In this document: piece by piece, positions 1-64,000 of the stretch
How the letters are laid out: each line of letters opens with the position of its first letter
How positions within the stretch are numbered: position 1 is the first letter of the stretch
Assembly (NCBI GenBank): GCA_017745235.1
Contig: JAGHZU010000003.1
Span: forward strand, 190,465 to 254,464
Reading direction: 5' to 3'
Source of the DNA: Caulobacter sp.
Lineage (GTDB): Bacteria; Pseudomonadota; Alphaproteobacteria; Caulobacterales; Caulobacteraceae
Length of the DNA stretch: 64,000 nucleotides
Translations under genes and position numbers: made by a program
Notes under the pieces: generated by a model
Told to the model about the DNA's origin: nothing
Seen by the model: the letters and a program-made list of their open reading frames with translations, nothing else
Database searches by the model: none

Positions 1-434
1 AAGCGCCCCCTGCCGGCCTGCCGAGCCAGCGGATGTCAGGCGCCCGGACGGGAAGCTGGAAAAGCCGTGCGAAAGCCCCGAGCGGCGGTTTTGCATCCTC
101 AACGTGGTCGACGGCGTCACGCGAATGCCTGGCGGCGATCGCCGACACCTCGCGCTGCCGGGTCGGCTCGTGGCCCGCGAGCGCGGGCGCCCGGGCATGG
201 CTGTCAGCGACAACGGCACGGAGTTCACCTCCACCGCAATCCTGGCTTAGTCGGAGGCAGCCCGTCACCTGGCATTACATCGCGCCGGCAAGTCGACCCA
301 GAACGGCCTTGCCGAAAGATTCAACGGCCGCATGCGCGACGAGCTGTTGCCGGCCTGTTGCTCCCACCGCGCCACACGGCGTAACCAACCCGGAGACTCT
401 CGTCGCCGCTGGGTGAAAGTTCAGGGGCAGTTCA
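1..434 (+). mobile_element. IS3-family (IS407/IS511-like) transposase remnant with right terminal inverted repeat
   Basis: One frame reads RGRPGMAVSDNGTEFTSTAILA*SEA...GKSTQNGLAERFNGRMRDELL, a DDE core with TAG replacing the conserved Trp. The element ends ...tgaaagttcaggggcagttCA, resembling an IS3-type end. Confidence 0.8.
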
Positions 435-608
435 ACGCTCTTAAGTCTCCACTACCCGAGCCGACGCAATCCGGCCGGAGCCACCTGCTGTAAATTGGCT
501 GTCCCCGTCATTTATTCGTACCAGGCGCCATCGCCGAGCAGCCTCACCAACGAGCATGGGTGAGCCCGCGATGGCTCTCGTCCGCGTTGGCCCCATCACA
601 AACGAAGG

Positions 609-3125
609 TCAATGGCGAGAAGATGCTGCCGCGACCAACAGCGCCCATCCCCCGCCGCTAGCGGCCAGAAGCATGGCGAAAATGGCGAGATGCGGCGGCA
701 GAGAGGCGAGCTGGAAAATCGCTCCGACCGCTGGAAACGTAAAGATCGCGCCCAGAATCGCGCTGACTAAGAACGTGATAAGCCATAATACCCGCCGCTC
801 CGCGCCGAACAGGTTTCCGGTCGTGAAGGCGTCGATTAGCGCCAAGATGAGATTGCCCGTCACGAGCGTGAGAAACGCTGCGCCTCGCGCGACCGGAGCG
901 GCGCTACCCCCGTGGAGAAGGGAGACATAGAGGCCACCCGAAGCGACGAGGACGCCAAGACCCTGCAGCATGGCAAGGCCAATTTGCCCTGGACCGAACA
1001 AGGGCTCGTCGATGTCGCGGGGTGGCCTCCGCATGGCGGAGGAGTCGGCGGGAGCGGCTTCGAAGACGAGAGAGGACGTCGGATCGACGATCAACTCCAG
1101 CAACACCACGTGCATGGGCAGGAGCACCGGCGGCAAGCCAAACAGGATCGGCGCCAGCGCCAAGCCTGCAATCGGAACGTGGACCGCAGTGATGTAGGTC
1201 ATTGCGCGCCGAAGGTTCGCGAAAATGCGCCGGCCAAGCCTCACCCCCTCCACGATCGACGCGAAACTGTCGTCCAACAGCACCAGGTCCGCCGCCTCGC
1301 GCGCTACATCCGCCCCCCTGCGTCCCATGGCCACGCCGATATGGGCAGCCTCCAGCGCCGGGGCGTCATTGACCCCATCGCCGGTCATGGCCACCACCTC
1401 GCCAGAGGCTTTCAGTATTTCGACAAGCCTGAGCTTTTGCTCGGGTCTGATGCGCGCGAATACGCGCACATGCTTGAGCCGCTCGCGAAACGCCGCCTCC
1501 GACAACGCGGCCAACTCCTCCCCGGTCAGAGCGCCCGCGTCGACCGACAGACCAGCCGTCCGTGCGATGGCAAGAGCCGTCGCCGGATGGTCGCCGGTGA
1601 TCATGATGACCTTGAGGCCTGCTTTGCTGGCCTCATCCAGCGCGGCGGCGGCGTCGGCCCGCAAGGGATCGACAAATCCGAGAAGGCCGAAGAACTCAAA
1701 GCGCGCGTCAGAGGGGTCTGCAGGAAAAAGCCCCCGCTCCGCGCAAGCAGCTACGCCCAAAACACGAAGCCCTTGCGCTGCGTAGGATTCGACCACCCTC
1801 TGGAGGTTCGCCTTATCGTCATCGGAAAGCCGGCAGAGCTGAAAGATCGCCTCTGGAGCGCCCTTCGCCGCGGCCATGCGCTTGCCCGATACAGCCCAAA
1901 GCTGGACGACCGCCAAACGTTCAGCCTGCAAGGGCCAAACTCTGCTTGGCCCAGGCTTGTCAGCCCGGAATGCGATGCTCCGCGCCGAGCATAGAGCCAG
2001 AACGGCTTTGTCCATCGGATCTACGGGACGGACAGCACAAGCCAGGGCGCAAATCCGCAACAAGCGAACGGATGGTTCGCCCAGCTCTGCCCCGTCCTCG
2101 ATCGCCGTCTCGCCACTCGGTGTCCAGAGCCGCGCCACACGCATCTGGTTCTCGGTCAGGGTGCCAGTCTTGTCGACGCAAAGCACGCTGGCCGCGCCCA
2201 GGGTCTCGATAACCGCACTGCGACGAACCAGCACCTGATGCGCCGCCAGCCGCCAAGCTCCCAAGGCCAGAAACACGGCCAGCACCATCGGGAATTCTTC
2301 CGGAATCAACGCGATGGCGATCGTCACGGCCGCCAAAGCCCCCTGCCCCCAATCGCCCCGCAAGAGCCCGTAGGCGATCGCCACTGCGATGCTGAAGGCG
2401 ATCGCGAGTGCGCCGATCAGAGCCGCAAGTCGCTTGGCCGATCGCTGCAACGGCGTCGATGATGGCGCTATGGCCGCCAACGATCCGCCAAGCTTGCCGA
2501 TCGCCGACCTGGCGCCTGTCTGGGTCATCCTGACGACGCCCTGGCCGCTGACAACGAGCGTTCCCCCATAAACGCGCGCGCTGACTCCGGACGGGGCGTC
2601 GTCATCTTCACCGGTGAAGTCGCCATTCGGCGTCCTGATGACAGGGGCCGCCTCGCCGGTCAGTACGGATTCGTCGATGCTGAGAACACCGCCTTCCACC
2701 AGGACGCCGTCAGCGGTCAGCCGCTCGCCCTCGGCGACGAGCACCATGTCTCCGGGCGCCAATTCTCGCGCCAGGACTTGGTGTTCGATCCCATCGCGGA
2801 TGACTCTGACCCGCGGTTGAGCCAGTTCCCGCAACGCCATCAAGGCCCGTTCGCTACGAGCCTCCTGAATGACCACCAGAGCTATGCTCATGGTCGCCCC
2901 ACCGAGCAGGAACAGCCCCTCGGCAAGATCTCCGAAAGTCAGATAGAGGCCCGCCGCGACCATGAGGAGCAGGAACATCGGCTCGCGCAGGGTTTCCAGA
3001 CCAATACGCCCCAGGTTCCGCTTGGGCGGTCCCGGGATTTCGTTGGGCCCGGCTTCCTGAAGGCGACGCCGCGCTTCTATCTCGCTCAGGCCTTGGAGAG
3101 ACGGTGTCATGGCCGTTCTCCTCAA
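609..3125 (-). CDS. Cation-transporting P-type ATPase (type II, Ca2+/CtpE-CtpF-like)
   Basis: 838 aa with LTGEA, IPEEFP, DKTGTLT phosphorylation motif, KGAPE, TGDHP and TGDGVNDAPAL. Confidence 0.93.
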   Translation of the reverse strand: MRRTAMTPSLQGLSEIEARRRLQEAGPNEIPGPPKRNLGRIGLETLREPMFLLLMVAAGLYLTFGDLAEGLFLLGGATMSIALVVIQEARSERALMALRELAQPRVRVIRDGIEHQVLARELAPGDMVLVAEGERLTADGVLVEGGVLSIDESVLTGEAAPVIRTPNGDFTGEDDDAPSGVSARVYGGTLVVSGQGVVRMTQTGARSAIGKLGGSLAAIAPSSTPLQRSAKRLAALIGALAIAFSIAVAIAYGLLRGDWGQGALAAVTIAIALIPEEFPMVLAVFLALGAWRLAAHQVLVRRSAVIETLGAASVLCVDKTGTLTENQMRVARLWTPSGETAIEDGAELGEPSVRLLRICALACAVRPVDPMDKAVLALCSARSIAFRADKPGPSRVWPLQAERLAVVQLWAVSGKRMAAAKGAPEAIFQLCRLSDDDKANLQRVVESYAAQGLRVLGVAACAERGLFPADPSDARFEFFGLLGFVDPLRADAAAALDEASKAGLKVIMITGDHPATALAIARTAGLSVDAGALTGEELAALSEAAFRERLKHVRVFARIRPEQKLRLVEILKASGEVVAMTGDGVNDAPALEAAHIGVAMGRRGADVAREAADLVLLDDSFASIVEGVRLGRRIFANLRRAMTYITAVHVPIAGLALAPILFGLPPVLLPMHVVLLELIVDPTSSLVFEAAPADSSAMRRPPRDIDEPLFGPGQIGLAMLQGLGVLVASGGLYVSLLHGGSAAPVARGAAFLTLVTGNLILALIDAFTTGNLFGAERRVLWLITFLVSAILGAIFTFPAVGAIFQLASLPPHLAIFAMLLAASGGGWALLVAAASSRH

Positions 3126-3127
3126 AG

Positions 3128-3328
3128 TCAGTGCGAAAGGAAGAGCACCGTCGGCGTCGCGCGCAACACGTGCTTGGTCGCGCGGCCCAGCACGAACTCG
3201 AGCGCGTGAAGGCGGTGACAGGCGCCCACTACGAGGAGATTGGCGGGAGGTCGGGCGACATGATCATCGATCGCCGGATCGAGCTGAAGCGGCAGACTGC
3301 CCAGGCGCATGGCGCCTCCTCCGATCAT
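3128..3328 (-). pseudogene. Truncated universal stress protein (C-terminal fragment only)
   Basis: 66 aa ending LLVVGACHRLHALEFVLGRATKHVLRATPTVLFLSH, like the USP C-terminal signature; no N-terminal part. Confidence 0.55.
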
Positions 3329-3729
3329 CCAGGCGTTTCGGTCGTAGCGCCATCGAAGGTTTCAACCTCCGCCAGGGCCTGCGCCTTAGTTTGACGCACT
3401 ACGCCGTCGCGATGGTCGGGAGGACCATAGATCGTGTAGACTTTCAGGGGCTTATCGCCCGTGTTGATGAGATTGTGGCGGGCGCCGGCTGGGACGATCA
3501 CCGCATCATCGTGGCGCACCGGACTGCGCCGGCCATCGATCCAGATTTCGCCCTTGCCCTTCTCGATGCGGAAGAACTGGTCATGATCCGGATGAACTTC
3601 CTCGCCAATGTCCTCACCTGGCTCCAGCGACATGAGCACCAATTGCAGGTGCTTGCCGGTGTAGAGCACGCGCCGGAAGTCGCCGTTGTCTTCGGTCAGC
3701 GCTTCTATGTCCGCGACAAAGCCTTTCAT
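3325..3729 (-). CDS. Cupin-domain protein
   Basis: EEVHPDHDQFFRIEKG and PAGARHNLINTG cupin motifs; RBS ggagaagacc; 4-bp overlap with next ORF. Confidence 0.88.
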   Translation of the reverse strand: MKGFVADIEALTEDNGDFRRVLYTGKHLQLVLMSLEPGEDIGEEVHPDHDQFFRIEKGKGEIWIDGRRSPVRHDDAVIVPAGARHNLINTGDKPLKVYTIYGPPDHRDGVVRQTKAQALAEVETFDGATTETPG

Positions 3730-3757
3730 GGTCTTCTCCTTGGAGCAGATGTTGGGG

Positions 3758-4555
3758 TCAGCGTCCCAGGATCAGGGGAAGCTTGGCCGCCCCGATCATC
3801 CGGCGCGTGACGCCGCCGAAGAGCTTCTCGTTCAGACGGCCGTGACCGTAGGCGCCCATCACGCAGTACCCCGCCTGGTCGATGTCGGCCTGGCGCAGAA
3901 GATGGACATCGGGCGTCTCGCCAGCGGACTCGATCATAAGAACCTTGCCGTGAACGTCGTGCCGGGACAGGTAGGCCGCCGCCTCCTGGACCGAGGGGCC
4001 ATCCGCAGTCTCTCCCACCGCGACCAAGCGCACCGACCGCGCCAGCTTCAGAAGCGGCGTGACGGCCCTCAGGGCGACGGCGGCCGGTTCTGATCCATCC
4101 CAGGCCACAATCGCCGGCCCGGTGACGTTCAGCCCAACGGCGTTGTCGGGCACGGCCACGATCGGGCATCGAGCTTCGACCAGGAGATCGCCAAGCGCGC
4201 CGCGGGTTTCGCGGTCGAACACCTCGCCATGCTTGCAGTTGAAGATAATCAGGTCCGACAGCCGCGACTGGTTGGCCAGGCATCTGGCGATGTCACCGAT
4301 ATCGTCGGTCCAGTCATAGCTGACACCTTCATTGGCGAGACGCAGGTCCAGCCGCTCGCGCAGTTCAAACTCCAGCTTGCGGCTTTCAGTCAGCGCCAGG
4401 CCGGTAGCCCACCCACCATCGATGGGAAACACCGGCAGCGGGGTGACGTCGGCGCAGCGAATATGACCGTCCAGGCTACGCGCCAGATCCAGGGCGGCCT
4501 GAAGGCGCGCTTCCTGCCCGCGATCCTCGTGAACCAGAAGGAGAATATTCTTCAT
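3758..4555 (-). CDS. Universal stress protein (tandem USP)
   Basis: IVAWDGSEPA and VMGAYGHGRLNEKLFGGVTRRMI motifs. Confidence 0.9.
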   Translation of the reverse strand: MKNILLLVHEDRGQEARLQAALDLARSLDGHIRCADVTPLPVFPIDGGWATGLALTESRKLEFELRERLDLRLANEGVSYDWTDDIGDIARCLANQSRLSDLIIFNCKHGEVFDRETRGALGDLLVEARCPIVAVPDNAVGLNVTGPAIVAWDGSEPAAVALRAVTPLLKLARSVRLVAVGETADGPSVQEAAAYLSRHDVHGKVLMIESAGETPDVHLLRQADIDQAGYCVMGAYGHGRLNEKLFGGVTRRMIGAAKLPLILGR

Positions 4556-4707
4556 CGCATGATCTCCACAGCCAAGGCCGGCAAGCCGCCGAAGTCCGCT
4601 CGCCCGAGTGTGCGGCGAGGAATGCTCCGCGGCAGGTCACCGCCCGCTCGGCGATGACGATGTCCAGCCGGATTGATCCTGCCGTCGGCCACCGAGCGGC
4701 GTTATCC

Positions 4708-4717
4708 GCAGTTTCCC
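4708..4717 (+). promoter_or_regulatory. Possible FixJ class I site (GCAGTTTCCC)
   Basis: 9/10 match to the S. meliloti FixJ consensus GTAGTTTCCC as I recall it; lies between divergent USP and cytochrome c genes. Confidence 0.3.
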
Positions 4718-4779
4718 GTAGTCGGCGGCCTGCTGGCCAAGCGCGACCATCGCCAATCTTCCATCGAGTTCGATGCTTT

Positions 4780-4793
4780 TTGCGCCCGATCAA
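4780..4793. promoter_or_regulatory. FixK/Fnr box TTGCG-CCCG-ATCAA
   Basis: Near-match to TTGAT-N4-ATCAA, centred about 58 bp upstream of the cytochrome c ATG at 4845. Confidence 0.6.
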
Positions 4794-4844
4794 TTCGAAG
4801 CGCCCCAGTCGATCCAAGCTGCGCGGGCATTGATCGGAGGCCAC

Positions 4845-5246
4845 ATGGGCGGACGGCATGACATCAGGAGCGGGTCGAAATGGGCGTGGGCGATAATGCT
4901 CGCCACGTCGCTATGGGGCTGCGCGATGATCGACGCCCCAACGCCCGCCGAGCGCCAAACAGCGCACGACATCGACATGGGGCGAGCGGTAGTCCGCGAC
5001 CAATGCCTGGCCTGTCATCAAGTGGACGGCCCCACGACGGACGGCGCGGCCCCGCCGCTGACGGAGGTTGCGCGCCGCTACCGCAATGCTCACCTGGACT
5101 GGGAACTGGAAGCCATATCCAACGTCGGACACTATCGGATGCCACCCAGGCCGCTCTCGGCCTCGGAGATCCGAGCGCTAGCGGCCTATATTCAATCCCT
5201 GGAACACGCGTCGCTTCAGCAGCCAGTCGGGCGACGGGATCACTGA
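4845..5246 (+). CDS. Monohaem c-type cytochrome (possible lipoprotein)
   Basis: CLACH haem motif, distal YRMP Met, hydrophobic N-terminus ending LWGC, RBS ggagg at 4836-4840. Confidence 0.85.
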   Translation: MGGRHDIRSGSKWAWAIMLATSLWGCAMIDAPTPAERQTAHDIDMGRAVVRDQCLACHQVDGPTTDGAAPPLTEVARRYRNAHLDWELEAISNVGHYRMPPRPLSASEIRALAAYIQSLEHASLQQPVGRRDH

Positions 5247-5665
5247 TCTCCCGGAACCCGCGGGGCGCAATGGGGCTCGATCGGATCCTGCCTGGGATCC
5301 AAGCCGCGCAGGTAGGCGATCAACTCAGCACGTTGGTCATCGCCCAAAACGGCCATCGGCATGCTCGGATGCCGACGCGGTCCACCTTCCTCGGGCGGCC
5401 GCAGCGGCGCTAGCATGCCTTCGGTGAGAACATCCTCCAGGCAGCCAGGCGCATAACGCTGATGCAACTCTGCGAAGGCCGGCGCTCCGGGCAATGGGCT
5501 TCGCCCGTCGGGGACCGCATGGCAGCCGCCGCAGTAACGCTGGGCCAGGGTAAGGCCGCTCGGAACGGCGACCCCGGCGGGTTGAGCGCGCGGCGAGCCA
5601 GTTTTGTCGACCATGCCGACAGCCATGGCGGCCACCAAAGGCAAAAGGGCTGCCCAGCGTCTCAT
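5240..5665 (-). CDS. Monohaem c-type cytochrome
   Basis: Signal peptide MRRWAALLPLVAAMA, CGGCH motif, distal PSMP Met; start placed at ATG 5665. Confidence 0.82.
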   Translation of the reverse strand: MRRWAALLPLVAAMAVGMVDKTGSPRAQPAGVAVPSGLTLAQRYCGGCHAVPDGRSPLPGAPAFAELHQRYAPGCLEDVLTEGMLAPLRPPEEGGPRRHPSMPMAVLGDDQRAELIAYLRGLDPRQDPIEPHCAPRVPGDQ

Positions 5666-6176
5666 TGTCCATCCTCCAGATCCAAAACGGCCCGCCCTAC
5701 GACCTAGCCCTTCGCCATCTGGTCGAAGACCAGGTTGATGTCCGCCAGACGGGTGTGGCGCCCGATCCGAGCGCTCACCTTGCTGTCGGCTGCCAAGACC
5801 AGGGTCTCCTGGAGGTCCAGCCGCGTACCGACGATCGAGCCTTGCACGACGATCCCCCTCAATACGGTATCGAAGATCGAGAGTGGAAAATCTCCCGGCG
5901 GCAGGGAGCGCGACCACTCGGTCGCCGATTACGAGATGCTCGACTTCGCCCCCCTAGGGCCGAAACTGTCCCTAAGCCCTCATGGCCGGGTACGAACGGC
6001 AGCGAAGGCTTGATCGGCCAGTCGCCGTGTGCGGCGTGAAGATCGGTGTGACAGACCCTACAGGCGCCGATCTTGACCACACCCTTGCCAGGATCGGGGA
6101 CCGGAAGCGGAAGGGTTTCCATCTCGAGCGCTTGGCCGAAGGCGCGCACGACGGCCGCGGTCATCAAAGCTTGCAT
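5662..6176 (-). pseudogene. adhP: Zn alcohol dehydrogenase (AdhP-type) pseudogene
   Basis: N-terminus (ACRVCHTDLHAAHGDWP...PGHEGLG) joined out of frame to the C-terminus (LPPGDFPLSIFDTVLRGIVVQGSIVGTRLDL...MAKG*VVGRAVLDL); middle half missing and an internal TAG. Confidence 0.85.
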
Positions 6177-6243
6177 GGCGACCTCCCATATCGATACGGC
6201 ATGGGTAGGCGCGCCCGTCCGCCAAAACACTTGGGAGTTCTAC

Positions 6244-6687
6244 TTAGCCGTCCCGCCCCAGCAGTCCGTCCACCGCCCGGACCAGGGCCGCATCCACCAA
6301 CGGCTTTTCCAGCACACGCTCGTAACCGGCGCTCGCCGCCTTGGCGTGAAGGCCAGACTCTGGAAAGCCCGTGATCAGCAGGGCGCGACCCGACCAGCCG
6401 CGCTTGCGCAAGCCGACGATCAACTCCAGGCCATCGGCGTCCGGCATCCTGTAGTCGGCCACCAGCACCTCGGCTTCGCAGGCCAAAGGGTCTGCCAGGA
6501 GGTCCCGTCCAGAGCCAAAGGCGCGGACCTCCAGACCTCGACCGCTCAGCAGCAGTTGAAGCGAGCGCCGCGCTCCCGCGTCGTCATCGACGAGGAGTAG
6601 TCGGGGCCGGCGAGGCGAAGAAGGAAGGGGCTGCTGCATGATCCGACACAACGCGCGCCGAGAAGAGGTCGGCGAGCCTAAGGTCAT
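6244..6687 (-). CDS. Single-domain response regulator receiver (real start may be ATG 6639)
   Basis: LLLVDDD, ADYRMP phospho-Asp, ITG and EKP; directly downstream of fixJ. Confidence 0.85.
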   Translation of the reverse strand: MTLGSPTSSRRALCRIMQQPLPSSPRRPRLLLVDDDAGARRSLQLLLSGRGLEVRAFGSGRDLLADPLACEAEVLVADYRMPDADGLELIVGLRKRGWSGRALLITGFPESGLHAKAASAGYERVLEKPLVDAALVRAVDGLLGRDG

Positions 6688-6737
6688 GACATTCGCCTGC
6701 CCGAACGTCCTTACGTAGAGTTGCTTAGTATTGAGGC

Positions 6738-7355
6738 CTACGCATCCAACAGTCCGGCCGCGAAGGCGAGGCGCAAGGCTTCCGACAGACTCCGAACCTT
6801 GAGCTTGGCCATGAGGTTGGCCCGATGCACTTCGACTGTGCGCGGCGAAATTCCCAGCTCGAAGGCGATCGTCTTGTTAGGCAGGCCGTTGGCCATGCCT
6901 CGCAAGACATCCTGTTCGCGACTGGTCAAACCTGCCACCGCCGCCGCCGCGTCCTGAGCCCGCTCGGCGCGACCGTCAAGATCGTCGAGATGGGCGAACG
7001 CCGCTTCGATCGCCTCCAAGATCCTCGCCTTCTCAAAGGGCTTTTCCAGGAAATCCACCGCTCCAGCCTTCATGGCGCGCACTGCCACGGAGACGTCGCC
7101 GTGACCGGTGAGCACCACCACGGGCATGGCGATCCCACGCTCAACCATGGCTGCCTGGACCGCCAGCCCGTCCAGACCCGGCATACGTACATCCAGCAGC
7201 ACGCAGCCGGTTTCAATGCTCTTGGCCCGCTGGAGAAACTCGCTTCCCGAAGCGTAGGTGCTGACGGCGTAGCCTGAGGTCTTGAGCATGAAGCTCGCCG
7301 AGCGTCGAATGGCGTCTTCATCGTCGACGATATGGACTCTGCGGGTGTCACTCAT
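6738..7355 (-). CDS. fixJ: Two-component response regulator FixJ
   Basis: REC ([26 protein letters not shown]) plus LuxR HTH ([26 protein letters not shown]); overlaps fixL stop. Confidence 0.93.
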
Positions 7356-9246
7356 CGCCTTGCTCCGTCTCGGCCCTGACCAAGGTGAAATGAAACTCCG
7401 CCCCGCCTTCAGGCCCCGGTGCGTAACTTATACGGCCTCCATTGGCCTCGACGATCGTTCGACAGATCGACAGGCCAAGCCCCATACCCTCGGCCTTGGT
7501 GCTGACAAAAGCCGTGAAAAGCTGGTCGACTAACTCACGAGGCACGCCAGGCCCGTTGTCGGCTATTGTGATCCGCACAAATCCCGGCTCGTCGCTGGCG
7601 GCGCTGATCCGCAACGAAGGCTGCGGTCCGCCTCTCATGGCCTCAAAAGCGTTGCGCGCTAAGTTGATGACAACCTGCTGGATCTGAATCTTGTCGACGA
7701 GCACGGGCAGCGCCGTCGGAAGGTCGAAAATGATGTTGAGGCCCTCGTCACGCGCGCCCATCAGGCCCAGCGCCGCCGCCTCGCGAAGCAGGGCCGGGAG
7801 ATCCTCGACGCTCTTTTCAACTTCTCCTCGCGCCACAAAGTCACGTAGCCGGCGGACGATGTGACCAGCCCGGAGAGCCTCGCTCGCCGCGTCCCCCAGA
7901 GCCTCACGGATCATCGGCAAGTCTTCGAGATTTGGCTTGGCTAGGAGGCCGCTCACGGCTTCAACATAGTTGGCGACAGCAGTGATCGGCTGGTTGAGCT
8001 CATGAGCGAGCGTAGAGGCCATGGTCCCCATGCCACTGACCCGGGCGATGTGGATCAACTCAGCCTGCAATTCCTCCAAGCGCGCCTGCACCCGTTGGCG
8101 TTCGGTCAGGTCGCGGCAGAAGCCTGTGAAGATCCGGGGTCCAGGTCCATTGGCTTCACCGATCGCGAGTTCCATGGCGAAGGTCGATCCATCCTTGCGC
8201 TGGCCTGTGACCACGCGCCCCAGGCCGATGATCCGCCGCTCCCCTGTCGCGAGGTAACGGTCGATATATCCGTCATGGCCCTCCCGATCTGGCGAGGGCA
8301 TCAGGCAATTGACATTGCGGCCGAGGACCTCCTCTTCGCGCCAACCAAACAAGCGCTCGGCGGCCGTCGAAAACGACAGGATCACCCCACGCTCATCGAT
8401 GACGATCATCGCATCTGGAACTGTTGAGAGGATCGATCCCAGGTGGTTGGCGCTGGCTTGCAGGGCTTGCTCCGCCGCCCGCTGATCGGTGACATCATGT
8501 AGGATTTTGGCGAAACCCTTCAGGTTCCCGGCCTCGTCTCGGAGCGCCATCGTCGACACGTGAGCAAGGAATTCAGAGCCGTCCTTGCGCAGCCGCCAGT
8601 CCTGTTCCTCCAGCCGCCCTTCGCGTGCGGCCCGCTCCAGGTCGGCGGCCGGCTTGCCGGCGCGACGGGCGTCCTTGGGGTAGAAGATCGCCGAATCCAT
8701 GCCGACGATCTCGTCCTCCCGCCATCCCTTCAGACGTTGAGCGCCCGCATTCCAGATCAGCACCCTTCCTTCTGGATCAAGCATGTAGATCGCATACTCG
8801 GCCGCGCCGTCGATTAGCAGGTTGAGCTGCTCAGCCGCCGCACTGGCGGCCCGAGCGCGCTCGTCGGATCGCTCCACGAGCTCCGCGGCCCCGCGGCGCA
8901 AACGATCGATTTCCCACCCGATCAGCACCAGACCCGTGGCTGTCACGGCATAGGCGGCGGTGTTCGTCGCGCCCTCGAAGTTCAGCAAGCCTTGGCCGCT
9001 GAACGCAGCCCCGCCCACAAGGCCGATCAGGGCCGCGCAAAGGCCCGGCCCAACACCACCCAACGCCGTCGCCGCAACAATCGGCACGACAAAGGGCAAG
9101 TAGGCCACCCGATGCGACAACCACGGCTCGAACGCCAGGCGCAACAGAGCCGCCAGCACTGCGCCGCCTAGCGCGACGCCATAGGCGCGCGCCAAGCCTT
9201 CGCGCGATCCTTTTCGGTATGAGATCACCCGCTTCATCGCGTGCAA
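7348..9246 (-). CDS. fixL: Oxygen-sensing haem-PAS histidine kinase FixL (ATG alternative at 9237)
   Basis: N-terminal membrane segments, two PAS domains (second with [12 protein letters not shown]...RRIIGLGR haem signature), LAHELNQP H-box, [10 protein letters not shown]2 box. Confidence 0.92.
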
Positions 9247-9253
9247 CCGTTCG

Positions 9254-9265
9254 CCCCCCCCCCCC
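9254..9265. repeat. C12 homopolymer (G12 on the fixL strand)
   Basis: Counted directly; 17 nt upstream of fixL ATG 9237. Confidence 0.9.
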
Positions 9266-9721
9266 GCAGATCATGCGCCAAAGCTTATCCCGGGCAAAGG
9301 CCTGCTGCGCTCGTCCGCCTAGGCGAACCTTGGGGGACAGCCAATCCGGGATTCTACGCATACGGACCGATCCCTTCGGCCGGGAGAAGTCGATGTCTTC
9401 AGCTTGAAGGGCGCCGCTGCGCCCGCGGGACCTGACGACAAAGCGCTGTTGGCCGATATCTATGTCGAGGATGCCGGACTACGGATCGTCGAACGCAACT
9501 GGGCCGCCTCGGAGCCGCAGCGCACTCCTGGCAGATCAAAGACGTCGGCGGAACATTGAAACAACCACAGCCAACAGTCTTTTCCACGGAGCGAGCGTCG
9601 CCGGTCGTGCTGGCGTGCAGCCCCCGAGGAGGACGAGCCAGTTTCGGTCTAAGTATAGTCCACAATGTCGAGCACCCGACTTAGGGCCTAACCATGGAAG
9701 CGTGCAATCGGGAGCGCCGCC

Positions 9722-10393
9722 ATGACTTTGACCGCCGCCCAGCCCTCGCCCGTCGCCAGGCTTTACCCTGCCGAGCTAATGCCTTCAGTGGGCGAGCTTT
9801 TCGAGCGGGCTGGCGTCGCCATGACCTTCTGCGCCGATGAAGAAATCTACGCTCAGGGCGAAGCAACCGATCTGGTCTACCGCGTGACGAGCGGATCAGT
9901 GCGCGCCGCACGGCTCCTGAGCGACGGTCGCCGCCAGGTCGCCGGCTTCTACTATCAAGGGGACCTCTTCGGCCTGGAGACGGCGCCGATCCACCGCGCC
10001 TGCACTGAGGCGCTCTGCGATACGCGGGTGTTTGCGGTTCGCCGTTCGGCCCTGCGGCACTATGGCGAACTGGGCGAGCACCTGGAACGGATGCTCTGGC
10101 GCGCCACGGGCGAGGAGCTTTCCCAAGTGCGCGATCACATGCTGCTACTGGCGCGCAAGAACGCCGTGGAGCGGGTCGCCGGCTTTCTCGATGACATCGC
10201 TCAGCGACTTGGCGGCGACTGGGTGGACCTGCCGATGACGCGCCAGGACATCGCTGATTACCTGGGCCTGACCATCGAGACCGTCTCGCGCATGCTGACC
10301 CAGCTTCAGGTCGAGGGGGTCGTCCAGTTCCAGGGCTGCCGACGTTTCCGGATCCGTGCACCGGCCCGTCTGGCGAGCCTGGTGGCCGCGTGA
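9722..10393 (+). CDS. fixK: Crp/Fnr-family regulator FixK
   Basis: cNMP-binding-like N-domain and LPMTRQDIADYLGLTIETVSR HTH; no Fnr Cys cluster; divergent from fixLJ. Confidence 0.9.
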   Translation: MTLTAAQPSPVARLYPAELMPSVGELFERAGVAMTFCADEEIYAQGEATDLVYRVTSGSVRAARLLSDGRRQVAGFYYQGDLFGLETAPIHRACTEALCDTRVFAVRRSALRHYGELGEHLERMLWRATGEELSQVRDHMLLLARKNAVERVAGFLDDIAQRLGGDWVDLPMTRQDIADYLGLTIETVSRMLTQLQVEGVVQFQGCRRFRIRAPARLASLVAA

Positions 10394-10404
10394 GGAGATT
10401 GGCG

Positions 10405-10935
10405 ATGGCCCAACCCGATACGCTCCCGCCTCCCCTTCCCGCCGCACTGCTAGAGCGGATCGAGGGCATCCTGGAACATCACCACCTGATGACCGTGGCG
10501 ACGTTACGCTCGGATGGCTGGCCGCAGGCCACAATAGTCAACTACGTCGCCGACGGCCTGCGCCTCTATTTCGTGGTGTCCTCGGTCAGCCAGAAATTGG
10601 TCAATCTCCGTCATGACCGCCGCGCGTCGATCGCCATCGGCGGTGGCTCGGGCGACACGCCGGTGGGCCTGTCCCTGGCGGTTCATGTCCGCGAGGTCGT
10701 CGAGCCGAACGAGATCGCCAGTGTGAACGACAGACTATGGTCGGACGGGCGCGGCGTCGGATTCAGACCCCACCCGGCCACCCCCGGCTCGGTGCTCCTG
10801 GCCGCCGACCCGCTGATTGTTTCACTGATCGACTACGACGGCCCCAAGGCCTGGCCCCGCCTCTTTCGTGTCGAGCCCGACTGGCGGCTCGTACCTGTAG
10901 ACCCTGCCCGCGATCATCCGGAGATCCTGCCATGA
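10405..10935 (+). CDS. Pyridoxamine 5'-phosphate oxidase-like flavin-binding protein
   Basis: LMTVATLRSDGWPQATIVNY...SQKLVNL motif; RBS gaggag. Confidence 0.85.
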   Translation: MAQPDTLPPPLPAALLERIEGILEHHHLMTVATLRSDGWPQATIVNYVADGLRLYFVVSSVSQKLVNLRHDRRASIAIGGGSGDTPVGLSLAVHVREVVEPNEIASVNDRLWSDGRGVGFRPHPATPGSVLLAADPLIVSLIDYDGPKAWPRLFRVEPDWRLVPVDPARDHPEILP

Positions 10936-11531
10936 AACACGCGGTCATCCTCGCCCATCCCAAACCCACCAGCTTCTGCGCGGCCATCGCCCGCACCTGT
11001 GTGGAGCATCTGCGCGCGACGGATCATGAGGTCATTCTGCGCGACCTCTATGCGCTCGACTTCGATCCGCGTCTCAAGGCTGAGGAAATGCCGACCGCCT
11101 ATGGCGCCACGCCAGCGGCCGACGTCGCGGCCGAGCGCGCCGGCCTAGCTGGGGTCAAGAGCCTGATCTTCGTCTACCCGTTCTGGTTCAATGCGCCGCC
11201 GGCGATCCTCAAAGGCTATGTCGATCGGGTTCTAAGCATGGGTTTCGGCTATGCCTCCATTAGCGGTCGCATGGAATCGCTCTTGGACGGCGTGGCTCTG
11301 ACGAGCTTTTCGACGTCCGGAGCCCCAGAGCACTGGGTCAACAACACCGGCGCCTTGCAGGCGTTGATGACGGTCTTCGACCGACACCTGTGCGGCGTCT
11401 GCGGCTTCAACCTGCTAGGCCACGAGCATTTCGGCGACATCGTCCCCGACATGACCGAAGAATGGGGCCAGGACCTCCTCGAGCGGGTGCGCGGCAAGTT
11501 GAACGACCTGTTCGAGTTGGCCTACGCCTGA
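10932..11531 (+). CDS. Flavodoxin-fold NAD(P)H-dependent (quinone) oxidoreductase
   Basis: ILAHPKPTSF, LRDLY, FVYPFWFNAPPAILKGYVDRV; ATGA overlap with upstream gene. Confidence 0.88.
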   Translation: MKHAVILAHPKPTSFCAAIARTCVEHLRATDHEVILRDLYALDFDPRLKAEEMPTAYGATPAADVAAERAGLAGVKSLIFVYPFWFNAPPAILKGYVDRVLSMGFGYASISGRMESLLDGVALTSFSTSGAPEHWVNNTGALQALMTVFDRHLCGVCGFNLLGHEHFGDIVPDMTEEWGQDLLERVRGKLNDLFELAYA

Positions 11532-11535
11532 AGCC

Positions 11536-12522
11536 CTAGTCGACCACCAACACTGCGGCGCCGGCGAAGGCGCCGTCGCGCAAATCGGCGAGCGCCTGAG
11601 CGGCTTGGCGGAGCCGGTAAGTCTTCACATGAGCTTTCACACCAGCGAGCATTGCGCGCGGCAGATAATCACGCGCGTCGGCACGCGTCAGATTGGCGAC
11701 CGACACCAGGCGCCGTTCGCCCCAGAGGTCAGCGTAGTCCATGGCGGGGATCCGGCTCATATGAATCCCGCCGCAGACAACCGTCCCGCCCTTGCGCACC
11801 GCGCGCAGAGCCAGGGGCACCAGATCGCCTGAGGGAGCAAACAGGATGGCCGCGTCAAGCGGTTCCGGCGGCGGCGCGAACGAAGCGCCAGCCCACAAAC
11901 AACCGGTCTCCAGCGCCAGGTTCTGGGCCGCCTGGTCACCGGCCTTGGTGAAGGCGTAGACTTTCTGCCCCTCGGCCCGGGCCATCTGCGCCAGAAGATG
12001 CGCCGCCGCGCCGAAGCCATAGAGACCAAGCCGCTGAACACGGCCGGGATCTCCGGCCATCCTCCAGGCGCGATATCCGATCAGCCCGGCGCAGAGGAGC
12101 GGCGCCAGATCGACATCCGCCGGCCCATCGGGAAGGGGCAGGCAGAATCGGGCGTCGGCGACCAGCTTTTGGGCGTAGCCGCCGTCGCGGTTCCAGCCGG
12201 TGAAGGTCGGGGCGTCGCAAAGGTTCTCGGCGCCTTGGCGGCAGTAGGGGCAATGGCCGCAGGTTGAACCCAGCCACGCCACGCCTACACGCTGGCCGAT
12301 GTCGAAATCCCGCACGCCGGCGCCCAGCTCGGCGACCTCCCCGACCACCTCGTGACCGGGCACGATCGGTCCTCGCAACGGCAGATCGCCGTCGAGAAGG
12401 TGCAGGTCCGTGCGGCAGACTCCACAGGCACGGACACGCACCAGAACCTCCCCGGCGCCCGGGCGAGGCGTCGGACGCAGGACAGGCGACAAGCGCCTGT
12501 CCTGGATCACCATGGCCAGCAT
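11536..12522 (-). CDS. Zn-dependent alcohol dehydrogenase family protein
   Basis: [23 protein letters not shown]...C and [11 protein letters not shown]. Confidence 0.92.
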
Positions 12523-12524
12523 GA

Positions 12525-12998
12525 TCAGGCCGCTGACGCTGGCTTGGCCTCGATCGCGATCGTCTTGCCGGCCATCGCGGCGGCTTTGGGCGCGGTAATG
12601 GTCAGCACGCCGTCACTGAGACTGGCGCGCACCTTGTCGGCGTCGACGGCCAGGGGCATGACCACTGAACGTGAAAAGGCGCCGCTGCGCCGCTCGACCA
12701 GGTGATAGGTCTTGTCAGCTTCCTCGGTTTGCGTAGAGGTCTTGCCCGCGACGGTAAGAACATCGCCGTTCAGGGTGATGCTGATGTCGTTCTCCTTGTA
12801 GCCGGGAACGTCGAGCTTCAGTTCGACCCCATCGGCGGTCTCGGCGAAGTCAAGGCTGGGCGCATCAAAGCCACTCCGGCCCGCCTCACGTCCGAAATCA
12901 GCGAACACCCGGTCGATATCCCGTTGCAGCGGGGCGAAAAGATGCAGGCCTCGCGATCCGAAGACCGGGAGCAGGGTTCGAGTATCTTGGGTGCTCAT
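12525..12998 (-). CDS. Small heat-shock protein Hsp20
   Basis: [16 protein letters not shown] and [12 protein letters not shown] alpha-crystallin motifs; start placed at ATG 12998. Confidence 0.92.
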
Positions 12999-13070
12999 CA
13001 CACGCCTCTTTGGTCCGATACGCGTCCCGAACGACGCCCTGTTACCCTGCGCTTCCCGCAGGACGGAGAC

Positions 13071-13084
13071 TTGAGCGCGCTCAA
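13071..13084. promoter_or_regulatory. FixK/Fnr box TTGAG-CGCG-CTCAA (perfect palindrome)
   Basis: Intergenic, centred about 80 bp upstream of the hsp20 start. Confidence 0.7.
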
Positions 13085-13090
13085 TTGGGC

Positions 13091-14710
13091 TCAAAAACCC
13101 TGGGTCTCGCCGCCCGGATCGCCAGCGGAAACAATCGCGTCGAGCCGGGCCAGCAGCGCCTTTCGCGCCTTGTCATCCCCCGCCCTCTCCAGCGCCGCGT
13201 TCAGCGCGATCTGGAATGCGACGCGGTCGTTGTGCCAATCCAGGCGGGTGGCTGCATGAGGGGGCAACCGCGCAGCCCGCCCGCTCAGAGCGATCGCTCC
13301 CGAAGGGGTCAACTCGAAGGCGTCGTCTAGATCCGGAACGATAATGCTGGCGGCGTTCAGACCGGCATCCGCCAGTCGCTTTCGCAGACCCTGCGCGCCC
13401 TCGGGTTCGCCATGGACCACGAAAACGCCGCCTTCGATCGGCGTACGCGCCTGGACCCAATCGGCGAGCGCTGGCCCATCAGCGTGGGCTGAATAGACCT
13501 CCAGTCGCCGCACGTGGGCGCGAACCTTGATCTCATCGCCCTGGATCGTGACACGGTCGGCGCCGTCGGCGAGCAGGCGCCCTAAGGTCCCGGCCGCCTG
13601 GAAACCGCACAGCAGCACGGTCGTTTCCTGGCGCCACAGAAGCCGCTTGAGATGCTTGCGCACCCGGCCGGCGTCGCACATGCCGCTGCCCGCGAGCAGG
13701 ATATGCCAACCCTTGAGCTGCTCGAGCTTGTCGCTGTCGCGCGGCGCGTCGACAAAATGCAGCCAAGCCGAAGGGCGCAAGACCGCGAAGGGATTATCTC
13801 CGACCGCGGCGTTCCAGCCGCGCTCGCGAAAGACTTCGCAGGCCTCGATGGCCAGCGGTGAATCCAGGAAGATGTCGCCCTCGGGAACCTCGCCGGCGTC
13901 CATCAGCGTCAGAAGGTCGACCAGCAGTTCCTGGCTGCGCTCGACGGCGAAGGCCGGAATCAGAAGCGGGCCGCCAGCGGCGTGCGCGGCTCGAACCGCC
14001 TCCGCGAGCAGGCGGCGGCGGCCCGCGCTGTCGCTGACTGATCGCTCACGGTCGCCATAGGTCGACTCGACGATGAGGTGGTTGACGCCCTCGGGTCCAT
14101 CCGGATCGGGCAGAAACTCGCTGCCGCCTGAACCTAAGTCTCCGGAGAACAGTAGCCGCTGACGTCCCTCGGCACCGGCCAGATCGACCACGATCGAAGC
14201 CGAACCGAGAATGTGGCCGGCTTCCCAGTAGACAGCGCTGAGCCCAGGCGCGACGTCTACGGTCTCGCCGAGCTTCACCTTCCTGAACTGCCGCATGACC
14301 CGGGAAGCGTCCTTGGCCGTATAGATCGGTTCCACCAGCGCCCTTCCCCGGCGCTGGTTGCGGCGGTTCAGGGTTTGCACCTCCGACTCCTGGATGCCGC
14401 CGGCGTCGGCCAGCATCACGGCGCAAAGATCCCGCGTGGCGGCGGTAGCGTAGATCGGCCCGTCGAACCCCGCTTTCATCAGCTTGGGCAGCAGTCCGGA
14501 GTGATCGATATGGGCATGGGTCAGAAGGACCGCATCTATTCCGGCGGGATTGAACGGGAAATCCTGGTAATTGAGCGCCTTCAAGCTCTTGGGCCCCTGA
14601 AACAGGCCGCAATCAACAAGGATGGTCGCGCCTTCGGACTGCAGTCGGGCGCAGAAACCGGTGACGCAACCCGCCGCCCCGTGAAAGGTCAATCTAGGAG
14701 CCATGGCCAA
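13091..14710 (-). CDS. MBL-fold beta-CASP metallo-hydrolase (putative ribonuclease)
   Basis: VDCGLFQG, LTHAHIDHSG, AGHILGS, ESTYG, SGMCDAGR, GFQAAGTLG and YSAHAD. Confidence 0.92.
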   Translation of the reverse strand: MAMAPRLTFHGAAGCVTGFCARLQSEGATILVDCGLFQGPKSLKALNYQDFPFNPAGIDAVLLTHAHIDHSGLLPKLMKAGFDGPIYATAATRDLCAVMLADAGGIQESEVQTLNRRNQRRGRALVEPIYTAKDASRVMRQFRKVKLGETVDVAPGLSAVYWEAGHILGSASIVVDLAGAEGRQRLLFSGDLGSGGSEFLPDPDGPEGVNHLIVESTYGDRERSVSDSAGRRRLLAEAVRAAHAAGGPLLIPAFAVERSQELLVDLLTLMDAGEVPEGDIFLDSPLAIEACEVFRERGWNAAVGDNPFAVLRPSAWLHFVDAPRDSDKLEQLKGWHILLAGSGMCDAGRVRKHLKRLLWRQETTVLLCGFQAAGTLGRLLADGADRVTIQGDEIKVRAHVRRLEVYSAHADGPALADWVQARTPIEGGVFVVHGEPEGAQGLRKRLADAGLNAASIIVPDLDDAFELTPSGAIALSGRAARLPPHAATRLDWHNDRVAFQIALNAALERAGDDKARKALLARLDAIVSAGDPGGETQGF

Positions 14711-14713
14711 GCC

Positions 14714-15160
14714 TCAAGCGACGTCAAAGCGAATATCGCGCAACCGGCTGCGCAACCCCTCGCTTGTTTCGGCCAGTAGATCGAGCGGCGCATCCAGGAC
14801 GGACCGGCTCCTGATCAATGGGCTCAGATGCTCGCGCAACCGGCCCAAGGCGCGGGGCGGGGCGAAGAGCGCCAGCCCATCAAAGCGCTCGGTTCTGAAG
14901 ACCGTGATGATCCGCGCGGCCAGCCGCCCGCAGAACTGATCTAGCAATTGCTCGGCGGCCGGCCTGGCGGATGTTCCATGTAGGGCCTGACCCATACGAT
15001 CGTGAACTGCGCCGGATGACGACCGTGGTCCGGTTCCAGCCGTTACGGCTTCCAGCCATTCGGGGTGCTCGATCAGCCGTCCCCCCTGTCGCCGTTCCTC
15101 GAAAATGCGCGCGTGCCCAGCGTCTGCCGCGACAACGAGCGTTCTTCCGTCCGGGTGCAT
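14714..15160 (-). CDS. Host-attachment family (baeRF12/aeRF1-like) protein
   Basis: LVVAADAGHARIF N-terminus and LALFAPPRALGRLR motif; 3 bp from the MBL gene. Confidence 0.8.
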   Translation of the reverse strand: MHPDGRTLVVAADAGHARIFEERRQGGRLIEHPEWLEAVTAGTGPRSSSGAVHDRMGQALHGTSARPAAEQLLDQFCGRLAARIITVFRTERFDGLALFAPPRALGRLREHLSPLIRSRSVLDAPLDLLAETSEGLRSRLRDIRFDVA

Positions 15161-15215
15161 GATCGACCTCCAATCTCCATCCGAAGGCAGTCTGCGCTCA
15201 CGCCCCCGCGAGCGA

Positions 15216-15229
15216 CTGATCGAGATCAA
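15216..15229. promoter_or_regulatory. FixK/Fnr box CTGAT-CGAG-ATCAA
   Basis: One mismatch to TTGAT-N4-ATCAA; centred about 62 bp upstream of ATG 15160. Confidence 0.7.
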
Positions 15230-15232
15230 AAT

Positions 15233-15976
15233 TCACGACCATCTAACCTGTGAGTATGACCCGGCAGACCGGTCCGCACGGCGAACCCCTCGATCCATCG
15301 CTTGAAAGCGAGCATCGCCCCGACCTGTTAGCAAGGCGCGTGCATGAACTTCACGCCCGTTCCCTTCTCGCCAGATCGCCTTATTCTCGAAGAGATCGCT
15401 CGGAAGGCCCACGCGGTTAGCGGCGGCGACAAATCCGATGCGGCAGTCTAGGGCGTCGCGATTGGCCTCCTGAACGTCGGCCCAGGCCTCGAACAGGACG
15501 ACCTTGTTGGGAGTGATCGCGACTTGCGCCTCTTGCAAGGCCACGGCCAGGCGGCCGTGTGTGTTGGCCTCGACGGCGTAGACGAGGCGACATCGATCAA
15601 GCGCCTCTTCGAATCCCGCCCGGGCGGACGCCGGCGTCCTCGGCGCCTTGATAGCCATCAAACTAAAGGCGGCGGTCTGGCAGCGGCTTTGAGCGATCCT
15701 GACCAAGTCTGGCGGCGCGCGCGGATCGGAGGGCGGTGGCGTGACGGCCGCCACCGCCGCCACAGCTGCGTCGCAAGGCACGGCGGCCGCTTGAATGAGA
15801 TTCCAAGTTTCCAAGATCTCAACGCGTGGGGGCGCCTCCGAGGGGGCGCGCTCAGAGGGACTTCTAAGGACAACGGGTTCGCGCTTCACAGAGGTCACGA
15901 TGAGGCCCGCGCTCAGAATGAGCATCCCGGCGAGCAGCGCGGCGGGAGCCGCCAGGCGAGCAGACGATAGGTTCAC
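15233..15976 (-). CDS. Hypothetical membrane-anchored/exported protein
   Basis: GTG start overlaps the upstream stop (GTGA); N-terminal hydrophobic helix. Confidence 0.5.
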   Translation of the reverse strand: MNLSSARLAAPAALLAGMLILSAGLIVTSVKREPVVLRSPSERAPSEAPPRVEILETWNLIQAAAVPCDAAVAAVAAVTPPPSDPRAPPDLVRIAQSRCQTAAFSLMAIKAPRTPASARAGFEEALDRCRLVYAVEANTHGRLAVALQEAQVAITPNKVVLFEAWADVQEANRDALDCRIGFVAAANRVGLPSDLFENKAIWREGNGREVHARALLTGRGDARFQAMDRGVRRADRSAGSYSQVRWS

Positions 15977-16536
15977 GAGGTCCCCCGTCGGCGAGCCATC
16001 AGCGCCAGGGGCAGTCCGGATAGATTCAGCGCAATCGCCAAGGTCGGCGGCCAGCCCCAAAGATCCAGGCCCTGGTTCGTCGCCAACACAGCCAGGGCCA
16101 ACGGCCCTGCCAGCGACGTCAGCAAGAGCCGTCGGGCCGGGAAGTCGGCGATCGTGGCGGGCGCTCCGACGCCGAGCAGGGCGATTGACTGGATGAACGC
16201 TGTCGCCAGAGCCATGACCGTCAGGCTGGGAATGGCTGGTGTCTCGAAGAGAAGCAGCGCAGCGGCGAATGCGCCGGTCGCCAACGACCAAAGCATGATC
16301 CACCAGACCGCCCCGGTTCGGTGCGCGCCCCAAAGGCTGACGATGGCGCCAAACAGCAGGCAGCCCAGCAGGAATGCCCCCGCCGCCTGGCCGAAAATCG
16401 GCGCGATGAGCGCCAGCGCCGGAAACAGCCAGCGCCCCTGGATCCCTGAAAGGAGTCGTCGCTGAACCCGCGCCGCCCGGCGTGCGCAGCGACGCGCGAT
16501 GGGCGGGCGCGGCCAGACTGAAGGGTGCTCCACCAT
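15973..16536 (-). CDS. Hypothetical polytopic membrane protein (HdeD/DUF308-like)
   Basis: 187 aa with about five hydrophobic segments. Confidence 0.55.
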   Translation of the reverse strand: MVEHPSVWPRPPIARRCARRAARVQRRLLSGIQGRWLFPALALIAPIFGQAAGAFLLGCLLFGAIVSLWGAHRTGAVWWIMLWSLATGAFAAALLLFETPAIPSLTVMALATAFIQSIALLGVGAPATIADFPARRLLLTSLAGPLALAVLATNQGLDLWGWPPTLAIALNLSGLPLALMARRRGTS

Positions 16537-16546
16537 TTTCGCCCCC

Positions 16547-16699
16547 TTAGTGAGTGTGCGGCGGCGCCAACGCCGGCTCGTGGTAGGGCGGTCGCAGTCG
16601 CCGAAGCGATGACTCGCAGCTACTGACCAGGATCAGGCCGGCCACCATCATCAGCCCCAACGCCGCATGCCACGGAAAGTGCTTGGGCATGCGGGTCAT
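16547..16699 (-). CDS. Small 50-aa putative lipoprotein (not in ORF track)
   Basis: MTRMPKHFPWHAALGLMMVAGLILVSSCESSLRRLRPPYHEPALAPPHTH*; RBS ggagggg; hydrophobic core then VSS-C lipobox-like motif. Confidence 0.5.
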   Translation of the reverse strand: MTRMPKHFPWHAALGLMMVAGLILVSSCESSLRRLRPPYHEPALAPPHTH

Positions 16700-16864
16700 C
16701 GTCCCCTCCCGGTCGACCGCATTCTGGGGCCTGGGCCGCAGATCACCTGGACGGCGACGAAGCTGGCCGTCGCCACTAAGGCGGCTAACGCCAGCCAGTC
16801 GAGCGCCAGCAACACCTGTTGAAGACTGGCCATGATCGACGTCCTTTCACATTCACGGCGGGCG

Positions 16865-17665
16865 TTAGCGCCCCATGACCAGCGGCAGCTCCGCCGCGTC
16901 GAGCATGCGGCGGGTCACACCGCCGAAAAGCGCCCCGCTCAGCCGGCCTCGACCAAAGGCGCCCATCACGCAGTAGCTTGCGTCGCGTACAGCGCAGGCC
17001 CGTAGGATGACGGCGTCCGGGCGTTCGCCACGCGGGTCGAGCTGGTCGATGTCCGCATGAACCCCGTGCCGAGACAGGTAAGCTGCGGCGGCTTCGACCG
17101 GAGCGCCCTGTCGCCCGTCGCCGACGGTGACTAGCGAAACCGAGACAGCCTGCTCCAAAAGCGGAACCGCCCCGCGCAAGGCCGTCATGCAGGGCGCTGA
17201 GCCATCCCATGCCACCACGGCCGGACCGCAGGCGTCGAAACCGAAGACATAGTCGGGCACGGCGATCACGGGACAGCGGGCCTGCGAGAGGACATCGGAA
17301 ACGATGCCGCGCGGCTCGGGCGCCAGCAGCCGATCTCGCTTGCAATTGACGACGATGACGTCGCTCAGGCCGGCTTGCTGCATGAGCCGCTCGGTGAACC
17401 CGCCCTCGGCGTCGATCCAATCCCAGCTTTCGCCTTCCTGACCCAGGCGCGCCTGGAGCACGGCCCGATTGGCCGCCTCTGTCGAACGCTCCTGTTGCAG
17501 AACCCGCGCGTAGGCCTCGCCCGTGAAGTCGCCGGCGACGAACGGCGTCGGGGCGATATCCACGCACGTCAAATGTCCCGTCAGTGTCCGCGTAAGCGCC
17601 AAAGCCGCTTGCAGGCGCGCTTCCTGACCGGGGTCGTCGTGAACGAACAACAAGACCGTCTTCAT
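16865..17665 (-). CDS. Universal stress protein (paralogue of 3758..4555)
   Basis: GQEARLQAAL, VVAWDGS and VMGAFGRGRLSGALFGGVTRRML. Confidence 0.9.
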   Translation of the reverse strand: MKTVLLFVHDDPGQEARLQAALALTRTLTGHLTCVDIAPTPFVAGDFTGEAYARVLQQERSTEAANRAVLQARLGQEGESWDWIDAEGGFTERLMQQAGLSDVIVVNCKRDRLLAPEPRGIVSDVLSQARCPVIAVPDYVFGFDACGPAVVAWDGSAPCMTALRGAVPLLEQAVSVSLVTVGDGRQGAPVEAAAAYLSRHGVHADIDQLDPRGERPDAVILRACAVRDASYCVMGAFGRGRLSGALFGGVTRRMLDAAELPLVMGR

Positions 17666-17828
17666 GACCGCCTCCATCGACTGGATACGAAGAGCATAGG
17701 CTTTACGCGGGCCGCCAAAATGCGCATTTATACGGATGGGATCGGCGCTTTATCCCGTTGTTTCAAAGCGTTGAGTGGAGCTCGCGACATCGAACCGCGG
17801 CTCTTCCCCTGCTCAAATCTCTAGTCGC

Positions 17829-18155
17829 TCAGGCGTGACGACGGGTCAGCGCATACGTCGTCAAGCTCGCCACCGCCGCTGTGAGCAGCGCCGCCGCGGC
17901 TGTCAGGGCCGCGGCTTCTCCCGGATGACGATGAACCTGACGGCTGACGTCTTTGGAAAGCTCATCGATTTTTTTCTGGACGTCGGCCACGAGCTCCGCC
18001 GTCGCATGGCCGAGCGCGACCGCATTGGCCGAAACCGCGTCGCCGGCCTCGCCCCGAAACTGTTCGACCATGATCTTCAGGTGTTCAGCCACCTTGGTCA
18101 GCGCGTGGGAAACTTCGTCTCCAACGGGTTTGGCCGGAAGTGGGGTCTTGGACAT
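17829..18155 (-). CDS. Hypothetical tail-anchored protein (ElaB/DUF883-like)
   Basis: Helical N-terminus, VHRHP followed by a hydrophobic C-terminal helix and basic tail TRRHA. Confidence 0.55.
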   Translation of the reverse strand: MSKTPLPAKPVGDEVSHALTKVAEHLKIMVEQFRGEAGDAVSANAVALGHATAELVADVQKKIDELSKDVSRQVHRHPGEAAALTAAAALLTAAVASLTTYALTRRHA

Positions 18156-18211
18156 GAGGACGCTCCAACGGTTAGGTCCAGAACAGCATGCTCTTGTCCT
18201 GGACAGCCGGA

Positions 18212-18225
18212 TTGACCTCGATCAA
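18212..18225. promoter_or_regulatory. FixK/Fnr box TTGAC-CTCG-ATCAA between divergent genes
   Basis: Near-perfect consensus; spacing fits both 18155(-) and 18335(+). Confidence 0.8.
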
Positions 18226-18334
18226 CGGACTACCCTCTTTCAGGATTGGTCGGTTCGCCCGCGTCGAAATTGCGCTGGCTCAAAGGGTCAGCGACGCAAG
18301 GGTTCATCCTGTCCCAGCATCATGGTAGGCTGCG

Positions 18335-18808
18335 ATGGACCAAGCGCTTCGACACGAAATCCTGACGATCCTGGAAGCGGGCCGAGACTTGACCCTGGCC
18401 ACGGTGCGAGACGATGGCGGCCCCCAGGCAACGACCGTTTCCTATGTGAGCGATGGCCTGTCGATTTACTTCGGCTGTTCGGCAAACTCTCAAAAGGCCC
18501 ACAACCTGGCCCGCGATCCTCGCGTGGCCTTGACGGTCGATTTGCCCTATGCGGACTGGAACGAGATCAGGGGGCTGGCGATCAGCGGCGAGGCCATACG
18601 CCTGATCGATCCCGATCAAGTCTCGGAAGTGGAAAATCTTTTCGTGACCAAGTTCCCCCAACTGCGCGAAGCCTTCGCGCTCGGCGGCGCGGAGATCGCG
18701 CTCTTCTGCATCACGCCGCTGGTGGTCTCGGTGCTCGACTATCGCAGGGGCTTCGGGCACGTCGACTATGTGGAGGCCGCAGAGCTCGAACTCGTCGCCG
18801 TGGTCTGA
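18335..18808 (+). CDS. Pyridoxamine 5'-phosphate oxidase-like protein
   Basis: LTLATVRDDGGPQATTVSY and SQKAHNLARDPRV. Confidence 0.88.
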   Translation: MDQALRHEILTILEAGRDLTLATVRDDGGPQATTVSYVSDGLSIYFGCSANSQKAHNLARDPRVALTVDLPYADWNEIRGLAISGEAIRLIDPDQVSEVENLFVTKFPQLREAFALGGAEIALFCITPLVVSVLDYRRGFGHVDYVEAAELELVAVV

Positions 18809-18899
18809 ACGGTCATAGTGATGATCGCGAACCAGCATCCGGCTTGGGCGCGTTGTTCGGCGTCTGGACGGCGCAGCAAGACCTTCATGAGCCCCGCTT

Positions 18900-19680
18900 C
18901 GTGACCAACTCGGTGCTGCTGGGTGGGATCGTCTTCTGTGGCCTCTGCGGCGGAGCGATGACGCTGCGCTCGGGCAAGGGCGGCGCCTAACGCTACTACA
19001 CCTGCTCGAACCGGGCCCGTTGCGGGCCGTCGGCCTGCGACGGCCTGACTGCCCCCATGGAAAAGCTAGACTAAGCCGTCGTCCAGCATATCGAGAACCG
19101 CCTGCACGACCCTGATCGCCTGGCGTCTCTGATGGAGAACGTCATCGACCGCCGGCAGGAATGGGTCGATCGACGCCGCGCACATATCGCCGAATTGCGT
19201 CGACGCGTGACAGACACCGACGCCAAGCTCACTCGGCTCTACGCGGTTGAGGAAGGCGTCGCCGACGTGGCCGATCTGGCCCTGAAGGCGCGGATCGCCG
19301 AACTGACCCGCATCCGCAATGACGCCGGCGTCGAAGTCGAACGCGCCGTCGCGGCGATGGAAAAGCTGGGCCCGACCATCACGCCCGAACTCCCGGAACG
19401 CTTCGCCGCGGCGACCCGCGAAAGCTCTACGACAAAGCGACGGAACGTACTCGCGCGACCTATTCCGGGCGGTCGCCCAGCGCGTCGAGGTCCCCTCGCC
19501 CAACAGCTTGAACATATTCGGCTCGAGAATCGAGCTGCTGAAGACACTGGCGTCGCGCGGTGGCGTGGAATCGGCGCGATCGACGTTCGTGGGTTCTGTA
19601 CCGGCTTGGCGCGCCCTGTTGGACACCCAAGAGAACTACGCGTTCACAATTCAAATCGAACCACATTATCGGGCCGACAA
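18900..19680 (+). pseudogene. Large serine recombinase remnant (Zn-ribbon and coiled coil; catalytic domain absent)
   Basis: LLGGIVFCGLCGGAMTLRSGKGGA*RYYTCS...C...MEKLD*AVV; stops at 18988 and 19072, then a frameshift into DGTYSRDLFRAVAQRVEV...WRA. Confidence 0.85.
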
Positions 19681-19716
19681 AGGCAAGAAGCGTGGGCCAC
19701 GCCAGAAGTGCGTGAC

Positions 19717-20040
19717 CTAGTGGCGCGACGTTGAAGCGTTTTCCAATTCGGTGGCGAGGCTCTGCGCCAGGCCAATAAATGTGTTGAGCGTGTCCAGGCG
19801 CTCCAACCTTCTCTGCTCGTCGAGGCTCTTTTCGTTGGCCTCTCCAGATTGCGACACAAAGCGTATCACGACCCCGGCCGGTCCCTCATCTGTCATGGCG
19901 GCCCGCGCTAGGTCAGCCCACTCGCTGGCCGTCGAGGCGGAAGCTTCAACGGCTTGCCCCAGCGCAAGCCGGATGACGTAGTGGGCGGTGTTGTCAACGC
20001 CTGACGCAAACTTGAGCCAACGATCAGCGGCTTCGGGCAA
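19717..20040 (-). CDS. Hypothetical protein
   Basis: 107-aa ORF, no recognised motif. Confidence 0.45.
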   Translation of the reverse strand: MPEAADRWLKFASGVDNTAHYVIRLALGQAVEASASTASEWADLARAAMTDEGPAGVVIRFVSQSGEANEKSLDEQRRLERLDTLNTFIGLAQSLATELENASTSRH

Positions 20041-20078
20041 CGTCAGTTTCGGTCGTCGCTCAGCGCGGAGCGCGCCAG

Positions 20079-20684
20079 TTACTGCAACTGCGCCGACGCC
20101 CTGCCATGAAGCTCGGCTACCCGCCGTTCAACCGACGCGGCCTTGTTGAAGACGTCGACGGCGTTCTGAGTAAACCAGCCCTCGGTAACGATCGGGCTCG
20201 ATGTCATATTGGCCATCTCGAACTGGGCCGCGCGTCGCTCGGCCACGACGATCATCATGCTTTGCAGGTTGAAGACCGCCGTCGCCAGGATCGGATCGTC
20301 TAACTCCGACACCTTCAGCTCGCTCAGCACCTTCATCGACAGCGTCAAAGGCCCCTGCTCTTCCAGCGCCACGAAATTCTTGAGGCTGAGGTTCTTGCCT
20401 TCGACGGCGCGCTGGACCGCTTGGAAGGACTGTAGGACCCATCGCGCGCTGGAGGCGGCGTTTTCGTAGATCCGCCTTTTGGAATCCTGGGCCTGCCGCG
20501 TGATGAAGCGTTCCTGGAGCCAGGCCGCGGCGAAGACCGCGGCGGCGGCGAAGATGGCCTGGGCCCAAGCCGCCACCGTCGAGCCAAACAGGCTGTTGTC
20601 CTTGGCGGTGGCTCCGCCGAGGAAATAGCCGACGATCGCCACAGCGACCATCAACACAAGGACGGGACGAGACAACTTGACCAT
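20079..20684 (-). CDS. Hypothetical protein with two N-terminal membrane helices
   Basis: 201 aa; hydrophobic segments near residues 7-24 and 36-55. Confidence 0.6.
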   Translation of the reverse strand: MVKLSRPVLVLMVAVAIVGYFLGGATAKDNSLFGSTVAAWAQAIFAAAAVFAAAWLQERFITRQAQDSKRRIYENAASSARWVLQSFQAVQRAVEGKNLSLKNFVALEEQGPLTLSMKVLSELKVSELDDPILATAVFNLQSMMIVVAERRAAQFEMANMTSSPIVTEGWFTQNAVDVFNKAASVERRVAELHGRASAQLQ

Positions 20685-20693
20685 GATCTAAGC

Positions 20694-22082
20694 TTGGCCG
20701 AACAGCGTTCGCAAATCCACCCTCCCGCTGTTGTCGGTCACGGACGCTCCGCCCTCCCCGACAACGCCAGGACCGCAATCAGGAGCAAGAGCTTGGCCGA
20801 GGCGATGTTCAGCGAAATCTACGCCAACACTCCCGAGACCGACTACACGCTCAGCTTTTTCATGAAAGCGGCCCACGGCGCTGAGACCGCGACCCTGGCC
20901 TGCCCCTTCTTCACCAACTACCCGGCGGTGAAGCTGCTGACGGAGCAGGGCTGTGAGGTCAAACTGTTGGTGCGCCTGTGTCACGCCACGACGCCGGACG
21001 CCCTGCGCCAGGCGCTGGCTGATCCGCTCGTCAGCGTGAAGTTTTTCACGGGCCGGCGGTTTCACGCCAAGTTCTACATCGTCGACGATCGTGCGCTGGT
21101 CGGCTCGGCCAACCTGACGGGCGCGGGGCTGGGCGACAATCGGGAGCTGTCGATCCTGTTGACGCGGCAGGCCGACGAGGCGTTTGCCGAGCTTCCTGGT
21201 CTGTTCGATGAGCTCTACGACAGTGCCGATCAGCTCGACATGGTCGCCCTCACGGCGTTCGAGCAAGCGCTGCGCCGCCAGCCGCCGTCCTTCGCGGACG
21301 AAGACTTCGAGAAGACGCTGACCAGCCTTATCCCCGCCGCCGAACCGCGTAGCACGATCGTCGGCAGTGGCCGAAAGTCTAAGGTCCGCGCGTTCCTTCA
21401 GCGCTTCAAGACGCGCTACGACAAGCTTGGCCGCGCGCTGGGGGAGATCGAGGAGCGGTTTCGCGCCGACCAACGCCGCCGGCCCGAGTTCGACGGCGGG
21501 GAACTGGATATCGAGATCAGTCGATTCCTGGGCTGGGTGCGGGTCGCGCATGCGCCCGGCGACACCTGGTCGACCCAACCCCTATTAGAGCGCGGTGGAC
21601 GGCGCGCGCGCATTGAAGAGCTGATGGACCTATGGTTCGCCACCGACGACATCACCCGGGGCGACATGATCTATGCCGAGCGTGAACTGAGCAACATCGA
21701 GCGGATCCGGACGAATTTCGCCACGCCCCAGGCGATCGAGGCCCTCAGCTATGACGAGGTCTTCGACACGCTCAGCGGCTGCCATGCGTTCTATGAGCTG
21801 CTGCGGTTCACCAAAGGAAGCATTGAGGGCTTGCGAGCCCAGTTTTCCCAACTCAACGCCCTGCCCAAGATCCAACGCAGCCTCATCTACCTGCTGCACG
21901 GGCGCGACCCCATCGATCCCCTCGCCCGAGCCTATGACTGCCTCAACGATAAGACCTATCGGCTTCGGCGGTTTGGAGAGTCATGCACAATGGAGCTGTT
22001 GGGCTGGATGGAGCGTGACCGTCACCCGATCAATGGCCGGACGATCCGAGCGCTGCGCTACCTTGGCTTTGACGTTTCCTAG
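20694..22082 (+). CDS. Phospholipase D-family (HKD) nuclease, restriction-enzyme-like (start may be ATG 20805)
   Basis: Single RFHAKFYIVDDRALVGSANLT...NRE motif, as in BfiI/NgoFVII/DrmC-type PLD nucleases; long unknown C-domain. Confidence 0.85.
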   Translation: MAEQRSQIHPPAVVGHGRSALPDNARTAIRSKSLAEAMFSEIYANTPETDYTLSFFMKAAHGAETATLACPFFTNYPAVKLLTEQGCEVKLLVRLCHATTPDALRQALADPLVSVKFFTGRRFHAKFYIVDDRALVGSANLTGAGLGDNRELSILLTRQADEAFAELPGLFDELYDSADQLDMVALTAFEQALRRQPPSFADEDFEKTLTSLIPAAEPRSTIVGSGRKSKVRAFLQRFKTRYDKLGRALGEIEERFRADQRRRPEFDGGELDIEISRFLGWVRVAHAPGDTWSTQPLLERGGRRARIEELMDLWFATDDITRGDMIYAERELSNIERIRTNFATPQAIEALSYDEVFDTLSGCHAFYELLRFTKGSIEGLRAQFSQLNALPKIQRSLIYLLHGRDPIDPLARAYDCLNDKTYRLRRFGESCTMELLGWMERDRHPINGRTIRALRYLGFDVS

Positions 22083-22125
22083 GCCTGGGATAAAGCCGTC
22101 CGTACCCGTATTGCGATGTGATCGA

Positions 22126-23493
22126 TCAGCCAGCCAATTGTGAGGGGCTCGACGGCGTCAGCCCGTTTACTGCCGGGAACACCCGGTTTGTTCGCCCCAG
22201 GGCGGCCATCAACGTCAGGTGAGCCCGCCAGCCGCGATACTCGGCGTCGTCATCGATCCCCAACGCGCGATCTCCAGCCGGCGTAAAGCGCATCAGTTGC
22301 TCGCTGATGCCTTGCCGGCCGAAGATCCAGCAGCCGATCCGATGCCGCGAGAGCATGACGCACAGACGGCCGGCGTCGAGATGAAACGCCGTTGCGTCGG
22401 CGCGGCCTGACAGCGGATGATGCACGAACATAAAGGGCCGCTCGATGCCCTGGAAGCGGTTGGCGGTCTCCACAAAAACCCCGCCCAGATGCGCGCCAAG
22501 TCGCTCGCGCACCGCGTTAACCTGACTCACGTGCGCGCAGACCACGCCGATCTTGTCGGGTGTGACTTCCGACACCTGACCATCGTCGCTCATCCAGGCG
22601 CGACGACGCAGCAGGCGCTCGATCGAGGCGACAAGCTCTTGTGCAAGCTCGCCGTCAGCTTCGCCCGTAGTCTGCGGCGGCAGTTCGACCATCACGATGG
22701 ATGCGCCGGTCGTGACTGCGTCGAGCGCCGCGTCGAACGGCATAATCCCAGCGGCTTCAAATCGGATGGAGCGGTTTCGGCTCATCGCCTGGAACGACAT
22801 GTCGGGATAGAAGGCGGGCTGCACCAAGCTGACAGTGTCTGCGTTAAGCCGGCGGGAAATCGGCAGGTTCAGCTGCAGCACGCTCGGATGACGCCGCACC
22901 AGGGCCGCCGGACAAGACACCTGCGGACCGGAAGGGTCACACCGCCAACGCTCGATCTCGCAGTTCACAAACGGATCGATCTGGCCCGGATCGCCGATCA
23001 AAACGTGCCGCGGCGCAAGGTTCGAGATCAACTGGAACCGGTAGTCGGGTAGCTGGAAAGCTTCATCGACGATCTGGACGTCAAAGCAGGCCTCCGTTGT
23101 CTGAATCCACGACCACTTCGCCGCGTTGCCGATCGTGATCGACGGTTGACGCGGAAGATTGGCGACGTCGTTGACGACGACCAAGTTCGACAGCTGGCGC
23201 ACATCATCCGGGAGATTGAGGTCGCGCTTAGCGAATAGATGGATTGGCATCGAGCGCGCGTTCGCCGCAAGCCGCCGGGTCAAGTCGAAGGCCTGCTCGT
23301 TGGTCTGGGTGACCACCATGCAGCGCTGATCCAGCAACGTCGCGCTCTGCAAAGCCACCCGTTGCGCCACCCCGGTCTTGCCCGCGCCTGGGGGCGACCG
23401 CAAGACAAGCGCCGGTTCCCCCTGCCATTGACTGGCCAGGACCCGCTCAAGCGCGGCATTTGCAACAGCTTCGGGATCAAGAGGCTCATTCAT
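22126..23493 (-). CDS. Superfamily 1B (Dna2/Upf1-like) helicase/ATPase
   Basis: SPPGAGKT Walker A, IVDEAFQ Walker B, LIGDPGQ motif III, ETANRFQG motif V, VMLSRHR motif VI. Confidence 0.88.
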   Translation of the reverse strand: MNEPLDPEAVANAALERVLASQWQGEPALVLRSPPGAGKTGVAQRVALQSATLLDQRCMVVTQTNEQAFDLTRRLAANARSMPIHLFAKRDLNLPDDVRQLSNLVVVNDVANLPRQPSITIGNAAKWSWIQTTEACFDVQIVDEAFQLPDYRFQLISNLAPRHVLIGDPGQIDPFVNCEIERWRCDPSGPQVSCPAALVRRHPSVLQLNLPISRRLNADTVSLVQPAFYPDMSFQAMSRNRSIRFEAAGIMPFDAALDAVTTGASIVMVELPPQTTGEADGELAQELVASIERLLRRRAWMSDDGQVSEVTPDKIGVVCAHVSQVNAVRERLGAHLGGVFVETANRFQGIERPFMFVHHPLSGRADATAFHLDAGRLCVMLSRHRIGCWIFGRQGISEQLMRFTPAGDRALGIDDDAEYRGWRAHLTLMAALGRTNRVFPAVNGLTPSSPSQLAG

Positions 23494-24920
23494 GTGAGAT
23501 CCTCGACGACCGCGAGCAGGTTAGACGGCATCGGCCGACTCAACGGTGTCGGCGCGGGCAACGCACCACTATGGGTCCATGGCGGATTGGCGAGTCGGGC
23601 GCTCATCTGGCCAAGTTCACGGCCCATGCTTTTCCATTTTGGCGCTTCAGGACCAAAATCGAAGCTGTCGTTCCGGGCAATGCGCTTGGCGGCGTTTTTT
23701 CCCTCAAGCACCATACCTGTAATCCAGGTGAAGGGTCCACGGCGTTCGACCTGGTCGATGCGGATCGAGAGCTTAGGATCGTCCAGGGTCCAAAGGACGT
23801 CGCCAATGCGCAGGTGCAGGCTGTCCTGATCGCTGTTGAGAACAAGCTGATACTCGAAGAGCTTCGGCCGGATACGCTCTTCAAAGACGTCGACCACGTG
23901 GACCCGCAGCACGCTGCCGTTCACAACGCCTCGCTCGCGGGCGGCGTGGTCATGACGGAGTTTCCCCGAGTCGACGTTCGAGACCGCCCGCTCGCGGGCG
24001 ACGATCTTCATCACGCCGGCCTTGGGCGAGTCGTGGTAGGGAAGAAAGTGCCCTTCGGCGCGCGCCGCCATGAACCGCTCGAACTCTTGGGCTTCCTGTT
24101 CGGCAAATTCGTCTAGCGCCCGGTTCGCCGTCCAGCGCGGAGCCATCAGCAACGCCATAGCCCGCTGGGTCGCCGTGTAGATCGGGCGAATGACCCCTTC
24201 CAGCATTTGCTGGATGCGGCTCTGGTGAAAAGCGATCTCACTAGCAGAGCTCGCTTTATGAAAACCCTCGATGGCCGGCTGGAGGTAGTTTCGGTCGAAC
24301 TGAGGGTCGGTCTTCGCCCCCATGGGCTGGGCTTCGGCGGCCGCGACCGCTGCGAAAATGTCGCGCCCCGGCGGTGGCTCGATCCAGGTCAGAAGCGAGC
24401 CCAGATGCTCGTCCTCTGACTCTTGTTGGCCTGTCGCGTAATGCAGACGCAGCGCCCCACTGGCGCTGATCAGGGCCTGTTGGCCCGCAACGGGCGAGCG
24501 CTCACCGGCATAGGTCCAAAGAGTGCCTAGACGTTGGATATCGGGCTCGTCGGTGAAGCGGAGGCGGTCGGCCAGGGTGTCGAGATGGCCGAGCGCCCCG
24601 GTGGAGGAGACCCAGATCTGCGGGAAGGTCCCGTTGGCGCGACACTCGGCGTAGTATGTTTCGAAGTGCGGAAGCAGCCAGCGCAGCAAAGCGTACTGAT
24701 CATCGCGGCGGCGGGGATCGGCCACGACCTGAATCTGCGCGGGCTCGCCAAACCGTCCCAGGGCGGCGGCATGGACGGAGGTATCCTCCCCTGCCATAGA
24801 CAGCAGTGTGAGAATTCGCGCATGCGGCTGAATGACGACCTGGCGCTGCAAAACGACCGGCACGGCCTGACCGCGTTGCAAGGCGCGCAAGCGCGCGGCT
24901 ACTTGAATGAGGTCAGCCAT
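23490..24920 (-). CDS. Conserved hypothetical protein coupled to the helicase
   Basis: ATG 24920 overlaps the upstream stop (ATGGCTGA); its stop overlaps the helicase ATG (ATGA). Confidence 0.75.
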   Translation of the reverse strand: MADLIQVAARLRALQRGQAVPVVLQRQVVIQPHARILTLLSMAGEDTSVHAAALGRFGEPAQIQVVADPRRRDDQYALLRWLLPHFETYYAECRANGTFPQIWVSSTGALGHLDTLADRLRFTDEPDIQRLGTLWTYAGERSPVAGQQALISASGALRLHYATGQQESEDEHLGSLLTWIEPPPGRDIFAAVAAAEAQPMGAKTDPQFDRNYLQPAIEGFHKASSASEIAFHQSRIQQMLEGVIRPIYTATQRAMALLMAPRWTANRALDEFAEQEAQEFERFMAARAEGHFLPYHDSPKAGVMKIVARERAVSNVDSGKLRHDHAARERGVVNGSVLRVHVVDVFEERIRPKLFEYQLVLNSDQDSLHLRIGDVLWTLDDPKLSIRIDQVERRGPFTWITGMVLEGKNAAKRIARNDSFDFGPEAPKWKSMGRELGQMSARLANPPWTHSGALPAPTPLSRPMPSNLLAVVEDLT

Positions 24921-26019
24921 TGGCGATCCGATCAAGCACCAGGGAGGCGGCCCGAAGTTCCGCTGACAGGGCTTCTTCGGCTCTGTTGGCCGGGGGGCGA
25001 CCACGCCCATCGAGGAGGTCAAATGCGCGGGCGATGGACCCAGCGGCGGCCAACTGTTCGGCTGCTAGATCGCCAAGAATGATGGGTTGGCCCGCCGCGA
25101 GCGCTTGGCCGCGGCAGCGCTCCCATAGCGCACAGTGTTCCTTGCAGTTCGAACGATAGTTGTTGGGTAACTGCTCGATCACATTGGGGTCGGCGAAGGT
25201 CGCGCCCGCAGGGACAAGCTGTTCCACCTCGTCCAGGTCGGCGGGGGCCGTCGACAGGGCTCGCACCAGCGAGGCCAGCTCAGCCTCGGCGCGCATCGAT
25301 GCGAAGAGACGTGGATTGAAGGATCCAGGGGCGCGAAGCACCATGTCCACCCGATCGCCCGCGAGATCGGCGTCACCGCCCCGCCTTGCAATATGCTGGC
25401 GAAGCGCCAGCGTGCCGACAGCGGCCTCACGGCACGCGGCACGAATATCCGACCGATCGGTCTTGCCGCCCCGGTCGGCGAACGACTTGATCACGCCGAC
25501 TTGGTAGAAGCGCGCGTCGTCGCTGGCCACGAGGTAGTCGAGTTCGATGGCGTGAGTGACGCCAACGAGCTCTAGCGTTAATCGCGGATTCAAGATCAGA
25601 TTGGGCGCGAGCGGGTTACCATCCAGCTTGAGGTCGATCAGGCGCCGCGTTTCAAGTTCGCGCCGGTTACGGGCTACGACGTCATCAACCGAAGTGATAT
25701 CGGCGACTGACGAGATTTTCACTTCATGCTGAGCCAGAAGGCCCTTTTCGCGATAGGCGGTCAGCAGCGAAGAGCCGCCATTGCCCAGCAGGCGGCGTTC
25801 GAAGGCCTGGGTCAGTGTCATCGCGAACGGCGACATATTGTCGGGATCGCCGTGAAAGATGAGCTTGATGACCGCGGTTGGGGTCAGGCCAGCAATCACG
25901 ATCGCCCGAAGGCGGGTGCAGCCCGCGTTGCGCGCCACGCTCTCAATGCCGCGGGCTCCGACCTCAACGGCCGGAATGCCACCACGCAGCCGAGCGAGAC
26001 GTGCATTTTCTGGGGTCAC
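24913..26019 (-). CDS. Hypothetical protein, candidate Fe-S-staple PD-(D/E)XK (Cas4/AddB-like) nuclease
   Basis: N-terminal Cys (NAGCTR), central ELDYLV...VIKSF, C-terminal CKEHCALWERC; GTGA overlap with upstream gene. Confidence 0.6.
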   Translation of the reverse strand: MTPENARLARLRGGIPAVEVGARGIESVARNAGCTRLRAIVIAGLTPTAVIKLIFHGDPDNMSPFAMTLTQAFERRLLGNGGSSLLTAYREKGLLAQHEVKISSVADITSVDDVVARNRRELETRRLIDLKLDGNPLAPNLILNPRLTLELVGVTHAIELDYLVASDDARFYQVGVIKSFADRGGKTDRSDIRAACREAAVGTLALRQHIARRGGDADLAGDRVDMVLRAPGSFNPRLFASMRAEAELASLVRALSTAPADLDEVEQLVPAGATFADPNVIEQLPNNYRSNCKEHCALWERCRGQALAAGQPIILGDLAAEQLAAAGSIARAFDLLDGRGRPPANRAEEALSAELRAASLVLDRIANG

Positions 26020-26876
26020 CGAACAGCCCTCTCAATCGTGTCGGTGTCCACCAACAGAGGTCTGCCCCACAGCTTCAGATGAGCGCTGCTCGACGAGAGC
26101 TTGGCCGCCGCAGCGCGCCGCTCTTCGAGATCGGGGCCTTCGAGCAAGGCCAGCTCGCCATGGGCCGCGTCGACGGTTCGGCTCGTGTCGATCGCCTGGC
26201 CGGTTTCCATGGCGCCGGGAATCGACCGAGCGAACGGAAAGAGCAACCGCTCGACGCTCTTGGCCTCGGTCGCTCCGGTCTCTCTCAGCCGAGCTAGACG
26301 GCCGGCAAGACTGATCGCGATCCGAAGATTGTCCGTGCGGATGCTGCGAGACCCGATGATGCGACGCTCGACGTCCCAGGAGGAGCTCGTGAGCAGTCTT
26401 GGAATCGCCGTCAGCTGCGCCGCGCTGATCGCTGGCACGACCCAGGCTGGACGCGCCGCCAGATTGCGGCGTGCTGCGTTCTCCTCGTCACGTCTCAGGC
26501 TCGCGAAACGCGACGGCGACGGCCGGTTACCGGTGAGCGCTGCGGTGAGGTCGGCAATCAACGCCGGCGCCGCCGGCACGCCAAGATCGTCCAGCGCATC
26601 TAAGGCCAGCTCGCGAAGCGGCTTGCCTGGGCGTCGCGATCGAGGCGTGGCGATGTCACGCGCCTCAAGCTCACTGAACCTCAAGGCGTCCGAAAGGCGC
26701 TGATATTCCGCGCTCAACTCGGTGATCTTCGCCTGGGCGCGCTCGCGCCCGGCGGAATCGTTCGCCCCCAGGGCCTTCGTCAGGTCAGCATAGGCTTCCT
26801 GCTGGCGCTTGGCGTTGCGCACGAGTTGATCAGCAAGGGAGAGCGGGCGAGACATGTTATTTACATACTCTTCCAC
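26016..26876 (-). CDS. Conserved hypothetical protein (first gene of four-gene cassette)
   Basis: 286 aa; coiled-coil N-terminus and FASLRRDE...RRIIG segment. Confidence 0.75.
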   Translation of the reverse strand: MEEYVNNMSRPLSLADQLVRNAKRQQEAYADLTKALGANDSAGRERAQAKITELSAEYQRLSDALRFSELEARDIATPRSRRPGKPLRELALDALDDLGVPAAPALIADLTAALTGNRPSPSRFASLRRDEENAARRNLAARPAWVVPAISAAQLTAIPRLLTSSSWDVERRIIGSRSIRTDNLRIAISLAGRLARLRETGATEAKSVERLLFPFARSIPGAMETGQAIDTSRTVDAAHGELALLEGPDLEERRAAAAKLSSSSAHLKLWGRPLLVDTDTIERAVR

Positions 26877-26966
26877 GCTCTTCCATGCAATACCATGCCT
26901 GAAGACATTGGACGTGCGGACGCCAAGCGGCCCCCCCCACGCTCGACTGCCGCAGAAGCGACCTGA

Positions 26967-28316
26967 CTATTTAATGAAGCAAAGCACCGACTCGGTGGCG
27001 CCGGTCGGGCGCACATAAGTGCGACGCCCGGGATTGATGTCCGACATCGAATGCAGGTGGAAGTCTTCGCGTTGACTCAAGCGTAGACCGTGCTGGACGC
27101 CCATCTCACAGATAATTTTGGGCAAGTCGTTGTGCAGGTCCTTGTAGTAGGAATCTTGGACTACAAGCACCGCCCGCCCACCAGCCTTCAACCCAGTCGA
27201 CATCCGCTCCATTGAGCGTGACATTTTATCAAAATAGTCGAGATGAGTACGGTAGTAATAACCGGCTGACGCCTTCGACGGATGCGCCCTCAAGGCTTTG
27301 AGGAAACGCGCGCAAGTCTTTCCCCACTTGTCGCTGACCTCGATAGGCGCGCCTGGCACCTGGGTCGTTCCGATCATCTGCCTACCCAAAGCCCGCGCTT
27401 CGGTCTTCAGAAGCGGCCCGAGGACTGCCAGCTCAATCCGAGTCGCCGCAGTGTAGTCAATTCTCGTGCAGTAAGGCGGGGACGTGAGCACGAAATCGAT
27501 GCTCTCGGCCGCCAACTTCATCGAAACGGTGTCGGACAGATTGATCTTGCACTCGCCAGCCCGAGGCAAGTCTGGAATGAGAAGGTCGGCATCCTGTTTG
27601 GCTGCAAGCGCCGCTGACATCCCGCGAACATTTTCGGCGAAATAGCGAGCGACCGTGATTTGTGGGACCGCGATTTTCGTTTCGGTCGACTTAGGTACTC
27701 GCAGCCATGTGGGATTAGAAGATTTGAACGGCGCGACCAGCCTGCGGCAGGCGGCGAACAGCGCGACATAGAGCGTGGCTGCCGTGCCCGAGATCTTGTC
27801 CAGGTGAACGCCGTCGGGCGACTTGGTCATGCTCCCGACGAGGCTGCGACGGATATTTTGCTCGATGCCACGGATAAACGCAGCGACGCCAGGCTCAAAC
27901 CAGCCCAGTAACGGGTCGTCCTCCGCCAGCGTCGGCGGCGTAGCCCGGGAATGAAGTAGTATCGTCGCCGCGAGGGGGCGTAAGTGATCTGCTTCGCTCG
28001 ACGGCAGCAGCCGCGCGCGCGCGACGATGATCATAACTGGGTTAAGGTCGATACCCATCGAGCTGAAACCCAGCGTGCTGGCGGCATAGGTCGTCGTGCC
28101 GCTGCCATTCCAGGGGTCCAGGACGACCGCCCCGTGCGGCAGCTTTGCGCTTTGCAAAAGTTCCCGCGCGAAAAGTTCCGGATACCCTGCATAATATGGG
28201 AAAAAGCCCTCCCACCCCGTCTGAAGGCGCTTATTGCGCTTTGGCGAAAGGATGTTGAGTTTCGCCGCTCGCGGTGATGGCGCCCTGCCCGCCTTTTTGA
28301 TCAGCCCCGCCGTCAT
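26967..28316 (-). CDS. Site-specific amino-DNA methyltransferase (probably N4-cytosine, alpha order)
   Basis: Motif I VLDPWNGSGTT near the N-terminus; motif IV LTSPPY in the C-terminal half. Confidence 0.88.
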   Translation of the reverse strand: MTAGLIKKAGRAPSPRAAKLNILSPKRNKRLQTGWEGFFPYYAGYPELFARELLQSAKLPHGAVVLDPWNGSGTTTYAASTLGFSSMGIDLNPVMIIVARARLLPSSEADHLRPLAATILLHSRATPPTLAEDDPLLGWFEPGVAAFIRGIEQNIRRSLVGSMTKSPDGVHLDKISGTAATLYVALFAACRRLVAPFKSSNPTWLRVPKSTETKIAVPQITVARYFAENVRGMSAALAAKQDADLLIPDLPRAGECKINLSDTVSMKLAAESIDFVLTSPPYCTRIDYTAATRIELAVLGPLLKTEARALGRQMIGTTQVPGAPIEVSDKWGKTCARFLKALRAHPSKASAGYYYRTHLDYFDKMSRSMERMSTGLKAGGRAVLVVQDSYYKDLHNDLPKIICEMGVQHGLRLSQREDFHLHSMSDINPGRRTYVRPTGATESVLCFIK

Positions 28317-28912
28317 GCGACTGCAAACCCGCGCTGGCGTCGCACCGTGATTTCTAGACGGATCAACTCTGCCGGCAGCACGGCGGACTGAAGCACCCCG
28401 ATCGGCAGCGTGCCCGATAGCGCCGAGAAGGCCCGATCATAGACGACGACGCAGCTACCCGTCGTCAGACGCGAATTGAACAAGATGCCATCGACATCTG
28501 GCATTTCGGCATGGACAGCCTCAGATAACATTTGCCCTGAAAGGTGATCACGGGCTCGGCTCGTGTCCGTATCGATGCCCAGCTCGTATGGCGCTGCGCC
28601 TGATAGATCGAGCAACGCGAGCTCACGGTCCGAGCTGATGGCGGTTACGCACAGTTGCTCAAGGTGAGGTCTGTATAGGAACCGCCTCATCCTGCCCTCG
28701 AACCGGTCGCGCACGACGGCTTCGGCGAACGCTGTGGAGAAATTGTCAGCCGCATACAGGACGCGAAAGGCGTTTGAAGGACTCGAGAACCGGCTCGATC
28801 CGAACCCCGCATCAGCCGGTGTCGCACGATGCCGAGTCGGCAAGATACGCGGCCAGTCTGCGATGCGGGCGTGGATGATCCGGTCACGGAGCTTGGAGGT
28901 GACAATTCTCAC
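28313..28912 (-). CDS. RES-domain toxin (NAD+ phosphorylase/ADP-ribosyltransferase family)
   Basis: SRFS, VLYAA...AFAEA and DGILFNSR (R-E-S residues); 4-bp overlap with the antitoxin. Confidence 0.85.
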   Translation of the reverse strand: MRIVTSKLRDRIIHARIADWPRILPTRHRATPADAGFGSSRFSSPSNAFRVLYAADNFSTAFAEAVVRDRFEGRMRRFLYRPHLEQLCVTAISSDRELALLDLSGAAPYELGIDTDTSRARDHLSGQMLSEAVHAEMPDVDGILFNSRLTTGSCVVVYDRAFSALSGTLPIGVLQSAVLPAELIRLEITVRRQRGFAVA

Positions 28913-29529
28913 GCGTAGTCGAACGCGCTCGCCGCCGCGCTAGTCACTGCGGGAACATCGCCATCACGAAGCGCTTCAACGGGTGGCTTTCCGCCGGTCA
29001 TACGATTGGGAGCGACCAACCACTCCCAGGCCTCTTCATCCGATGTGAAAAAGGCGGCGACAACATCGAGCCCGTCAACTGGCCTGCGTCGCTCGAACTG
29101 CCGCAGTGGATAGACAAAATTTCGAAGGCCTTTGCGGAGAGCGATGATCTTTTTCGCCTTGCGCCAATTATCAAGCGTGCCGCGCGAAATGCTCAGCTGT
29201 TCCACCAGTTCGCCCGCTCCAACGAGTTCGCTCTCGATCCAATCGGCCGATTCATCATCAACCGTGATCGCATCCAGCAACCTTCCTCCCTCGGCCGCCG
29301 AGACGACGGGCCCAACGCCGCTGCCCTGGAGAATTTTGCTCTCGCGCGCCGGAGTCCGGACGAACGGCTTTCGCTCGCGCCCGCTAAGCGCCTTGGCTGC
29401 TGCGGGCACAGGCACTTTTAAGGTGCTGGCAAGTTCGATCAAGCCGGCCATATCCATGCGCTCGACCTTGCTTTCAATCGCCCTCGTCAATGCGACGCGA
29501 CCAGGGTGGGCCTGCTTTGCGGTGCTCAT
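28909..29529 (-). CDS. Xre/MbcA/ParS-like antitoxin
   Basis: HTH (ISRGTLDNWRK) plus C-terminal AWEWLVAPNRMTGGKPPVEAL motif. Confidence 0.85.
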   Translation of the reverse strand: MSTAKQAHPGRVALTRAIESKVERMDMAGLIELASTLKVPVPAAAKALSGRERKPFVRTPARESKILQGSGVGPVVSAAEGGRLLDAITVDDESADWIESELVGAGELVEQLSISRGTLDNWRKAKKIIALRKGLRNFVYPLRQFERRRPVDGLDVVAAFFTSDEEAWEWLVAPNRMTGGKPPVEALRDGDVPAVTSAAASAFDYA

Positions 29530-29677
29530 GACTCATCCTCCACTTGGCAGAATAGGCAACTTAGGCAGAATATACAATAACTAGAATATCCTGCTTGGGA
29601 TCCGGGCGAGGCGACGGGCCGCACCCAAGGGGCTCGACCATAAGAAGTCCGCAGCCAACTTCATCGTCCCGGCAGAG

Positions 29678-31408
29678 CTATATGCCGTCGAGGTCCAGTT
29701 GCGTCAGCCGATCATAACCAGACCATTCGCCGTGCTCGAAAGATGGCGAGCCTATCGGCCAGCCCGCGGTCTGCCATAGACGATCAAAGCCGTCCTGGAG
29801 CGGTCCGGCGAGCTTGTCGCGTAAGTTTGGGATCTGGATTGTCGGCAAGCCTAGATCCGGCAAAAGCATCCTTCGCGGGGCGGCCAGATCACCTTGCCGC
29901 AGCGCCACCTCATGCATGCCATTGAACGACACCTGGACCAAGGCTGGGCCATCGAAGCCAAGATCCAAGGCGATGGCGGCCATCCGCTCGAGGTTCGTGA
30001 CCGCAAGCTGCTCGAGGGCGAGCCCGTCGATGTCTATTGCGGCGTCGGCCTGTGTTTGTCGGCCAATCCGCGCTTGAAACTCCAGGTCGCCAGGCCGAAC
30101 GAGCCGCATACGCCATGGCGTCTCGGGGCTGTGCAAGGGTTGAGGGCGAACCCTCGGCCCACAACTCCACCACTGGCGGCCGTCGACACCCGTCTCGACC
30201 GCCTGGGTCGTCGGCGGCGCAAACTTAGCCTGGACCTTGACGATCCGTTTGGGATCGAGACGGGTGTGATCTCGGGCCGCCAGGGGCGCCAACCGGACGG
30301 TCAGGCGCGGCGTCTGAACGATTTCAGGCAGCGCGCCACGGTGAGGATCCGCCGCCATCTCATAGAGAGCGTTGGCCGCTTCCTGTACCCGAGGATCTGG
30401 CTCGACCTCCTTGAGCGCGTCGTCGAGGGCAACCCGAAGTCTGGCTGAGGCCAGGCGTTCAAAGGCGTCCAAGGCGTCGGCAAGTTCCGTCGAACGCAGA
30501 TTGAGCCGTTTGATCGCATCAAGGGTGGAACGTTGCAGCCCCAGCTGAACATCTTGGTCCGTCCTTGGCCAGGCCATCTCGGTGTTGCGATCCATCGCGT
30601 GGGTTCGTTCTAGCAGCAGCTCTTCGAAGGCACCTGCCTTCGCGCGCATGGCGCTGAATGCGGCTTGCACTTCAGGATCATGAAACTCGTACCTCGCTCC
30701 CGACCAGGTCGCCGTCATTTCGAACAGCGGCTCCACCGTTGCGCGCCGATAGGGCTCTCCGAAATTGTGTGTGCGCAGAAGGTCCCGAAGACCGTCCGGG
30801 AACTGGCGATGCGCGCGTCCCAGTAGACCGACGTCGTGCGGATGGGGTTCTACAGGCGCCGCCGGCTTCAGCTGCGCGTGAACCTCGGGATCGTCCAGGA
30901 CTAGCCGGATCGCCTTGGCCAAATCTCGAGTGAGCCCGTCTTTTGCCGTCCGGCGCTGTTCCGCGGTGGCGTCGTGTGGGCAATCAAAGAAGATCGGCCC
31001 CTTGGCATGGCGAAGATCGAACGGCAGCTCGTGCGTTTTTGGATGCCCCATGGCTGTGTTCATCACCGAGATCACGCGACGCCAGGTTAGGGATTTGAGC
31101 GCCCAACCGTGCTCAATGCTGACATTGGGGTTGGGGGTGCCGCCGCCACCCGGCCGAAAGCCGACATAGGTCATGTCCGAAACGAACAGAAGCGCACCGT
31201 CGATCTTACGAAAGATCGTCTCGACGATAGGCGGCGACCCGCCAATGCCTTGGGTATCGCTGTCGACGGCGATTTCCCGATGAGCCGCATCGATCGCTGC
31301 ATCGGCCTTGAGTTTCGCGATCGCGTCCCCCAGCGCCTGGTGGATCAAGAACCGACCAATGGCTCCTCGTGTGTCGCTCTGCCACGAAAAGAAGATCTGG
31401 TGGGGCAT
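29678..31408 (-). CDS. TIR-like/nucleoside-deoxyribosyltransferase-fold domain protein with long unknown C-terminus
   Basis: IFFSWQSD...GSPPIVETIFRKID...FVSDMT...NPNVSIEHGWA...LPFDLRH; start placed at ATG 31408. Confidence 0.72.
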   Translation of the reverse strand: MPHQIFFSWQSDTRGAIGRFLIHQALGDAIAKLKADAAIDAAHREIAVDSDTQGIGGSPPIVETIFRKIDGALLFVSDMTYVGFRPGGGGTPNPNVSIEHGWALKSLTWRRVISVMNTAMGHPKTHELPFDLRHAKGPIFFDCPHDATAEQRRTAKDGLTRDLAKAIRLVLDDPEVHAQLKPAAPVEPHPHDVGLLGRAHRQFPDGLRDLLRTHNFGEPYRRATVEPLFEMTATWSGARYEFHDPEVQAAFSAMRAKAGAFEELLLERTHAMDRNTEMAWPRTDQDVQLGLQRSTLDAIKRLNLRSTELADALDAFERLASARLRVALDDALKEVEPDPRVQEAANALYEMAADPHRGALPEIVQTPRLTVRLAPLAARDHTRLDPKRIVKVQAKFAPPTTQAVETGVDGRQWWSCGPRVRPQPLHSPETPWRMRLVRPGDLEFQARIGRQTQADAAIDIDGLALEQLAVTNLERMAAIALDLGFDGPALVQVSFNGMHEVALRQGDLAAPRRMLLPDLGLPTIQIPNLRDKLAGPLQDGFDRLWQTAGWPIGSPSFEHGEWSGYDRLTQLDLDGI

Positions 31409-31492
31409 CGTCGCCTTCGAAACTCGGACCGCCACCGTGCAAACCGCCGCCCACCATTGCAAGTCATGAGCGCCTCGATCAACGCCTTTAGA

Positions 31493-31717
31493 TCAGCCGG
31501 CGCCGCGCTTGCGACCGCGCGTGAAGCCGCGATCGCTTTCCATGAAGCGCCCAACCATCGGCACGATCAGCTTTCCCGGCTCGGCGACCTTGGAATTGGT
31601 CTCGGCCGCCAGTTGCTTGCCGTATTCGATCAGATCGCGGTGCATGGCCGCCGGCAATTCCACCGTGATCTTCACGGGCGTGTCGTCTTCGATAGGACCC
31701 AGTTTCAGCTTGCTCAT
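31493..31717 (-). CDS. DUF2274 family protein
   Basis: MSKLKLGPIEDDTPVKITVELPA...RFMESDRGF, in its usual position after trbI. Confidence 0.85.
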   Translation of the reverse strand: MSKLKLGPIEDDTPVKITVELPAAMHRDLIEYGKQLAAETNSKVAEPGKLIVPMVGRFMESDRGFTRGRKRGAG

Positions 31718-32880
31718 CGGCGGCTCTCCGCGGCGTAGGGTTCAAGGACAAGATCGCGCGTCAGCAGCACACGCAGCGGCGCGCCGGGGCGAATGGTCAG
31801 GGTTGGGGTCAAAGACAGGCCGCGCCCGACGATCTGCTGGCCAACGTCGCTGGCCGTTTGGCTCGCGCCGCGTCGCACCGCGCGGCTCAGATCGTCGTCA
31901 CCCGAGGAGCCGGCCTCGGCCCCGACCGCCAGCACCGTGCTGAGACCGGCCGCGGCCCAGACGCGGCTCCAGTGGCGATCGACACCATCCTTGAGACCTG
32001 CCTGGCCCTGCGGATCGGCGGCCGGAAGTTTGTCCAGCACGATCGAGCGCCCCGACGGCAGGATCAGTCGTGTCCAAGCCACCCCCAACCGGCTCTGGCC
32101 GTCGACTGTCGCGGTCGCATACTCGCCGATCAGCCGGGCTCCGGCCGGGATGAGCAGAAAGCCTCCGCTCAGACTGTCATGAACGTCTTGGGTTACCTGC
32201 GCTATGGCCACGCCCGTCGCGTCCGATCGAAGACCGGTCACCAGGGCTGCGGGAATGATCGACCCGGCCTGCAGCAGGTAAGGCGAGGCCGGCGACTGAA
32301 GCCGCTCGGGGCTGGTGAGACGCGCGTCCTCGACCAAGTCGCCATGCTCCGATGCGGCCGCTGCCGGAGCGGTCGTCGGAGCGCCAACGGGTCGCGATGT
32401 TTTCAGGAAGACATCGCTCTGCCGGGCGGCGACAAGTTCCGCGCGCCGCGCTTGCACGACAGGATCGATCGGCGCCGGCGGCTGGTCGAGAGAATGAACG
32501 GACGGGGCAGCCGAATCCGTGATCGATGCGCCCGACGTCTGGCCACCCTGGACCTGGGCGCTAAGGATCGGCCGGCCCAGATCCCCCGGAAGTGGAGGCC
32601 CGAGGATCGGCGGCGCGCCGCGCTGAAGGTAGTCCTTGGGCAGGGTGCTGATCTTTTCGGGCGGCGGCGGGCTCTGCGGCGCGGCCTCCTGCGGTATCTT
32701 CTTCGGGTGCTCGGTCAACGACCATCCGATGGCGCCGGCCAGCCCCGCCGACAACACCGCGCCCGCAACGATCAAGGCTTTGCGCGAGACCCGCGCGACG
32801 GGGGCCGGCGCGCCGCGCAGGCGAAGATCCTTGGCGATGGCCTGTTGTTCGCGTTCGATCGGCGACTGAGGCGCGCTCAT
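31714..32880 (-). CDS. trbI: TrbI/VirB10
   Basis: LLQAGSIIPAALVTG...AQVTQDV...LIGEY...LTIRPG. Confidence 0.92.
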   Translation of the reverse strand: MSAPQSPIEREQQAIAKDLRLRGAPAPVARVSRKALIVAGAVLSAGLAGAIGWSLTEHPKKIPQEAAPQSPPPPEKISTLPKDYLQRGAPPILGPPLPGDLGRPILSAQVQGGQTSGASITDSAAPSVHSLDQPPAPIDPVVQARRAELVAARQSDVFLKTSRPVGAPTTAPAAAASEHGDLVEDARLTSPERLQSPASPYLLQAGSIIPAALVTGLRSDATGVAIAQVTQDVHDSLSGGFLLIPAGARLIGEYATATVDGQSRLGVAWTRLILPSGRSIVLDKLPAADPQGQAGLKDGVDRHWSRVWAAAGLSTVLAVGAEAGSSGDDDLSRAVRRGASQTASDVGQQIVGRGLSLTPTLTIRPGAPLRVLLTRDLVLEPYAAESRR

Positions 32881-33671
32881 CGACGCACCTCCCCGCGCAT
32901 GGTCGTGCGCTCGATCCGGACGTGGCGCGCGGCTTTACCCACGCCGAGTCGCAATTCTGCCGCCTGGAAAAGGCGATCGACGACCAAGACACGGCCATCG
33001 ACGCGGTAGTTGACGAGTTCGGCGGCCTCGCCGTCAGCTCCTACGAGAAACAGCGGCGGCAAGTCCGAGAGCACCGCCGTCGGCGGGAATTCCAGATAGG
33101 TGCGTGCGCCGTCATCCCAGACCCGACTGGGCCTGAACGAACCTCGCCCGTGGAGCCGATAGGCCAGGTTCAGGCGCGGCGCCGGCGGGGTCGCCGCCGC
33201 CGCGGACGTCACCGGCGGATCGGGAGGCGTCGGCGCCAGGACCGTCACCGGCGCGGACAAAGGCGCGGGATAGCGCCAGCGCACCTGGGTCAGGAAGGCA
33301 CGGTTGGAGGCCCGAAGCTCCAGGAAGTAGGTTCGCCGCGTGGTGTTGATGACCAGGTTGGTCGCCAGATCCCCCGCCGTGGGCTTGACGAGAATATGGA
33401 CGCGCCGGGTCTCCCCTGCCCCGCTGATGGTGTCGCCGAAGATCCAGCGCGCGGTGTCGCCAGCCGCGATCGGATTGACCTCGACAAGGGTTTCGCCTGG
33501 CTCGAGCGCGATGTCGGTCAGTCGGCCTGGCGCGGCGACCAGCGGATAGACGCTGCGCTCCTCGAACGGAAACTCCACGGGAGCGGCAGCCAGCGGCGAT
33601 CGCGTCGCCGCAGCCTGAGCGCCTGGCCCCACGACCATTGCCGCCAGGAGTGTGCAAGCCAGCGACCTCAT
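32877..33671 (-). CDS. trbG: TrbG/VirB9
   Basis: TDIALEPGE, AGDTARW, NLVINTTRRTY, VWDDG and LVNYRV; start ATG 33671. Confidence 0.9.
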   Translation of the reverse strand: MRSLACTLLAAMVVGPGAQAAATRSPLAAAPVEFPFEERSVYPLVAAPGRLTDIALEPGETLVEVNPIAAGDTARWIFGDTISGAGETRRVHILVKPTAGDLATNLVINTTRRTYFLELRASNRAFLTQVRWRYPAPLSAPVTVLAPTPPDPPVTSAAAATPPAPRLNLAYRLHGRGSFRPSRVWDDGARTYLEFPPTAVLSDLPPLFLVGADGEAAELVNYRVDGRVLVVDRLFQAAELRLGVGKAARHVRIERTTMRGEVRR

Positions 33672-34354
33672 GCGCCGTACTCCCGCGACCAGTTGATCGC
33701 CTTGATCCGCACGCCCAGGCCGTTGGCCAAGACCTCCTTGTCGGTCTTGGGCTTGCGCAGTTCGACCGTCAGGATCGCGGCCCAGTGCTCTGTAGCCTGC
33801 AGTTGCCCGTTGGCGTAGCGTCGCTCGATCCAAGTCGTTCGGAAGCTGCTCGGCGAGGCGCGCAGCACGCTGGTGACTTCCACCGCGACCTGCAGCTTAC
33901 CGATCTGGCTCGTCAGCTGGACGGCCTCGGCATAGTCGGTGATGTAGCGGGCGGCATCGCCTTCGGCATAGGCATAGGCGCGATCCCAGGCCTTTCCGAC
34001 CACGACGGGATCGCTGGAGATCGAGCGGACGTCCTCGACAAAACGACCAAGCGCCGCGCGCACTTGAGCGTCGGTCGGTGCATAGCCCTTGTCAGCGGGG
34101 CCGACCGCCTGGATCTGCCCCTGCCGATCGACCTGAACGACCCACGGGGTGATAGTCCCCTGCGCGGAGAGCCAGGCCAGGGCCCCGGCCAATCCCCCGC
34201 TCAGGGTGAGAAGGCCCAAGGCCATCAGGCGCCAGTTGGCGGCCTGAACACGCACGGTGCCTTCTCGGTCGTCCCAGGCCTGGCCGGCGCGCTGGTAGGG
34301 GGTTTCGGGCGGGGGCGTCAGGCCGTAGCGTGGCGCGCCCTTGAACGGGTTCAT
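33668..34354 (-). CDS. trbF: TrbF/VirB8
   Basis: YGLTPPPETPYQRAGQAWDDREG...NWRL. Confidence 0.92.
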   Translation of the reverse strand: MNPFKGAPRYGLTPPPETPYQRAGQAWDDREGTVRVQAANWRLMALGLLTLSGGLAGALAWLSAQGTITPWVVQVDRQGQIQAVGPADKGYAPTDAQVRAALGRFVEDVRSISSDPVVVGKAWDRAYAYAEGDAARYITDYAEAVQLTSQIGKLQVAVEVTSVLRASPSSFRTTWIERRYANGQLQATEHWAAILTVELRKPKTDKEVLANGLGVRIKAINWSREYGA

Positions 34355-34360
34355 GGCTTA

Positions 34361-35662
34361 CTACTCCGAAAGTGAAGGGGATGCGCCGGCGCTGTGATCG
34401 TCGCCGCTGGCCAGGGCGTGGGCCGTCAGGCTCGCGCCATGCGCCAGCTGCTGGTGATGCTTCAGCTCACGAGCCCAGCGCGGCGCCGCGCTGGCCTGAA
34501 CGTCGGTCTCGGCCGCGCCATTCGCCGATGATCCTGTCTCCCCGCTCGGCGCCGTGGCGCCGCCGCCGCTCGCGCGCTTGGCTGTCTTCGGTTCAGGAGC
34601 GGCCTCGTCGTTGGCCGGAGAAGGCGTGGCGGCCGGCGCGGAAGGCGGACGCGAGGGCGGGACGGGGTCATTGGCCGGCGACGGCGGTGGGTTGCCGCCG
34701 CCATCGTTGCCGCCAGGCGGCGGGCGGCCGCCACCGGCCAAGGCAGCCTTCGCCGCCAAGCCAGCGCCAGTTCCCACAGCCATCTGAGTGACCGCCGCCC
34801 CGGCGACGGCGAGACCGCCGACAGTAAGGCCCGTGCCGACCGCCGCGCCCAAGCCTAGTTGCGGTGCGCCCGACATCAGGCCCGAGGCGATGCTGGGACA
34901 GAAGATCGACAGGCCGAGCAGAACGAGGCTGGCCAGCACCAAGGCGAGCACCTGCTCCAAGGTCGGCTGACCACCTTGCCAAGTCTGCACGAACTGATCG
35001 AACAGCGTCGAGCCGATGCCGACGACGACCGCCAGAGCCATCACCTTGACGCCGGTGGCGATCACCGCCCCCAGCACCCGCTCGGCCATGAAGGCGGTGC
35101 GGCCGAACAGGCCGAAGGGCACGAGGGCGAAGCCGATCAGGGTCGAGATCTTGAATTCGATCAGGACGACGAAGACTTGGACCGCCATCACGAAAAAGGC
35201 GACGATCACCAGCAGAAAGGCGACCAGCAGAACCAGGATCTGGACGAGGTTCTCGAACACGCCCGGCCAGCCCGCCAGCTCGCCGGCCGCTTCCAGCAAC
35301 GGCTTGCCGGCGGAGATGCCGAGCGCGGCCAGCTTGCCCGGTCGCAGGATGTCTTCGGCCGAGAGCCCAGAGCCAGCAGCCTTCAAGCCAAGCCCGGTGA
35401 AGCTCTCCAGCACGATGGTCGACAGCGTGTGGAAGTTGCCGATCAGGAAGGCGAAGAAACCGACATAGAGGACCTTGCGGATCAGGCGGGCCAGCACGTC
35501 CTCGCCGGCGGCCAGACTCCACATCAGGGCCGCCAGGGTCATGTCTATGGCGACCAGGATATTGGCCACCGCGCCGACGTCCCCGCCGAGCAAGCCAAAG
35601 CCGCTGTCGATGTAGCGATTGAAGGTGGCGAAGAAGGTGTCGATGACGCCGGTGTCGTTCAT
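34361..35662 (-). CDS. trbL: TrbL/VirB6
   Basis: MNDTGVIDTF...YIDSGFGLLGGDV, multi-pass membrane core, low-complexity tail. Confidence 0.92.
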   Translation of the reverse strand: MNDTGVIDTFFATFNRYIDSGFGLLGGDVGAVANILVAIDMTLAALMWSLAAGEDVLARLIRKVLYVGFFAFLIGNFHTLSTIVLESFTGLGLKAAGSGLSAEDILRPGKLAALGISAGKPLLEAAGELAGWPGVFENLVQILVLLVAFLLVIVAFFVMAVQVFVVLIEFKISTLIGFALVPFGLFGRTAFMAERVLGAVIATGVKVMALAVVVGIGSTLFDQFVQTWQGGQPTLEQVLALVLASLVLLGLSIFCPSIASGLMSGAPQLGLGAAVGTGLTVGGLAVAGAAVTQMAVGTGAGLAAKAALAGGGRPPPGGNDGGGNPPPSPANDPVPPSRPPSAPAATPSPANDEAAPEPKTAKRASGGGATAPSGETGSSANGAAETDVQASAAPRWARELKHHQQLAHGASLTAHALASGDDHSAGASPSLSE

Positions 35663-35892
35663 GACGCAGGCCTCCCGAAAAAGCGGGCGCGCGCCGCGCG
35701 CCAGGTCTCCAGGCAGGCCGGATCACGGCCCGCCGCCTCCCCGGCCGCGCGACACTTGGCCAGCGCGGGATCAACGCGGGCGACCGCGGACGCGGCGGGC
35801 TTCTGCGGCGCGATCTTGGCGGCGCGGACCGCGAGGAAGCCGGCGGCCAGAACCATCCAGGCAGCCAGACTCCAGACGAGCGCCCGCCTCAC
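35659..35892 (-). CDS. trbK: TrbK-Alt putative entry-exclusion protein
   Basis: C..AGEAA..DPAC...W...RARFFG between trbJ and trbL. Confidence 0.8.
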   Translation of the reverse strand: MRRALVWSLAAWMVLAAGFLAVRAAKIAPQKPAASAVARVDPALAKCRAAGEAAGRDPACLETWRAARARFFGRPAS

Positions 35893-36587
35893 GGGTTTCG
35901 CCCCATGAACTTGGAGAACCGAGCCTTAGCGTCGGCCCGCGCGGCGGCGCGATCAGCGGCTTCAAGAGCATCGGCCCGCCCCTGGGCGGCGACCAGCGCG
36001 GTCAGCTGGGCCAGCTGCTGGGCCTGTAGCGCCAACAGCTGATTGCCGGCCTGGGCCGCCTGCAAGGCGCCGCTGGCGCCCTGGCTAGCGCTCACCAGGG
36101 CGCTCATCTCGCTGGTGTTGGCGTCCATGCCGCCGATCACGCCGGCCTGGACCTTCAGAGCGTCCTCAAACCCGGCGACCGAAGTGGCCCAACGCGCGTC
36201 GGCTCGCGCCACGAGGTCGGCATTGGTAGCCGAAAGGCTGGCCGCCTCATAGTTCTGGGTGAAGGCCTGCTGGATCGCCGAGACGTCGTAAGCCAGCCGT
36301 TGGGCCTGACCGAGCAGCGTCTTGGTGCGCGCGACTTGGGCCTGGAGACTGGCCAGGGACGAGTACGGCAGGCTGGCCAGGTTCTTGGCCTGGCCAATCA
36401 GCATCTGAGCTTCGTTCTGCAGCGAGCTGATCTGGTTGTTGATCTGCTGCAGGGCATGAGCGGCCTGCGCGACATTCTGGACGTAGTTGGCGGGGTCGTA
36501 GACCGTGAACTGAGCCAGCACCGGCCCGGCCGGAACGGCCAGAGCGAGCGCCAAGGCCAGCACGACGCGACGTCGGCGAGCGATCAT
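35889..36587 (-). CDS. trbJ: TrbJ/VirB5
   Basis: VYDPANYVQN...QQINNQI...GALQAAQAGNQLLAL; start ATG 36587. Confidence 0.9.
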   Translation of the reverse strand: MIARRRRVVLALALALAVPAGPVLAQFTVYDPANYVQNVAQAAHALQQINNQISSLQNEAQMLIGQAKNLASLPYSSLASLQAQVARTKTLLGQAQRLAYDVSAIQQAFTQNYEAASLSATNADLVARADARWATSVAGFEDALKVQAGVIGGMDANTSEMSALVSASQGASGALQAAQAGNQLLALQAQQLAQLTALVAAQGRADALEAADRAAARADAKARFSKFMGRNP

Positions 36588-39022
36588 TGATCCATCTCCG
36601 GAAGGGTTAGGTTGGGAAGAAGGTCGGCGGCCCAAGACAGGCCCCGGGCGCGGAGCCATTCGGCCGCGAACGCCTCCCGGGGCGCCGTCGCCAGGATCAT
36701 CGCCATGGCGACCTGGTCGCCCTTCGACGAGCTGCCCGCGAAGGCCATGCCCACGGGGCCCAGGCCCAGCTCGAACAATCGCTCGCCAGCGCGCGACTGG
36801 ACGTAGTAGTCGCGCTTGGGCGTGGCCCGAGCGATCAGCTCGATCTGACGGTCGTTGAATCCGAAGCGCCGGTAGGCGGCCGAGCCCACCGGGTCCAGCG
36901 CCCAAGGGTTGGGCAGGAAGATGCGCGTCAGACAGAGCTCGATGATCGCGGGGGCGACTTTGCTTTGTTCGATTTGAACCAACGACAGGGTCGTCAAGAC
37001 GACCGAGCCGTTCTTCTTGCGGACCGTGCCCAGCCAGGTCTGCAGCTGAGCGCCGAAGTCCGGATCGTCGAGCGCCAGCCAGCCCTCGTCGATCAGGATC
37101 AGCGTCGGGGCGCCGTCCAGCCGGCGTTCGATCCGGTGGAAGAGGTAGGCCAGGACAGCGGGCGCGGCGGGCGTTCCCAGCAGGCCTTCGGTTTCGAACG
37201 CCTCGACCGCGTGATCGCCGAGCGTCTCACGATCGGCGTCGAGCAGCCGGCCCCAAGGGCCGCCCAGGCAGTACGGCGCCAGCGCCCGCTTCAGATCGAT
37301 GCTGGCTAACAAGGCCGACAGACCTGTCAGGGTCCGCTGTTCGACCGGCGCGCCGGCGAGGCTGGCCAGGGCCGACCAGAGGTGTTCGCGTACGGCCGGC
37401 GTGATCGCCACGCCTTCCCGTCCCAGGATCGCGGCGATCCAGCCCGCCGCCCAGACCCGCTCGGCGTCGTCGTCGATCCGGGCAAGGGGCTGAAGTTCGA
37501 CGGCCGGCCGATCGGCGTCGCGCAGCACCCCGCCCAGGTCGTGGAAATCACCGCCCATGCCCAGGGCCGCGGCCCGGATCGAAGCGCCGAAGTCGAAGGC
37601 GAAGATCCGCGCGCCGCGATAGCGCCGAAACTGCAGCGCCATCATCGCCAGCAGGGTGGACTTGCCCGCCCCCGTCGGCCCGACGATCAGCGTGTGACCG
37701 ACGTCGCCGACATGCAGCGACAGCCGAAAGGGCGTCGAGCCCTCGGTCCTGGCCATGAGGAGTGGCGGACCGCCCAGATGGGCGTTGCGCTCGGGACCGG
37801 CCCATACCGCCGACAGCGGCACCATGTGAGCCAGATTGAGGGTCGAGAGCGGCGGCTGACGAACATTGGCGTAGGCGTGGCCTGGCACGGTCCCCAGCCA
37901 CGCCTCGACGGCCCCGACCCGCTCGCGGATCACCGTGAAGTCGCGACCGGTGATGATCTTTTCGGCTTGGGCGAGTTTGGCCTCAGCGCGGAGGGGATCC
38001 TCGTCCCAAACCACGACATTGGCCGTGACATAGGCGTAGGCGACGGCGTCTTCGCCCAGGTCCTGGAGGGCCAAGTCGGCGTCGGCGGCCTTGTTGGACG
38101 CGTCATTGTCCACCAGCGCCGCCGGCTGCTGGGTGAGCGCCTCCTGCAACAGGGCGGCGACCGACTTTCGCTTGGCGAACCATTGGCGGCGGATCTTGGT
38201 CAGCAGGCCTTGGGCCTGGACCTTGTCCAGGAAGATGGCGCGGCTGGTCCAGCGATAGGAAAAGGCCAGACGATTGAGATCGTCGAGCAGCCCCGGAACC
38301 GTCGAGCCTGGAAAGCCAACGATGGTCAGGACGCGAAGATGCGCCTCACCCAGACGCGGCTCCAGACCACCATCGAGCGCCTGCGTCGCCAGCAAGGCGT
38401 CGAGGTACATCGGGGTTTGGGGAACGCCGACAGCCTGGCGGCGTGTGCAAATCGCGCCGTGCAAGAACGTCAGGGTGGCCGCGTCGTCCAACCACTGCGC
38501 CTGGGGCATCAGACCTTCGACGAGCGCCAGCACGCGGCCGGTGCGCTCGACAAAGCCCGCTAGCTCGGCGCGCCAATCGAGCCCACCTTCGGCGCGACCT
38601 TCGATGAACAGACCGCCGAGCGTGCCGGTCCGTTCGGGCGGCGGCAGATAGAGAAGCGTCAGGTAGTAGCGGCTCTCGAAGTGCGCGCCCTGCTCCAGGA
38701 AGGCGGCGCGCCGTTCATGATCCACGAGGGCGGAAACGGGATCGGGGAAGTCGCTGTCGGGGTAGGCCAAGGCCGGGTCGCGGCGCGCCTCGACAAACAT
38801 CGCCCAGCCCGAGCCGAGCCGGCGCAGAACGTTGTTGACCCTGGCCGCCACGGCGGCGACCTCGCCGTCCGAGATTGAATCCAGATCTGGGCCGCGGAAA
38901 GCGGCGGTCCGCTGGAACGAGCCGTCCTTGTTGAGCACCACGCCGGGCGCGACAAGCGCGGCCCAGGGCAGATAGTCGGCCAAGCCCGAGGGCCGCCGCG
39001 CATATTCGCGAAGGTCGAGCAT
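36584..39022 (-). CDS. trbE: TrbE/VirB4 ATPase
   Basis: LADYLPWA, GPTGAGKST and LIDEGW. Confidence 0.95.
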   Translation of the reverse strand: MLDLREYARRPSGLADYLPWAALVAPGVVLNKDGSFQRTAAFRGPDLDSISDGEVAAVAARVNNVLRRLGSGWAMFVEARRDPALAYPDSDFPDPVSALVDHERRAAFLEQGAHFESRYYLTLLYLPPPERTGTLGGLFIEGRAEGGLDWRAELAGFVERTGRVLALVEGLMPQAQWLDDAATLTFLHGAICTRRQAVGVPQTPMYLDALLATQALDGGLEPRLGEAHLRVLTIVGFPGSTVPGLLDDLNRLAFSYRWTSRAIFLDKVQAQGLLTKIRRQWFAKRKSVAALLQEALTQQPAALVDNDASNKAADADLALQDLGEDAVAYAYVTANVVVWDEDPLRAEAKLAQAEKIITGRDFTVIRERVGAVEAWLGTVPGHAYANVRQPPLSTLNLAHMVPLSAVWAGPERNAHLGGPPLLMARTEGSTPFRLSLHVGDVGHTLIVGPTGAGKSTLLAMMALQFRRYRGARIFAFDFGASIRAAALGMGGDFHDLGGVLRDADRPAVELQPLARIDDDAERVWAAGWIAAILGREGVAITPAVREHLWSALASLAGAPVEQRTLTGLSALLASIDLKRALAPYCLGGPWGRLLDADRETLGDHAVEAFETEGLLGTPAAPAVLAYLFHRIERRLDGAPTLILIDEGWLALDDPDFGAQLQTWLGTVRKKNGSVVLTTLSLVQIEQSKVAPAIIELCLTRIFLPNPWALDPVGSAAYRRFGFNDRQIELIARATPKRDYYVQSRAGERLFELGLGPVGMAFAGSSSKGDQVAMAMILATAPREAFAAEWLRARGLSWAADLLPNLTLPEMDQ

Positions 39023-39024
39023 GC

Positions 39025-39291
39025 TCAGACCTCCAGCCGGGCGGGGATGCGGACGTGCCGCCGGCCGACCTCGAAAATCAGGGGGTCATGGCGCGCGGCC
39101 CAGACGGCCAGGCCGTGACCGATCGCCCAGAGAGCCAGGCCAACGAGCCAGAGCTGGAGCCCGACGCCGAGGGCCGCAGCCAGGGTGCCGTTGACCAAGG
39201 CGATCGCGCGCGGCGCGCCGGCCAGCAGCACCGGTTCAGTGAGCGCCCGATGGACGGGCGCGGCGAAGGTCCACGTGCGATCGCCGGCCAT
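39025..39291 (-). CDS. trbD: TrbD/VirB3
   Basis: PVHRALTEPVLLAGAPR...WAARHDP. Confidence 0.9.
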   Translation of the reverse strand: MAGDRTWTFAAPVHRALTEPVLLAGAPRAIALVNGTLAAALGVGLQLWLVGLALWAIGHGLAVWAARHDPLIFEVGRRHVRIPARLEV

Positions 39292-39668
39292 CAGATGACG
39301 GCCCCGCCGCCGAAGCTGAAGAATGACAGGAAGAAGCTCGAAGCCGCGAAGGCGATCGACAGGCCAAAGACGATCTGGATCAGCCGCCGGGTGCCGCCGG
39401 TGCTGTCGCCGAAGGCCAGGGCCAGGCCGGTCATGATGATGATGATGACCGCGATGATCTTGGCGACGGGGCCTTCGATCGACTCCAGAATCTTCTGCAG
39501 CGGCTCTTCCCAGGGCATGGACGAGCCGGCGGCGAAGGCCTGGGCGGAAATCAGGGTCGCGGCGGTGACGACGCCGGCAAAGACCCAGTTGCGAACACGC
39601 GGTAGCGGTCGCCGCGACGCCCGATGACTAGGCATGGGGGCGCGCGGTAGGGCAAGGCTCGTGGACAC
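39291..39668 (-). CDS. trbC: TrbC/VirB2 pilin
   Basis: AGSSMPWEEPLQKILESIEGPVAK...FSFGGGAVI. Confidence 0.92.
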   Translation of the reverse strand: MSTSLALPRAPMPSHRASRRPLPRVRNWVFAGVVTAATLISAQAFAAGSSMPWEEPLQKILESIEGPVAKIIAVIIIIMTGLALAFGDSTGGTRRLIQIVFGLSIAFAASSFFLSFFSFGGGAVI

Positions 39669-39712
39669 GAGGCCATTCTCCTTAGATGTCAGGGGTTTGG
39701 AGGGCTAAGTTC

Positions 39713-40666
39713 TCAGGCGGAGCTGAGCTGGTAGGCGCCGTCGGGCGCCTGGCCCTCCAGGCGGGCAAGGTCGATCAAACGTCTCTGTCGGCCTCGGCTG
39801 GACAGGACGGCGATCACGTCGATGGTTTCGGCGATGAGGCCGCGAGGAACGGTGACCACCGCTTCCTGGATCAGTTGCTCCAAGCGCAGCAGCGCGCCCA
39901 TCGCCGTACCGGCGTGAAGGGTGCCGATGCCGCCGGGGTGGCCCGTGCCCCAAGCCTTGATGAGGTCGAGGGCTTCCCCGCCCCTCACCTCGCCGATGAT
40001 GATCCGGTCAGGTCGCAGACGCAGAGTCGAGCGGACCAAGTCGGTCAGGGCGACCACGCCATCGACGGTGCGCATGGCCACGAGGTTTGGCGCGGCGCAC
40101 TGCAGCTCGCGCAGATCTTCGCACAGGATCACCCGATCGCCGCTCTCGGCGACCTTGGCCAGCAGCGCGTTGACCAGGGTGGTCTTGCCGCTCGAGGTCG
40201 GTCCGGCCACCAGGATGTTGCGGCGTTCACGCACGGCGCCGGCCAGCGCCTCCGCCTGTTCGGCGCTCATCACGCCGGTGCGGACATAGTCCTCGAGGGA
40301 AAAGATCTGCCGCGCGGGTTTGCGGATCGAGAAGGCCGGCGCGGCGACCAGGGGCGGCATCAGGCCCTCGAACCGCTCGCCGGTCCCGGGCAATTCGGCC
40401 GAAAGGCGCGGCCGCCCTGCGTGAACCTCCGCGTCCACATGGTGGGCGACGAGACGCAGGATCCGCTCGGCGTCGGCTGGCGCCACCGACAGTTCCGCGT
40501 CGATCAGGCCCGCGTCAAACCTGTCGAGCCAAACCCGGCCGTCCGGATTGACCATCAGTTCGGCGACGCCAGGATCGTCCAGGCGCGCCAGCAGCAGAGG
40601 CCCCAGCGCCGAGCGCAACATGCGCTGGCTCCGGGTCAGTTCAACAGTGGTGTCGGGCTGGTCCAT
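39713..40666 (-). CDS. trbB: TrbB/VirB11 ATPase
   Basis: GPTSSGKTT, RLRPDRIIIGEVRG and TGHPGG. Confidence 0.95.
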   Translation of the reverse strand: MDQPDTTVELTRSQRMLRSALGPLLLARLDDPGVAELMVNPDGRVWLDRFDAGLIDAELSVAPADAERILRLVAHHVDAEVHAGRPRLSAELPGTGERFEGLMPPLVAAPAFSIRKPARQIFSLEDYVRTGVMSAEQAEALAGAVRERRNILVAGPTSSGKTTLVNALLAKVAESGDRVILCEDLRELQCAAPNLVAMRTVDGVVALTDLVRSTLRLRPDRIIIGEVRGGEALDLIKAWGTGHPGGIGTLHAGTAMGALLRLEQLIQEAVVTVPRGLIAETIDVIAVLSSRGRQRRLIDLARLEGQAPDGAYQLSSA

Positions 40667-40908
40667 GTCGGTCCCCGTGGTTCACGAGGACGACTAAGAA
40701 GACCCGGTTCAGGCCGATCTCAACAGCGAATTGGAGATCGGAAACCATGGGAAAGACAAAGAACGATCTGCAATCGACGGCACCGCGTCGCGGCTCCGCC
40801 AACCCGTGGACGGCACGGGAATTAGAAATCCCGGAACAGCATCGTGCGGTGCGACCATGACCAAGCCGCGATCTTCGATGAGCAACACTCCCCTGCCCTC
40901 GATCATCG

Positions 40909-42813
40909 TTAGAAGCCGTGATGGCGAGCCAGGTCGTCATTGACGAAGGTGATCTGGGTTCGCTTCCGAACCAAATTGACGAGGCGCGCTTGCGGATCCA
41001 CGAGGTTGGGATCCATCGCCTGTTGCCAGTCGGCGCCGAATATCTGCGCCTTGATATAAAACGGCTTGGCAACGACCACGGCCTTAGCCGCTCGTCGCCG
41101 GGCCTTCAGTTGTGCCAAGGCCAGGGTAACTTGTTCCCGCGCAGGATATATCCGAACGATCCGACGAGGATCATCGCAGTCGCGCGCCGTGTAGTACGGT
41201 TCGGTCAGAAGCCAGTCGCCACGTCGATCGTCGCGCGGGGCAACTTTGGCTAGGGTCTCCCGATGGCGATCGACACCATAACGTGTCACGGCCCGATCGG
41301 CGACGATCGGCGCGCCCTGGTCGAAGCTCACCTCGTACCGCCCATCCGCTTGGCGCTTGATCGTTTCGATCTTTCCCTGGCGGTAAGTCACGCAAGGCAG
41401 GGTGCGCAGCAGCCGCATCGTCCAAACATTGTAGGGCGAGAGCTGGCGCGTGTAGGGCGTCGGCGTCAGGCCATTCAGGATTACCTTTATGCTCTGGCGC
41501 ATATGCGGCCGCAGCATCGCCACCGTGGCCGGCAGCCCATAGGCCATCTTGCCCATAGCCAGGCTGATGCGATCATCGATGAACCTGTCGACTGCGGCGC
41601 GCACCTTCAACTGCGTCGCCAGGGGCAGCGCCAAAACGAAGTCCTCGCGTTCGCTCCAAGTCAGCTTAGTCAATGGTCGATCTGGGAAATGACGCAGAAG
41701 GTATGGCCTCAGGGCCGCGTCGAGCGCCATGAAGATGGGCCGGTCCTTGGCGCCGGCTTGTCGCCACCAAGTCGAACGCCCCAAGGCTTCAAAGTGGGAC
41801 CAGATGTCCAACCACCAGCAGATCTCGGACAGGATCTCGGTTGCGTAGCGCTCGACCTCCTGGCTCCGGACAATATGCTCGAGACGTGCGCCAATCAGGA
41901 GTTGGTCGATAACTAGATCGAGGTCGCGAAACTGCGGCCAGAGCGCTTTTATCTCGTCATGACGAAAATCCTGGACCGCATAATGCAGGGCTTCGACGAC
42001 GCCGCTATCGCCGCAACCCGAGATCACCACAGTCGCATCGTCGGGTAGGTTTTCGTAGAGAAGCCGATGACCTGACTCCCAGTAGCTGTAATCGACCAAG
42101 CCCTCAGGGTTGGTCTCTTCGCCAAAACCGGTGGCGTCGATCACGACGTCTACGACAATGGGATCGGGGCTGCCTCTACTCGGCATATCGATGTGGAGCT
42201 TGTCGCCTTCGCGAACAACGGACTTCGGTGCGATGTCCATTTTCTGGAAGACAAAGATGGGTAGGTCAGCGGCCAGACGGTTGAACTCGCTCTCCCACTG
42301 GCTGGCGACTTCATTGGCCCAATCGGCCGTCCACTCGAAAACCGGAACCTTAGCGTGGGCCGTAGACCAGGCCGGATCAAAGCGGCGGCCCAAGGCGCGG
42401 GAATTGAGGGCGGGCGAGAGATAGCGATGAGCCTTATCGCGAAACCGCGATAGCAATCTGTCGCCCTTTTCGAAGATATAGACGATCGCTTCGCTACTGG
42501 CGGCCAATTCTACCGCCAGGGTCAGGCCGGAAAACGAACCGCCAACGATGGCGACAACGTCGCCGGCCTTGACCTTGCCGGCGTGACCCAGGGCCCAGGC
42601 CAAGTTGGTGCTGCGAATTTGCTGGTGGACGATCGAGATGTTCTCTCGCGCGCCGCCGATGACGGAGTACACCCCGTCGGTATCGGCGCAGGCAGCCTCG
42701 GCTAGGATTTCAGCCGCGTGGCCGTCAAGCACGACGCGCTGAGCGGCATCAGGCTTGGGAATTGATCGTGATTTCCGCCGCATGCAGGCCAACCTACGCA
42801 GGAACTTAAACAA
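40909..42813 (-). CDS. FAD/NAD(P)-binding Rossmann-fold protein of unknown function
   Basis: VAIVGGSFSG...FEK, VIDATGFG and a second VVISGCGDSG motif. Confidence 0.65.
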   Translation of the reverse strand: MFKFLRRLACMRRKSRSIPKPDAAQRVVLDGHAAEILAEAACADTDGVYSVIGGARENISIVHQQIRSTNLAWALGHAGKVKAGDVVAIVGGSFSGLTLAVELAASSEAIVYIFEKGDRLLSRFRDKAHRYLSPALNSRALGRRFDPAWSTAHAKVPVFEWTADWANEVASQWESEFNRLAADLPIFVFQKMDIAPKSVVREGDKLHIDMPSRGSPDPIVVDVVIDATGFGEETNPEGLVDYSYWESGHRLLYENLPDDATVVISGCGDSGVVEALHYAVQDFRHDEIKALWPQFRDLDLVIDQLLIGARLEHIVRSQEVERYATEILSEICWWLDIWSHFEALGRSTWWRQAGAKDRPIFMALDAALRPYLLRHFPDRPLTKLTWSEREDFVLALPLATQLKVRAAVDRFIDDRISLAMGKMAYGLPATVAMLRPHMRQSIKVILNGLTPTPYTRQLSPYNVWTMRLLRTLPCVTYRQGKIETIKRQADGRYEVSFDQGAPIVADRAVTRYGVDRHRETLAKVAPRDDRRGDWLLTEPYYTARDCDDPRRIVRIYPAREQVTLALAQLKARRRAAKAVVVAKPFYIKAQIFGADWQQAMDPNLVDPQARLVNLVRKRTQITFVNDDLARHHGF

Positions 42814-42832
42814 CGGACGGCCCCCTGGGGCG

Positions 42833-43273
42833 TTATCGGCGATAGATCTTGCCGTCGATCCCCGTGCCGACAGGCGGCGTGGGGAAGGGCAAGATCAGCA
42901 CCCGGCGATAATTGATCCTCGGATCGACACGACGAAACAGCCGCAAGAGCCTGAGCAGGCCCGGTCGCGGGCTATTCCAACGCATTGCGCGCAACTGGCT
43001 GACCGGCTTGAAAATGCCGCGCCCTCCCTGCAGCCGGTCCAGGATCACCAAAAGGAGATCGAAATAGGCATATGAGAACGTCGCGTCATTGGGACGCCGA
43101 TCAAACGTAACCGCGACGTAGCGCGGCGCGCCGCGCCGCCGCGCCAAAAGCTCCTGCATCGGCGGGCGGTCAGCAATCTCCGCCTCGATTGCGTCGATGA
43201 AGTCTCGCTGGGTGCGATGGGCGAACACCTGGCGCAGCTCGTCGAAGACCTCAGCGAAATCCTCGTCATCCAT
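42833..43273 (-). CDS. Hypothetical protein
   Basis: 146-aa ORF co-oriented within the insert. Confidence 0.45.
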   Translation of the reverse strand: MDDEDFAEVFDELRQVFAHRTQRDFIDAIEAEIADRPPMQELLARRRGAPRYVAVTFDRRPNDATFSYAYFDLLLVILDRLQGGRGIFKPVSQLRAMRWNSPRPGLLRLLRLFRRVDPRINYRRVLILPFPTPPVGTGIDGKIYRR

Positions 43274-43385
43274 TCAGAGGCTCCCGTCCCGCGCATTGAC
43301 CTCAATGCTCAAGCTTAGAAGTAAAGATTGCATGGATGAGAAGATTCAACCAGTGATAGCGCACCCCGTAGTCGAGGTTATGGGA

Positions 43386-44738
43386 TCAGCTTCGAGGCGG
43401 CGCGGACACCGGGCGCCGTTCCAATGGAGCGCGTGCGCGTAGAACTTGAGCCGCGATCTTCAAGAATGGCTCCAGGCGCTCGATCGAGACCGGGGTGTGA
43501 TAGAGCGGACATCCCTCGTCACTGGCCAATTTGAAACCAACGCGGCACGGCGGTTTGAGATTCTCAAGACGCTGATAGGCCTTCGCCCCGTCCTGGTGCC
43601 TGACGCCCCTTGACGAAAATCGGCCCCAATAGGTGTCGATGGCGCCGGGACGGTTCATGAACTTGAAGCTGTCACTCCGGCTAAAGCGATCGCAATCGGC
43701 GCTGCAAGTCAGCTGAAGATCGTCTTGAATCGCGCCCAAAATTGGAGACATCAGGTAGTCGATCGCTTTACCCGGAAGCGCGTCTCCGGCCTCGTTTGCC
43801 AGCGTAACTTGAAGCATCAACGGGATGACCGCAGGGTCGAACACCCTGACTGTGGCCAGCACGAGGTAGGCCAGGGTTGAAATGATGGGTTCCGAATTGG
43901 CGCCGGACCTCTTCATGCGAACATACAGGTAGAGCAGATTGAAGAAGGCGTACTGGCAGGTCTCGTAGATTTGTTGTGGCTCGAGTCCGCCACACCAAGG
44001 CCGCTCGTCGATATTGCCATGCGCAAATTCGTTGGCGATCAACGCCACCCGCTCCATGACCCCGATATCGAGCGTGTCGCGTTCCGTCCAAATTCTGCGT
44101 AGCCGTTCGATTGAGCTGTATTCGATGAGGCTCCAGAAGCGTTCCCGGATGGCCTCAAGATAGCCGGCCGAGCTTAGGCCTCCCTCGAACAGACGCAGCA
44201 CCGTGGCTGGCTGTTGCGCAAGAATTCGCTCGAGCGAAGCGCGGTCCCATAGGAGGATCTGCGGTTTTTGAAAACGGGCTTGCCAGTCACGCACCCAGTC
44301 ACGTGTCGGGTTCGAAAAGGTCGTGTTGGTGGCGATGACCAAGCAGTCCACGCTGGCGTGGGCCAGTACGTTGTTGCAGGCTGAGGTAACCGCGTCCTTC
44401 TCGACCGTCCCGCCCCGCCCCTTGCATTCGATCCACCATTTCCGCGGTGCGATCTGCCCCGCCGCATCGGGTACATAGAACCGTGCTTCCAGATCGCGAC
44501 CTCCGTCCGACGCACCGGCTCCAGCACCGCCAATTCTCCATTCCACGTCTCGGGCACCCATCCCGTCCAGCAGCCAGAACAAGCACTCTTCGAGGTCTTT
44601 CCCCTTCAGTTTGTCGAAGGGGATTTCCGTTGGAAGAAGCCATCGATCGTCCGTCGGGTCGCTCAAGCTAGACGTCCACGACCGGTGTGTTTGTCCTGTC
44701 CTGATGCTGCAGGAGATAGAGACTAACGGCCGCCGCAA
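43386..44738 (-). CDS. Mrr-like PD-(D/E)XK restriction endonuclease domain protein (real start may be TTG 44666)
   Basis: LEECLFWLL...SDGGRDLEA...WIECKG...IATN...LWDR. Confidence 0.8.
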   Translation of the reverse strand: MRRPLVSISCSIRTGQTHRSWTSSLSDPTDDRWLLPTEIPFDKLKGKDLEECLFWLLDGMGARDVEWRIGGAGAGASDGGRDLEARFYVPDAAGQIAPRKWWIECKGRGGTVEKDAVTSACNNVLAHASVDCLVIATNTTFSNPTRDWVRDWQARFQKPQILLWDRASLERILAQQPATVLRLFEGGLSSAGYLEAIRERFWSLIEYSSIERLRRIWTERDTLDIGVMERVALIANEFAHGNIDERPWCGGLEPQQIYETCQYAFFNLLYLYVRMKRSGANSEPIISTLAYLVLATVRVFDPAVIPLMLQVTLANEAGDALPGKAIDYLMSPILGAIQDDLQLTCSADCDRFSRSDSFKFMNRPGAIDTYWGRFSSRGVRHQDGAKAYQRLENLKPPCRVGFKLASDEGCPLYHTPVSIERLEPFLKIAAQVLRARAPLERRPVSAPPRS

Positions 44739-45492
44739 CGGTCACCACCAACTGGGCTTCCTCGAACCTTGGCTCACGTCCTTCCCGAAGATGCCGCCCC
44801 TGCTCGGAGGCAAACCCCCAGAGTTGGTGCAACGCGCCGTCAAGCGGCGGCGGCAGAGGCAGGAGCTTTATCAACTTCCCTAGCGTCTCGTTCGATCCGC
44901 CGACTGTCCTTGCCACGCACTCCAGCGCCGCCATCGCGTGCTGTATGGCACCCGTGATGTCCGCCACGGGGCGGCGGGAGATGTCGGTAAGCGCCTCGTG
45001 AATCTCCTGAGCCGCTGTGGGCGCGCCCGCCGCTCGCATGGTGTCGGCAGCATCACGCGTGGCGAGTTCAAAGACTTCCGATCCTCGTACCACGATGACC
45101 CCAAGGCTCATCTTCCAGCCGACGCCATTTTCCTGGAGCAGCTGGTTGAGATCTCGCTCGAAGGCTTCGGATTTTACTTGCTCCCAGTCTCCCTTTCCGA
45201 CCTCAACGTGGAGACGCTCCGCCAGGTCGTAGATTTTGTACCAAGGCGCGTTGTCGACCAACTGATCGACCTCACGCTCAATATTTCCTGGCGACCAGTT
45301 GTTAGGGTCGGGTCGTTTGAGCAGCACCGCGCAGATAACCTCGCGCAACGTACCCGGTCCAAGACCAAGCCCATATGCCAAGGCGACAACGCCGGCGCGC
45401 ACGGCGTCAGGCGCATCTTCCCGGATGGTAATTTCGCGCGCCGCCGCGCGATAGCCGAAACGGGATGAGAAGGGAGATCCGTGTTTGCTCAT
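44668..45492 (-). CDS. AbiJ-related abortive infection protein
   Basis: FSSRFGY...ITIREDAP N-terminus (AbiJ NTD-like); helical C-domain with AMAALECVAR...LWGFASE..RH (HEPN-like). Confidence 0.72.
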   Translation of the reverse strand: MSKHGSPFSSRFGYRAAAREITIREDAPDAVRAGVVALAYGLGLGPGTLREVICAVLLKRPDPNNWSPGNIEREVDQLVDNAPWYKIYDLAERLHVEVGKGDWEQVKSEAFERDLNQLLQENGVGWKMSLGVIVVRGSEVFELATRDAADTMRAAGAPTAAQEIHEALTDISRRPVADITGAIQHAMAALECVARTVGGSNETLGKLIKLLPLPPPLDGALHQLWGFASEQGRHLREGREPRFEEAQLVVTVAAAVSLYLLQHQDRTNTPVVDV

Positions 45493-45510
45493 CGCTAAAC
45501 TATAGCATGT

Positions 45511-45915
45511 CTAAGGCTCCCGATCCGCCAGGACCTCGGCACGAAGCAGCCGCCCCTCAGAAAGACGCCGTGCCAACAGATCGACAAACGCGGTGTAACG
45601 CTCCTGCCCCTTGGCTGCGGCCGCGCGATCTTCGGCGGATGACATCGCCGGCGTCACTTTGAGCCAGGTCTTCACGTGAAGCGCCCCTACTTCCATGACG
45701 ATCGTCAGGTCGCGTTCGATGCGGTCCAGCTGGCGCGACAGGCGATCCAGCCGACGCGTCAGCGCCGCTTCTGCTGCCTCGGCGGAGTCGGGAGACAAGT
45801 ACGACTCTATCGCGGCGCGGGCGATCTCCGACTTGCCCCGTCCCGAGCGCTCGGACAGGGCGTCCAGCTTGCGGATGGTGTCGGCGGGCAGGAAGACCTT
45901 GGTGGGGATCTTCAT
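45511..45915 (-). CDS. CopG/ribbon-helix-helix protein
   Basis: KSEIARAAIESYLSPD...RRLDRLSRQLDRIERD...FVDLLARRL, downstream of traG. Confidence 0.85.
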   Translation of the reverse strand: MKIPTKVFLPADTIRKLDALSERSGRGKSEIARAAIESYLSPDSAEAAEAALTRRLDRLSRQLDRIERDLTIVMEVGALHVKTWLKVTPAMSSAEDRAAAAKGQERYTAFVDLLARRLSEGRLLRAEVLADREP

Positions 45916-47882
45916 GAGTCACCGCCCAGGGGAATGCCGTCGTCCTGGTCCATGGCGGTCTGGCGCGCTACGCTGGCGAACCGCCGCTGCATCTCCCGCC
46001 CTTGCTGAAGCTCGTCACCGTCGCCCTCGGCCTCCAGATCGACCAGGTCCACAATCGGGTCGGCTGGTCTGTGCTCATGGCCCGCCAGCTCAGGCTCGTG
46101 CTTCAACCCGCCATCGTCGGCGCCAGATTTCGGCGCGGGCGTAGCCGTCGCCGAAGACGCCGCCACGGTCGCCCATGCGGATGTATCGTTGACCAGGGGG
46201 CGCCGTTCGATGCCGCCGACTGGCCGTAGCCGTCCGGCGAGCCGAACGTCGGCGTAGTAGCGTATCTTGCGCGCTCGAATGGGCGGCGCACCGGTGACAA
46301 GGATGATGGCGTCCTGCGGCGGAAGCTGCATGATCTCGCCCGGCGTCAGCAATGCCCGCGCCGTTTCCTGGCGCGAAACCATCAAATGTCCGAGCCAAGG
46401 TGACAGCCTGTGGCCCGCGTAATTCTTCATCGCCCTCATCTCTGTGGCGGTACCTAGACTGTCGCTGATGCGGCGCGCCGTGCGCTCATCGTTGGTCGCG
46501 AACGCCACGCGGATGTGACAGTTGTCCAAAATAGCGTTGTTGGGCCCGTAGGCTTTTTCGACCTGGTTCAGCGACTGGGCTATTAAAAACGCCCGGATTT
46601 TGTAGCCCGCCATAACCGCTAGCGAGGCTTCGAAGAAGTCGAGGCGCCCCAACGCCGGAAACTCGTCGAGCATTAGCAGCAGTGGCCGCCGCGAGTGCGA
46701 CGCCTCCAGGCCCTCGGTCAGTCGCCGGCCAATCTGATTGAGGATCAGGCGGATCAGCGGCTTGGTCCGGCTGATGTCCGAAGGCGGCACCACAAGATAG
46801 AGGCTGACCGGCTTGTCGGCCTCGACCAAGTCGGTAATGCGCCAGTCGCAGCGTGACGTCACAGCCGCGACGACCGGATCCCGATAGAGACCCAGGAAGC
46901 TCATCGCGGTTGAGAGCACCCCACTGCGTTCGTTGTCGCTTTTGTTCAGCAGCTCCCGGGCTGCGCTGGCGACGACAGGGTGAACCCGGTCCCCGAGGTG
47001 GCGTGTCGCCATCATCACGCGCAGCGTCGCCTCGATCGATCGGGCCGGGTCCGCGAGGAAGTTGGCGACACCGGCCAGGGTCTTGTCGGGCTCGGCGTAA
47101 AGCACGTGAAGGATGACCCCAACGAGGAGACTGTGAGACGTTTTCTCCCAGTGATTTCGGCGCTCCAGCGCCCCCTCTGGATCTACTAAAATGTCGGCCA
47201 CGTTCTGCACGTCGCGGACCTCGGTCGGGCCAGGACGAACCTCGAGCAACGGATTGTAGGCGCTGCTCTCGGCGTCGGTCGGATTGAAAAGAAGAACGTG
47301 GCTGAACGTGGCCCGAGCGCCGGCGGTCAGTTGCCAGTTCTCGCCCTTGATGTCGTGGATCACCGCCGAGCCCGACCAAACCAACAAGGTCGGCACGACC
47401 AGACCCACGCCCTTGCCGCTTCGCGTCGGGGCAAAGCACAGGACGTGCTCTGGCCCATCATGCCTCAGATACGCTTCGCCAATCCGCCCCAGCATCACGC
47501 CGTCGTCTCCCAGCAGACCGGCGGCTTTGATCTCGGCCGGCTCGGCCCATCGCGCTGAGCCGTAGGTCGTCACGCTTTTGGCTTCGCGCGCGCGCCAGAT
47601 CGACATGCCGATCGCAGCGCCAACGCCAGTGAGCGCGCCGCCCGCCGCGATGAAGGCGCCACGCGCGAAGATCAGCGGCGCATAGGCATCGTAGACAAAC
47701 CACCAAAAGAAAAAGGCCGGTGGCGGATAGAGACGCCATGAGCCGAGCATCAACCAGGGCGGCCCGAGGCCTCCCTGATAGTCCAGCTGCCATGCCGTCC
47801 ACTGCGTCGCACCCCATACGCCGCCAAGCGTCAGGGCCACGACGACCAGGATTTGGCCCCACAGGATTTTCGTGCCGCTCAT
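45912..47882 (-). CDS. traG: TraG/VirD4 coupling protein
   Basis: HVLCFAPTRSGKGVG, DIKGE and LLMLDEFPALG. Confidence 0.95.
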   Translation of the reverse strand: MSGTKILWGQILVVVALTLGGVWGATQWTAWQLDYQGGLGPPWLMLGSWRLYPPPAFFFWWFVYDAYAPLIFARGAFIAAGGALTGVGAAIGMSIWRAREAKSVTTYGSARWAEPAEIKAAGLLGDDGVMLGRIGEAYLRHDGPEHVLCFAPTRSGKGVGLVVPTLLVWSGSAVIHDIKGENWQLTAGARATFSHVLLFNPTDAESSAYNPLLEVRPGPTEVRDVQNVADILVDPEGALERRNHWEKTSHSLLVGVILHVLYAEPDKTLAGVANFLADPARSIEATLRVMMATRHLGDRVHPVVASAARELLNKSDNERSGVLSTAMSFLGLYRDPVVAAVTSRCDWRITDLVEADKPVSLYLVVPPSDISRTKPLIRLILNQIGRRLTEGLEASHSRRPLLLMLDEFPALGRLDFFEASLAVMAGYKIRAFLIAQSLNQVEKAYGPNNAILDNCHIRVAFATNDERTARRISDSLGTATEMRAMKNYAGHRLSPWLGHLMVSRQETARALLTPGEIMQLPPQDAIILVTGAPPIRARKIRYYADVRLAGRLRPVGGIERRPLVNDTSAWATVAASSATATPAPKSGADDGGLKHEPELAGHEHRPADPIVDLVDLEAEGDGDELQQGREMQRRFASVARQTAMDQDDGIPLGGDS

Positions 47883-47894
47883 GGTTCTGCGCCT

Positions 47895-49613
47895 CTAGAG
47901 TCCAAGCCCGCGCTTCTTGCCGAAAGACCAATCCACCCCGCTGTTGGTGATCGTGCCGCTGACCTCCTGGCCGAGCCGCGACTCCAGCGACCGGGTCCAC
48001 GGCACGAGTTGAAATCCCAGGCCGTCGTCGATCATGGCGAAGCGGCCGGAGGCGAGATCAAGGCGGCGGGCGTAAAGGCCCGACACCTGGTCCCCCTCCC
48101 CCCCGGTCACGACGGCCTTGCCACTGGCGGCGAGCTTGGCTTTCACCTGGTCGAGTTCGTAATCCCGCAGCTTGGCGATCAGCTTGCGCGCCGGCTGGAA
48201 CTTGCCGTCGCGGGTTTCACCCAGACCAGCGCTCCCCAGGTAGTCGCGGCGACGATCGAGGGCGTCATGCACCTCGGCGCCGAACCCGTGCTGCGCCAGC
48301 GCGGTCGGCTCGGCGACGACGAGTTGACGGTCCAGCCAGGTCGCGCCCTTGGCGCTGACCTGGGCGGTGATCGACAGATCGGAGCGATGCAACAGGCTCA
48401 AACTGCTCACGCCGTCGGCGTCCACCGTCGATCGGACCTCGACGAGGCCGCCGACTGGCGTGTCGCCGGAGGCGGCGAGATCGCGGAACCGAAAATGGTG
48501 CAGGCGACCATCGACGCCGTCGACGATGACATAGGCCTGGCCGTTGAGCTCGTCGTGCAGGCCTCGGTCCGCGACCCGACCGGTGACCGGCGCCTCCAGC
48601 GTCTCGCCTTCGATCACCATGCTGGCCGGATCTCGATCGATCCCACCCTGCGCCTGATGCAGGGTCTTGATGATGTCGCCGCGCAGGGCGATCTCGCGAA
48701 GCCTGGCTTCAAGATCCTTCGCCACGCGCCAACGGCCGGACGACACCTCCTCGGCCAAGCCATAGCGCTGGAGGACTTGGGCTCGGCCGATCAGACGACG
48801 CCGCTCCTCCGTGTCATTGCGGCCAGAGGGCCGAAGATCGACGTGACCGCTGCTCGGCTCGATCCTGTCGCGCAGGCGTCGGTCCAGACCCGTCCAACGC
48901 TCGGCCTCGACCTCTCGATCGGCGGCCGCGGCGATCTCCAGCGCCGAACGCGGCCCCAACTCCTGGGTGACCAATTGCTTGGCCCGCTCGCGCAGACCAT
49001 GGGCCATATAGTCCCGGTCGATCACCAGGTCGCGCCCGTCGTCAGCGACGCCGCGTACCAGCAGATGGACGTGCGGATTGTCGGTGTTCCAATGGTCCAC
49101 GGCGATCCAGTCGAGGCGCGTGCCCAGATCCTTTTCCATTTGCGCCACAAGATCGCGCGTGGTGGCGCGAAGGTCGGTCAGCTGGGCGGCGTCCTCGGGC
49201 GAGACGATGAAGCGGAAATGATGCCGGTCAGGCTCGGCGCGCTTGGCGAAGCTGTCATGATCGGCGACCCCGTCACGATCGAAGGCCTCTCCGGCGCGAC
49301 CATCGCGCCCAGCGCCCCCTCTGCGCAGGTAGTAGAGATGGGCGCCAAGACCGGCCGCCCGGAACCGCTGGCCGCGATGGCGGATGACCCGCCCCTTGAC
49401 GACGACCTGCCGCTGGCCTTGTGAGCGCGGGATGGAACGGCCCCGGCCGAAGGATCGGACGCTGCGGCGCGGCCCCAAGTCCATGCTCCCAAGCCCCGCT
49501 TTTCGGGCCGCTGCGGCGACCTCGGACGCGAAACTGCGGACCTTGCTCGCAGCGTTGCCGCCGCGATCGCGGATGCGACCTACCTTGGGCTCAAAATCGT
49601 CGTCACGCCGCAT
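47895..49613 (-). CDS. VirD2/RlxS-type relaxase with DUF3363
   Basis: HLYYLRR motif I, HHFRFIVSPED and VDHWNTDNPHVHLLVRG (3H motif). Confidence 0.92.
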   Translation of the reverse strand: MRRDDDFEPKVGRIRDRGGNAASKVRSFASEVAAAARKAGLGSMDLGPRRSVRSFGRGRSIPRSQGQRQVVVKGRVIRHRGQRFRAAGLGAHLYYLRRGGAGRDGRAGEAFDRDGVADHDSFAKRAEPDRHHFRFIVSPEDAAQLTDLRATTRDLVAQMEKDLGTRLDWIAVDHWNTDNPHVHLLVRGVADDGRDLVIDRDYMAHGLRERAKQLVTQELGPRSALEIAAAADREVEAERWTGLDRRLRDRIEPSSGHVDLRPSGRNDTEERRRLIGRAQVLQRYGLAEEVSSGRWRVAKDLEARLREIALRGDIIKTLHQAQGGIDRDPASMVIEGETLEAPVTGRVADRGLHDELNGQAYVIVDGVDGRLHHFRFRDLAASGDTPVGGLVEVRSTVDADGVSSLSLLHRSDLSITAQVSAKGATWLDRQLVVAEPTALAQHGFGAEVHDALDRRRDYLGSAGLGETRDGKFQPARKLIAKLRDYELDQVKAKLAASGKAVVTGGEGDQVSGLYARRLDLASGRFAMIDDGLGFQLVPWTRSLESRLGQEVSGTITNSGVDWSFGKKRGLGL

Positions 49614-49800
49614 GACGGCACGCGAACGGGCTAAGGGTCCCTATCAGGCCCTTGTTTTCATGAGGGAAACTGCACGTCGAGGACCGCGACCATGTCGAAG
49701 GTCCCTGTAAAATCCCAACATCATCAAGCACATAGGGGCCGAAGGTCCCTGTGCTTTTATCTTGCCTTAGGCCGATGTTCCTTTCGAGCCCCCCTTTCCT
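49614..49800. promoter_or_regulatory. Candidate oriT/relaxase promoter region with 13-bp direct repeats
   Basis: CGAAGGTCCCTGT at 49696-49708 and 49740-49752, a partial copy near 49633, then CTTTTATCTTGCC; directly upstream of the relaxase. Confidence 0.5.
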
Positions 49801-49838
49801 CCCCCGCGTGACCTTCCAACCGCTTGAGCTCCTGACGA

Positions 49839-50501
49839 TCATGGGCGCACCGCCGTCCAAGGCGCGCCCGGAACCTGGGGACCGTCAGCCATGACACCAT
49901 TCGTCCCTCGCACGACGAAGACGCCTGCCGTGCGCCAGTCCCGCGCAGGGCTGACGAGCGTCCTCTCGGCGCGCGATCCCTCGATCAGGGGCGTCAGCTT
50001 CCGAACGTAATCCTGGGTTTCTCGCGGCAGGGCCCTCCCCTGAACGAGGGATCGAGCATATCGCTCGGGTCCAGCGTTGTAGGCGGCGAGGAACCCTGGA
50101 GCGCCAAACCGATCGTACATTCGACGCATGTAGATCGCGCCGGCAAGGATGTTGGCGCGTGGCTCGAAAGGGTCGTCGCCCAGGCCAAACTCGGTCGTCA
50201 GGTCACGCCAGGTGGCAGGCATCAGTTGGAGCAGACCCATCGCCCCCTTCGCAGACACGGCGGACTCCTGCCCGCCACTCTCCTGATGCATAATCGCGTA
50301 GATCCACGCGGTCGGAATACCGAAACGGGCCGAGGCCTCGTCGACGGCTGCGGCGATGGTCTCGCCGCGGCTCACCATTGGGGCGGGCGACGCAGGCGTC
50401 GCCACCGAGCAGATCGTGAACGCAGCCGCCGCCGAACAGATCAAGGCGGACGCGCGCGCCGCGCGCGGAATCCTGCCGATCGCCTCGGTCACAACAAGCA
50501 T
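49839..50501 (-). CDS. Lytic transglycosylase (SLT); start uncertain
   Basis: IMHQESGG, SAKGAMGLLQLMP, NILAG and AAYNAGP. Confidence 0.85.
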   Translation of the reverse strand: MLVVTEAIGRIPRAARASALICSAAAAFTICSVATPASPAPMVSRGETIAAAVDEASARFGIPTAWIYAIMHQESGGQESAVSAKGAMGLLQLMPATWRDLTTEFGLGDDPFEPRANILAGAIYMRRMYDRFGAPGFLAAYNAGPERYARSLVQGRALPRETQDYVRKLTPLIEGSRAERTLVSPARDWRTAGVFVVRGTNGVMADGPQVPGAPWTAVRP

Positions 50502-50656
50502 GCGGCCGTGCTCGCCGCCGTCAAGGGCAAGGCGCGCTCCGCGCCGGCCTGGCGGCCACCCTTGACCGCGCCTCCGCTCGACCGCCGACGTTGTCTTGAC
50601 CGGGACGAGGAAAGGACCGGCAAACCGACCGAACAAGGAAAGGACCGGCCAGACGG

Positions 50657-51175
50657 TCATCGCCGCGCCTCCCACGTCCACAGGGAGCGCGCGCCGCCGG
50701 TCACCTGGCGCGCCGACACCGGACCGAAATAGCGCCCGTCGAGGCTGTTGGGGGCGTGACGGTTGAGGAGGAGCACCTCGTCCGGGGCAAGCCGCCGACA
50801 CTCCTGATAGGCGGGAAGCGCCCGCCCCTGCCGGTCTCGCGGGAGTATCCGAGCGACCGGGCGGCCATCGATCGACAGCACATCGCCTATGCCACAGACG
50901 CTCTGGCCACCAACCGCCGCCACCTCCTTCAGCAGCGGGACATTGGCCGGCAGGTAGCCGCGCCGCGCCATCCAGTCCGCCAGGGCACTGGGTGGCGTGA
51001 CCGCCGCCAACTGGCCCTTGGCAAAGCGTCCTGGCGTCAGCAGGTAGAAGCCAAGCGGCGCGCTTGCCGTTGTGTTGAAAAGCAGTCGTGGCGCGGGCCG
51101 CTCGCCTGGGCGAAGCACCAAGAGGCAGCCAATTGCCGCAACGGCGGCGACCGAAACGATCCGGCGGCGGCTCAC
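50657..51175 (-). CDS. traF: S26-family pilin-processing peptidase TraF
   Basis: FNTTASAPLGFY, LLKEVAA and SLDGRYFGP; GTG start at 51175. Confidence 0.88.
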   Translation of the reverse strand: MSRRRIVSVAAVAAIGCLLVLRPGERPAPRLLFNTTASAPLGFYLLTPGRFAKGQLAAVTPPSALADWMARRGYLPANVPLLKEVAAVGGQSVCGIGDVLSIDGRPVARILPRDRQGRALPAYQECRRLAPDEVLLLNRHAPNSLDGRYFGPVSARQVTGGARSLWTWEARR

Positions 51176-51651
51176 TGGAAGATACCCCGGCGCAGCGTGA
51201 AGGCACGGTGGCGCGCACGATCGTAAGCGCGCGCCGGCAAGCCGACGCCGACCCGGGCGCCAACATGACGCCAATAGTCAGGCGCGGCGCGGTGCGGCTG
51301 AACGCCGACGCGCTCGACGCTGTCGATGGCTTCCAGGACCGCCTGGACCTTCGACCACCCATGGACGTCCAGCAGGATTTCCGCGCCCGGCGCCACTTCA
51401 GGATAGGTCGTGAAGGCCTGGCCGGGGCGGACGGCGCGCAAGATGGCGATCCGGGAGTCCACCGTCCCGTAGGTCTCCGCGCGCCAACGCACGAACGCGA
51501 AGATCTCGCCGGGCGCGAACATCACAGTGCGGCGGCGGCGGTCATGAACCTCTTCGGCCGCGACCTGGCCAAAGCGGATCCAGCGCTCGATGCGCTCGGC
51601 GAGGAACAACAGATCAACGCGGGTCAGGCTGGAATTGACGCGCTCAATCAT
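51172..51651 (-). CDS. DUF2840 family protein
   Basis: RIERWIRFG...FAFVRW...YGT...GW.KV..VL.AID.VE...APDYWRHV. Confidence 0.88.
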   Translation of the reverse strand: MIERVNSSLTRVDLLFLAERIERWIRFGQVAAEEVHDRRRRTVMFAPGEIFAFVRWRAETYGTVDSRIAILRAVRPGQAFTTYPEVAPGAEILLDVHGWSKVQAVLEAIDSVERVGVQPHRAAPDYWRHVGARVGVGLPARAYDRARHRAFTLRRGIFQ

Positions 51652-51931
51652 CGCCACGCCGCCCGCTGTAGGCTGGCGCGATGGCGGCATGGGCCTGGGC
51701 CGGCGGCGTCGCCACGGCGTCACGGTCGCTCGTCGAACGGCGCACGCCCCGTCGCGACCAGTCATTCAGGTCGTTCAAGGCGTAGAGGATGCGCCCGCCG
51801 TTTTTCCGATAGACGGGCCCCGTGCCATAGCAGCGGTGTTTGGCCAGGGTCGCTGGTGAAAGGCGCAGATGTTTGGCGGCCTCGGGGGCCAGCAGGAGAC
51901 GCTCGGCCGGCGGCTCGTCGATCTGGGACAT
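51644..51931 (-). CDS. HTH DNA-binding protein (AlpA/excisionase-like)
   Basis: EAAKHLRLSPATLAKHRCYGTGPVYRK.GGRILY. Confidence 0.88.
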   Translation of the reverse strand: MSQIDEPPAERLLLAPEAAKHLRLSPATLAKHRCYGTGPVYRKNGGRILYALNDLNDWSRRGVRRSTSDRDAVATPPAQAHAAIAPAYSGRRGDD

Positions 51932-52054
51932 GACCTGATCCTTCGCGAGCCGCCGGAAAGCTCCGGACATCGGGCGGCGGCTCCAGGAAAGGCTGGCGCA
52001 CGACGTCCTCGATCAGGGATGGCGAAGGCAGGCGGGGGGCTGAATTCGCCCCGG

Positions 52055-52801
52055 CTAGAACCCGGCTCGTAGCAGGCGCAGATAGCCGCCTGACATCAGT
52101 GCGCGGCCTCGACGCACGAGGCGCGCGGTGACGTCGCGGATGGTCGAGGTGGCGAACTCCGCCCCTTCCGTCTCTTCCGGTCCGAACAATTCGCGCGCGA
52201 TCTCGCGGTGGGTGCGGTCTTTCAACGTCGCGTCCAACGCGAAAAGACAGCGCGCCAACCGTTCCTTTTGCGCCGTGCTGAGACGCGAAACTGGCGGCGC
52301 GTCGGTAAGATCGGCGCGCCGCAACGCATCGACGGCGCGAACCCTGAGATTGAAGTCCGCGTCATAGGCCATGACGACCATCAGCGGCCCGCCGGACGGG
52401 GCGTCGCCGCGTAACAGCACCTGCAATCCGCTCGGAAGCCGGATGTGACGACCGTCCTCCCCCTGGCGGATGTCGGACCGTGCGACCGGCAGCGGCCGTG
52501 GCTCGCCAAACGACGCACGCTCGACCGGCACGACCAATCCTGGCGCAACGTCCTCGCGCCAGATGACTTTCCCCTCGTCAGCTGTGAGGTCCGGGTCGGT
52601 GGGCGCGGCAAGTCCCCAGCGTCGATCGAGCGAAGCGCCGGCATGTTGAATGCGGACGAAGTTCAGACGATAGGCCGGGTTGCGCCGTAGAAACTCCCAG
52701 CACAAGGCTGGCGTCGTCAGCCGAACAACCGCGCGCCAGCCGCCGCCGGCGCCACCACGCGGCGGCCGACCCGATCCCTGACTGGCGAGCGGCGCGGCCA
52801 T
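52055..52801 (-). CDS. FseA-like activator (DUF6499 + DUF2285 in one ORF)
   Basis: CWEFLRRNPAY...RRWGL N-domain; ALDA...HREIARELFG...RLVRRG..LMSGGY..LL C-domain. Confidence 0.82.
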   Translation of the reverse strand: MAAPLASQGSGRPPRGGAGGGWRAVVRLTTPALCWEFLRRNPAYRLNFVRIQHAGASLDRRWGLAAPTDPDLTADEGKVIWREDVAPGLVVPVERASFGEPRPLPVARSDIRQGEDGRHIRLPSGLQVLLRGDAPSGGPLMVVMAYDADFNLRVRAVDALRRADLTDAPPVSRLSTAQKERLARCLFALDATLKDRTHREIARELFGPEETEGAEFATSTIRDVTARLVRRGRALMSGGYLRLLRAGF

Positions 52802-52966
52802 ATAGGTATGCCGCCAGACACCTCGGCGGCACGCACGGACTCTCGCCCAATCCTCAGGTCTTGCGCCGATAACATGCGGCAGAGCGACTAATGGAGCGCA
52901 GTTATTTGGAAGTAAGAACGCAATCGTTGCCGAATTGATGGCAGCAATCAGGCGATGCCAACGCGA

Positions 52967-53305
52967 CTACTTTCGCAGCTTGAGCGCGGCAACAATGAGC
53001 TCATGAAGGTTCTGAAGATCGCGATCCTTCAACCCGACGAGCAGCTTGAAAATCGCGGCTAGCGGATCTTCGCGATCAGAACGCGCCGCGTACTCGCCCG
53101 TCCCAAACAGTTCACGGACATCCACATTGAGCGCGGTGGCAAGCCGTTCAAGCGTGTCGAACGTTGGCGCGGCCTCACCACTTTCCAGCCGCTGGACCGC
53201 ATTCGGTTGACGATCGATCTTCTCGGCGAGTTGCGCTTGGCTGAGGCCGGCTCGCTTCCGATGATACCGGAGCATCTCACCGAACTGTTCTTCCAGCTTC
53301 GACAT
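52967..53305 (-). CDS. XRE-family HTH regulator
   Basis: RKRAGLSQAQLAEKI...LESGEAAPTFDTL. Confidence 0.88.
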   Translation of the reverse strand: MSKLEEQFGEMLRYHRKRAGLSQAQLAEKIDRQPNAVQRLESGEAAPTFDTLERLATALNVDVRELFGTGEYAARSDREDPLAAIFKLLVGLKDRDLQNLHELIVAALKLRK

Positions 53306-53429
53306 CCGCCCCTGACGTCCACTAACGCAACAGGGGAATGTTCGTTGACTGTCGGCACAGCGACAGATCGCAGAAAGGTGGATTTAATTCGCATTCCACC
53401 TTTTCAAGGTGGGTTTCATGTAGGATTCT

Positions 53430-53960
53430 GTGGGGCAATCTCAGGTGGACGGCCCCATGGACGGCTTTTCTTCTCCAGCCCCGACGCGCTCCGCCTTCGC
53501 CGGAGCGGTCGAAGCGCTCTATCGGCAATACGACAGCTGGCTTCGCGGCGTGCTGCGCAAACGCTATGGCGACCAGGCCGATGACCTGGTGCACGAGACC
53601 TATCTCCGCGCCGCCGCCCAGGCGGCCAACGGGGAAGTGCGCCACCATCGCGCCTTCCTCCTCAGCATCGCCGAGAACCTCGCGCGAGATCGCGCCCGCC
53701 GCCTGATCCGGGAAGAAAAGCGGCAGGTCAACGCGGAGGCGTTCACCTTGCAATCGACCGCCGCGCCGCAGGAGCATGCGGTGACATTGAAGCAAATCGT
53801 GCTGGCTCTACCGCCAGAGTTGCGCGATGTATTCTTGCTGACCCACATCCAGGGGCTGAGCTACCGCGAGGTCGCGGTCCTCCGGAATATCCCGGAGCGG
53901 ACCGTGAAGGATCGGATGCGAAGAGCCCTTGCGAAAACGTCGGCGGCCATGCGGGACTAG
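53430..53960 (+). CDS. ECF sigma factor (FecI-like)
   Basis: ADDLVHETYLR region 2; LPPELRDVFLL...GLSYREVA region 4; upstream of fecR-like gene. Confidence 0.9.
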   Translation: MGQSQVDGPMDGFSSPAPTRSAFAGAVEALYRQYDSWLRGVLRKRYGDQADDLVHETYLRAAAQAANGEVRHHRAFLLSIAENLARDRARRLIREEKRQVNAEAFTLQSTAAPQEHAVTLKQIVLALPPELRDVFLLTHIQGLSYREVAVLRNIPERTVKDRMRRALAKTSAAMRD

Positions 53961-53973
53961 GGCGGCGCTCGTC

Positions 53974-54984
53974 ATGATCAAGGTTAGAAGCAAGGGTGGG
54001 CGCGTCACGCGCGAGGCGGGAGCCTGGCACGCGCGGCTCAACGACACCCATCCTCGTATTGACACCGAGGATCTCGAAGCGTTCTCGGCCTGGAGATCCG
54101 ATCCCAAGAACAAGGCCGAATACGATCGGATCGACGACATCAGCCGCAGCCTCAGGGCGCTGCAGAACGATCCCGACATCCGCCAAGCGACGGCGGAGGC
54201 GCTCGCGCGCGGGCCTGAGCGACGCCGTTTCGTCCTCCGACTTGGCGCCCGTCGGGTGCGCATCGTCGTGGGGGCGCTCGTGGCCGCCAGCGTGATCGCG
54301 TCGGTGGCCGGGGGCTACATCGCCCTGCGCCCGACCTATTCAACGGGCGTCGGCCAATCCTTCAGCGCCCGCCTTTCTGACGGCTCACGGCTTACCCTCG
54401 ACACCGACAGTCAGGTGCGCGTTCGCTTCAGCGACGGCGAGCGCCGGATCGAACTTTTGCGTGGCCAGGCGCTGTTCGAAGTCGCCCACAACGCCCAGCG
54501 CCCCTTCATTGTTCAAGCCGGCGACACCAGGGTTCGCGCCACCGGCACACGGTTTGAAGTGCGCAAGATCGGCCAAGATGTCCGCGTGACCCTGACGCAA
54601 GGCAGCGTCGAGATCGTCGATGCTGACGCCAAGTCAAAGGCCTGGCGGCTAAAACCTGGTGAGACCTTGGCGCTAAAGCCCGCCGATGTCGCCAGCGCAA
54701 CACCCATGCCCGTGGACGTACAGGCCGCAACCAGCTGGACCTCGGGCGCGCTGATCTTCCAAGATCTACCGCTGGATCAGGCGATCGCGGAACTGAACCG
54801 GTACAGTCGCCAAAAGATGATCCTCGCCCAAGGCGCGCCGCACGCCTCGCGGATCAGCGGCGTGTTCCCGACCGGCGACAATGACGACTTCATCGCCGCG
54901 GTCACCTGGCACTACGGGCTCCGGGCGGAGCGAAACTCCAATGGCGACATCGAACTACACCCGGAAAGGGAGCCCAAAGCCTAG
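53974..54984 (+). CDS. FecR-family anti-sigma factor
   Basis: EAGAWHARL, LSDGSRLTLDTDS, LLRGQALFEVAH, RATGTRFEV and SWTSG. Confidence 0.9.
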   Translation: MIKVRSKGGRVTREAGAWHARLNDTHPRIDTEDLEAFSAWRSDPKNKAEYDRIDDISRSLRALQNDPDIRQATAEALARGPERRRFVLRLGARRVRIVVGALVAASVIASVAGGYIALRPTYSTGVGQSFSARLSDGSRLTLDTDSQVRVRFSDGERRIELLRGQALFEVAHNAQRPFIVQAGDTRVRATGTRFEVRKIGQDVRVTLTQGSVEIVDADAKSKAWRLKPGETLALKPADVASATPMPVDVQAATSWTSGALIFQDLPLDQAIAELNRYSRQKMILAQGAPHASRISGVFPTGDNDDFIAAVTWHYGLRAERNSNGDIELHPEREPKA

Positions 54985-55077
54985 CGTCATATTTTTTTCA
55001 CGTACCCACCGCCCGAACCCTCCCGTTCGGTCGTCTCACCCGCGATCCATCGACGGCTGAAGCGCGCCTCAAACTGG

Positions 55078-58000
55078 TTGCGCCCGCGATGGCGGGGGAA
55101 TTGGGAGATGATGCGCGTAACAGTCGGTTTGTTGAGTTCAGCGTCCATGAGCGTTCTGGCGGCCGTTACGCCGAACATCGCTTACGCGCAGGAGCCCGTG
55201 TATTCCGTCGCGGTGCCTGCGGGGCCGATGAAGAAGTCGCTCGTCGCGGTGGCAAGCCAAGCCCACATCAAGATCCTCTTCGAGACCGAACTGGTCGCCG
55301 GGCTCAAGGCTCCAGCGCTTAGCGGCCGATACACGCCGCGTGAGGCCGTGGAGCGGCTTCTGACCGGCACGCCCATAGCCGTCGAACAGGTCCGCCCAGG
55401 CCTTCTGGTGCTGCGTTCGCGGCGCTCTCCCGTAAGCACCTTAGGCGGCGATGGGCTGGCGGCGGGTGAGGCGCCAGGACAATCGGCCAGCCTTTCGGCG
55501 CCGGACTCCGAACCCGTGCTGGTCGAGGAAATCGTCGTCGGCTCGCACATCCGGGGCGCCAGGGATGCGGCCTCGCCTGTCGTGACGCTTGGCCGCGAAA
55601 CCATAGATCGCGGCGGCTTCGGCAGCATCGCCGACGCCCTGGCCGCGCTACCACAGACCTTCTCCGGGACAGCCAGCAACCGCGCCGGCGGCGTCGCCGC
55701 CGACACGACCGGCAACAACGCCGGGCGAGCTACGGGCGTCAATCTGCGCGGCCTGGGCGCGGACGCCACCCTGGTGCTCGTGAACGGTCGTCGCATGGCC
55801 GGTGCGGGCCTGATGGCCGACTTCGCCGACATCTCAAGCCTGCCGCTGTCCGCCGTCGAGCGCGTCGATGTTCTGCTCGACGGCGCCTCGGCCGTCTATG
55901 GATCGGACGCGGTTGGCGGCGTGGTCAATGTGGTGATGCGCGACCGTTGGGTGGGCCTGGAGACCCGCGCGCGCGTCGGTGGCGCGACGCAGGGCGGCCT
56001 TGGGCAGTATCAACTCGGCCAAACCTTCGGTACGGCCTGGACAAGCGGATCGGTGCTTTTGAGCGCCGAATATCAGAGAACTAACCAGGTCATGGGCCGT
56101 GATCGCACCTATACCGCCAGCGCCGACCTTCGGCCGTTCGGAGGCGTCGATCACCGCCTCTTCTACAGCCAACCCGGCACAGTGCTCGTCGGCGGAGCGC
56201 CGGCGTTCGCGATCCCATCGGGCCAGAACGGCACGGCGCTGACGCCGGGATCGTTTCTCGCGGGTCAGGCCAACTATCAGGACATGAACCAGGTCGCGGG
56301 CATCCTGCCCGAGCAAGAGCGCTTCGCGATCTACGCCTCGGCGTCGCAGGATCTCACCGCGCGCGTCAGCGTCAACGCCGAGGCCCGGTTCAGCAATCGT
56401 CGCTACGCCCATTGGAACCTGGCGCCTGTGGCGGCGCTGACGGTGACGCGGGCCAATCCATATTTCGTGTCGCCCAACGGCGCGGCGTCCAACACCATCG
56501 CCTACTCTTTCCAGAACGAAACCGGGGCCAGCCGCGGCGTCGGGCGGGTGCGCAGCACCAACTTCTCGTTCGGCGCCAAGGTGGATCTTCCCGCCCGCTG
56601 GCGGCTGGATGTCTATGCCGGGCACGGCGAGGAACTGACCCGTGGCGGCGCGAGCGGGCTCATCAATTCGGCGGCGTTGAACGAGGCGCTCGGCAACACG
56701 CCCGACAATCCGCAGAGCACCTACAGCGCCAGCCGCGATGGCTACTTCAATCCCTATATCGGCCAAGGCCGCAATACGCAGGCGGTGCTGGACTTCGTCG
56801 TGTCCGGTTGGGACCGTCGCCGCACGCTCGGCAAGCTCGACATCGTCAACGCCGCCGCCGATGGCGCGCTGTTCTCCTTGCCGGCGGGCGCCGTGCGCCT
56901 GGCGTTCGGCGCGCAGGCCCGGCGCGAGTTCCTCAAGATGTACGGCGTCAGCACCTCCTCGTCCCTGATCCCCGTCCCGCTTTCCCCGCGTCGCGGCGAG
57001 CGCACGGTCCACGCCGTGTTCGGTGAAGCGCGCGTGCCGCTGTTCGGCGGCGATTTTCAGAGGCCTGGGCTTGCGAAGCTGGAACTGTCGGCCGCCGTTC
57101 GGTTCGAGGACTACGGCGGCGGCGTCCACTCGACCGTTCCCAAGCTTGGCCTGGCCTGGGCGCCCGTCGAGGACCTGACCCTGCGCGGAACGTACGGCGA
57201 GTCCTTCCGCGCGCCGTCGATCGGACAGCTCACCGACGCGCCGGGCGCAACCCCGGTGACTCTGAACAACGGGACGCGAAACGTGCTGACGCTGATCCTG
57301 ATCGGCGGCAATCCCAACCTTTCGCCAGAGACCGCCAAGTCCTGGACGGGCGGCTTTGAATACGCGCCCCTCGCCCACCCCGGCTTGCATCTTTCCGGAA
57401 CGCTGTTCCGCACCGAGTTCGAAGGCCGCATCGGTCGGCCGGCGATCAACTATCTCTCGACAATCCTGACGGCGGCGGATTTGGCGCCGTTTCGCACCCT
57501 GGTGTCGCCCGCCTCCAGCAGCACCGACCTGGCCCTGGTCAAATCCTATCTGGCCAACGCCTCCGTCGCCGCCCAGGCGCTCTACCCGGCCGAGGCCTAT
57601 GGAGCGATCGGCGACGCGCGCTACGTCAATGCCGGAGCCTTCACTGTCGAGGGTGTTGATCTGGCGGCCGCACATCGCTTGACCCTGGGCGAGGATCGTC
57701 TCGATCTCAGCGGCAATCTCTCCTGGTTGCTGCACTACAGGCGCAAGGTCACCTCGGCCTCGACCACCGCCGAGCTGGCAGGCATGCCGGGCTTTCCCGC
57801 AGATCTGCGCGCCAGGGCCTCGGCGACCTGGACCCACCAGGCGTTCGCGACGACCGTCTCGCTCAACCATATCGGCGATCTCCACACCGACAGCGGACGG
57901 CGCATGGCGTCGCTGACGACCGCCGATGTGCAGGTGCGATGGGCGCCGTCGGCGCGCTCGGGCCCGTGGCGCGGAACCGCCGTGTCGCTGACGGTTCAGA

Positions 58001-58116
58001 ACCTCTTCGACAAGGACCCGCCGTTCTACGACGCGCCCCAGATCGTCGGGTTCGACGCCACCAACTATGACCCGAGCGGCCGAGTCGTCGCTCTGCAGCT
58101 GACCAAGGCCTGGTAG
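55078..58116 (+). CDS. TonB-dependent outer-membrane transducer with N-terminal STN domain
   Basis: STN segment, EEIVVGSHI TonB box, plug (NLRGLG...LVLVNGRR...DGASAVYGSDAVGGVVN), C-terminal W. Confidence 0.93.
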   Translation: MRPRWRGNWEMMRVTVGLLSSASMSVLAAVTPNIAYAQEPVYSVAVPAGPMKKSLVAVASQAHIKILFETELVAGLKAPALSGRYTPREAVERLLTGTPIAVEQVRPGLLVLRSRRSPVSTLGGDGLAAGEAPGQSASLSAPDSEPVLVEEIVVGSHIRGARDAASPVVTLGRETIDRGGFGSIADALAALPQTFSGTASNRAGGVAADTTGNNAGRATGVNLRGLGADATLVLVNGRRMAGAGLMADFADISSLPLSAVERVDVLLDGASAVYGSDAVGGVVNVVMRDRWVGLETRARVGGATQGGLGQYQLGQTFGTAWTSGSVLLSAEYQRTNQVMGRDRTYTASADLRPFGGVDHRLFYSQPGTVLVGGAPAFAIPSGQNGTALTPGSFLAGQANYQDMNQVAGILPEQERFAIYASASQDLTARVSVNAEARFSNRRYAHWNLAPVAALTVTRANPYFVSPNGAASNTIAYSFQNETGASRGVGRVRSTNFSFGAKVDLPARWRLDVYAGHGEELTRGGASGLINSAALNEALGNTPDNPQSTYSASRDGYFNPYIGQGRNTQAVLDFVVSGWDRRRTLGKLDIVNAAADGALFSLPAGAVRLAFGAQARREFLKMYGVSTSSSLIPVPLSPRRGERTVHAVFGEARVPLFGGDFQRPGLAKLELSAAVRFEDYGGGVHSTVPKLGLAWAPVEDLTLRGTYGESFRAPSIGQLTDAPGATPVTLNNGTRNVLTLILIGGNPNLSPETAKSWTGGFEYAPLAHPGLHLSGTLFRTEFEGRIGRPAINYLSTILTAADLAPFRTLVSPASSSTDLALVKSYLANASVAAQALYPAEAYGAIGDARYVNAGAFTVEGVDLAAAHRLTLGEDRLDLSGNLSWLLHYRRKVTSASTTAELAGMPGFPADLRARASATWTHQAFATTVSLNHIGDLHTDSGRRMASLTTADVQVRWAPSARSGPWRGTAVSLTVQNLFDKDPPFYDAPQIVGFDATNYDPSGRVVALQLTKAW

Positions 58117-58149
58117 GCCGACAGCCCCTGAACATCGGAGTCCAAAGCA

Positions 58150-60630
58150 ATGCGATTTCTCGCAGGGCTGGCGCTTGCTTGCGCGCTAGCTGGCCCCGTC
58201 GCGGCAACGCCCCCCGCACCGCCGAGGCCGTATACCGTCGAAGACCTGCTCGCCGTCCGAAACTTCGGGCGCGCGGCGTTCTCGGGCGATGGGCGCACAG
58301 CCATCTTCGAAGTTCAGGGGCCCATCACGGCCGCCGGACAATGGGATCTCGAGTTCCTGTCCATCCAGCGGACAAGCCGTCTCTATGTCGTCGATGTCGA
58401 GCGCGGCGGCCCGCCCAAACGTCTGCTGCGATCGGCGGCCGGTGGCGAAACCCTCGGCGCGGTCTCGCCCGACGGACGGCGCGCCCTCGTCTACCGGCTC
58501 GTCGACCATACCAACGAGCTCGGGGTGCTGGACTTCTCGACCCGGACGGTGAGCTGGTCCGGCCGCGCGGTCGACGCCGAGGCCTGGCTCAGCCTCGCAC
58601 GTTGGCGCAACAACACCGAGGTCGTGTTCCTGGCCACGACAGCCGACGCCCCGTCCATGCTCCTGAACCAAGGTTGGCAGAGCCAAGCGCGAACCATCGC
58701 GGCCTGGAAGGCGGCCCAGGCTGGTCAGCCAAGCGTCGTGGTCCTGAGGGGTGGCCCCGGCGCCGAACAAAACCCGACCTGGCCGCAAAGCGATGTTGTG
58801 CTGCTCGACGCCCGCACAGGCGCCACGAAGCTGCTGACGCGAGGCCCCTTCATGGAGCTTTCCATCGCCCCGGGCGGCGAGAGCGTGGCGCTGATCTCGG
58901 CGGATGAACCGGTGACGATGGATGGGTCGATGCTGGCCCAGAACGGACTCTTCGACCGTCGCCGCAGGCTGATGTTCATAGATCTTCGGAACGGCCGGAT
59001 CGTTCGTCCCTGTCCGCGCTGCGACCTTGCCGCCGCCCTGATCAGCTGGGCCCCGGACGGTGGCTCGGCCCTGGTCGTCGCGCAGCCGGATGACGCCAAG
59101 TCCGGCGACTGGAGGCGGATACGCTACTGGCGCCTTTCCACCACAGGCGCGGCCAGCGCGGTGTCGGAGGATCTGTCGCCAGGCCTGACCCGCACGGTCG
59201 GCGGCACCACGGCCCTGCTTGCGCCCGACGCGGGCTGGGTGGACGGCGCGCCAGCGATCTTCGCGCATCGCGCCGGTGAGACCGCGATGGCCTGGTGGAC
59301 GATCGATGCGTTCGGCGCCCGCGCCCTCGCATCGGACCTCTCCGTCGAGGCGGGCCGGCGCCTGGCCGCCTCGCCGCATGGCTTTCTGGTGCGCACGCCC
59401 CAGGGCGTGGTCGATCTTGCCGCGCCCCGCGGTCCGGCTGTCGCCGGCCCGCAGGACAAGGTCCTCGCGGCCTCGGCCCTGGCCGGCGAACTCCCCAAGG
59501 TCCTTCAGATCGAGGATGCCGGCGGCGCGCGGTTGCTGACGTCCACCGGGGTCGTCCGTTCCGCCTCTCCGCTTGCGCTCGGCGCCAATCTGCTGGCCGT
59601 GTCCCCCGCTGCGTCAGCGACTTTGAGCGTGACCAAGACGGCCAATGGCGTCGGAACGCTCTGGCTGGCCAGGCCGGAGAAGCCGTCGCTTGCCCTGATG
59701 GCCCTCAATGCCGCCTTGGCAGATGTCGATCTCGCCACGCCGCGACCGATTGTTCATCGCACGCCGCGTGGGCAAACGGTGACGAGTTGGCTCTACACGC
59801 CCGGTGACCACAAGGCCGGTGACGACCGCCCACTCGTCGTCGTCCCCTATCCTGGCTCCAACTACGCCTCGCCGCCCGCGCTCGCGGCGCCGGACGCCCG
59901 GGGTTACACCGCCAATGTTCGCTTGCTGGTGGGCGCCGGCTACGCGGTGCTGGTCCCCAGCCTGCCGATCCCGGCCGACGCGCCGCCCCAGGAGGGGTTG
60001 GCCGAGGCCATGCTGATGGCTGTCGACGCGACCTTGGCGGCAGACCCAGGGCTCTCGGCCAAGAAGCTCGCGGTCTGGGGACACAGCTTCGGCGGCTACG
60101 GCGCCCTGGTCGCCGCCACCCAGACCGCGCGGTTCAAAGCCGTGATCGCCTCGTCCGGTGTGAGCGACATGTTCTCATACTGGGCCGCGCAAGGACCGGC
60201 GGCGACGGCTATTCCAGAGGTCATGCTCAGGATCTCGACCATGTTCGGCTGGGCGGAGACCGGACAGGGCCGCATGGGCGGCCCGCCGTGGGCGCAGCCC
60301 CAGCGCTACATCGACGGAAGTCCCCTGCTGCAGGCCGACAAGATCACCGCGCCCGTGCTCCTCATCCAGGGCGACCTCGATTACGACCCCTACAAGTCGA
60401 TGGCGATGTTCGCGGCGCTCTATCGGCAGGGCAAGCCGGTCGAATTGCTCACCTATCCCGGGGAAGGCCACGTCGTGCAGTCGCCGGGCAATGTGCGCGA
60501 TGTCTACGCCCGCGCCTTCGCCTTCCTTCAGGCGGCGTTCTCGGCCGTCCCGGGCGAAGCGGGTGGGACCGCGACAGCGGTCTCGGCAAGGCTCGGCGAC
60601 GCCGCGCCGGCGTCACAACCTTCCCAGTAG
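58150..60630 (+). CDS. Lasso peptide isopeptidase (S9 prolyl-oligopeptidase family, AtxE2-like)
   Basis: GHSFGGY, QGDLD and GEGH catalytic triad; signal peptide; beta-propeller region; adjacent to lasso B/C genes. Confidence 0.85.
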   Translation: MRFLAGLALACALAGPVAATPPAPPRPYTVEDLLAVRNFGRAAFSGDGRTAIFEVQGPITAAGQWDLEFLSIQRTSRLYVVDVERGGPPKRLLRSAAGGETLGAVSPDGRRALVYRLVDHTNELGVLDFSTRTVSWSGRAVDAEAWLSLARWRNNTEVVFLATTADAPSMLLNQGWQSQARTIAAWKAAQAGQPSVVVLRGGPGAEQNPTWPQSDVVLLDARTGATKLLTRGPFMELSIAPGGESVALISADEPVTMDGSMLAQNGLFDRRRRLMFIDLRNGRIVRPCPRCDLAAALISWAPDGGSALVVAQPDDAKSGDWRRIRYWRLSTTGAASAVSEDLSPGLTRTVGGTTALLAPDAGWVDGAPAIFAHRAGETAMAWWTIDAFGARALASDLSVEAGRRLAASPHGFLVRTPQGVVDLAAPRGPAVAGPQDKVLAASALAGELPKVLQIEDAGGARLLTSTGVVRSASPLALGANLLAVSPAASATLSVTKTANGVGTLWLARPEKPSLALMALNAALADVDLATPRPIVHRTPRGQTVTSWLYTPGDHKAGDDRPLVVVPYPGSNYASPPALAAPDARGYTANVRLLVGAGYAVLVPSLPIPADAPPQEGLAEAMLMAVDATLAADPGLSAKKLAVWGHSFGGYGALVAATQTARFKAVIASSGVSDMFSYWAAQGPAATAIPEVMLRISTMFGWAETGQGRMGGPPWAQPQRYIDGSPLLQADKITAPVLLIQGDLDYDPYKSMAMFAALYRQGKPVELLTYPGEGHVVQSPGNVRDVYARAFAFLQAAFSAVPGEAGGTATAVSARLGDAAPASQPSQ

Positions 60631-62372
60631 CGCACGAAGGCTTCCAGCACGGTCGCCGTCAGCACCTCCGAATAGGTGTTTCGGAAGATCAGCGCATCCG
60701 GACTCAGCACCGTCTCCAGATCCTGTCGTCGGATCACGCCTTGGGCCACCAAGCGGCCCTCGAGCAGGAAGTCCCGAAGCATCGGGGCGTTGAGCGCCAG
60801 GGTGCGTCCGAGGAACACGCTGATGTCGCCCTTGGAGCGTCGCGAGACGATGATTTCGGGAAGACGGTCGGCGAAAACCCGACGCGCGAAGCTGCGCTCG
60901 CCCTCGCCTTGGCTGAGGACCGGTGTCGAGATCTCAAGGCAGGCCTCGACCACCGGCTGGCTCAGCAGCGGATGACAAAGGCGAGCCGCCGCGCCCCGGC
61001 GAGTATAGGCGAACACGCCTTGGGTCAGGGCCAGACCTCGGATCTGGGCGCGCTTGGCGGGTGGCAACCGGTGGAGATCGGTGACCCAGGGGTGCCAGTC
61101 GCCGTCGGTCCGCGCCGGCGCCAGCACCTTGGGTGCGGACATCAGGGCCTCGACCCTGCGGCTGGGATGCCCCCGGAACGATTGCGCCAGAAGGCTCCAC
61201 ACCGAGCGACGGGTTCGCAAGGCCACCTCGACTAGGCGCGTCAGGCGCGCGCCTTCACAGGGCGCGCCGCGCAGCAGGTCGCCGGCCAGCTCCGCCGCCG
61301 CCAGCTGGTAGAAGACGACATCGCCGCCATGGCCGGTGAACAGGATATCGGCGCCGACCGTCTCGATGGCCTCAAGCGCCAGGGTGTCGAAATCGGTGTC
61401 GAGGATTTCGAAGTTTGGACGAAAGGCGCCCGCGTCAGCCATCAGGCCCGCCTGGGTCAGCGCCATCACCGGCCGTTCGACACATTGAAGCGGCGTGGCC
61501 GCCCGCTCGGCCGCCGCCTTGGCATAGACCCGCTCGTCCGCCTCGGCCTGGCTACGGAAGAAATTGAGGCCAGCGTCGGCTGGTCGCCCAATGGCGCGAA
61601 GGCTTGTAGCGACAATGGCCGAGTCCAAACCGCCGGAGATTTCGCAGAGCACGCGCTGTCGGCCCAGCAGGAAGGCGCGCAGCGTACCATCGACAGCCCG
61701 GCGCAGTCCGACTTCGTCCCCCAGACGCGGGCCGCGGCGGGCCGCCTCCCCCGGCGTCCAGACGACATTGCGTCCACCAAGCTCAGGACCGTGACGGCAC
61801 ACGCCCGGCTCGATCCAGACGACGCCCTTCAAGGGCGGCGCGGCGCCCATGCGGCGTGGATCGGCCATGAGATCGGAGACGCCGTCCCAATCAACGCGCA
61901 CCCCTGCGGGCGCGGCGAGGCCTTCGGGCGGTTCGTCCGCAACCAAGGTCACCCCGTCTTTGAACCATGCGAAGGCCGGAAGCCCACCCAGGGGGTCAGA
62001 GGCGATGATCGGCCCGCCGCCATGGCGATCACGCAGGACGACGACGTAGTCGCCGAAGGCGTGACGCGCGAGCCACGGGGCGACCGATCTGGGATCCTCG
62101 CTCGGCGCCGCGCCAAGCGCTTGTGGGTCGAGGACAGCCGCTAAGCCGTCATCAAGTGATGCGCGATCGAAGACGTCTCCGATGATCGCGCCCACCGTCC
62201 CCTTCCAGTCGCCGAGCGGCCGCACGGGCGGTGCGGCCCGGTTTCTGGTCAGGGCGGCGAGGCCATAGGGCTGCAACACGAGCATCCACCCTCGGGCCTG
62301 CAGGTCGGCGACCATGGCGTCGAACGCGTCGGCGGTTCGGCCTCCTGGATGGGTCAGCACCACATAGGCCAC
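60528..62372 (-). CDS. Lasso cyclase C (asparagine-synthetase-like)
   Basis: EISGGLDSAIV, FTGHGGDVVF, CHPLLSQPVVE and RRSKG; GTG start 5 bp after the B stop. Confidence 0.9.
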   Translation of the reverse strand: MAYVVLTHPGGRTADAFDAMVADLQARGWMLVLQPYGLAALTRNRAAPPVRPLGDWKGTVGAIIGDVFDRASLDDGLAAVLDPQALGAAPSEDPRSVAPWLARHAFGDYVVVLRDRHGGGPIIASDPLGGLPAFAWFKDGVTLVADEPPEGLAAPAGVRVDWDGVSDLMADPRRMGAAPPLKGVVWIEPGVCRHGPELGGRNVVWTPGEAARRGPRLGDEVGLRRAVDGTLRAFLLGRQRVLCEISGGLDSAIVATSLRAIGRPADAGLNFFRSQAEADERVYAKAAAERAATPLQCVERPVMALTQAGLMADAGAFRPNFEILDTDFDTLALEAIETVGADILFTGHGGDVVFYQLAAAELAGDLLRGAPCEGARLTRLVEVALRTRRSVWSLLAQSFRGHPSRRVEALMSAPKVLAPARTDGDWHPWVTDLHRLPPAKRAQIRGLALTQGVFAYTRRGAAARLCHPLLSQPVVEACLEISTPVLSQGEGERSFARRVFADRLPEIIVSRRSKGDISVFLGRTLALNAPMLRDFLLEGRLVAQGVIRRQDLETVLSPDALIFRNTYSEVLTATVLEAFVRYWEGCDAGAASPSLAETAVAVPPASPGTAENAA

Positions 62373-62376
62373 GGGG

Positions 62377-63033
62377 CTAGACCTCCATGATCGGCGCGAA
62401 CGCGCAAAGGCGTTCAGCTTCATCGTCCAGGGCGATGTCCTCCACCTGGAGCCAGCAATGGGCCTGGAACGGCCAGGTGCGCACGCCAAACACCCAGGTT
62501 GGCCGATGCCCCAGCACTCTCAGGAAGGCGGCGAGCATGCCGCTGCGAAACAGGCAGACACCGTCCATCGGCAACCAGGGCGCCAGTCGCCGCCAGACGG
62601 CGATGTCCGCCAGCAGGCGTGGGATGTCGTGGTGCGCGGACGCCTCTGACGGGCCGTGGGCCTGGACGACCTGGCGAAAGGTGCGGCGGCGGCTGGCGAG
62701 GCCAGCCCGCACGGCGGCGGCCAGCGCGGCGATGTGGGAAAAGCGAACGCGGCCGTGCATCTGCGGGGCCAACTCCAGAAGCCTGCGCGCCGTGCGCTCG
62801 GGCGCCGTCGGGCGCGATCTCAGGGGCGATGCGTCGCCGGCGAACATGACCAGGCCCGCGCCGACAAGCTCCTCGCCCAGTTGGACATCGGGCGTGACCA
62901 GGATCTCCCCATCCAGCACGACCAACCCTTCCGGGAGCGGAAGGCAGAAATAGGCGTCGGCGTCGACATCGAGAAACACCAGGTCGCTGTCGATCATCAC
63001 CGCATGGACGGGCTCGGTCAGTTGCAGTCGCAC
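62377..63033 (-). CDS. Lasso B protein (fused RRE + transglutaminase-like leader peptidase)
   Basis: LVFLDVDADAYFCL RRE; VCLFRS, FGVRTWPFQAHCWLQ and ALDD Cys-His-Asp triad. Confidence 0.92.
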   Translation of the reverse strand: MRLQLTEPVHAVMIDSDLVFLDVDADAYFCLPLPEGLVVLDGEILVTPDVQLGEELVGAGLVMFAGDASPLRSRPTAPERTARRLLELAPQMHGRVRFSHIAALAAAVRAGLASRRRTFRQVVQAHGPSEASAHHDIPRLLADIAVWRRLAPWLPMDGVCLFRSGMLAAFLRVLGHRPTWVFGVRTWPFQAHCWLQVEDIALDDEAERLCAFAPIMEV

Positions 63034-63058
63034 GGCATTGTCCTCGGCTCGGCGAAGG

Positions 63059-63088
63059 CGCCGGCGGCGACGATGGCCGCCGCCGGCG
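63059..63088. terminator. GC-rich hairpin between precursor and B gene
   Basis: 11-bp perfect stem CGCCGGCGGCG/CGCCGCCGGCG with an 8-nt loop. Confidence 0.7.
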
Positions 63089-63094
63089 GTCGGC

Positions 63095-63202
63095 TCAGAC
63101 GTTCGCGAATTCCCGGGGCACAGGGCTTTCCGGGATCGTGCCTTCGGAGCCTTCGGTCAGCTGCTTGGCCGAGCCGACGCGGATCAGACGCTGGGTCATC
63201 AT
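63095..63202 (-). CDS. Lasso precursor A3: leader MMTQRLIRVGSAKQLTE, core GSEGTIPESPVPREFANV
   Basis: Hand translation; RBS AAGGAGAG; LIxxGxAxxLT leader with Thr at -2; Gly1 and Glu8. Confidence 0.92.
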   Translation of the reverse strand: MMTQRLIRVGSAKQLTEGSEGTIPESPVPREFANV

Positions 63203-63264
63203 GTCTCTCCTTGAGGATGTTCAACCGCGAGATGCGGCGCAATCAGGAGGCGACCGGAGCGACG

Positions 63265-63280
63265 TATATTCAAATCTATA
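63265..63280. promoter_or_regulatory. 16-bp operator-like box TATATTCAAATCTATA, copy 1
   Basis: Identical to 63674..63689; 63 bp upstream of the A3 start. Confidence 0.65.
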
Positions 63281-63320
63281 TTTGCCGGTTCGAAATCCAG
63301 CGTCGGCGTCATTGGGCTGC

Positions 63321-63415
63321 TTAGAGGTGGCGCGGGACGAGCGCTTCGGAAGCGAGCCCCCGTCACCAAGGCTCAACGACCTCGCCAGACCGCCCAGGAT
63401 CAGACGTAAAGGCAT
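63321..63415 (-). pseudogene. Lasso precursor A2 with 1-nt deletion (restored core GDGGSLPEALVPRHL)
   Basis: Leader MPLRLILGGLARSLSL then GDGGSLP; adding one G at CCG^AA gives EALVPRHL*; span is 95 nt. Confidence 0.75.
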
Positions 63416-63504
63416 GGGGGCGCTCTCTATGGGCGATGACTTTTGCCAATGCGTGGCGCGCAGGGCGACGGCGGACGACCATGCCGTCCGCCGTCGCGTC
63501 GAAA

Positions 63505-63618
63505 TCACAAGCCTGAATAGAGCCTGCCGGTCATGTCTTCCGGCACCAGCTGGATATCGCCGGCCTGGGTCAGGGCCGTGGCCGAGCCGATCGCGATCAG
63601 TCGCATACGCATCGTCAT
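63505..63618 (-). CDS. Lasso precursor A1: leader MTMRMRLIAIGSATALTQ, core AGDIQLVPEDMTGRLYSGL
   Basis: Hand translation; RBS AAGGAG; Thr at -2; Ala1 and Glu9. Confidence 0.88.
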   Translation of the reverse strand: MTMRMRLIAIGSATALTQAGDIQLVPEDMTGRLYSGL

Positions 63619-63667
63619 CTCCTTAGGTTCGAGCCGCCGTTTGCGGCTCGAACAGGGGGCTACCGCC

Positions 63668-63695
63668 CGCGACTATATTCAAATCTATAGTCGCG
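63668..63695. promoter_or_regulatory. Operator-like box copy 2 within a 10-bp inverted repeat (CGCGACTATA-TTCAAATC-TATAGTCGCG)
   Basis: Read directly; 16-mer core lies 56 bp upstream of the A1 start and overlaps the upstream gene's stop. Confidence 0.65.
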
Positions 63696-64000
63696 AGCGT
63701 ATCGATGCGGTCAGGGCGGCTGTGAAGATCGCCCCGCTGCGCCTTGCGCGGCGTGCGTAGTACCGCCGAAAGAAGGCGGCGAGCTCGTGAGCCGCCACCG
63801 GCCATCGCTCGGCGGACAGAGCAATGGCTTCCGCAACAGCGAAGGGCGCGAGCTGGTTCAGGACGCGGGTGACCTCGGCGGCGAGCACGCGATTGTCCAC
63901 CTGTTCACGGAGGACGCCGAGCGCCTGCAACGGCGTTCCAGCGCTGACAGGGCCCGTGACGCGCCGGAAGAGCTGGAGCGACAGGAGTCCGGCCAGGCCG
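63685..64000 (-). CDS. 3' end of a probable GntR-family regulator (runs off window)
   Basis: Open frame ...NRVLAAEVTRVLNQLAP...RRYYARRARR...RL*; GntR genes commonly precede precursors in this cluster type; no HTH visible in window. Confidence 0.45.
   Translation of the reverse strand, partial: GLAGLLSLQLFRRVTGPVSAGTPLQALGVLREQVDNRVLAAEVTRVLNQLAPFAVAEAIALSAERWPVAAHELAAFFRRYYARRARRSGAIFTAALTASIRSRL

Follow-up and report, generated by a model that had tools for sequence, protein, structure and literature searches.

The window analyzed here is a 64,000-nucleotide stretch of a Caulobacter sp. contig (JAGHZU010000003.1), and all coordinates refer to it. On its minus strand, a DNA methylase gene is followed by four genes, designated A, B, C, and D, and on the plus strand a gene for a PLD-family nuclease converges on D, with 44 bp between the two stop codons. 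These six genes, listed in an earlier note on this DNA, were all found in place. The A/B and B/C/D genes overlap by 4 to 8 bp, and since every open reading frame (ORF) of the locus has full-length conserved homologues elsewhere, these are genuine genes and not chance ORFs of DNA with 63% G+C. No classical restriction endonuclease gene adjoins the methylase, as had been noted; an Xre antitoxin gene and a RES toxin gene are instead located directly upstream. The latter two fall outside the coordinates of the earlier note, which covered positions 20694 to 28316.

The methylase (26967 to 28316, minus strand) is encoded by a 449-aa ORF, most orthologues having 434 aa, and matched Pfam N6_N4_Mtase (3.1e-11) and PADLOC MTase_II (3.5e-18). 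Motif I (DPWNGSGTT) lies ahead of motif IV (SPPY), which places the enzyme among the alpha-class amino-methyltransferases, and neither motif varies among 40 orthologues. The predicted RES-domain toxin (199 aa; 28313 to 28912, minus strand; Pfam RES, 9.7e-21) has a gene that shares 4 bp with the antitoxin gene on one side and 4 bp with the methylase gene on the other. The first gene of the module in the window's clade encodes an Xre/MbcA/ParS-type antitoxin of 206 aa (28909 to 29529, minus strand; Pfam Xre-MbcA-ParS_M, 1.9e-13, and Xre_MbcA_ParS_C, 1.9e-4). Judged by its domains, the pair has the makeup of a putative RES-Xre type II toxin-antitoxin system, in which the RES toxin is preceded by an Xre antitoxin with a toxin-binding C-terminal domain. 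It is translationally coupled to the methylase in the window's subclade, and Xre, RES, and methylase genes occur together in all 33 clade I loci with enough flanking sequence. The RES orthologues are 62 to 79% identical and keep their position in L001 to L017 and L031 to L033.

Protein A (about 279 aa; 26016 to 26855, minus strand) begins with a coiled coil, after which comes a conserved domain rich in arginine. Stop codons of two orthologues fall within the first 7 codons of the A ORF, so these 7 codons are probably untranslated. Searches of Pfam, PADLOC, NCBIfam, and PDB sequences returned no match to A, which is kept in almost all loci and is probably a DNA-recognition or regulatory subunit. 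Protein B (368 aa; 24913 to 26019, minus strand) is predicted to adopt a Cas4/RecB-type PD-(D/E)xK "iron-staple" nuclease fold. The top PDB matches of its AlphaFold2 model (pLDDT, 82.8) in Foldseek were MGME1, Cas4 SSO0001, Exo5, RecE, AdnAB, ACE1, lambda exonuclease, and AddB. Four cysteines, Cys34 and those of C292-x3-C296-x5-C302, are invariant together with K178 in 69 homologues, and D167 is likewise conserved. The glutamate of the ExK motif is replaced by Val176 (VxK) in the window copy and throughout its clade, while ExK is intact in the sister clades. Because of this replacement, the nuclease activity of B may be weak or absent in the window's clade.

Protein C (23490 to 24920, minus strand) was assigned 476 aa, since its homologues have 476 to 480 aa and the true start is thus Met35 of a 510-aa ORF. 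Its AlphaFold2 model (pLDDT, 86.4) has an alpha/beta N-terminal domain, a stalk of long helices, and a beta-barrel of six strands. The top Foldseek matches were Sen1 and SETX (E value, 7e-3 to 2e-2; probability, 1.0), with the Sen1 match spanning just about 120 to 190 columns of C; Foldseek E values for the folds are modest, at 1e-3 to 2e-2. The barrel alone matched F1-ATPase, HerA, and T5 pb9, and the N-terminal alpha/beta domain had no structural match in Foldseek. In the model, the stalk and barrel read as resembling the accessory domains of Upf1-like helicases. The C family comprises 715 clusters at 50% identity among 1.8 billion proteins, nearly all of 470 to 500 aa, and is not annotated in Pfam, PADLOC, or NCBIfam. 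Protein D (455 aa; 22126 to 23493, minus strand) is a minimal SF1B (Upf1/Dna2-like) helicase core that matched Pfam AAA_12 (3.5e-9), AAA_19, AAA_30, and AAA_11. It contains Walker A (PPGAGKTG), Walker B (DEAFQ), GDPGQ, and QGIER motifs, and the closest solved sequences are those of Aquarius, ZNFX1, and Sen1. Its orthologues are 72 to 86% identical in all clade I loci.

The PLD-family protein is a predicted single-HKD nuclease (plus strand; Pfam PLDc_2, 5.5e-9, and PLDc) with the motif HAKFYIVDDRALVGSAN. Its homologues are about 427 to 429 aa long, and the likely start is therefore near 20793, giving a protein of about 429 aa (20793 to 22082), not at 20694, where the ORF begins. A divergent neighboring gene encodes a 201-aa protein (20079 to 20684, minus strand) that moves with the PLD gene as a 2-kb cassette, and both lie outside the module. 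Window positions 20079 to 22082 have 91.8% DNA identity to positions 7294 to 9290 of locus L027, on another conjugative element, where the pair adjoins CBASS and neither A-B-C-D nor a methylase is present. The PLD stop codon (22082) is precisely where the DNA homology to L027 ends.

Taken together, B, C, and D read as a DNA2/Bad-like helicase-nuclease split over three proteins. Bad is the bacterial DNA2-like helicase-nuclease of Geobacillus stearothermophilus, and the DNA2/Bad architecture was taken as defined with it (PMC7430649). A RecB/Cas4-type iron-staple nuclease with four cysteines spanning the domain is matched by the predicted fold of B and its invariant Cys34, Cys292, Cys296, and Cys302. 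An SF1B 5'-3' helicase C terminal to the nuclease, with stalk and barrel, is matched by the sequence similarities of D, the predicted fold of C, and the gene order B-C-D, which equals the domain order of DNA2. In contrast to the single fused polypeptide of DNA2/Bad, the enzyme is divided among three translationally coupled genes, which are separate and overlapping in all of about 80 loci; no B-C-D fusion was found. One natural C-D fusion of 909 aa (P0453) was seen as a single instance and could be a frameshift artifact of metagenome gene calling. The module also differs by two additions, protein A and an N-terminal domain in C, by its linked methylase and toxin-antitoxin genes, and by the valine at the ExK glutamate position in the window's clade. 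Beyond the helicase motifs there is no detectable sequence similarity, and Dna2 is a weak fold match for C, at rank 18.

The earlier note had asked whether its six genes co-occur elsewhere, and the answer differed between methylase and PLD. Of 56 informative loci, spread over many genera, 41 have the methylase next to A-B-C-D. The window's clade, which makes up half of the C tree (support, 100/98), retains it in 44 of 45 loci. In the sole member without it, L019, the helicase breaks off after residue 251. Pairwise distances of methylase and C were correlated with r = 0.976 (Mantel), compared with 0.986 for C and D; when only clade I was taken, the correlations were 0.94 and 0.95, respectively. 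The adjacency has outlasted two insertions (L035 and L057) and inversions that arose independently at least three times (in the L011-17 group, L033, and L021). Conversely, all three methylase homologues picked from contigs outside the listed C hits were found to adjoin A-B-C-D. DNA similarity to 26 loci of different species is confined to window positions 22145 to 29585, which marks the module boundaries. Such a methylase is missing from 22 of the 71 tree rows of the broader A-B-C-D family, and sister clades lack the window's type entirely, so that the methylase is a lineage-specific partner. Many of the methylase-less loci have other methylases close by (XhoI-type, HsdM, or a 994-aa MTase).

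The reading we favor, which as a whole we hold at a probability of roughly 0.6, is that two mobile units, independent of each other, lie side by side here within the cargo region of a conjugative element. The first would be a seven-gene unit of 7.4 kb on the minus strand (about 22145 to 29585) with two transcription blocks, one comprising the Xre antitoxin, the RES toxin, and the alpha-class SPPY methyltransferase, translationally coupled, and the other A-B-C-D. The second would be the two-gene cassette at 20079 to 22082, encoding a stand-alone dimeric HKD nuclease, which lies beside the first merely through co-location in a defense island. The methylase, Xre-RES, and A-B-C-D move between bacteria together, as one unnamed module that is probably directed against phages. 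The earlier suggestion of an undescribed multigene system thus remains tenable for the methylase and A-B-C-D, with Xre-RES added in the window's clade, and fails for PLD membership.

It is also conceivable, though rather unlikely, that A-B-C-D acts alone on DNA ends or replication intermediates, like Nhi, DNA2, or AddAB, and that Xre-RES-methylase is a separate unit that hitchhikes, be it selfish, addictive, or epigenetic in nature. The sister clades with an intact ExK and no methylase are consistent with this, as are the arrangement of the two blocks as separate transcription units, invertible relative to each other, and the 90- to 130-bp gap between methylase and A, which has room for a promoter of its own. 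The occurrence of the core without the methylase also weakens a strict model in which methylation protects self. However, methylase and C co-diverge as closely as C and D do, the methylase is kept down to 44% C identity and through several rearrangements, and the single methylase-less locus of the clade has a truncated helicase. Hitchhiking would seldom outlast so much horizontal transfer and rearrangement.

An improbable reading is that A-B-C-D serves DNA repair or recombination, or maintenance of the conjugative element, rather than immunity. The relatives DNA2, AddAB, and AdnAB work in end resection, and the module lies in conjugative-element cargo beside trb genes. Against this, its distribution is sporadic (the module was absent from all 40 host relatives examined, including 24 of the same genus), a DNA methylase is linked to it, and most loci are surrounded by defense genes and have no tie to conjugation genes. 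Defense neighbors in other cassette loci include XhoI, type I and III restriction-modification (R-M) systems, Gabija-like OLD plus UvrD, GmrSD, AbiE, and a KAP NTPase. ATP-dependent R-M systems are frequent neighbors of the cassette.

The module is neither DISARM nor Mokosh. DISARM consists of DrmA (an SF2 helicase), DrmB (DUF1998), the PLD protein DrmC, and a DrmMI or DrmMII methylase, and it shares with the module the pairing of a DNA methylase with a helicase-containing multigene effector set. The earlier note had seen no DrmA or DrmB, in agreement with a PADLOC scan of ten genes and with Pfam, in which neither DUF1998 nor an SF2 helicase was found. The module helicase is of SF1B, and the methylase, apparently of another family, hits generic type II MTase models of PADLOC but none of its Drm methylase models. 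As a candidate DrmC, the PLD protein matched in the HKD motif only (31.6 bits), with 30.9 bits to NCBIfam DISARM_DrmC_I versus a cutoff of 133. Mokosh consists of the SF1 helicase MkoA and the PLD protein MkoB, or of the fusion MkoC, and lacks a methylase, a Cas4-like nuclease, and A or C proteins. D has generic SF1B similarity to MkoA, with a match of 27.3 bits (2.6e-7) in the C-terminal helicase part only; the PLD protein has no MkoB match, and PLD and D do not co-occur elsewhere. PLD homologues stand alone beside CBASS, Wadjet, or MvaI/BcnI R-M genes with no cassette nearby. Despite the adjacency of the PLD gene to D and weak matches around its HKD motif to DrmC, ZacB, and DpdK models (E value, 3e-8 to 1e-5), the six-gene DISARM-like or Mokosh-like system proposed earlier is extremely improbable and is contradicted by the presence of PLD in none of the 56 informative loci, by the cassette in L027 without the module, and by the homology edge at the PLD stop.

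Other systems were compared as well. Nhi and other nuclease-helicase defense proteins, as well as AddAB and AdnAB, likewise combine a PD-(D/E)xK nuclease with an SF1 motor on DNA, and the nuclease domains of AddB and AdnAB are among the fold matches of B. These, however, consist of one large polypeptide or a pair of them and have no methylase dedicated to them, and A, B, and C did not match the PADLOC models of nuclease-helicase defense systems. Matches to MADS (mad1 to mad8) were weak and generic (Xre to mad1, E value of 0.0034; methylase to mad2, 1.5e-6), and A to D matched no mad model. The match of D to PLuB (NCBIfam NF040671, a 1,256-aa helicase-like protein) covers the C-terminal SF1B part only, at 52.6 bits versus a cutoff of 999; true PLuB was found in none of 401 genomes of the phylum. 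With type I, type III, and ISP R-M systems, the module may share the logic, proposed here, of a methylase for self and a translocating motor and nuclease for nonself. In contrast to the SF2 motors of those systems, the module has an SF1B motor, a predicted Fe-S Cas4-type nuclease, and two proteins without an assigned fold, and its methylase and effector lie in separate, invertible transcription units.

We propose that the module would act like a restriction system. The methylase would mark host DNA at a fixed motif, probably with N4-methylcytosine or N6-methyladenine. In the complex of A, B, C, and D, B would be the iron-staple Cas4-type nuclease, C would contribute the stalk, the beta-barrel, and a novel N-terminal domain, and D would be the SF1B ATPase motor; the complex would load onto unmarked incoming DNA and translocate 5'-3' while cutting. 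Xre-RES could stabilize the module or serve as an NAD-depleting backup, and Xre may time expression after transfer. It is possible, if doubtful, that these parts make up a new class of restriction-like immunity, in which an SPPY methylase provides the self mark, an A-guided split DNA2-like Fe-S nuclease-motor acts against unmarked DNA, RES supplies an abortive-infection backup or entry timing, and methylase partners (alpha-class SPPY, XhoI-type, or HsdM) are swapped between lineages.

The PLD result indicates that adjacency within a defense island is a poor guide to system membership, and it defines the PLD gene and its 201-aa neighbor as a mobile cassette of their own. If the module works as proposed, it would be a new architecture for methylation-guided immunity, with an SF1B DNA2-like Fe-S effector in three subunits and two proteins without an assigned fold, carried by conjugative elements between Alpha- and Betaproteobacteria of the soil. 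DNA2-type enzymes would then also gain a bacterial model whose parts are genetically separable.

On the minus strand of the window, an Xre/MbcA/ParS antitoxin gene (29529-28909) and a RES toxin gene (28912-28313), a toxin-antitoxin pair recognized by Pfam, PADLOC, and NCBIfam, lie ahead of an amino-methyltransferase gene (28316-26967), which the same three collections recognize and whose start the RES gene overlaps. After a gap of about 90 to 110 bp, this methylase is followed by four overlapping genes of the same strand: A (26855-26016), B (26019-24913, overlapping A and C), C (24920-23490, overlapping B and D), and D (23493-22126), the last an SF1 helicase in Pfam, PADLOC, and NCBIfam. The gene for a single-HKD PLD protein (ORF 20694-22082, likely start about 20793) converges on D from the plus strand. 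The description of these genes in the earlier note was correct as stated but omitted the toxin-antitoxin pair overlapping the methylase start. Because motif I (DPWNGSGTT) precedes motif IV (SPPY), the methylase is of the alpha class. A, B, and C had zero matches in Pfam, PADLOC, and NCBIfam, even at an E value of ≤1 across all alignment members, and searches of PDB sequences with their profiles returned only noise. The G+C content of the 20- to 30-kb region of the window is 63%. A promoter and terminator consensus scan gave nothing exceeding the shuffled expectation. Directly upstream of the antitoxin start, the minus strand carries direct repeats TATTCTGCC at 29571-29563 and 29553-29545 with the common core ATTCTGCC, and the related ATATTCTAG is also found just 5' of the Xre antitoxin (window 29530-29600); these repeats are a possible Xre operator. 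Elsewhere in the window, ARAGORN calls a "tRNA-???" with a four-base anticodon (tcgc) at 59230-59322, within long ORFs, which is probably a false positive.

Homologues of C, which are rare and unannotated, formed 196 clusters at 90% identity in a word search and 715 clusters at 50% identity in a full profile search. Loci from 26 distinct species, 55 metagenome loci, and six loci retrieved by exact look-up were compared using tblastn and a tree of the C protein, which separated a methylase-linked half of 49 rows (support, 100/98) from another half of 22 rows. The alpha-class methylase adjoins A-B-C-D in 44 of the 45 sufficiently flanked loci of the methylase-linked half, which is the window's own half and bears out the claim that the amino-methyltransferase co-occurs with the helicase cassette elsewhere. 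Within this half, Xre-RES is also present in a clade of 37 rows that includes the window. The methylase block has been inverted at least three times with its adjacency kept (the L011-17 group, L033, and L021). Adjacency has also outlasted the arrival of foreign genes between methylase and A, namely, GmrSD_N plus HEPN in L035 (4120-5938) and, in L057, an insert of about 1.9 kb located between about 5200 and 7069. Conversely, A-B-C-D was found beside 3/3 methylase homologues from contigs absent from the listed C hits. Both methylase catalytic motifs are invariant in 40 orthologues. Between the window and these loci, DNA similarity is confined to 22145-29585 and falls into two blocks, A-B-C-D (22204-26898) and methylase-RES-Xre (26970-29277). 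In the window's lineage, the methylase belongs with the cassette, as a partner that is specific to this lineage but very stable.

The main rival explanation, which is less likely, is that A-B-C-D is indifferent to methylation, as its methylase-less relatives presumably are, and that the methylase block rides along as a long-term passenger. Against this explanation, methylase and cassette co-diverge tightly: pairwise distances of methylase and C correlate with an r of 0.976, versus 0.986 for C and D, and within the Xre-RES-bearing clade the values are 0.94 and 0.95, respectively. Also against a passenger is the sole methylase-less locus of the methylase-linked half, L019 (11443-12354), in which the helicase D is cut off after residue 251 and which looks like a decaying copy of the module.

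The alpha-class methylase is missing from the other half of the C tree, so that the four-gene core can occur in its absence. An XhoI-type methylase and endonuclease follow A-B-C-D in seven rows of this half, and other rows adjoin a type I restriction-modification (R-M) system, a 994-aa methylase, or a UvrD-PD-(D/E)xK helicase-nuclease. In an Acidobacteria-centered clade (L020, L024, L034, L038, L040, and L042), a beta-class N6_N4 methylase and an XhoI-family endonuclease are always downstream of D, which reflects either synteny by descent or an exchange of the methylase partner. A different methylase-less clade has a UvrD-helicase/PD-(D/E)xK (AddA-like) protein of 920 to 1150 aa after D (L051, 8097-15193; L052, 11861-14677; L073, 9547-12990); it is accompanied by a 443-aa uncharacterized protein and a 994-aa methylase in L051 and forms a fusion with an M78 peptidase domain in L073.

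The predicted model of B (pLDDT, 82.8) matches the folds of MGME1, Cas4 SSO0001, Exo5, RecE, AdnAB, ACE1, lambda exonuclease, and AddB. Among 69 homologues, Cys34, C292-x3-C296-x5-C302, and K178 are invariant and D167 is nearly so, a cysteine and active-site pattern that, at the level of sequence, is the "iron-staple" nuclease signature of AddB, Cas4, DNA2, and Bad (PMC7430649). Valine replaces the ExK glutamate, residue 176, in each of the 34 Xre-RES-linked B proteins as well as in L044, L047, and L053, while all lineages that lack the methylase keep the glutamate; E159, D167, and K178 are still conserved despite the change to VxK. Specifically in the methylase-linked lineages, the B nuclease may have reduced activity or a rewired active site. 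A tie between this change and the gain of Xre-RES was rejected on the evidence of L044, L047, and L053, which lack the toxin-antitoxin pair but still have VxK.

In the predicted model of C (pLDDT, 86.4), long helices at about 299-334 are followed by a six-stranded barrel (338-423). The best fold matches of C are the Upf1-like helicases Sen1 and SETX; F1-ATPase, HerA, and T5 pb9 are matches to the barrel alone. The N-terminal 200 residues had no structural match, and a Foldseek comparison of C with viral structures gave only small beta-barrel matches, none of them informative for the N-terminal domain. D is a bare SF1B core; among solved structures, its nearest relatives are those of Aquarius, ZNFX1, and Sen1. 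A has a coiled-coil N terminus and a domain rich in invariant arginines, with a fold that is not assignable. Since the gene order is the same as the domain order of DNA2 and Bad (nuclease, stalk/barrel, motor), we read B-C-D as a putative split DNA2-like helicase-nuclease. The C-terminal part of the 909-aa metagenome protein P0453 aligns with the whole of D at 36% identity, and its N-terminal part has profile and BLAST matches to C (33 to 36% identity to the window proteins). P0453 could be a natural C-D fusion or, alternatively, a gene-call merger through a frameshift at the ATGA overlap.

The PLD gene does not belong with this module. With its divergent 201-aa neighbor, it makes up a 2-kb cassette (20079-22082), and both genes are missing from all 56 informative A-B-C-D loci (0/56). 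Members of the PLD family are stand-alone genes encoding about 427 aa. Homologues adjoin Wadjet in L028 and an MvaI/BcnI-Dcm-Vsr system in L029 and L030, and L027, a related trb-type conjugative element, encodes a 95% identical PLD protein beside CBASS, with the cassette located between CBASS and the trb operon. L027 and the window have 92% DNA identity over the cassette and 91% over trb genes (31508-35456), with nothing in common between these blocks, the first of which stops at the PLD stop codon. This pattern implies that the PLD cassette is a cargo unit separate from the intervening 9.4 kb (22083-31507), in which the module and a 594-aa gene lie. The 594-aa ORF (29678-31462), which separates the module from the trb operon, is without a Pfam, PADLOC, or NCBIfam match and is missing from every related locus and from L027, so that it is another independent cargo gene. 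The placement of PLD in one system with the methylase and the cassette is contradicted by these loci; PLD is instead a candidate stand-alone single-HKD nuclease defense gene, whose C-terminal domain (about 250 aa) has no assigned fold.

The six-gene DISARM-like or Mokosh-like system proposed in the earlier note is not supported, since PLD is not linked to the module (and scores far under the DrmC cut-off), there is no MkoB at the locus, and neither DrmA nor DrmB was found, the last as that note had said. MADS was rejected as the identity of the module, and PADLOC models, candidate systems included, do not match A to C. PLuB, a lead from NCBIfam, was dropped because the similarity was generic to SF1B and no true PLuB occurred in 401 genomes; no literature on PLuB was found. 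A literature search found neither a named system with the composition of the module nor a paper with its gene combination, and to this extent the proposal of an undescribed multigene system stands, with a gene content other than the six genes first suggested.

The module was found in 0/40 relatives, 24 species of the same genus among them, and in the window it is cargo of a conjugative element. Its neighbors elsewhere include R-M systems, a Gabija-like OLD plus UvrD pair, GmrSD, AbiE, a KAP NTPase, a Schlafen-like helicase, and CHAT. The sporadic distribution, conjugative cargo, and defense-gene neighbors point to a horizontally moving defense module. Restriction-like action is the most economical mechanism, in which the methylase would mark self DNA with 4mC, as SPPY predicts, or with 6mA, A-B-C-D would attack unmarked DNA, and Xre-RES might provide stabilization, timing, or an NAD-depletion back-up. 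We class the module as a variant among methylase-linked, motor-nuclease restriction-like systems.

Follow-up and report, generated by a model that had tools for sequence, protein, structure and literature searches.

A four-gene cassette with overlapping reading frames

The locus lies in a window of 64,000 nucleotides from Caulobacter sp. (GCA_017745235.1 JAGHZU010000003.1:190465-254464), the window being the whole stretch of DNA that was analyzed. Four co-directional open reading frames, in the order g1-g2-g3-g4, lie on its minus strand at 22126-26876 (Table 1). Every junction, read directly from the sequence, is an overlap: GTGA between g1 and g2 (26019-26016), ATGGCTGA between g2 and g3 (24920-24913), and ATGA between g3 and g4 (23493-23490). 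About 40 related loci keep the same gene order and overlaps, and because the 4/8/4-bp pattern persists where protein identity has fallen to 41-48%, it exceeds what would be expected by chance. All four genes are still co-linear in a metagenomic clade at 25-37% identity, and on Streptomyces plasmids as well. No model in Pfam, NCBIfam, PADLOC, or PHROGs covers the products of g1, g2, and g3, and these matched zero families of PADLOC-DB v2.0.0 at E <= 0.1. A longer g3 frame, from a TTG, reaches 25022 and is not required.

Table 1. Features of the cassette and its neighborhood, in window coordinates
Feature	Coordinates	Strand or orientation	Description
PLD gene	20694-22082	convergent to cassette	
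g4	22126-23493	-	455 aa; Upf1-like SF1B helicase core by sequence, RecA1 + RecA2 only
g3	23490-24920	-	orphan, 476 aa from the ATG in ATGGCTGA
g2	24913-26019	-	368 aa; predicted iron-sulfur PD-(D/E)xK nuclease of the Cas4/EXO5/MGME1/AddB kind
g1	26016-26855	-	orphan, 279 aa from ATG 26855
Putative promoter/operator	26862-26898	-	conserved intergenic element upstream of g1
DNA methyltransferase	26967-28316	-	449 aa; Pfam N6_N4_Mtase 3e-11
RES toxin	28313-28912	-	Pfam RES 1e-20
Xre-type antitoxin	28909-29529	-	Pfam Xre-MbcA-ParS_M 2e-13
"TIR-like" gene	29678-31462		no Pfam match

A bare helicase core with a predicted nuclease and accessory protein

The g4 protein carries Walker A SPPGAGKT (residues 33-40), motif Ia TNxQA, motif II DEAxQ (143-147), motif III GDPGQI (167-172), motif V RFQGxE (346-351), and motif VI SRH (382-384). 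None of these SF1 motifs (I, Ia, II, III, V, and VI) varies among 15 aligned sequences, the most distant at 36% identity (alignment A8). Among Pfam models, AAA_12 scored 37 bits (3.5e-9; cut-off 27 bits) and AAA_19 scored 25.7 bits (cut-off 25.1), and AAA_30 and AAA_11 were matched as well. A phmmer search of PDB chains returned Aquarius, ZNFX1, and Sen1, with Dna2 absent at E <= 0.01, and PADLOC matches to MkoA (2.6e-7) and MkoC (7e-5) were to the generic helicase core only. The stalk and 1B barrel are missing from the chain, which begins about 30 residues ahead of Walker A. Judged by its motifs and family matches, g4 is a Upf1-like SF1B core, complete yet bare. Upf1-like helicases often act on RNA.

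For g2, an AF2 model (pLDDT 82.8) compared with the PDB by Foldseek matched MGME1 (7.7e-4), Cas4 SSO0001 (9e-4), and EXO5 (1e-3), with RecE, lambda exonuclease, AddB, AdnAB, and RecB further down. Its predicted core residues are H156, E159, D167, and (V/E)176-x-K178, with one cysteine before the core (C34) and three after it (C292-x3-C296-x5-C302). Among 122 homologues, each of the four cysteines is retained in 121 or 122, D167 in 119, and K178 in every one. Position 176 is Val in 67 of these proteins, Glu in 49, and Thr in 5; the window protein has Val and the most distant clades have Glu. Given Val in the window's clade, either catalysis would need another acidic residue, such as E159 or E123, or g2 may be impaired there. 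The cysteine spacing of Cas4, AddB, and Dna2 is CX2CX5C, whereas that of g2 is CX3CX5C. The profile search gave no sequence-profile link to Cas4 or PDDEXK_1: the window protein had no match to PF01930 (Cas4) or PF12705 (PDDEXK_1) at E <= 0.1, and 19 relatives yielded a single PDDEXK_1 contact (E = 0.71) and no useful Cas_Cas4 match. The modeled fold predicts a PD-(D/E)xK nuclease of the Cas4/EXO5/MGME1/AddB type, and the four cysteines may hold an iron-sulfur cluster.

The g3 model (pLDDT 86.8) has an N-terminal alpha/beta domain (approximately residues 1-298) that matches no assigned fold and carries nearly all of the invariant residues. The C-terminal part consists of long helices (299-334), a beta-barrel (338-423), and then another helix. 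Foldseek aligned the model to Sen1 (2.7e-3 to 4.7e-3), SETX (1.2e-2), and Dna2 (5eaw; 7e-2). The Foldseek E-values of this analysis are modest (~1e-3), and the TM-scores (0.15-0.49) are low, because the alignments cover domains only. The barrel also matches the N-terminal barrels of F1-ATPase and HerA by Foldseek. The profile search linked g3 to no family, and its own family comprises no fewer than 719 clusters when grouped at 50% identity. One metagenomic protein of 909 aa (P0217), the sole fusion seen, is a natural joining of g3 and g4; it could be a frameshift or gene-calling artefact. No fusion of g2 was seen. The best reading of the model is that g3 would supply the stalk and 1B-barrel accessory region to the g4 helicase.

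An earlier note on this DNA had proposed that all junctions overlap, that gene 2 has Cys and PD-(D/E)XK-like features, that gene 4 is an SF1B helicase without accessory domains, and that gene 3 may supply them. The overlaps are present in the sequence and recur in the related loci, the predicted fold of g2 and its nearly invariant cysteines agree with the second point, and g4 retains all ATPase motifs and nothing else. The suggestion about gene 3 is strengthened by the stalk/barrel match to Sen1, SETX, and Dna2 and by the fusion. Because of the g2 fold and cysteines, the bare g4 core, the g3 stalk/barrel match, and the g3-g4 fusion, the label of a split Dna2-type nuclease-helicase is a fair description of the build.

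A putative promoter upstream of g1

New in this analysis is a putative promoter element upstream of g1 that contains three GCRTGG direct repeats in 10-bp phase (26898-26893, 26888-26883, and 26878-26873). A -35-like TTGCAT (26890-26885) is separated by a 17-nt spacer from a -10-like TATGTA (26867-26862), and ATG 26855 comes just 6 nt past the latter, which implies a leaderless g1 mRNA. In the intergenic alignment, conservation is confined to the promoter/repeat element. Each of 29 loci has exactly one copy, ungapped and in fixed register to the g1 ATG, and the alignment columns are more conserved within the element (identity 0.81) than in coding sequence (0.63) or upstream (0.41). The pattern had no second match anywhere in any locus examined, and the 4.9-Mb genome contains no other copy when one mismatch is tolerated. 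Streptomyces loci have four (C/G)TCTGG(A/T)A repeats at the equivalent position. These features argue for a putative promoter with a leaderless g1 start.

The g1 frame itself is open from GTG 26876 (26016-26876, 286 aa). Because this GTG falls within the conserved noncoding element, ATG 26855 is most likely the true start. The N-terminal coiled coil of g1 is variable and its C-terminal region is conserved, with the motifs LRELxLDxLDxLGVP..., SRFASLRRDE, PAW, and WGxP; the alignment (A4) has 41 invariant columns. A profile search against the PDB gave coiled-coil noise only. The protein was found in the distant clades, at 4e-22 in the metagenomic clade and 5e-40 in Streptomyces, and is a candidate regulatory or DNA-binding subunit.

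Linked methyltransferase and toxin-antitoxin genes

In the neighboring methyltransferase, motif I (VLDPWNGSGTT) falls at about residue 65 and motif IV (TSPPY) at about residue 278. Of 31 informative loci, 26 have this gene next to the cassette, either co-oriented or divergent, and it diverges in step with g3 (the identities correlate at r = 0.98 across 25 non-independent loci). One locus (L041) has substituted a methyltransferase that is 30% identical, and two (L020 and L039) have an XhoI restriction-modification pair in its place. No methyltransferase lies within 5-8 kb in L019, L024, L035, L042, and L043, the last two being Streptomyces. The methyltransferase is accessory to the module and outside its universal core; as it is missing from distant clades, methylation is not essential to the core mechanism.

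The Xre, RES, and methyltransferase frames are joined by successive 4-bp overlaps. The Xre-RES pair occurs with methyltransferase and cassette, in three arrangements, in all loci at least 57% identical to g3, and is absent from clades at ~45% identity. The PLD gene was found in no related locus, and neither it nor the "TIR-like" gene is part of the module. The window also encodes the trb transfer proteins TrbI, TrbG, TrbL, and TrbE of a conjugative element.

Distribution and genomic neighborhood

Copies of the module are found across Alpha-, Beta-, and Gammaproteobacteria, Acidobacteriota, and Actinomycetota, and are carried by integrative and conjugative elements (ICEs), plasmids, and islands; one copy is accompanied by an integrase (L030) and another by a serine recombinase (L040). 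A sample of 400 genomes from the same phylum contained none, two copies are decayed (L023 and L028), and no copy was found in the phage and viral collections searched. Its neighbors include Gabija (L029 and L041), AbiEii (L029 and L035), GmrSD and HEPN (L029), an SLFN-like helicase with the XhoI pair (L020 and L039), and a type III-like restriction-modification system (L040). Both Streptomyces copies adjoin Wadjet, and one is beside SbcCD. The defense-island neighborhood is a correlation only.

The gene context described in the earlier note holds in part: the Xre-RES pair, methyltransferase, PLD gene, and trb genes are present, whereas the "TIR-like" gene lacks a Pfam match. Its comparison with actinobacterial clusters likewise applies to the four-gene relatives on Streptomyces plasmids, but the closest relatives are from Alpha- and Betaproteobacteria and Acidobacteriota. 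A match to an already named system or a housekeeping module was looked for in profile and literature searches and none was found; the literature search located no paper naming the four-gene module.

Comparison with known systems

Dna2 of eukaryotes and archaea and Bad of Geobacillus have the same parts as are predicted for the cassette, in the same N-to-C order, that is, a RecB/Cas4-type four-cysteine nuclease, a beta-barrel with stalk, and an SF1B RecA1-RecA2 motor. In Bad and Dna2, such a domain set works as a 5'-3' translocating Fe-S nuclease (PMC7430649). However, those enzymes are single polypeptides in a housekeeping setting, whereas the cassette is mobile and defense-linked and has nuclease, accessory region, and motor as separate genes in about 40 loci. 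It also adds the orphan g1 and the large g3 N-terminal domain, and differs in its CX3CX5C spacing. No sequence homology to Dna2 or Bad was found with g2 and g3 profiles or g4 phmmer, and the likeness is at the level of fold only, between g3 and 5eaw (E = 0.07).

AddAB, AdnAB, and RecBCD resemble the predicted machine in combining SF1 motors with a PD-(D/E)xK nuclease in a multisubunit enzyme; AddB bears an Fe-S cluster, and RecBCD can destroy foreign linear DNA. Their motors are UvrD-like SF1A and RecD-like and are fused to the nuclease, in contrast to the single Upf1-like motor of the cassette, and they are near-universal, housekeeping, and Chi-regulated, whereas the cassette is rare and mobile. 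The Cas4 family consists of four-cysteine PD-(D/E)xK nucleases, as predicted for g2, and Cas4-like nucleases have been linked repeatedly and independently to SF1/SF2 helicases in defense contexts (PMC5704561). The helicases paired with them in that work are UvrD-like or YprA-like, whereas the cassette motor is Upf1-like and has no CRISPR association.

Among anti-phage systems, Nhi and Mokosh resemble the cassette in pairing an SF1/Upf1-like helicase with a nuclease, but have no counterpart of g1, g2, and g3. Nhi is a single protein and was not matched by the cassette in PADLOC. Mokosh depends on a PLD nuclease and on extensive N-terminal regions; the neighboring PLD is conserved in no relative, and the matches are limited to profile positions 786-1075 of 1112 (MkoA) and 645-712 of 1136 (MkoC). 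DISARM and type I and III restriction-modification share the logic of methyltransferase, ATP-dependent translocase, and nuclease. PADLOC and Pfam found no DrmA, DrmB (DUF1998), or conserved DrmC PLD, and the methyltransferase is absent from some loci, which sets DISARM aside. Type I and III systems were rejected as the profile searches gave no HsdR/HsdS and no Res SF2 motor, and classical restriction-modification because adjacency in 26 of 31 informative loci falls short of an obligatory cognate methyltransferase.

Proposed function and alternative explanations

Taken together, the data are best explained by an unnamed, self-regulated, split Dna2-like nuclease-helicase defense module, accompanied here by a methyltransferase and an Xre-RES pair, to which we assign a probability of roughly 0.55. 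The four products would assemble into one ATP-driven nuclease-helicase that forms a self-contained mobile module, with g4 as SF1B motor, g3 contributing stalk/barrel and N-terminal domain, g2 acting as Cas4-like nuclease, and g1 serving as a subunit or regulator. Its own promoter would give a leaderless cassette mRNA, and the GCRTGG repeats that overlap this promoter are probably an operator bound by one of the cassette's own proteins, for which g1 is the leading candidate. Defense is the most likely job: the machine may load on foreign DNA at ends, at flaps, or on single-stranded intermediates of replication or transfer, and would then translocate 5' to 3' and degrade it. In this lineage the methyltransferase probably marks host DNA as self, and the Xre-RES pair may stabilize or back up the locus.

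A stronger version of this explanation makes the methyltransferase obligatory, with g1-g4 as the restriction half of a true restriction-modification-like system; g1 or the g3 N-terminal domain would recognize unmethylated sites before translocation and cutting, and copies without a methyltransferase would use one encoded elsewhere. We regard this as possible, though not as what we expect. The partner belongs to one family, lies beside the cassette in either orientation and in varied gene orders at 26 of 31 loci, and tracks g3 (r = 0.98), its replacement in L041 is as in specificity exchange, and two loci without it carry the XhoI pair. On the other hand, the five loci with no methyltransferase within 5-8 kb, a putative promoter apart from the methyltransferase operon, and the failure to find a recognizable target-recognition domain all speak against an obligatory partner, and the methyltransferase could be an ICE anti-restriction gene. 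The same co-diverging yet replaceable partner, typical of restriction-like systems, weighs against an unlikely alternative in which the module serves the mobile element in DNA end processing, recombination, or repair (for example ICE or plasmid maintenance or replication, or end resection after excision) and the methyltransferase and toxin-antitoxin genes are unrelated cargo. That the closest functional analogues (Dna2, Bad, AddAB, AdnAB, RecBCD, EXO5, and MGME1) are repair or replication enzymes is consistent with such a role, as are the location on ICEs and plasmids and the Streptomyces copy beside SbcCD. However, the flanks repeatedly hold defense genes rather than replication or transfer genes, the position within elements varies, and the module is sporadic (0 of 400 genomes of the phylum) and decays in some genomes.

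It is also conceivable that the Upf1-like motor acts on phage or cellular RNA and that g2 cuts RNA or RNA-DNA hybrids, in parallel with proposals for the Mokosh and CoCoNuT helicases. The best matches of g4 are indeed RNA or RNA/DNA helicases (Aquarius, ZNFX1, and Sen1), and it also matches the C-terminal parts of MkoA and MkoC. We nevertheless consider RNA targeting very improbable, as the fold family of g2 (Cas4, EXO5, MGME1, AddB, and RecE) comprises DNA nucleases, the linked modification enzyme is a DNA methyltransferase, and the Mokosh matches are confined to the generic RecA core, with no conserved PLD partner. Beyond the split Dna2-like defense module, we would propose only tentatively that the cassette represents a new class of immune system. 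This would be a four-subunit, Dna2-like Fe-S machine built from split parts, in which g1 and the g3 N-terminal domain are novel sensor or specificity modules and which regulates itself through a leaderless promoter whose phased triple-repeat operator co-evolves with it across phyla, with recruitment of the methyltransferase in some lineages giving rise to a new restriction-modification type.

Implications of the split architecture

Pfam, NCBIfam, PADLOC, and PHROGs hold no annotation for the families of g1, g2, and g3, despite the at least 719 g3 clusters, and if the cassette is a defense system, the known repertoire would gain a widespread module. In that case the cassette would, in addition, amount to a natural "exploded" Dna2, whose nuclease, stalk/barrel, and motor could be separately purified, mutated, and recombined to study the gating of SF1B motors by accessory domains and the coupling of Fe-S nucleases to such motors. 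The conserved putative leaderless promoter with its phased repeats offers a readily testable regulatory circuit. Finally, the methyltransferase partnership varies among loci between a co-diverging copy, a swapped copy, and a complete XhoI pair, affording a view of methylation-independent nucleases that are perhaps turning restriction-modification-like.

Organization and conservation of the cassette

The four minus-strand genes of the cassette, g1 to g4, overlap at every junction, by GTGA (g1/g2), ATGGCTGA (g2/g3), and ATGA (g3/g4), as read directly in the sequence. Scanning one genome per species with a pattern and looking up individual homologues yielded approximately 40 related loci. Gene order is identical in every intact one of them, and the 4/8/4-bp overlaps are retained in clades down to 41 to 48% identity. 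All four genes are also kept in a metagenomic clade at 25 to 37% identity (phmmer 4e-22, 4e-52, 1e-30, and 5e-79 for g1 to g4) and on two Streptomyces plasmids (hmmsearch 5e-40, 2e-37, 1e-58, and 2e-92). The overlapping genes described in the earlier note are thus borne out, and the four-gene arrangement is real and under selection.

Single in-frame stops were seen in g1 of Azospirillum endophyticum (L003:8042-8902) and in g4 of Mesorhizobium quangtriensis (L017:11437-12798); either could reflect a pseudogene, a sequencing error, or recoding. Two copies are decayed: at L023:8301-10005 a truncated DNA methyltransferase (MTase) gene runs directly into a 5'-truncated g2 and g1 is absent, and at L028:9508-10812 g2, g3, and g4 remain as fragments only.

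Features of the cassette and its surroundings in the window
Feature	Position	Strand	Remark
g1	26016-26876	(-)	286 aa if counted from GTG
g2	24913-26019	(-)	368 aa
g3	23490-24920	(-)	476 aa counted from ATG within ATGGCTGA
g4	22126-23493	(-)	455 aa
GCRTGG repeats	26898-26893, 26888-26883, 26878-26873	(-)	from alignment
-35-like box	26890-26885	(-)	from alignment
-10-like box	26867-26862	(-)	from alignment
g1 ATG	26855	(-)	from alignment
MTase gene	26967-28316	(-)	
Xre-RES pair	28313-29529	(-)	antitoxin/toxin
PLD-family (HKD) nuclease-like gene	20694-22082	(+)	convergent with g4 from downstream
594-aa orphan gene	29678-31462	(-)	upstream of Xre gene
ORF	17953-18990	(+)	C-terminal end weakly matches recombinase zinc beta-ribbon
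634-aa protein gene	40909-42813	(-)	between transfer genes
tRNA-like gene	59230-59322	(+)	ARAGORN, 93 nt, four-base anticodon (tcgc), undetermined identity

A predicted split helicase and its nuclease partner

Of the cassette proteins, g4 alone matches known families (AAA_12 of Pfam at 3.5e-9, along with AAA_19, AAA_30, and AAA_11), and Aquarius, ZNFX1, and Sen1 are the solved structures nearest to it in sequence. Its motifs Walker A, Ia, II (DEAxQ), III (GDPGQI), V (RFQGxE), and VI (SRH) are invariant in 15 sequences down to 36% identity, and the protein begins ~30 residues ahead of Walker A. These properties identify g4 as a bare Upf1-like SF1B RecA1-RecA2 core, in keeping with the earlier view of an SF1B helicase lacking accessory domains. 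Assignment to the NCBIfam entry "PLuB system helicase-like" was rejected, as the score of 52.6 bits falls far short of the cut-off of 999; literature searches found that name in no paper.

The other three proteins match nothing in Pfam, NCBIfam, PADLOC (PADLOC-DB 2.0.0, dating from 2023), or PHROGs, and PDB sequence-profile searches returned no usable match for any of them. g1 is an orphan in which a variable coiled coil precedes a conserved region. For g2 and g3, structure models gave fold matches that are throughout domain-level and of modest score.

In the g3 model (pLDDT 86.8), almost all of the invariant residues fall in an N-terminal alpha/beta domain of unknown fold, after which come long helices (residues 299 to 334) and a beta-barrel (338 to 423). 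In structure, the model comes closest to Sen1 (2.7e-3), SETX (1.2e-2), and Dna2 (7e-2, 245 columns); F1-ATPase and HerA match as well, through their N-terminal barrels, and a Foldseek comparison with viral structures gave generic barrel matches only. We read the modeled helices and barrel as a putative stalk and 1B barrel, which in Upf1-like helicases normally belong to the same chain as the motor. A 909-aa predicted metagenomic protein, P0217, has a g3 part (33% identity, 1e-26) and, after it, a g4 part (36% identity, 1e-75), and this single fusion lends Rosetta-stone support to a putative g3-g4 partnership. The suggestion that gene 3 might supply the accessory domains of g4 is strengthened by both lines of evidence. 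For the g3 family, an exhaustive profile search retrieved 719 clusters (E <= 1e-3), with P0217 among them. The idea that the g3 N-terminal domain is a copy of the g2 nuclease that has degenerated was discarded (hhalign probability, 0.4%).

The AlphaFold model of g2 (pLDDT 82.8) retrieves PD-(D/E)xK exonucleases of RecB/Cas4 type and nothing else, led by MGME1 (7.7e-4), Cas4 SSO0001 (9e-4), and EXO5 (1e-3) and continuing with RecE, lambda exonuclease, AddB, AdnAB, and RecB. Among 122 homologues, C34, C292, C296, and C302 are invariant in 121 to 122, K178 in all, and D167 in 119. The Cys and PD-(D/E)XK-like features earlier noticed in gene 2 hold up, the latter as a predicted fold. One cysteine lies before the nuclease core and three lie after it, a layout that we take to be that of the iron-staple cluster in Cas4, AddB, Dna2, and EXO5; the usual spacing in those families is CX2CX5C, whereas g2 has CX3CX5C. 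Distant clades have Glu at the acidic position of the (D/E)xK motif, and the clade of the window has Val (67 V and 49 E of 122), so that catalysis by this g2 would have to use a different conserved acidic residue (E159 or E123, for example) or is weakened.

A conserved putative promoter and repeat element ahead of g1

When the spacers between the MTase gene and g1 were aligned, conservation was confined to the last ~45 nt. A single AAGCaTGGtATTGCaTGGAAgAgCgTGGAAg.cTATat copy occurs in 29 non-redundant loci, a set that takes in loci with 35 to 48% g1 identity, and its spacing to an ATG is constant and free of gaps. Over the 29 loci, column identity is 0.81 in the element, 0.41 immediately before it, and 0.63 in the coding sequence. 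In the element, GCRTGG is repeated three times with 10-bp phasing, and the repeats overlap a -35-like TTGCRT that a 17-nt spacer separates from a -10-like TATAnn. Because the ATG lies only 6 to 7 nt past the -10-like hexamer, the g1 mRNA is predicted to be leaderless, and because the GTG at 26876 falls within the third repeat, the probable start of g1 is 26855, giving 279 aa.

The two-repeat pattern has no other match in any related locus, and the 4.9-Mb genome has one occurrence of the three-repeat pattern, even when a single mismatch is permitted. Streptomyces copies carry four (C/G)TCTGG(A/T)A repeats at the same position. As the element is also found in loci that have neither Xre-RES nor the MTase, the factor reading the repeats is most simply encoded by the cassette itself, with g1 as a candidate. 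When the region was scanned with simple sigma-70 and terminator models, the result did not exceed that of shuffled controls; the -10 rule of that scan demands a final T, which made it pass over the conserved putative promoter. The putative promoter and repeat element is a new feature revealed in this analysis.

Proposed function and alternatives

We propose that g3 and g4 would form one complete SF1B motor, that g2 would be its Fe-S nuclease, and that g1 would serve as a fourth subunit and/or as a repressor of the repeat-bearing promoter. The machine may act like Dna2 or like Bad, a helicase-nuclease from bacteria that resembles DNA2 and couples 5'-3' ssDNA translocation with an Fe-S nuclease (PMC7430649). 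Its target would be foreign DNA, self DNA in this lineage would probably be marked by methylation, and Xre-RES would stabilize or back up the locus in this lineage. We give this five-step reading, taken whole, a probability of roughly 0.55.

Nested within it is a doubtful stricter version, a restriction-modification-like system that depends on the MTase. In the window, an Xre/RES/MTase operon lies upstream of the cassette on the same strand. An MTase of the same family is found within 5 kb of the cassette in 26 of 31 informative loci, and how identical it is to the MTase of the window goes in step with the identity of g3 (r = 0.98, for 25 related, non-independent loci). Its placement varies, being in the same orientation, divergent (in the Bradyrhizobium/Mesorhizobium group), or part of a changed gene order, as on the JGI metagenome contig L041 (3320-6000). 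There the cassette is 57 to 73% identical to that of the window, the adjacent MTase only 30%, and the MTase precedes the Xre-RES pair instead of following it, which looks like MTase replacement and reshuffling in an otherwise conserved neighborhood. Two loci without the same-family MTase hold a complete XhoI pair instead, and no MTase lies near the cassette in L019, L024, L035, or the Streptomyces loci; the MTase is thus a lineage-specific partner outside the universal core.

A repair or maintenance module serving the mobile element is an unlikely explanation. The cassette lies downstream of trbI, trbG, trbL, and trbE of a conjugative element in the window, and at L030 it sits beside an integrase on an ICE. 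Elsewhere it stands next to defense genes, with neighbors that include AbiEii, GmrSD, HEPN, and Gabija (L029), Gabija and HEPN (L041), AbiEii (L035), an XhoI restriction-modification pair (L020 and L039, the latter also with an SLFN-like helicase), a serine recombinase with a type III-like restriction-modification system (L040), and Wadjet JetABC (L042 and L043, from Streptomyces). An RNA-targeting system is very unlikely.

Genomic neighborhood

The toxin-antitoxin, MTase, and PLD genes reported earlier around the cassette are all present; the 594-aa gene described as TIR-like has no Pfam match. Since no related locus has the PLD gene, a DISARM-like system including it was rejected, and the gene is probably a separate stand-alone defense or cargo gene. 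The N-terminal ~180 residues of the 594-aa orphan have a 34%-identical relative (L026:13001-13549) immediately downstream of g4 in Novosphingobium sp. BW1, and the L029 island holds a weak nucleoside deoxyribosyltransferase-like gene.

On the Streptomyces plasmids NZ_CP027023 and NZ_CP108489, the module is followed directly by JetA (DUF3375), JetB (DUF4194), and JetC, with SbcCD preceding it on one of the two; module and Wadjet may form a conserved two-system island. The module is rare, a sample of 400 other genomes from the same phylum containing no g3, and it has no match in phage records or IMG/VR viral contigs. Within the window, the ORF with the zinc beta-ribbon match may be a recombinase remnant at an element boundary, and the sole match of the 634-aa protein is a weak one to pyridine-nucleotide-disulfide oxidoreductase.

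Comparison with known systems

The earlier likening to a Dna2-type nuclease-helicase in parts stands for architecture, as the module is built like Dna2 and Bad; unlike these, however, it is not a single chain and shows no detectable sequence homology to them. The cassette fails membership tests for Mokosh, DISARM, and classical restriction-modification, and g2 fails the Cas4/PDDEXK_1 family-profile test. Literature searches (Upf1/Cas4/MTase, Dna2-like defense, Nhi, Hma, BREX-related systems, and Cas4 phylogenomics) yielded analogues only and no published name for the module. With the family libraries likewise giving no named system, its standing as a candidate new system is upheld. Public homologues that carry a source name are all called "hypothetical protein" or "AAA family ATPase." Helicase-nuclease defense machines are already known as a kind, to which this module would add a variant with three orphan families.

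Follow-up and report, generated by a model that had tools for sequence, protein, structure and literature searches.

Gene organization of the locus

The locus at the end of the 64-kb stretch of DNA analyzed here (the window) raises the question of whether two very short reading frames on its minus strand and the genes next to them constitute a functional lasso peptide system, and whether the encoded peptides are new. We consider the minus-strand locus very likely to be a functional class II lasso peptide gene cluster of the caulosegnin, or isopeptidase-associated, type from a Caulobacter-like alphaproteobacterium. This assignment is based on gene content, motifs, conservation, and homology to a characterized cluster; the cleavage sites, ring residues, and threading of the two peptides are predicted by homology, and we infer the regulation of the cluster and any role of its S9 peptidase and TonB-dependent receptor. 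The order on the minus strand is GntR regulator, box, 5'-UTR stem-loop, precursor gene A1, stem-loop, decayed A2, box, precursor gene A3, stem-loop, B, and C. The plus strand, convergent with C, carries genes for an ECF sigma factor, a FecR protein, an STN-TonB receptor, and an S9 peptidase. The features have the following positions.

63685-64000, minus strand: GntR-family regulator, C-terminal part (PF00392 on the full-length product); the gene continues beyond the window end
63674-63689, minus strand: 16-bp AT-rich box TATAGATTTGAATATA, upstream of A1
63628-63652, minus strand: 5'-UTR stem-loop TTCGAGCCGC-AAACG-GCGGCTCGAA, just before the A1 ribosome-binding site (RBS)
63612-63505, minus strand: precursor A1, 35 amino acids (aa) from the second ATG; leader MRMRLIAIGSATALTQ at 63612-63565, predicted core AGDIQLVPEDMTGRLYSGL at 63564-63508
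63465-63497, minus strand: 15-bp GC-rich stem-loop after the A1 stop codon (-36.7 kcal/mol, z = -3.8)
63321-63415, minus strand: decayed third precursor A2; leader-like MPLRLILGGLARSLSL with Ser at -2, then GDGGSLP (three-frame translation)
63265-63280, minus strand: second exact copy of the 16-bp box TATAGATTTGAATATA, upstream of A3
63199-63095, minus strand: precursor A3, 34 aa from the second ATG; leader MTQRLIRVGSAKQLTE at 63199-63152, predicted core GSEGTIPESPVPREFANV at 63151-63098
63060-63088, minus strand: 13-bp GC-rich stem-loop between A3 and B (-37 kcal/mol, z = -2.5)
62377-63033, minus strand: fused lasso leader peptidase B, 218 aa; strand-rich N-terminal part and C-terminal transglutaminase-like protease
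60528-62372, minus strand: lasso lactam synthetase C, 614 aa; GTG start codon 4 nt after the B stop codon
58150-60630, plus strand: S9 serine peptidase, 826 aa, with signal peptide (PF00326 at 5.6e-27), convergent with C
55147-58116, plus strand: TonB-dependent receptor with STN signaling domain (PF07660, PF07715, PF00593)
53929-54984, plus strand: FecR-type anti-sigma factor
53430-53960, plus strand: ECF sigma factor

All isopeptidase-type clusters have a constant architecture, with a GntR gene ahead of the precursor gene and with genes for a TonB transporter and a sigma/anti-sigma pair next to the isopeptidase gene (PMC9266682). The same arrangement was found here, i.e., a GntR gene before the precursor genes and an S9 peptidase, a TonB receptor, and a sigma/anti-sigma pair adjoining them. 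No ABC transporter gene was present among the called genes of Logan contig L015. The segment from 62377 to 63618 to which the original prediction had assigned the cluster holds A1, the decayed A2, A3, and B; C lies outside it.

Precursor peptides A1 and A3

Both small reading frames announced in the original prediction are present at their minus-strand sites, each with AAGGAG upstream as a strong RBS, and both leaders contain the motif LIxxGSAxxLT with Thr at position -2. In full, with a slash at the predicted cleavage site, A1 reads (MT)MRMRLIAIGSATALTQ/AGDIQLVPEDMTGRLYSGL and A3 reads (M)MTQRLIRVGSAKQLTE/GSEGTIPESPVPREFANV. The residues in parentheses derive from alternative first start codons, an in-frame ATG at 63618 for A1 and an ATG at 63202 for A3. 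Because the first ATG of A1 lies immediately next to the Shine-Dalgarno sequence, and because the orthologues and the gene calls of two Logan assemblies begin at the second ATG of both genes, leaders of 16 aa are most likely, rather than the 17 to 18 aa initially proposed. Exactly the resulting products of 35 and 34 aa occur in the gene calls of these two independent Logan assemblies.

The junctions ...LTQ/AGDIQLVPE of A1 and ...LTE/GSEGTIPE of A3 have the features of class II precursors, namely, Thr as the penultimate leader residue, a small residue at core position 1, and Asp or Glu at positions 7 to 9. Both also belong to the short-leader family, in which a leader of 16 to 23 aa carrying (L/V)(I/V)x(L/V)GxAxxxTx adjoins the core. 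The ring residues named at the outset, Ala1 and Glu9 in A1 and Gly1 and Glu8 in A3, are in place. For A1, an Ala1-Glu9 isopeptide ring with a 10-residue tail is predicted, and for A3, a Gly1-Glu8 ring, likewise with a 10-residue tail. In support of the latter prediction, no acidic residue of the ring region other than Glu8 persists in every orthologue (GSEGTIPE, GTSGDTPE, and GSDGQTSE). The A3 core, which had been labeled "Pro-rich," contains 3 Pro among its 18 residues. Recalculation of the monoisotopic masses of the dehydrated cores gave 2015.9986 Da for A1 and 1866.9111 Da for A3, in agreement with the hand-calculated values of about 2016.0 and 1866.9 Da.

Processing enzymes B and C

The B protein matched the protease family PF13471 (2.9e-18; 66 bits, cut-off 26) and the NCBI lasso B2 model NF033537 (6.2e-20; 72 bits, cut-off 33), and its residues Cys160, His192, and Asp204 are invariant among 13 homologues. 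The N-terminal third is strand-rich (model pLDDT 88), with D17, V19, L21, Y28, C30, and L31 conserved; for PqqD, no Pfam match was obtained in the N-terminal part. A Foldseek comparison of the B model with the PDB gave no significant match, and short local matches to the lasso RRE TbiB1 had E values of about 0.3 to 0.6. The C protein matched PF00733 (Asn_synthase; 4.9e-17; 63 bits, cut-off 21) and possesses the PP-loop ATP site SGGLDS at residue 246. The NCBIfam lasso cyclase models match C weakly, below their cut-offs. As the 64-kb window contains no second B or C, the single pair must serve both A1 and A3, as had been anticipated.

Regulatory elements and a decayed third precursor

The GntR regulator has a full length of 184 aa in contig L015, and a homologous GntR gene precedes the precursor genes in all related loci. 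The 16-bp box occurs only twice in 64 kb, with 0 copies expected by chance, and its first copy sits within the perfect inverted repeat CGCGACTATA-N8-TATAGTCGCG. It is kept in the related loci L001 to L003 and L006. The box may act as a promoter or an operator, either as the GntR operator or as an ECF promoter. With respect to the ECF sigma factor as the protein acting on it, no copy of the box was found upstream of the TonB receptor gene. The region upstream of the receptor gene contains a GAACC-N13-CGTC element, and at A3, GAAT-N13-GTCG follows the box. The 5'-UTR stem-loop has a predicted folding energy of -33.7 kcal/mol (z = -4.6), and a hairpin of the type GCCGCAAxCxCGCGGC precedes the RBS in most related loci. 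The 15-bp stem-loop after A1 is followed by no U tract; L001 and L002 retain the one between A3 and B at the corresponding position.

The decayed A2 lies within the approximately 220 poorly conserved bases between the A1 stem-loop and the second box. It lacks a box of its own, and an A3-like tail, EALVPRHL followed by a stop codon, is encoded in another frame. Two independent Logan assemblies give the same A2 sequence, and its DNA conservation amounts to 29 to 45%. At the corresponding position, L002 and L003 carry leader-like reading frames that decayed differently. As the decay of A2 indicates, the locus can lose some of its parts.

Conservation of the precursors

A six-frame scan of the 64 kb with the leader-core pattern returned A1, A3, and one match at 49731 that is unlike a precursor. 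Orthologues of both A1 and A3 are present in loci L001 to L003 from three other Caulobacteraceae genomes, those of Caulobacter sp. BE254, Caulobacter sp. UC70_42, and the CAULO1 MAG, in which A1 is near-identical, A3 is related, and the B proteins are 66 to 71% identical to that of the window. In an alignment with three related genomes, the coding DNA of A1 and A3 is 74 to 92% identical versus 29 to 61% for the spacers; specifically, the spacer from A1 to the second box shows 29 to 45% identity and the two 16-bp boxes 94 to 100% across the loci of three relatives. When 19 precursors from 13 loci are aligned, all of them share the leader Gly, Thr(-2), and the Glu of the ring. Among codon differences between orthologous precursors, non-synonymous ones outnumber synonymous ones, and this codon-level count gives no sign of purifying selection over the whole precursor. 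An excess of non-synonymous changes is usual for RiPP cores. The argument that A1 and A3 are real genes rests on their conservation relative to the flanks and on the invariant motif positions.

A profile built from the precursors of the window and the related loci was run against representatives of 1.84 billion proteins and retrieved 84 representatives, one of them within two residues of the caulosegnin III precursor. A recognizable cleavage motif is present in 79 of the 84, and in 25 of these 79, Ala directly follows Thr-x, mostly with Glu eight residues on. An Ala at core position 1, first taken to be uncommon, is thus frequent in this leader family. Eight further A1-type database sequences repeat the A1 ring AGDIQLVPE and the DMTG after it, apart from one Gln-to-Glu exchange at position 5. 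These sequences and the BE254 orthologues are labeled at most "hypothetical protein"; the window's own two Logan assemblies were the only place where its exact A1 core turned up.

Relationship to characterized lasso peptides

The caulosegnin I to III cluster of Caulobacter segnis was reportedly described by Hegemann et al. (J Am Chem Soc 2013, 135:210). The search with B led to C. segnis locus L017 (CP027850.1), whose B is 51% identical to ours and whose precursor genes specify exactly the three published caulosegnin cores listed in Table 1 of PMC12427821. Like the window, it comprises HTH165/166, GntR, short-leader precursors, a fused B, C, and convergent S9, STN-TonB, FecR, and ECF genes, with identities of 47% for C, 44% for the S9 peptidase, and 59% for the receptor, and it has an identical 16-bp box TATAGATTTGAATATA before the first precursor gene. 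The caulosegnin precursors and those of the window have the leader motif (L/V)(I/V)R(L/V)GxAxxLTx in common, and in both systems one B/C pair is available for precursors with 8- and 9-membered rings. A3 has in common with caulosegnin I the residues Gly1 and Pro7-Glu8 and an RE in its tail, and A1 has in common with caulosegnin III a length of 19 residues, Glu9-Asp10, Thr12, and Tyr16. Nevertheless, the cores differ from those of the caulosegnins, with at most 6 of 18 residues identical for A3 and at most 5 of 19 for A1. Unlike the caulosegnin cluster, the window features the Ala start of A1, a decayed middle precursor, and an exact box for each intact precursor.

Caulonodin VI (and VII) of Caulobacter sp. 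K31 is reportedly the work of Zimmermann et al. (Chem Sci 2014). Its cluster contains two precursors and provides the precedent for an Ala1-Glu9 lasso peptide, as expected from the earlier pointer to the caulonodins as peptides with an Ala-initiated nine-residue ring. Caulonodin VI is a characterized 19-residue lasso peptide starting with Ala (PMC12214591). Besides its length, it shares with A1 Leu6, Pro8-Glu9 closing the 9-membered ring, and Tyr16, and it begins with Ala-Gly (PMC12427821, PMC12214591); a comparison of the two cores by eye gave 6 identical residues of 19. Astexin-2 and -3 (AtxE2, Asticcacaulis excentricus) and sphingopyxin I (SpI-IsoP) share with the window the isopeptidase-type architecture without an ABC exporter (PMC9266682) and an S9 peptidase with a GxSxG serine. 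The leaders in the window are much shorter than in these systems, and the ring is predicted to be closed via Glu instead of Asp.

Neither core had been recognized among known lasso peptides, and this still holds: neither is identical to a described peptide among the 55 characterized cores in Table 1 of PMC12427821 (a 2025 review), the best identities being 8 of 19 for A1 and 7 of 18 for A3. Full-text searches of about 8.4 million papers with the full cores, the ring parts, and six close homologue strings gave no match. Within this literature and this set of characterized cores, both cores are undescribed. Near-identical A1 cores are already contained, unnamed, in other public assemblies. The predicted A1 and A3 peptides are variants within a known family; the cluster extends the known caulosegnin-type group by two undescribed peptides and is no novel kind of system.

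The convergent S9 peptidase

The S9 peptidase possesses the serine motif GHSFGG at residue 644, and its model displays the S9 propeller-hydrolase fold. Gene neighborhood alone makes it a candidate lasso isopeptidase. Against NF033523, the model of the AtxE2 isopeptidase family, it scored 74 bits versus a cut-off of 400, in the C-terminal hydrolase part only. The alignments with 5txc and 5jrk had E values of about 5e-5 and covered parts of the sequence. By sequence and by fold alike, the best PDB matches are to generic S9 peptidases, and SpI-IsoP comes at rank 36 in the fold search; neither its sequence nor its predicted fold places the protein nearer to the two solved lasso isopeptidases than to ordinary members of the S9 family. 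It groups with the peptidase of the caulosegnin locus (44% identity).

Proposed biosynthesis and alternative explanations

In the pathway that we propose, two precursor genes, each with its own 16-bp box and strong RBS, would give rise to peptides of 35 and 34 aa with 16-aa leaders. The N-terminal part of the single fused B would bind the shared leader motif LIxxGSAxxLT, and its Cys-His-Asp protease would cut after the residue next to Thr(-2). The single C would then adenylate the ring Glu and join the new N terminus to it around the threaded tail. The expected products are peptides of 19 residues for A1 (Ala1-Glu9 ring, 2015.999 Da) and 18 residues for A3 (Gly1-Glu8 ring, 1866.911 Da). The GC-rich stem-loops after the precursor genes probably keep the precursor transcripts above those of B and C. 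The convergent operon of ECF, FecR, STN-TonB receptor, and secreted S9 peptidase may sense, re-import, and possibly linearize the peptides, as proposed for astexin-type clusters.

Three alternatives to this pathway were weighed. Spurious reading frames are abundant in high-GC DNA, and the exact precursor sequences are recorded from Logan assemblies only and not from NCBI, so A1 and A3 might be chance frames next to an orphan B/C pair. However, the pattern scan yielded only these two precursors in 64 kb, their orthologues are present in many assemblies, and the leader profile recovered a caulosegnin III-like precursor; the conservation data effectively refute this explanation, whose probability we regard as negligible. 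A silent or partly defunct locus, in which one or both precursors are not made or processed and head for the fate of A2, is improbable to a lesser degree. It would agree with the decay of A2 in all four close genomes and with the S9 peptidase of L003, which looks truncated at its N terminus. On the other hand, A1, A3, the boxes, and the RBSs were conserved while the adjoining spacers diverged, B and C keep all catalytic motifs, and the A1 ring is unchanged in the eight database sequences apart from the single exchange mentioned above.

The remaining alternative concerns the N terminus of A1: if Ala were lost or cleavage occurred one residue later, the peptide would start with GDIQLVPE and form an 8-membered Gly1-Glu8 ring like that of caulonodins I and II. 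Without its Ala, A1 indeed aligns best with these two peptides (GDVLNAPE and GDVLFAPE; 8 of 19 residues identical), but the later cut would place Thr at -3, in conflict with the invariance of Thr(-2) in the 19-precursor alignment. As Ala1 is in addition common among the family representatives, mostly with the matching Glu, and caulonodin VI is a characterized Ala1 peptide, we judge this variant to be very improbable, and the Ala1-Glu9 ring is retained as the prediction for A1.

Conjugative-element context and significance

Within the window, the neighbors of the cluster on one side encode a TraG coupling protein, a relaxase, an SLT transglycosylase, a RovC/DUF2285-type regulator, and an XRE regulator. 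On the other side, past the window end, contig L015 encodes an XRE-like protein, DUF736, and ArdC. The same XRE/DUF736/ArdC genes adjoin the lasso cluster in L001, where they are better conserved than the lasso genes, and DUF736 or the neighboring 122-aa protein also occurs in L002, L003, L005, and L006. The caulosegnin cluster of C. segnis is accompanied by genes for AlpA and ParB and by three DUF736 genes. Given these conjugative-type neighbors on both sides and in relatives, the lasso module appears to be cargo of a conjugative element. A literature search retrieved no paper describing a caulosegnin-type lasso cluster as such cargo. The more far-reaching reading, that the whole module (GntR, precursors, B, C, S9, STN-TonB, FecR, and ECF) is cargo of an integrative and conjugative element (ICE) and travels with this element family through the Caulobacteraceae, is advanced tentatively and is, in our estimate, rather unlikely. 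If it were true, A1, which is strongly conserved, and A3, which varies more, would be signals or scavenging ligands encoded by the element rather than host antibiotics, and the element's own receptor would recognize them.

Two extra sequences add little to a lasso peptide class with thousands of predicted members. Nevertheless, the locus represents a compact system, with one B/C pair, predicted Ala1 nine-membered and Gly1 eight-membered rings, and 16-aa leaders, which would be handy for studies of substrate tolerance. The nearly constant A1 ring versus the variable A3 hints at different constraints on the two peptides, e.g., recognition by a receptor or a peptidase. Finally, the conjugative setting, as in the caulosegnin cluster, bears on the purpose of isopeptidase-type lasso peptides.

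Upstream elements of the precursor and receptor genes

In nearly all related loci (L001 to L013), a stem-loop of the type GCCGCAAxCxCGCGGC, both stem sides of which vary among these loci, lies between the 16-bp AT-rich box and the ribosome-binding site. The following copies were located in the window:

63628-63652, minus strand: short stem-loop before a precursor, form GCCGCAAxCxCGCGGC
63225-63241, minus strand: short stem-loop before a precursor, same form

In the Phenylobacterium loci, the box is degenerate and reads ATATAGTTTGAAT; a second ATATA(G/T) is often found approximately 11 nt upstream of it. No 16-bp box is present upstream of the TonB receptor gene (region of 55008-55042); a GAACC-N13-CGTC element located there (55008-55042, plus strand) looks, judged by its sequence, like an ECF-type promoter. 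A similar arrangement, GAAT-N13-GTCG, follows the box at A3, one of the two intact lasso precursor genes.

Precursor variants

The middle precursor gene has decayed:

63321-63415, minus strand: A2, decayed middle precursor

Its leader and ring start share one frame, whereas the A3-like tail (EALVPRHL, then stop) lies in another; position -2 is Ser instead of Thr, and A2 has no box. Two Logan assemblies, independent of each other, agree exactly in the A2 sequence, so its decay is not an error of a single assembly. In L002 and L003, the same position is occupied by copies that have decayed in different ways.

In one A1-type precursor, from another assembly (P0091; …KTLIL/AGDIQLVPE…, solidus between leader and core), the penultimate leader residue is Ile instead of Thr, reminiscent of the penultimate-Ile leaders reported previously (PMC10368454).

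Six proteins of the representative library (P0031, P0035, P0037, P0049, P0065, and P0076; none from the window) contain two leader-core units in tandem within a single ORF of 74 to 80 residues, e.g., ...RLGSARAETR/ADGPGPHMELIPGYFYDK...VRLGSARAATR/AVEDGTRAELIPERFWD.... From their sequences, these ORFs look like fused double lasso precursors, of which we know of no described case.

Caulobacter sp. UC70_42 and the conjugative-element surroundings

For Caulobacter sp. UC70_42, NCBI lists a 135-residue B2 product (P0139). In the lasso locus of this strain (L003), the S9 peptidase frame starts approximately 100 residues short compared with its relatives and has no signal peptide, and may reflect a frameshift or truncation:

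L003 8402-10663, minus strand: S9 peptidase frame

Conjugative-element genes are found on both sides of the lasso cluster, the second flank being provided by L015, a Logan contig that extends past window base 64000:

Window 45912-53305: TraG, DUF3363 relaxase, SLT, RovC/DUF2285-like regulator, and XRE HTH protein
L015 62-2583, beyond window base 64000: XRE-like 166-residue protein, DUF736, and ArdC

The same neighbor genes flank the related cluster in L001, and part of this set also lies beside the related clusters in L002, L003, L005, and L006. The characterized caulosegnin cluster of C. segnis (L017, CP027850.1) is likewise flanked by DUF736 copies and a 165-residue gene homologous to the XRE-like 166-residue protein and, additionally, AlpA and ParB.

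Follow-up and report, generated by a model that had tools for sequence, protein, structure and literature searches.

A probable pseudogene in place of a third lasso precursor gene in a multi-precursor cluster of Caulobacter

Multi-precursor lasso clusters and the locus studied here

Class II lasso peptide clusters with several precursor genes are known in Caulobacter, among them those of caulosegnins I-III in C. segnis and caulonodins I-VII in Caulobacter sp. K31 (PMC13352647, PMC7549694). The locus described here lies in a 64,000-nucleotide stretch of Caulobacter sp. DNA, referred to below as the window, and resembles these clusters in having several tandem precursors for a single fused B protein and a single C cyclase, as well as short leaders with Thr at position -2 and rings of 8-9 residues closed on Glu; Ala1, which is found in precursor A1 of the window, is also possible in peptides of this type. 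The caulonodin sequences used in this comparison belong to the general background of the field. The locus differs from the caulosegnin and caulonodin clusters in that its middle precursor gene is very probably a pseudogene, and in that every working precursor comes with a 16-bp box and a terminal hairpin of its own.

Lasso clusters associated with an isopeptidase are likewise already known, and as in the alphaproteobacterial clusters of the astexin type, an S9 peptidase, a TonB-dependent receptor and a regulator adjoin the locus instead of an ABC exporter (PMC13352647). Unlike in the astexin-type clusters, the regulator beside the precursors is of the GntR type, and the link between peptidase and peptide is putative. 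As a pseudogene, the relic of the middle gene is thus an ordinary one in a cluster of known type. The closest clusters are those of Caulobacter sp. BE254, Caulobacter sp. UC70_42 and a Caulobacter-like MAG.

The two working precursor genes are A1 (63505..63612, minus strand; leader MRMRLIAIGSATALTQ, core AGDIQLVPEDMTGRLYSGL) and A3 (63095..63199, minus strand; leader MTQRLIRVGSAKQLTE, core GSEGTIPESPVPREFANV), which reach 55 and 59 bits, respectively, with a family profile HMM of 21 precursors run on the six-frame translation of the window (1,522 segments in all); A1 is conserved in relatives, and alternative ATG codons are found at 63618 for A1 and at 63202 for A3. Both are followed on the same strand by the intact gene for the lasso B protein, a leader peptidase with a transglutaminase-like core (62377..63033, minus strand; PF13471, E 2.9e-18), and by that for the asparagine-synthase-like lasso cyclase C, also intact, the start codon of which is uncertain (60528..62489, minus strand; PF00733, E 4.9e-17). 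The plus strand carries an S9 prolyl-oligopeptidase-family protein (58150..60630; PF00326, E 5.6e-27), which is likely to be the lasso isopeptidase, as judged from the cluster type (PMC13352647), and a TonB-dependent transducer with STN, plug and barrel domains (55078..58116; PF07660, PF07715, PF00593). The 3' part of a GntR-family regulator gene (63685..64000, minus strand; PF00392, E 6.7e-11) continues beyond the window.

Identical copies of the 16-bp box TATAGATTTGAATATA stand ahead of A1 (box 1, 63674..63689, minus strand) and ahead of A3 (box 2, 63265..63280, minus strand), and in every related cluster the element stands before both genes with no or almost no change. No other non-coding element of the locus is as well conserved, as seen in the window and in four further loci (L002, L003, L034 and L063). 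Since the gene for the GntR-family regulator terminates just ahead of box 1, the box may be an operator for this regulator or part of a promoter. In another Caulobacter species (locus L004, genome G008; about 1245-1560, minus strand), two tandem precursors with the Ala1 cores AHLPFGEQESMDVSDCWGV and AHLPTGEQESSDVSDKYGI lie behind the same box. Each working precursor is then followed by a long, perfect and GC-rich stem-loop without a U tract, for which relatives have equivalents: a perfect 15-bp stem-loop after A1 and upstream of the relic (63465..63497, minus strand; -36.7 kcal/mol, z -3.8), and a 13-bp stem-loop after A3 and before B (63059..63088, minus strand; -37 kcal/mol, z -2.8). These structures are likely to be attenuators or mRNA stabilisers that set the ratio of precursor to enzyme. 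An additional perfect 11-bp stem-loop lies immediately ahead of the Shine-Dalgarno sequence in the A1 5' UTR (63627-63653; z -4.6), where the sister species have a different and shorter hairpin.

In a partial literature search, no match was found for the cores AGDIQLVPEDMTGRLYSGL and GSEGTIPESPVPREFANV or for the A2-type cores of relatives introduced below, GPGGTIAEAIAPRHFEPG, GPGGMVPEAITPRPFEPG and GPGATVAEALVPRHFEPG; the predicted products of A1, A3 and the A2-type genes are apparently undescribed lasso peptides. The same partial search returned no published description of a pseudogenised lasso precursor. Exact-product database look-ups of the A1 and A3 products of the window and of the 95-aa as-written open reading frame gave no record.

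The relic and its intact counterparts

The relic of the middle precursor gene, A2, occupies 63321..63415 on the minus strand and is recognised by translation, by similarity to A3 and by orthology with intact A2 genes. Flanked by A1 and A3, it is co-oriented with B and C and precedes B by ~290 nt, which is the placement of a lasso precursor. Its start codon is the ATG at 63415-63413, which opens a leader-like part, MPLRLILGGLARSLSL (63368-63415, minus strand); the following GGT (63365-63367, minus strand) encodes Gly1, one of the residues (Gly, Ala, Ser or Cys) of lasso core position 1, in register with A3 and with the A2 alleles of relatives. After the leader the sequence runs GGT GAC GGG GGC TCG CTT CCG AAG CGC and on, which translates to GDGGSLPKRSSRATS and its continuation, so that Pro-Lys-Arg stands at core positions 7-9 and no Asp or Glu is available as ring acid; the preliminary description, which was made from the letters of the window, had read the same leader-GDGGSLPKRSS. 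The as-written frame continues through 63221..63320 on the minus strand to a stop at 63221-63223, as given by the list of open reading frames and by translation. This extension crosses the A3 box and 5' UTR with a CAI-like value of 0.45, which is the out-of-frame level, and is probably meaningless read-through. Glu8 is reached solely via a -1 shift, in the frame GAA GCG CTC GTC CCG CGC CAC CTC TAA (63347-63321, minus strand), which encodes EALVPRHL followed by a stop. The 7-residue tail ALVPRHL, with its Arg and His, thus exists in the shifted frame only; the tails of intact alleles have 10 residues and end in ..PRHFEPG.

Metagenome contigs were scanned for the invariant start of A3, and exact-product look-ups of A3 and A2 proteins followed, giving a dozen independent contigs with the same cluster. 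In related Caulobacter contigs of this set an intact 34-aa A2 precursor is present between A1 and the A3 box, in three alleles: leader MNLFLIRVGPAKALTL with core GPGGTIAEAIAPRHFEPG (L063, L070, L071, L075 and L076), leader MNAFLIRVGSAKALTR with core GPGGMVPEAITPRPFEPG (L067), and leader MTKLLIRIGSAKSLTL with core GPGATVAEALVPRHFEPG (L074); in L067, L070 and L074 the gene is found at 1283-1387 of the respective locus. All three share the leader motif LIR[VI]G[SP]AK.LT, Thr at -2, Gly1, Glu8 and the 10-residue tail, and they score 30-41 bits with a family HMM from which A2 sequences were left out. The masses predicted for the products of the three alleles are 1757.885, 1789.882 and 1785.916 Da. 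They are presumably functional precursors, although pN/pS among them, ~0.8-1.0 on 34 codons, gives no evidence of purifying selection on these few data. Species-representative genomes carry only decayed A2 copies: among 400 Caulobacteraceae species genomes no intact homologue of the read-through peptide was found, the best matches being A3 genes or noise, and the exact pattern of the relic, with either repair site allowed, had no match in the metagenome contigs scanned.

When aligned with the three intact alleles in MAFFT, the window copy lacks a single nucleotide, in core codon 6/7; between start and stop codon this 1-nt gap is the only indel, and the leader has the same length as in the intact alleles. 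The frameshift site was placed by this alignment at CTTCCGAAG (63344..63352, minus strand), and the gap falls inside CTTCCGAA, at about 63346-63350, with its exact position ambiguous. The read-through core of the relic, GDGGSLPEALVPRHL, matches the intact alleles at 8-9 of its 15 positions, including EALVPRH, which is identical in the allele of L074; Pro7-Glu8 is shared with the allele of L067. The idea of a hidden third lasso precursor that is out of frame by one base, put forward in the preliminary description, agrees with both the orthology and the single 1-nt gap. That description had also looked to relatives for intact alleles and regarded the lack of any intact homologue as fatal to the idea; three intact 34-aa alleles exist at the same position. 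This comparison identifies the relic as orthologous to a genuine third precursor gene, displaced from its frame by one missing base.

As to where the base would have to be restored, the preliminary description had inserted one G to give CCG GAA. The alignment with the intact alleles bears out this placement to within a couple of bases, not its uniqueness: one base added anywhere from the in-frame TGA of GG-TGA-C to the GAA yields a core of 15 residues with Gly1 and Glu8. Lengthening of the G5 run likewise yields a Gly1-Glu8 core, GDGGLASEALVPRHL; a repair at that run was rejected, as it fits the intact alleles less well than a gap in CTTCCGAA. For the dehydrated read-through 15-mer we computed a monoisotopic mass of 1498.789 Da ([M+2H]2+ 750.402), which confirms the earlier hand-calculated value of about 1498.8 Da. 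Sungsanpin and chaxapeptin are actinobacterial lasso peptides of 15 residues with an 8-membered ring closed on Asp8. The read-through core is like them in size, with 15 residues, a predicted Gly1-Glu8 ring and a 7-residue tail, and by this analogy a compact 15-residue lasso would be feasible. Unlike these peptides it has Glu8, and its intact orthologues have cores of 18 residues. The compact 15-mer of the preliminary description holds as the length of the read-through core, its small size being the result of a secondary premature stop.

Decay of the relic and repeated loss of the middle gene

The missing base is not the only difference between the relic and the intact A2 genes. At position -2 the relic has Ser, and since all intact A2 alleles have Thr there, this Ser is a derived, degenerative change; Thr(-2) has been described as a critical recognition element for lasso precursor processing (PMC10368454, PMC7549694). 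The conserved leader motif LIR-[VI]-G-[SP]-A-K reads LIL-G-G-L-A-R in the relic, the leader of which is LILGGLARSLSL and thus departs from the motif of the family. The read-through relic scores 5 bits on the family HMM, versus 30-41 bits for intact A2 and 30-59 bits for intact precursors as a whole. Relative to the cluster's own genes, the CAI-like value of the relic is 0.43, versus 0.71 for A1 and 0.75 for A3; for reference, real in-frame windows have their 5th percentile at 0.49, and out-of-frame windows average 0.47. The stop of the relic comes three codons early, where it replaces the codon for Glu16 of the intact alleles. The whole stretch from the A1 hairpin to box 2 is not alignable between species, and its flanks are conserved.

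Because of Ser at -2, the degraded leader, the low codon adaptation and the early stop, repair of the frame may not restore processing. With the frame alone restored, the precursor would probably be processed poorly, giving little or no lasso product, and we regard the appearance of any lasso product under these conditions as doubtful though far from negligible. The statement that the gene is disabled by one missing base is thus right for the frame and may fall short where that base is taken as the sole obstacle, given a leader of 5 bits against 30-41. Similarly, the reading of Ser at -2 as decay after duplication stands as far as the decay is concerned and fails in its timing: the duplication is old and predates the clade, and the decay is specific to the lineage of the window.

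The same cluster is carried by three species genomes of the genus (G013, G014 and G082), with good conservation of A1, A3, the two boxes and the 5' UTRs, and each of these genomes has a small leader-like open reading frame between the A1 hairpin and box 2. In G013 the middle gene reads MTSTTSLIALGPAKAVTR (14 bits, E 0.002), followed by a scrambled core without Gly1 or a ring acid; in G014 it has lost its ATG and acquired indels, a combination of start loss and indels also seen in L065, L068 and L073; and in G082 Gly1 is replaced by His and the stop is lost, so that the frame reads into the box. Among the metagenome loci, L066 and L069 have a 1-nt deletion in the leader together with loss of the stop, and L072 (Ga0495668_0000267) has the middle gene deleted, which leaves 65 nt between the A1 stop and box 2. 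Relatives thus show at least five other modes of loss of the middle gene, with A1 and A3 conserved.

A tree was calculated with FastTree from A3, B and the start of C (1,150 nt) and midpoint-rooted, with local supports of 0.8-1.0. Lineages with intact A2 and lineages with broken A2 interleave on this tree, and for this reason the data argue for at least three independent losses of A2 inside the inner clade, besides the losses on long branches.

A separate case concerns A1 in L066 and L069 (Ga0075012_10000483; ERZ27247451 k141_1026933; about 1150-1290), in which the ATG is changed to CTG, Thr(-2) to Ile, and the core is altered. The A3 of these loci is identical to that of relatives although A1 decays, and the cluster seems, from its sequence, to be shrinking to a single precursor.

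Alternative readings and the meaning of the loss

That the resemblance arose by chance in GC-rich intergenic DNA, with no gene ever present there, is a reading to which we give next to no weight, even though parts of the similarity evidence are compatible with it. The protein profile alone does not distinguish the relic from chance: as written it scores -0.4 bits (E 85) and read through 5-6.5 bits (E about 1-2 in the window space), it is absent from the significant family-HMM matches of the six-frame search of the window, stringent local DNA alignment gives p = 0.055 against A3 and a non-significant p = 0.44 against A1, and the free choice of a frameshift leaves the analyst extra latitude. Semi-global alignment of the relic with A3, by comparison, gives an empirical p = 4e-4, which is comparable to the true paralogue pair A1/A3, and in an ungapped comparison from the ATG 41 of 69 nt are identical; 18,045 control windows taken from the same 64-kb stretch reach 38 at most (mean 19). 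The similarity tests thus disagree, and protein-profile evidence alone cannot support the relic as a gene. The decisive support for a former gene is its orthology with the intact genes that relatives carry at this site, with which it is colinear but for the single gap, and with which it shares seven identical residues, EALVPRH, in the very frame predicted by the shift. The missing base could also be an error of sequencing or assembly, or the consensus could have taken up a minority variant; the gene would then be in frame in the cell and encode a 15-residue core. This reading, of which the preliminary description had offered the sequencing error as an alternative, is very improbable. The genome is a draft of 167 contigs with 93.7% completeness and 4.8% contamination, and the contig that we located via the exact B protein of the window, the Logan contig SRR14086908_15191, was assembled independently from run SRR14086908 and yet perhaps from the same raw data, so that both could conceal a systematic read error or an intact allele present in a minority of the population. 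This contig is, however, 100% identical to window 60877-64000 (3,124 nt), the frameshift included, and because of this identity an artefact of sequencing or assembly is unlikely. The site moreover does not consist of a long homopolymer, the long genes nearby (1012, 826 and 653 codons) are all intact, and Ser at -2, the degraded leader, the low codon adaptation and the early stop go beyond one base-call error. A GC3 gene map intended to estimate the rate of indel errors was uninformative, the window being a compositional mosaic.

Continued expression of the relic in the lasso frame, by programmed -1 frameshifting or transcriptional slippage, would require just the -1 shift that is observed and would find the downstream frame open for exactly the expected tail. 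It is nevertheless extremely improbable, and we rejected the -1 slip that had been suggested earlier: no slippery heptamer of the form X XXY YYZ is present at CTT CCG AAG, where a G5 run is the only feature nearby, the fold of the 69 nt downstream is no more stable than that of shuffled sequences (z +0.7), the intact orthologues have the whole peptide in a single frame, and one relative has lost a different single nucleotide, in the leader, which speaks for random decay. The relic could instead have been kept for another role, as a transcription spacer between the A1 hairpin and the A3 box, as a leader decoy that binds B, or as a recombination substrate for new cores. For such a role one may point to the leader-like open reading frame that persists at this place in 4/4 representative genomes despite unalignable sequence, and to the spacing from the A1 stop to box 2, which is alike in most lineages at 201-251 nt. 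We consider it unlikely all the same, for the L072 lineage has deleted the region to 65 nt and keeps A1 and A3 intact, between species the sequence is conserved no more than background, and the codon usage of the relic is that of non-coding DNA.

We therefore hold it very probable that the relic is a genuine pseudogene, the decayed orthologue of the middle one of three lasso precursor genes. It is proposed that the ancestral layout of the clade was box, A1, hairpin, A2, box, A3, hairpin, B and C, and that in the lineage of the window A2 lost one base in core codon 6/7, by which translation would exit the frame ahead of the ring-forming Glu8. Since the as-written product would lack the acceptor acid, the B and C enzymes could not make a lasso from it. 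Selection would have been relaxed since this loss, or already before it, allowing Thr(-2) to change to Ser, leader residues to be replaced, codons to drift and a stop to arise three codons early. An intact A2, without a box of its own and behind the A1 hairpin, would be transcribed only by read-through from the promoter region of A1; A3-B-C has its own box, and the relic keeps the A2 layout behind the A1 hairpin. We infer that the relic makes no product.

For the annotation of this genome, the result means two working precursors and one pseudogene, with no third product expected from the native strain. The intact A2-type cores of relatives, GPGGTIAEAIAPRHFEPG, GPGGMVPEAITPRPFEPG and GPGATVAEALVPRHFEPG, would be better targets for expression than a repaired relic, and together with the recurrent loss of the A2 slot they are more useful leads than the relic itself. 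Precursor genes within one multi-precursor RiPP cluster appear to turn over at very different rates, A2 having been lost repeatedly and A1 and A3 being strongly conserved, and this uneven turnover bears on the biological role of isopeptidase-associated lasso peptides. It is conceivable, if tentative, that the repeatedly lost A2 is a dispensable slot in which cores are tried and discarded, or that its product is selected against, for example as one that the isopeptidase or the TonB receptor does not handle. If true, either of these readings of A2 loss would amount to a natural experiment on the purpose of lasso clusters that lack an exporter.
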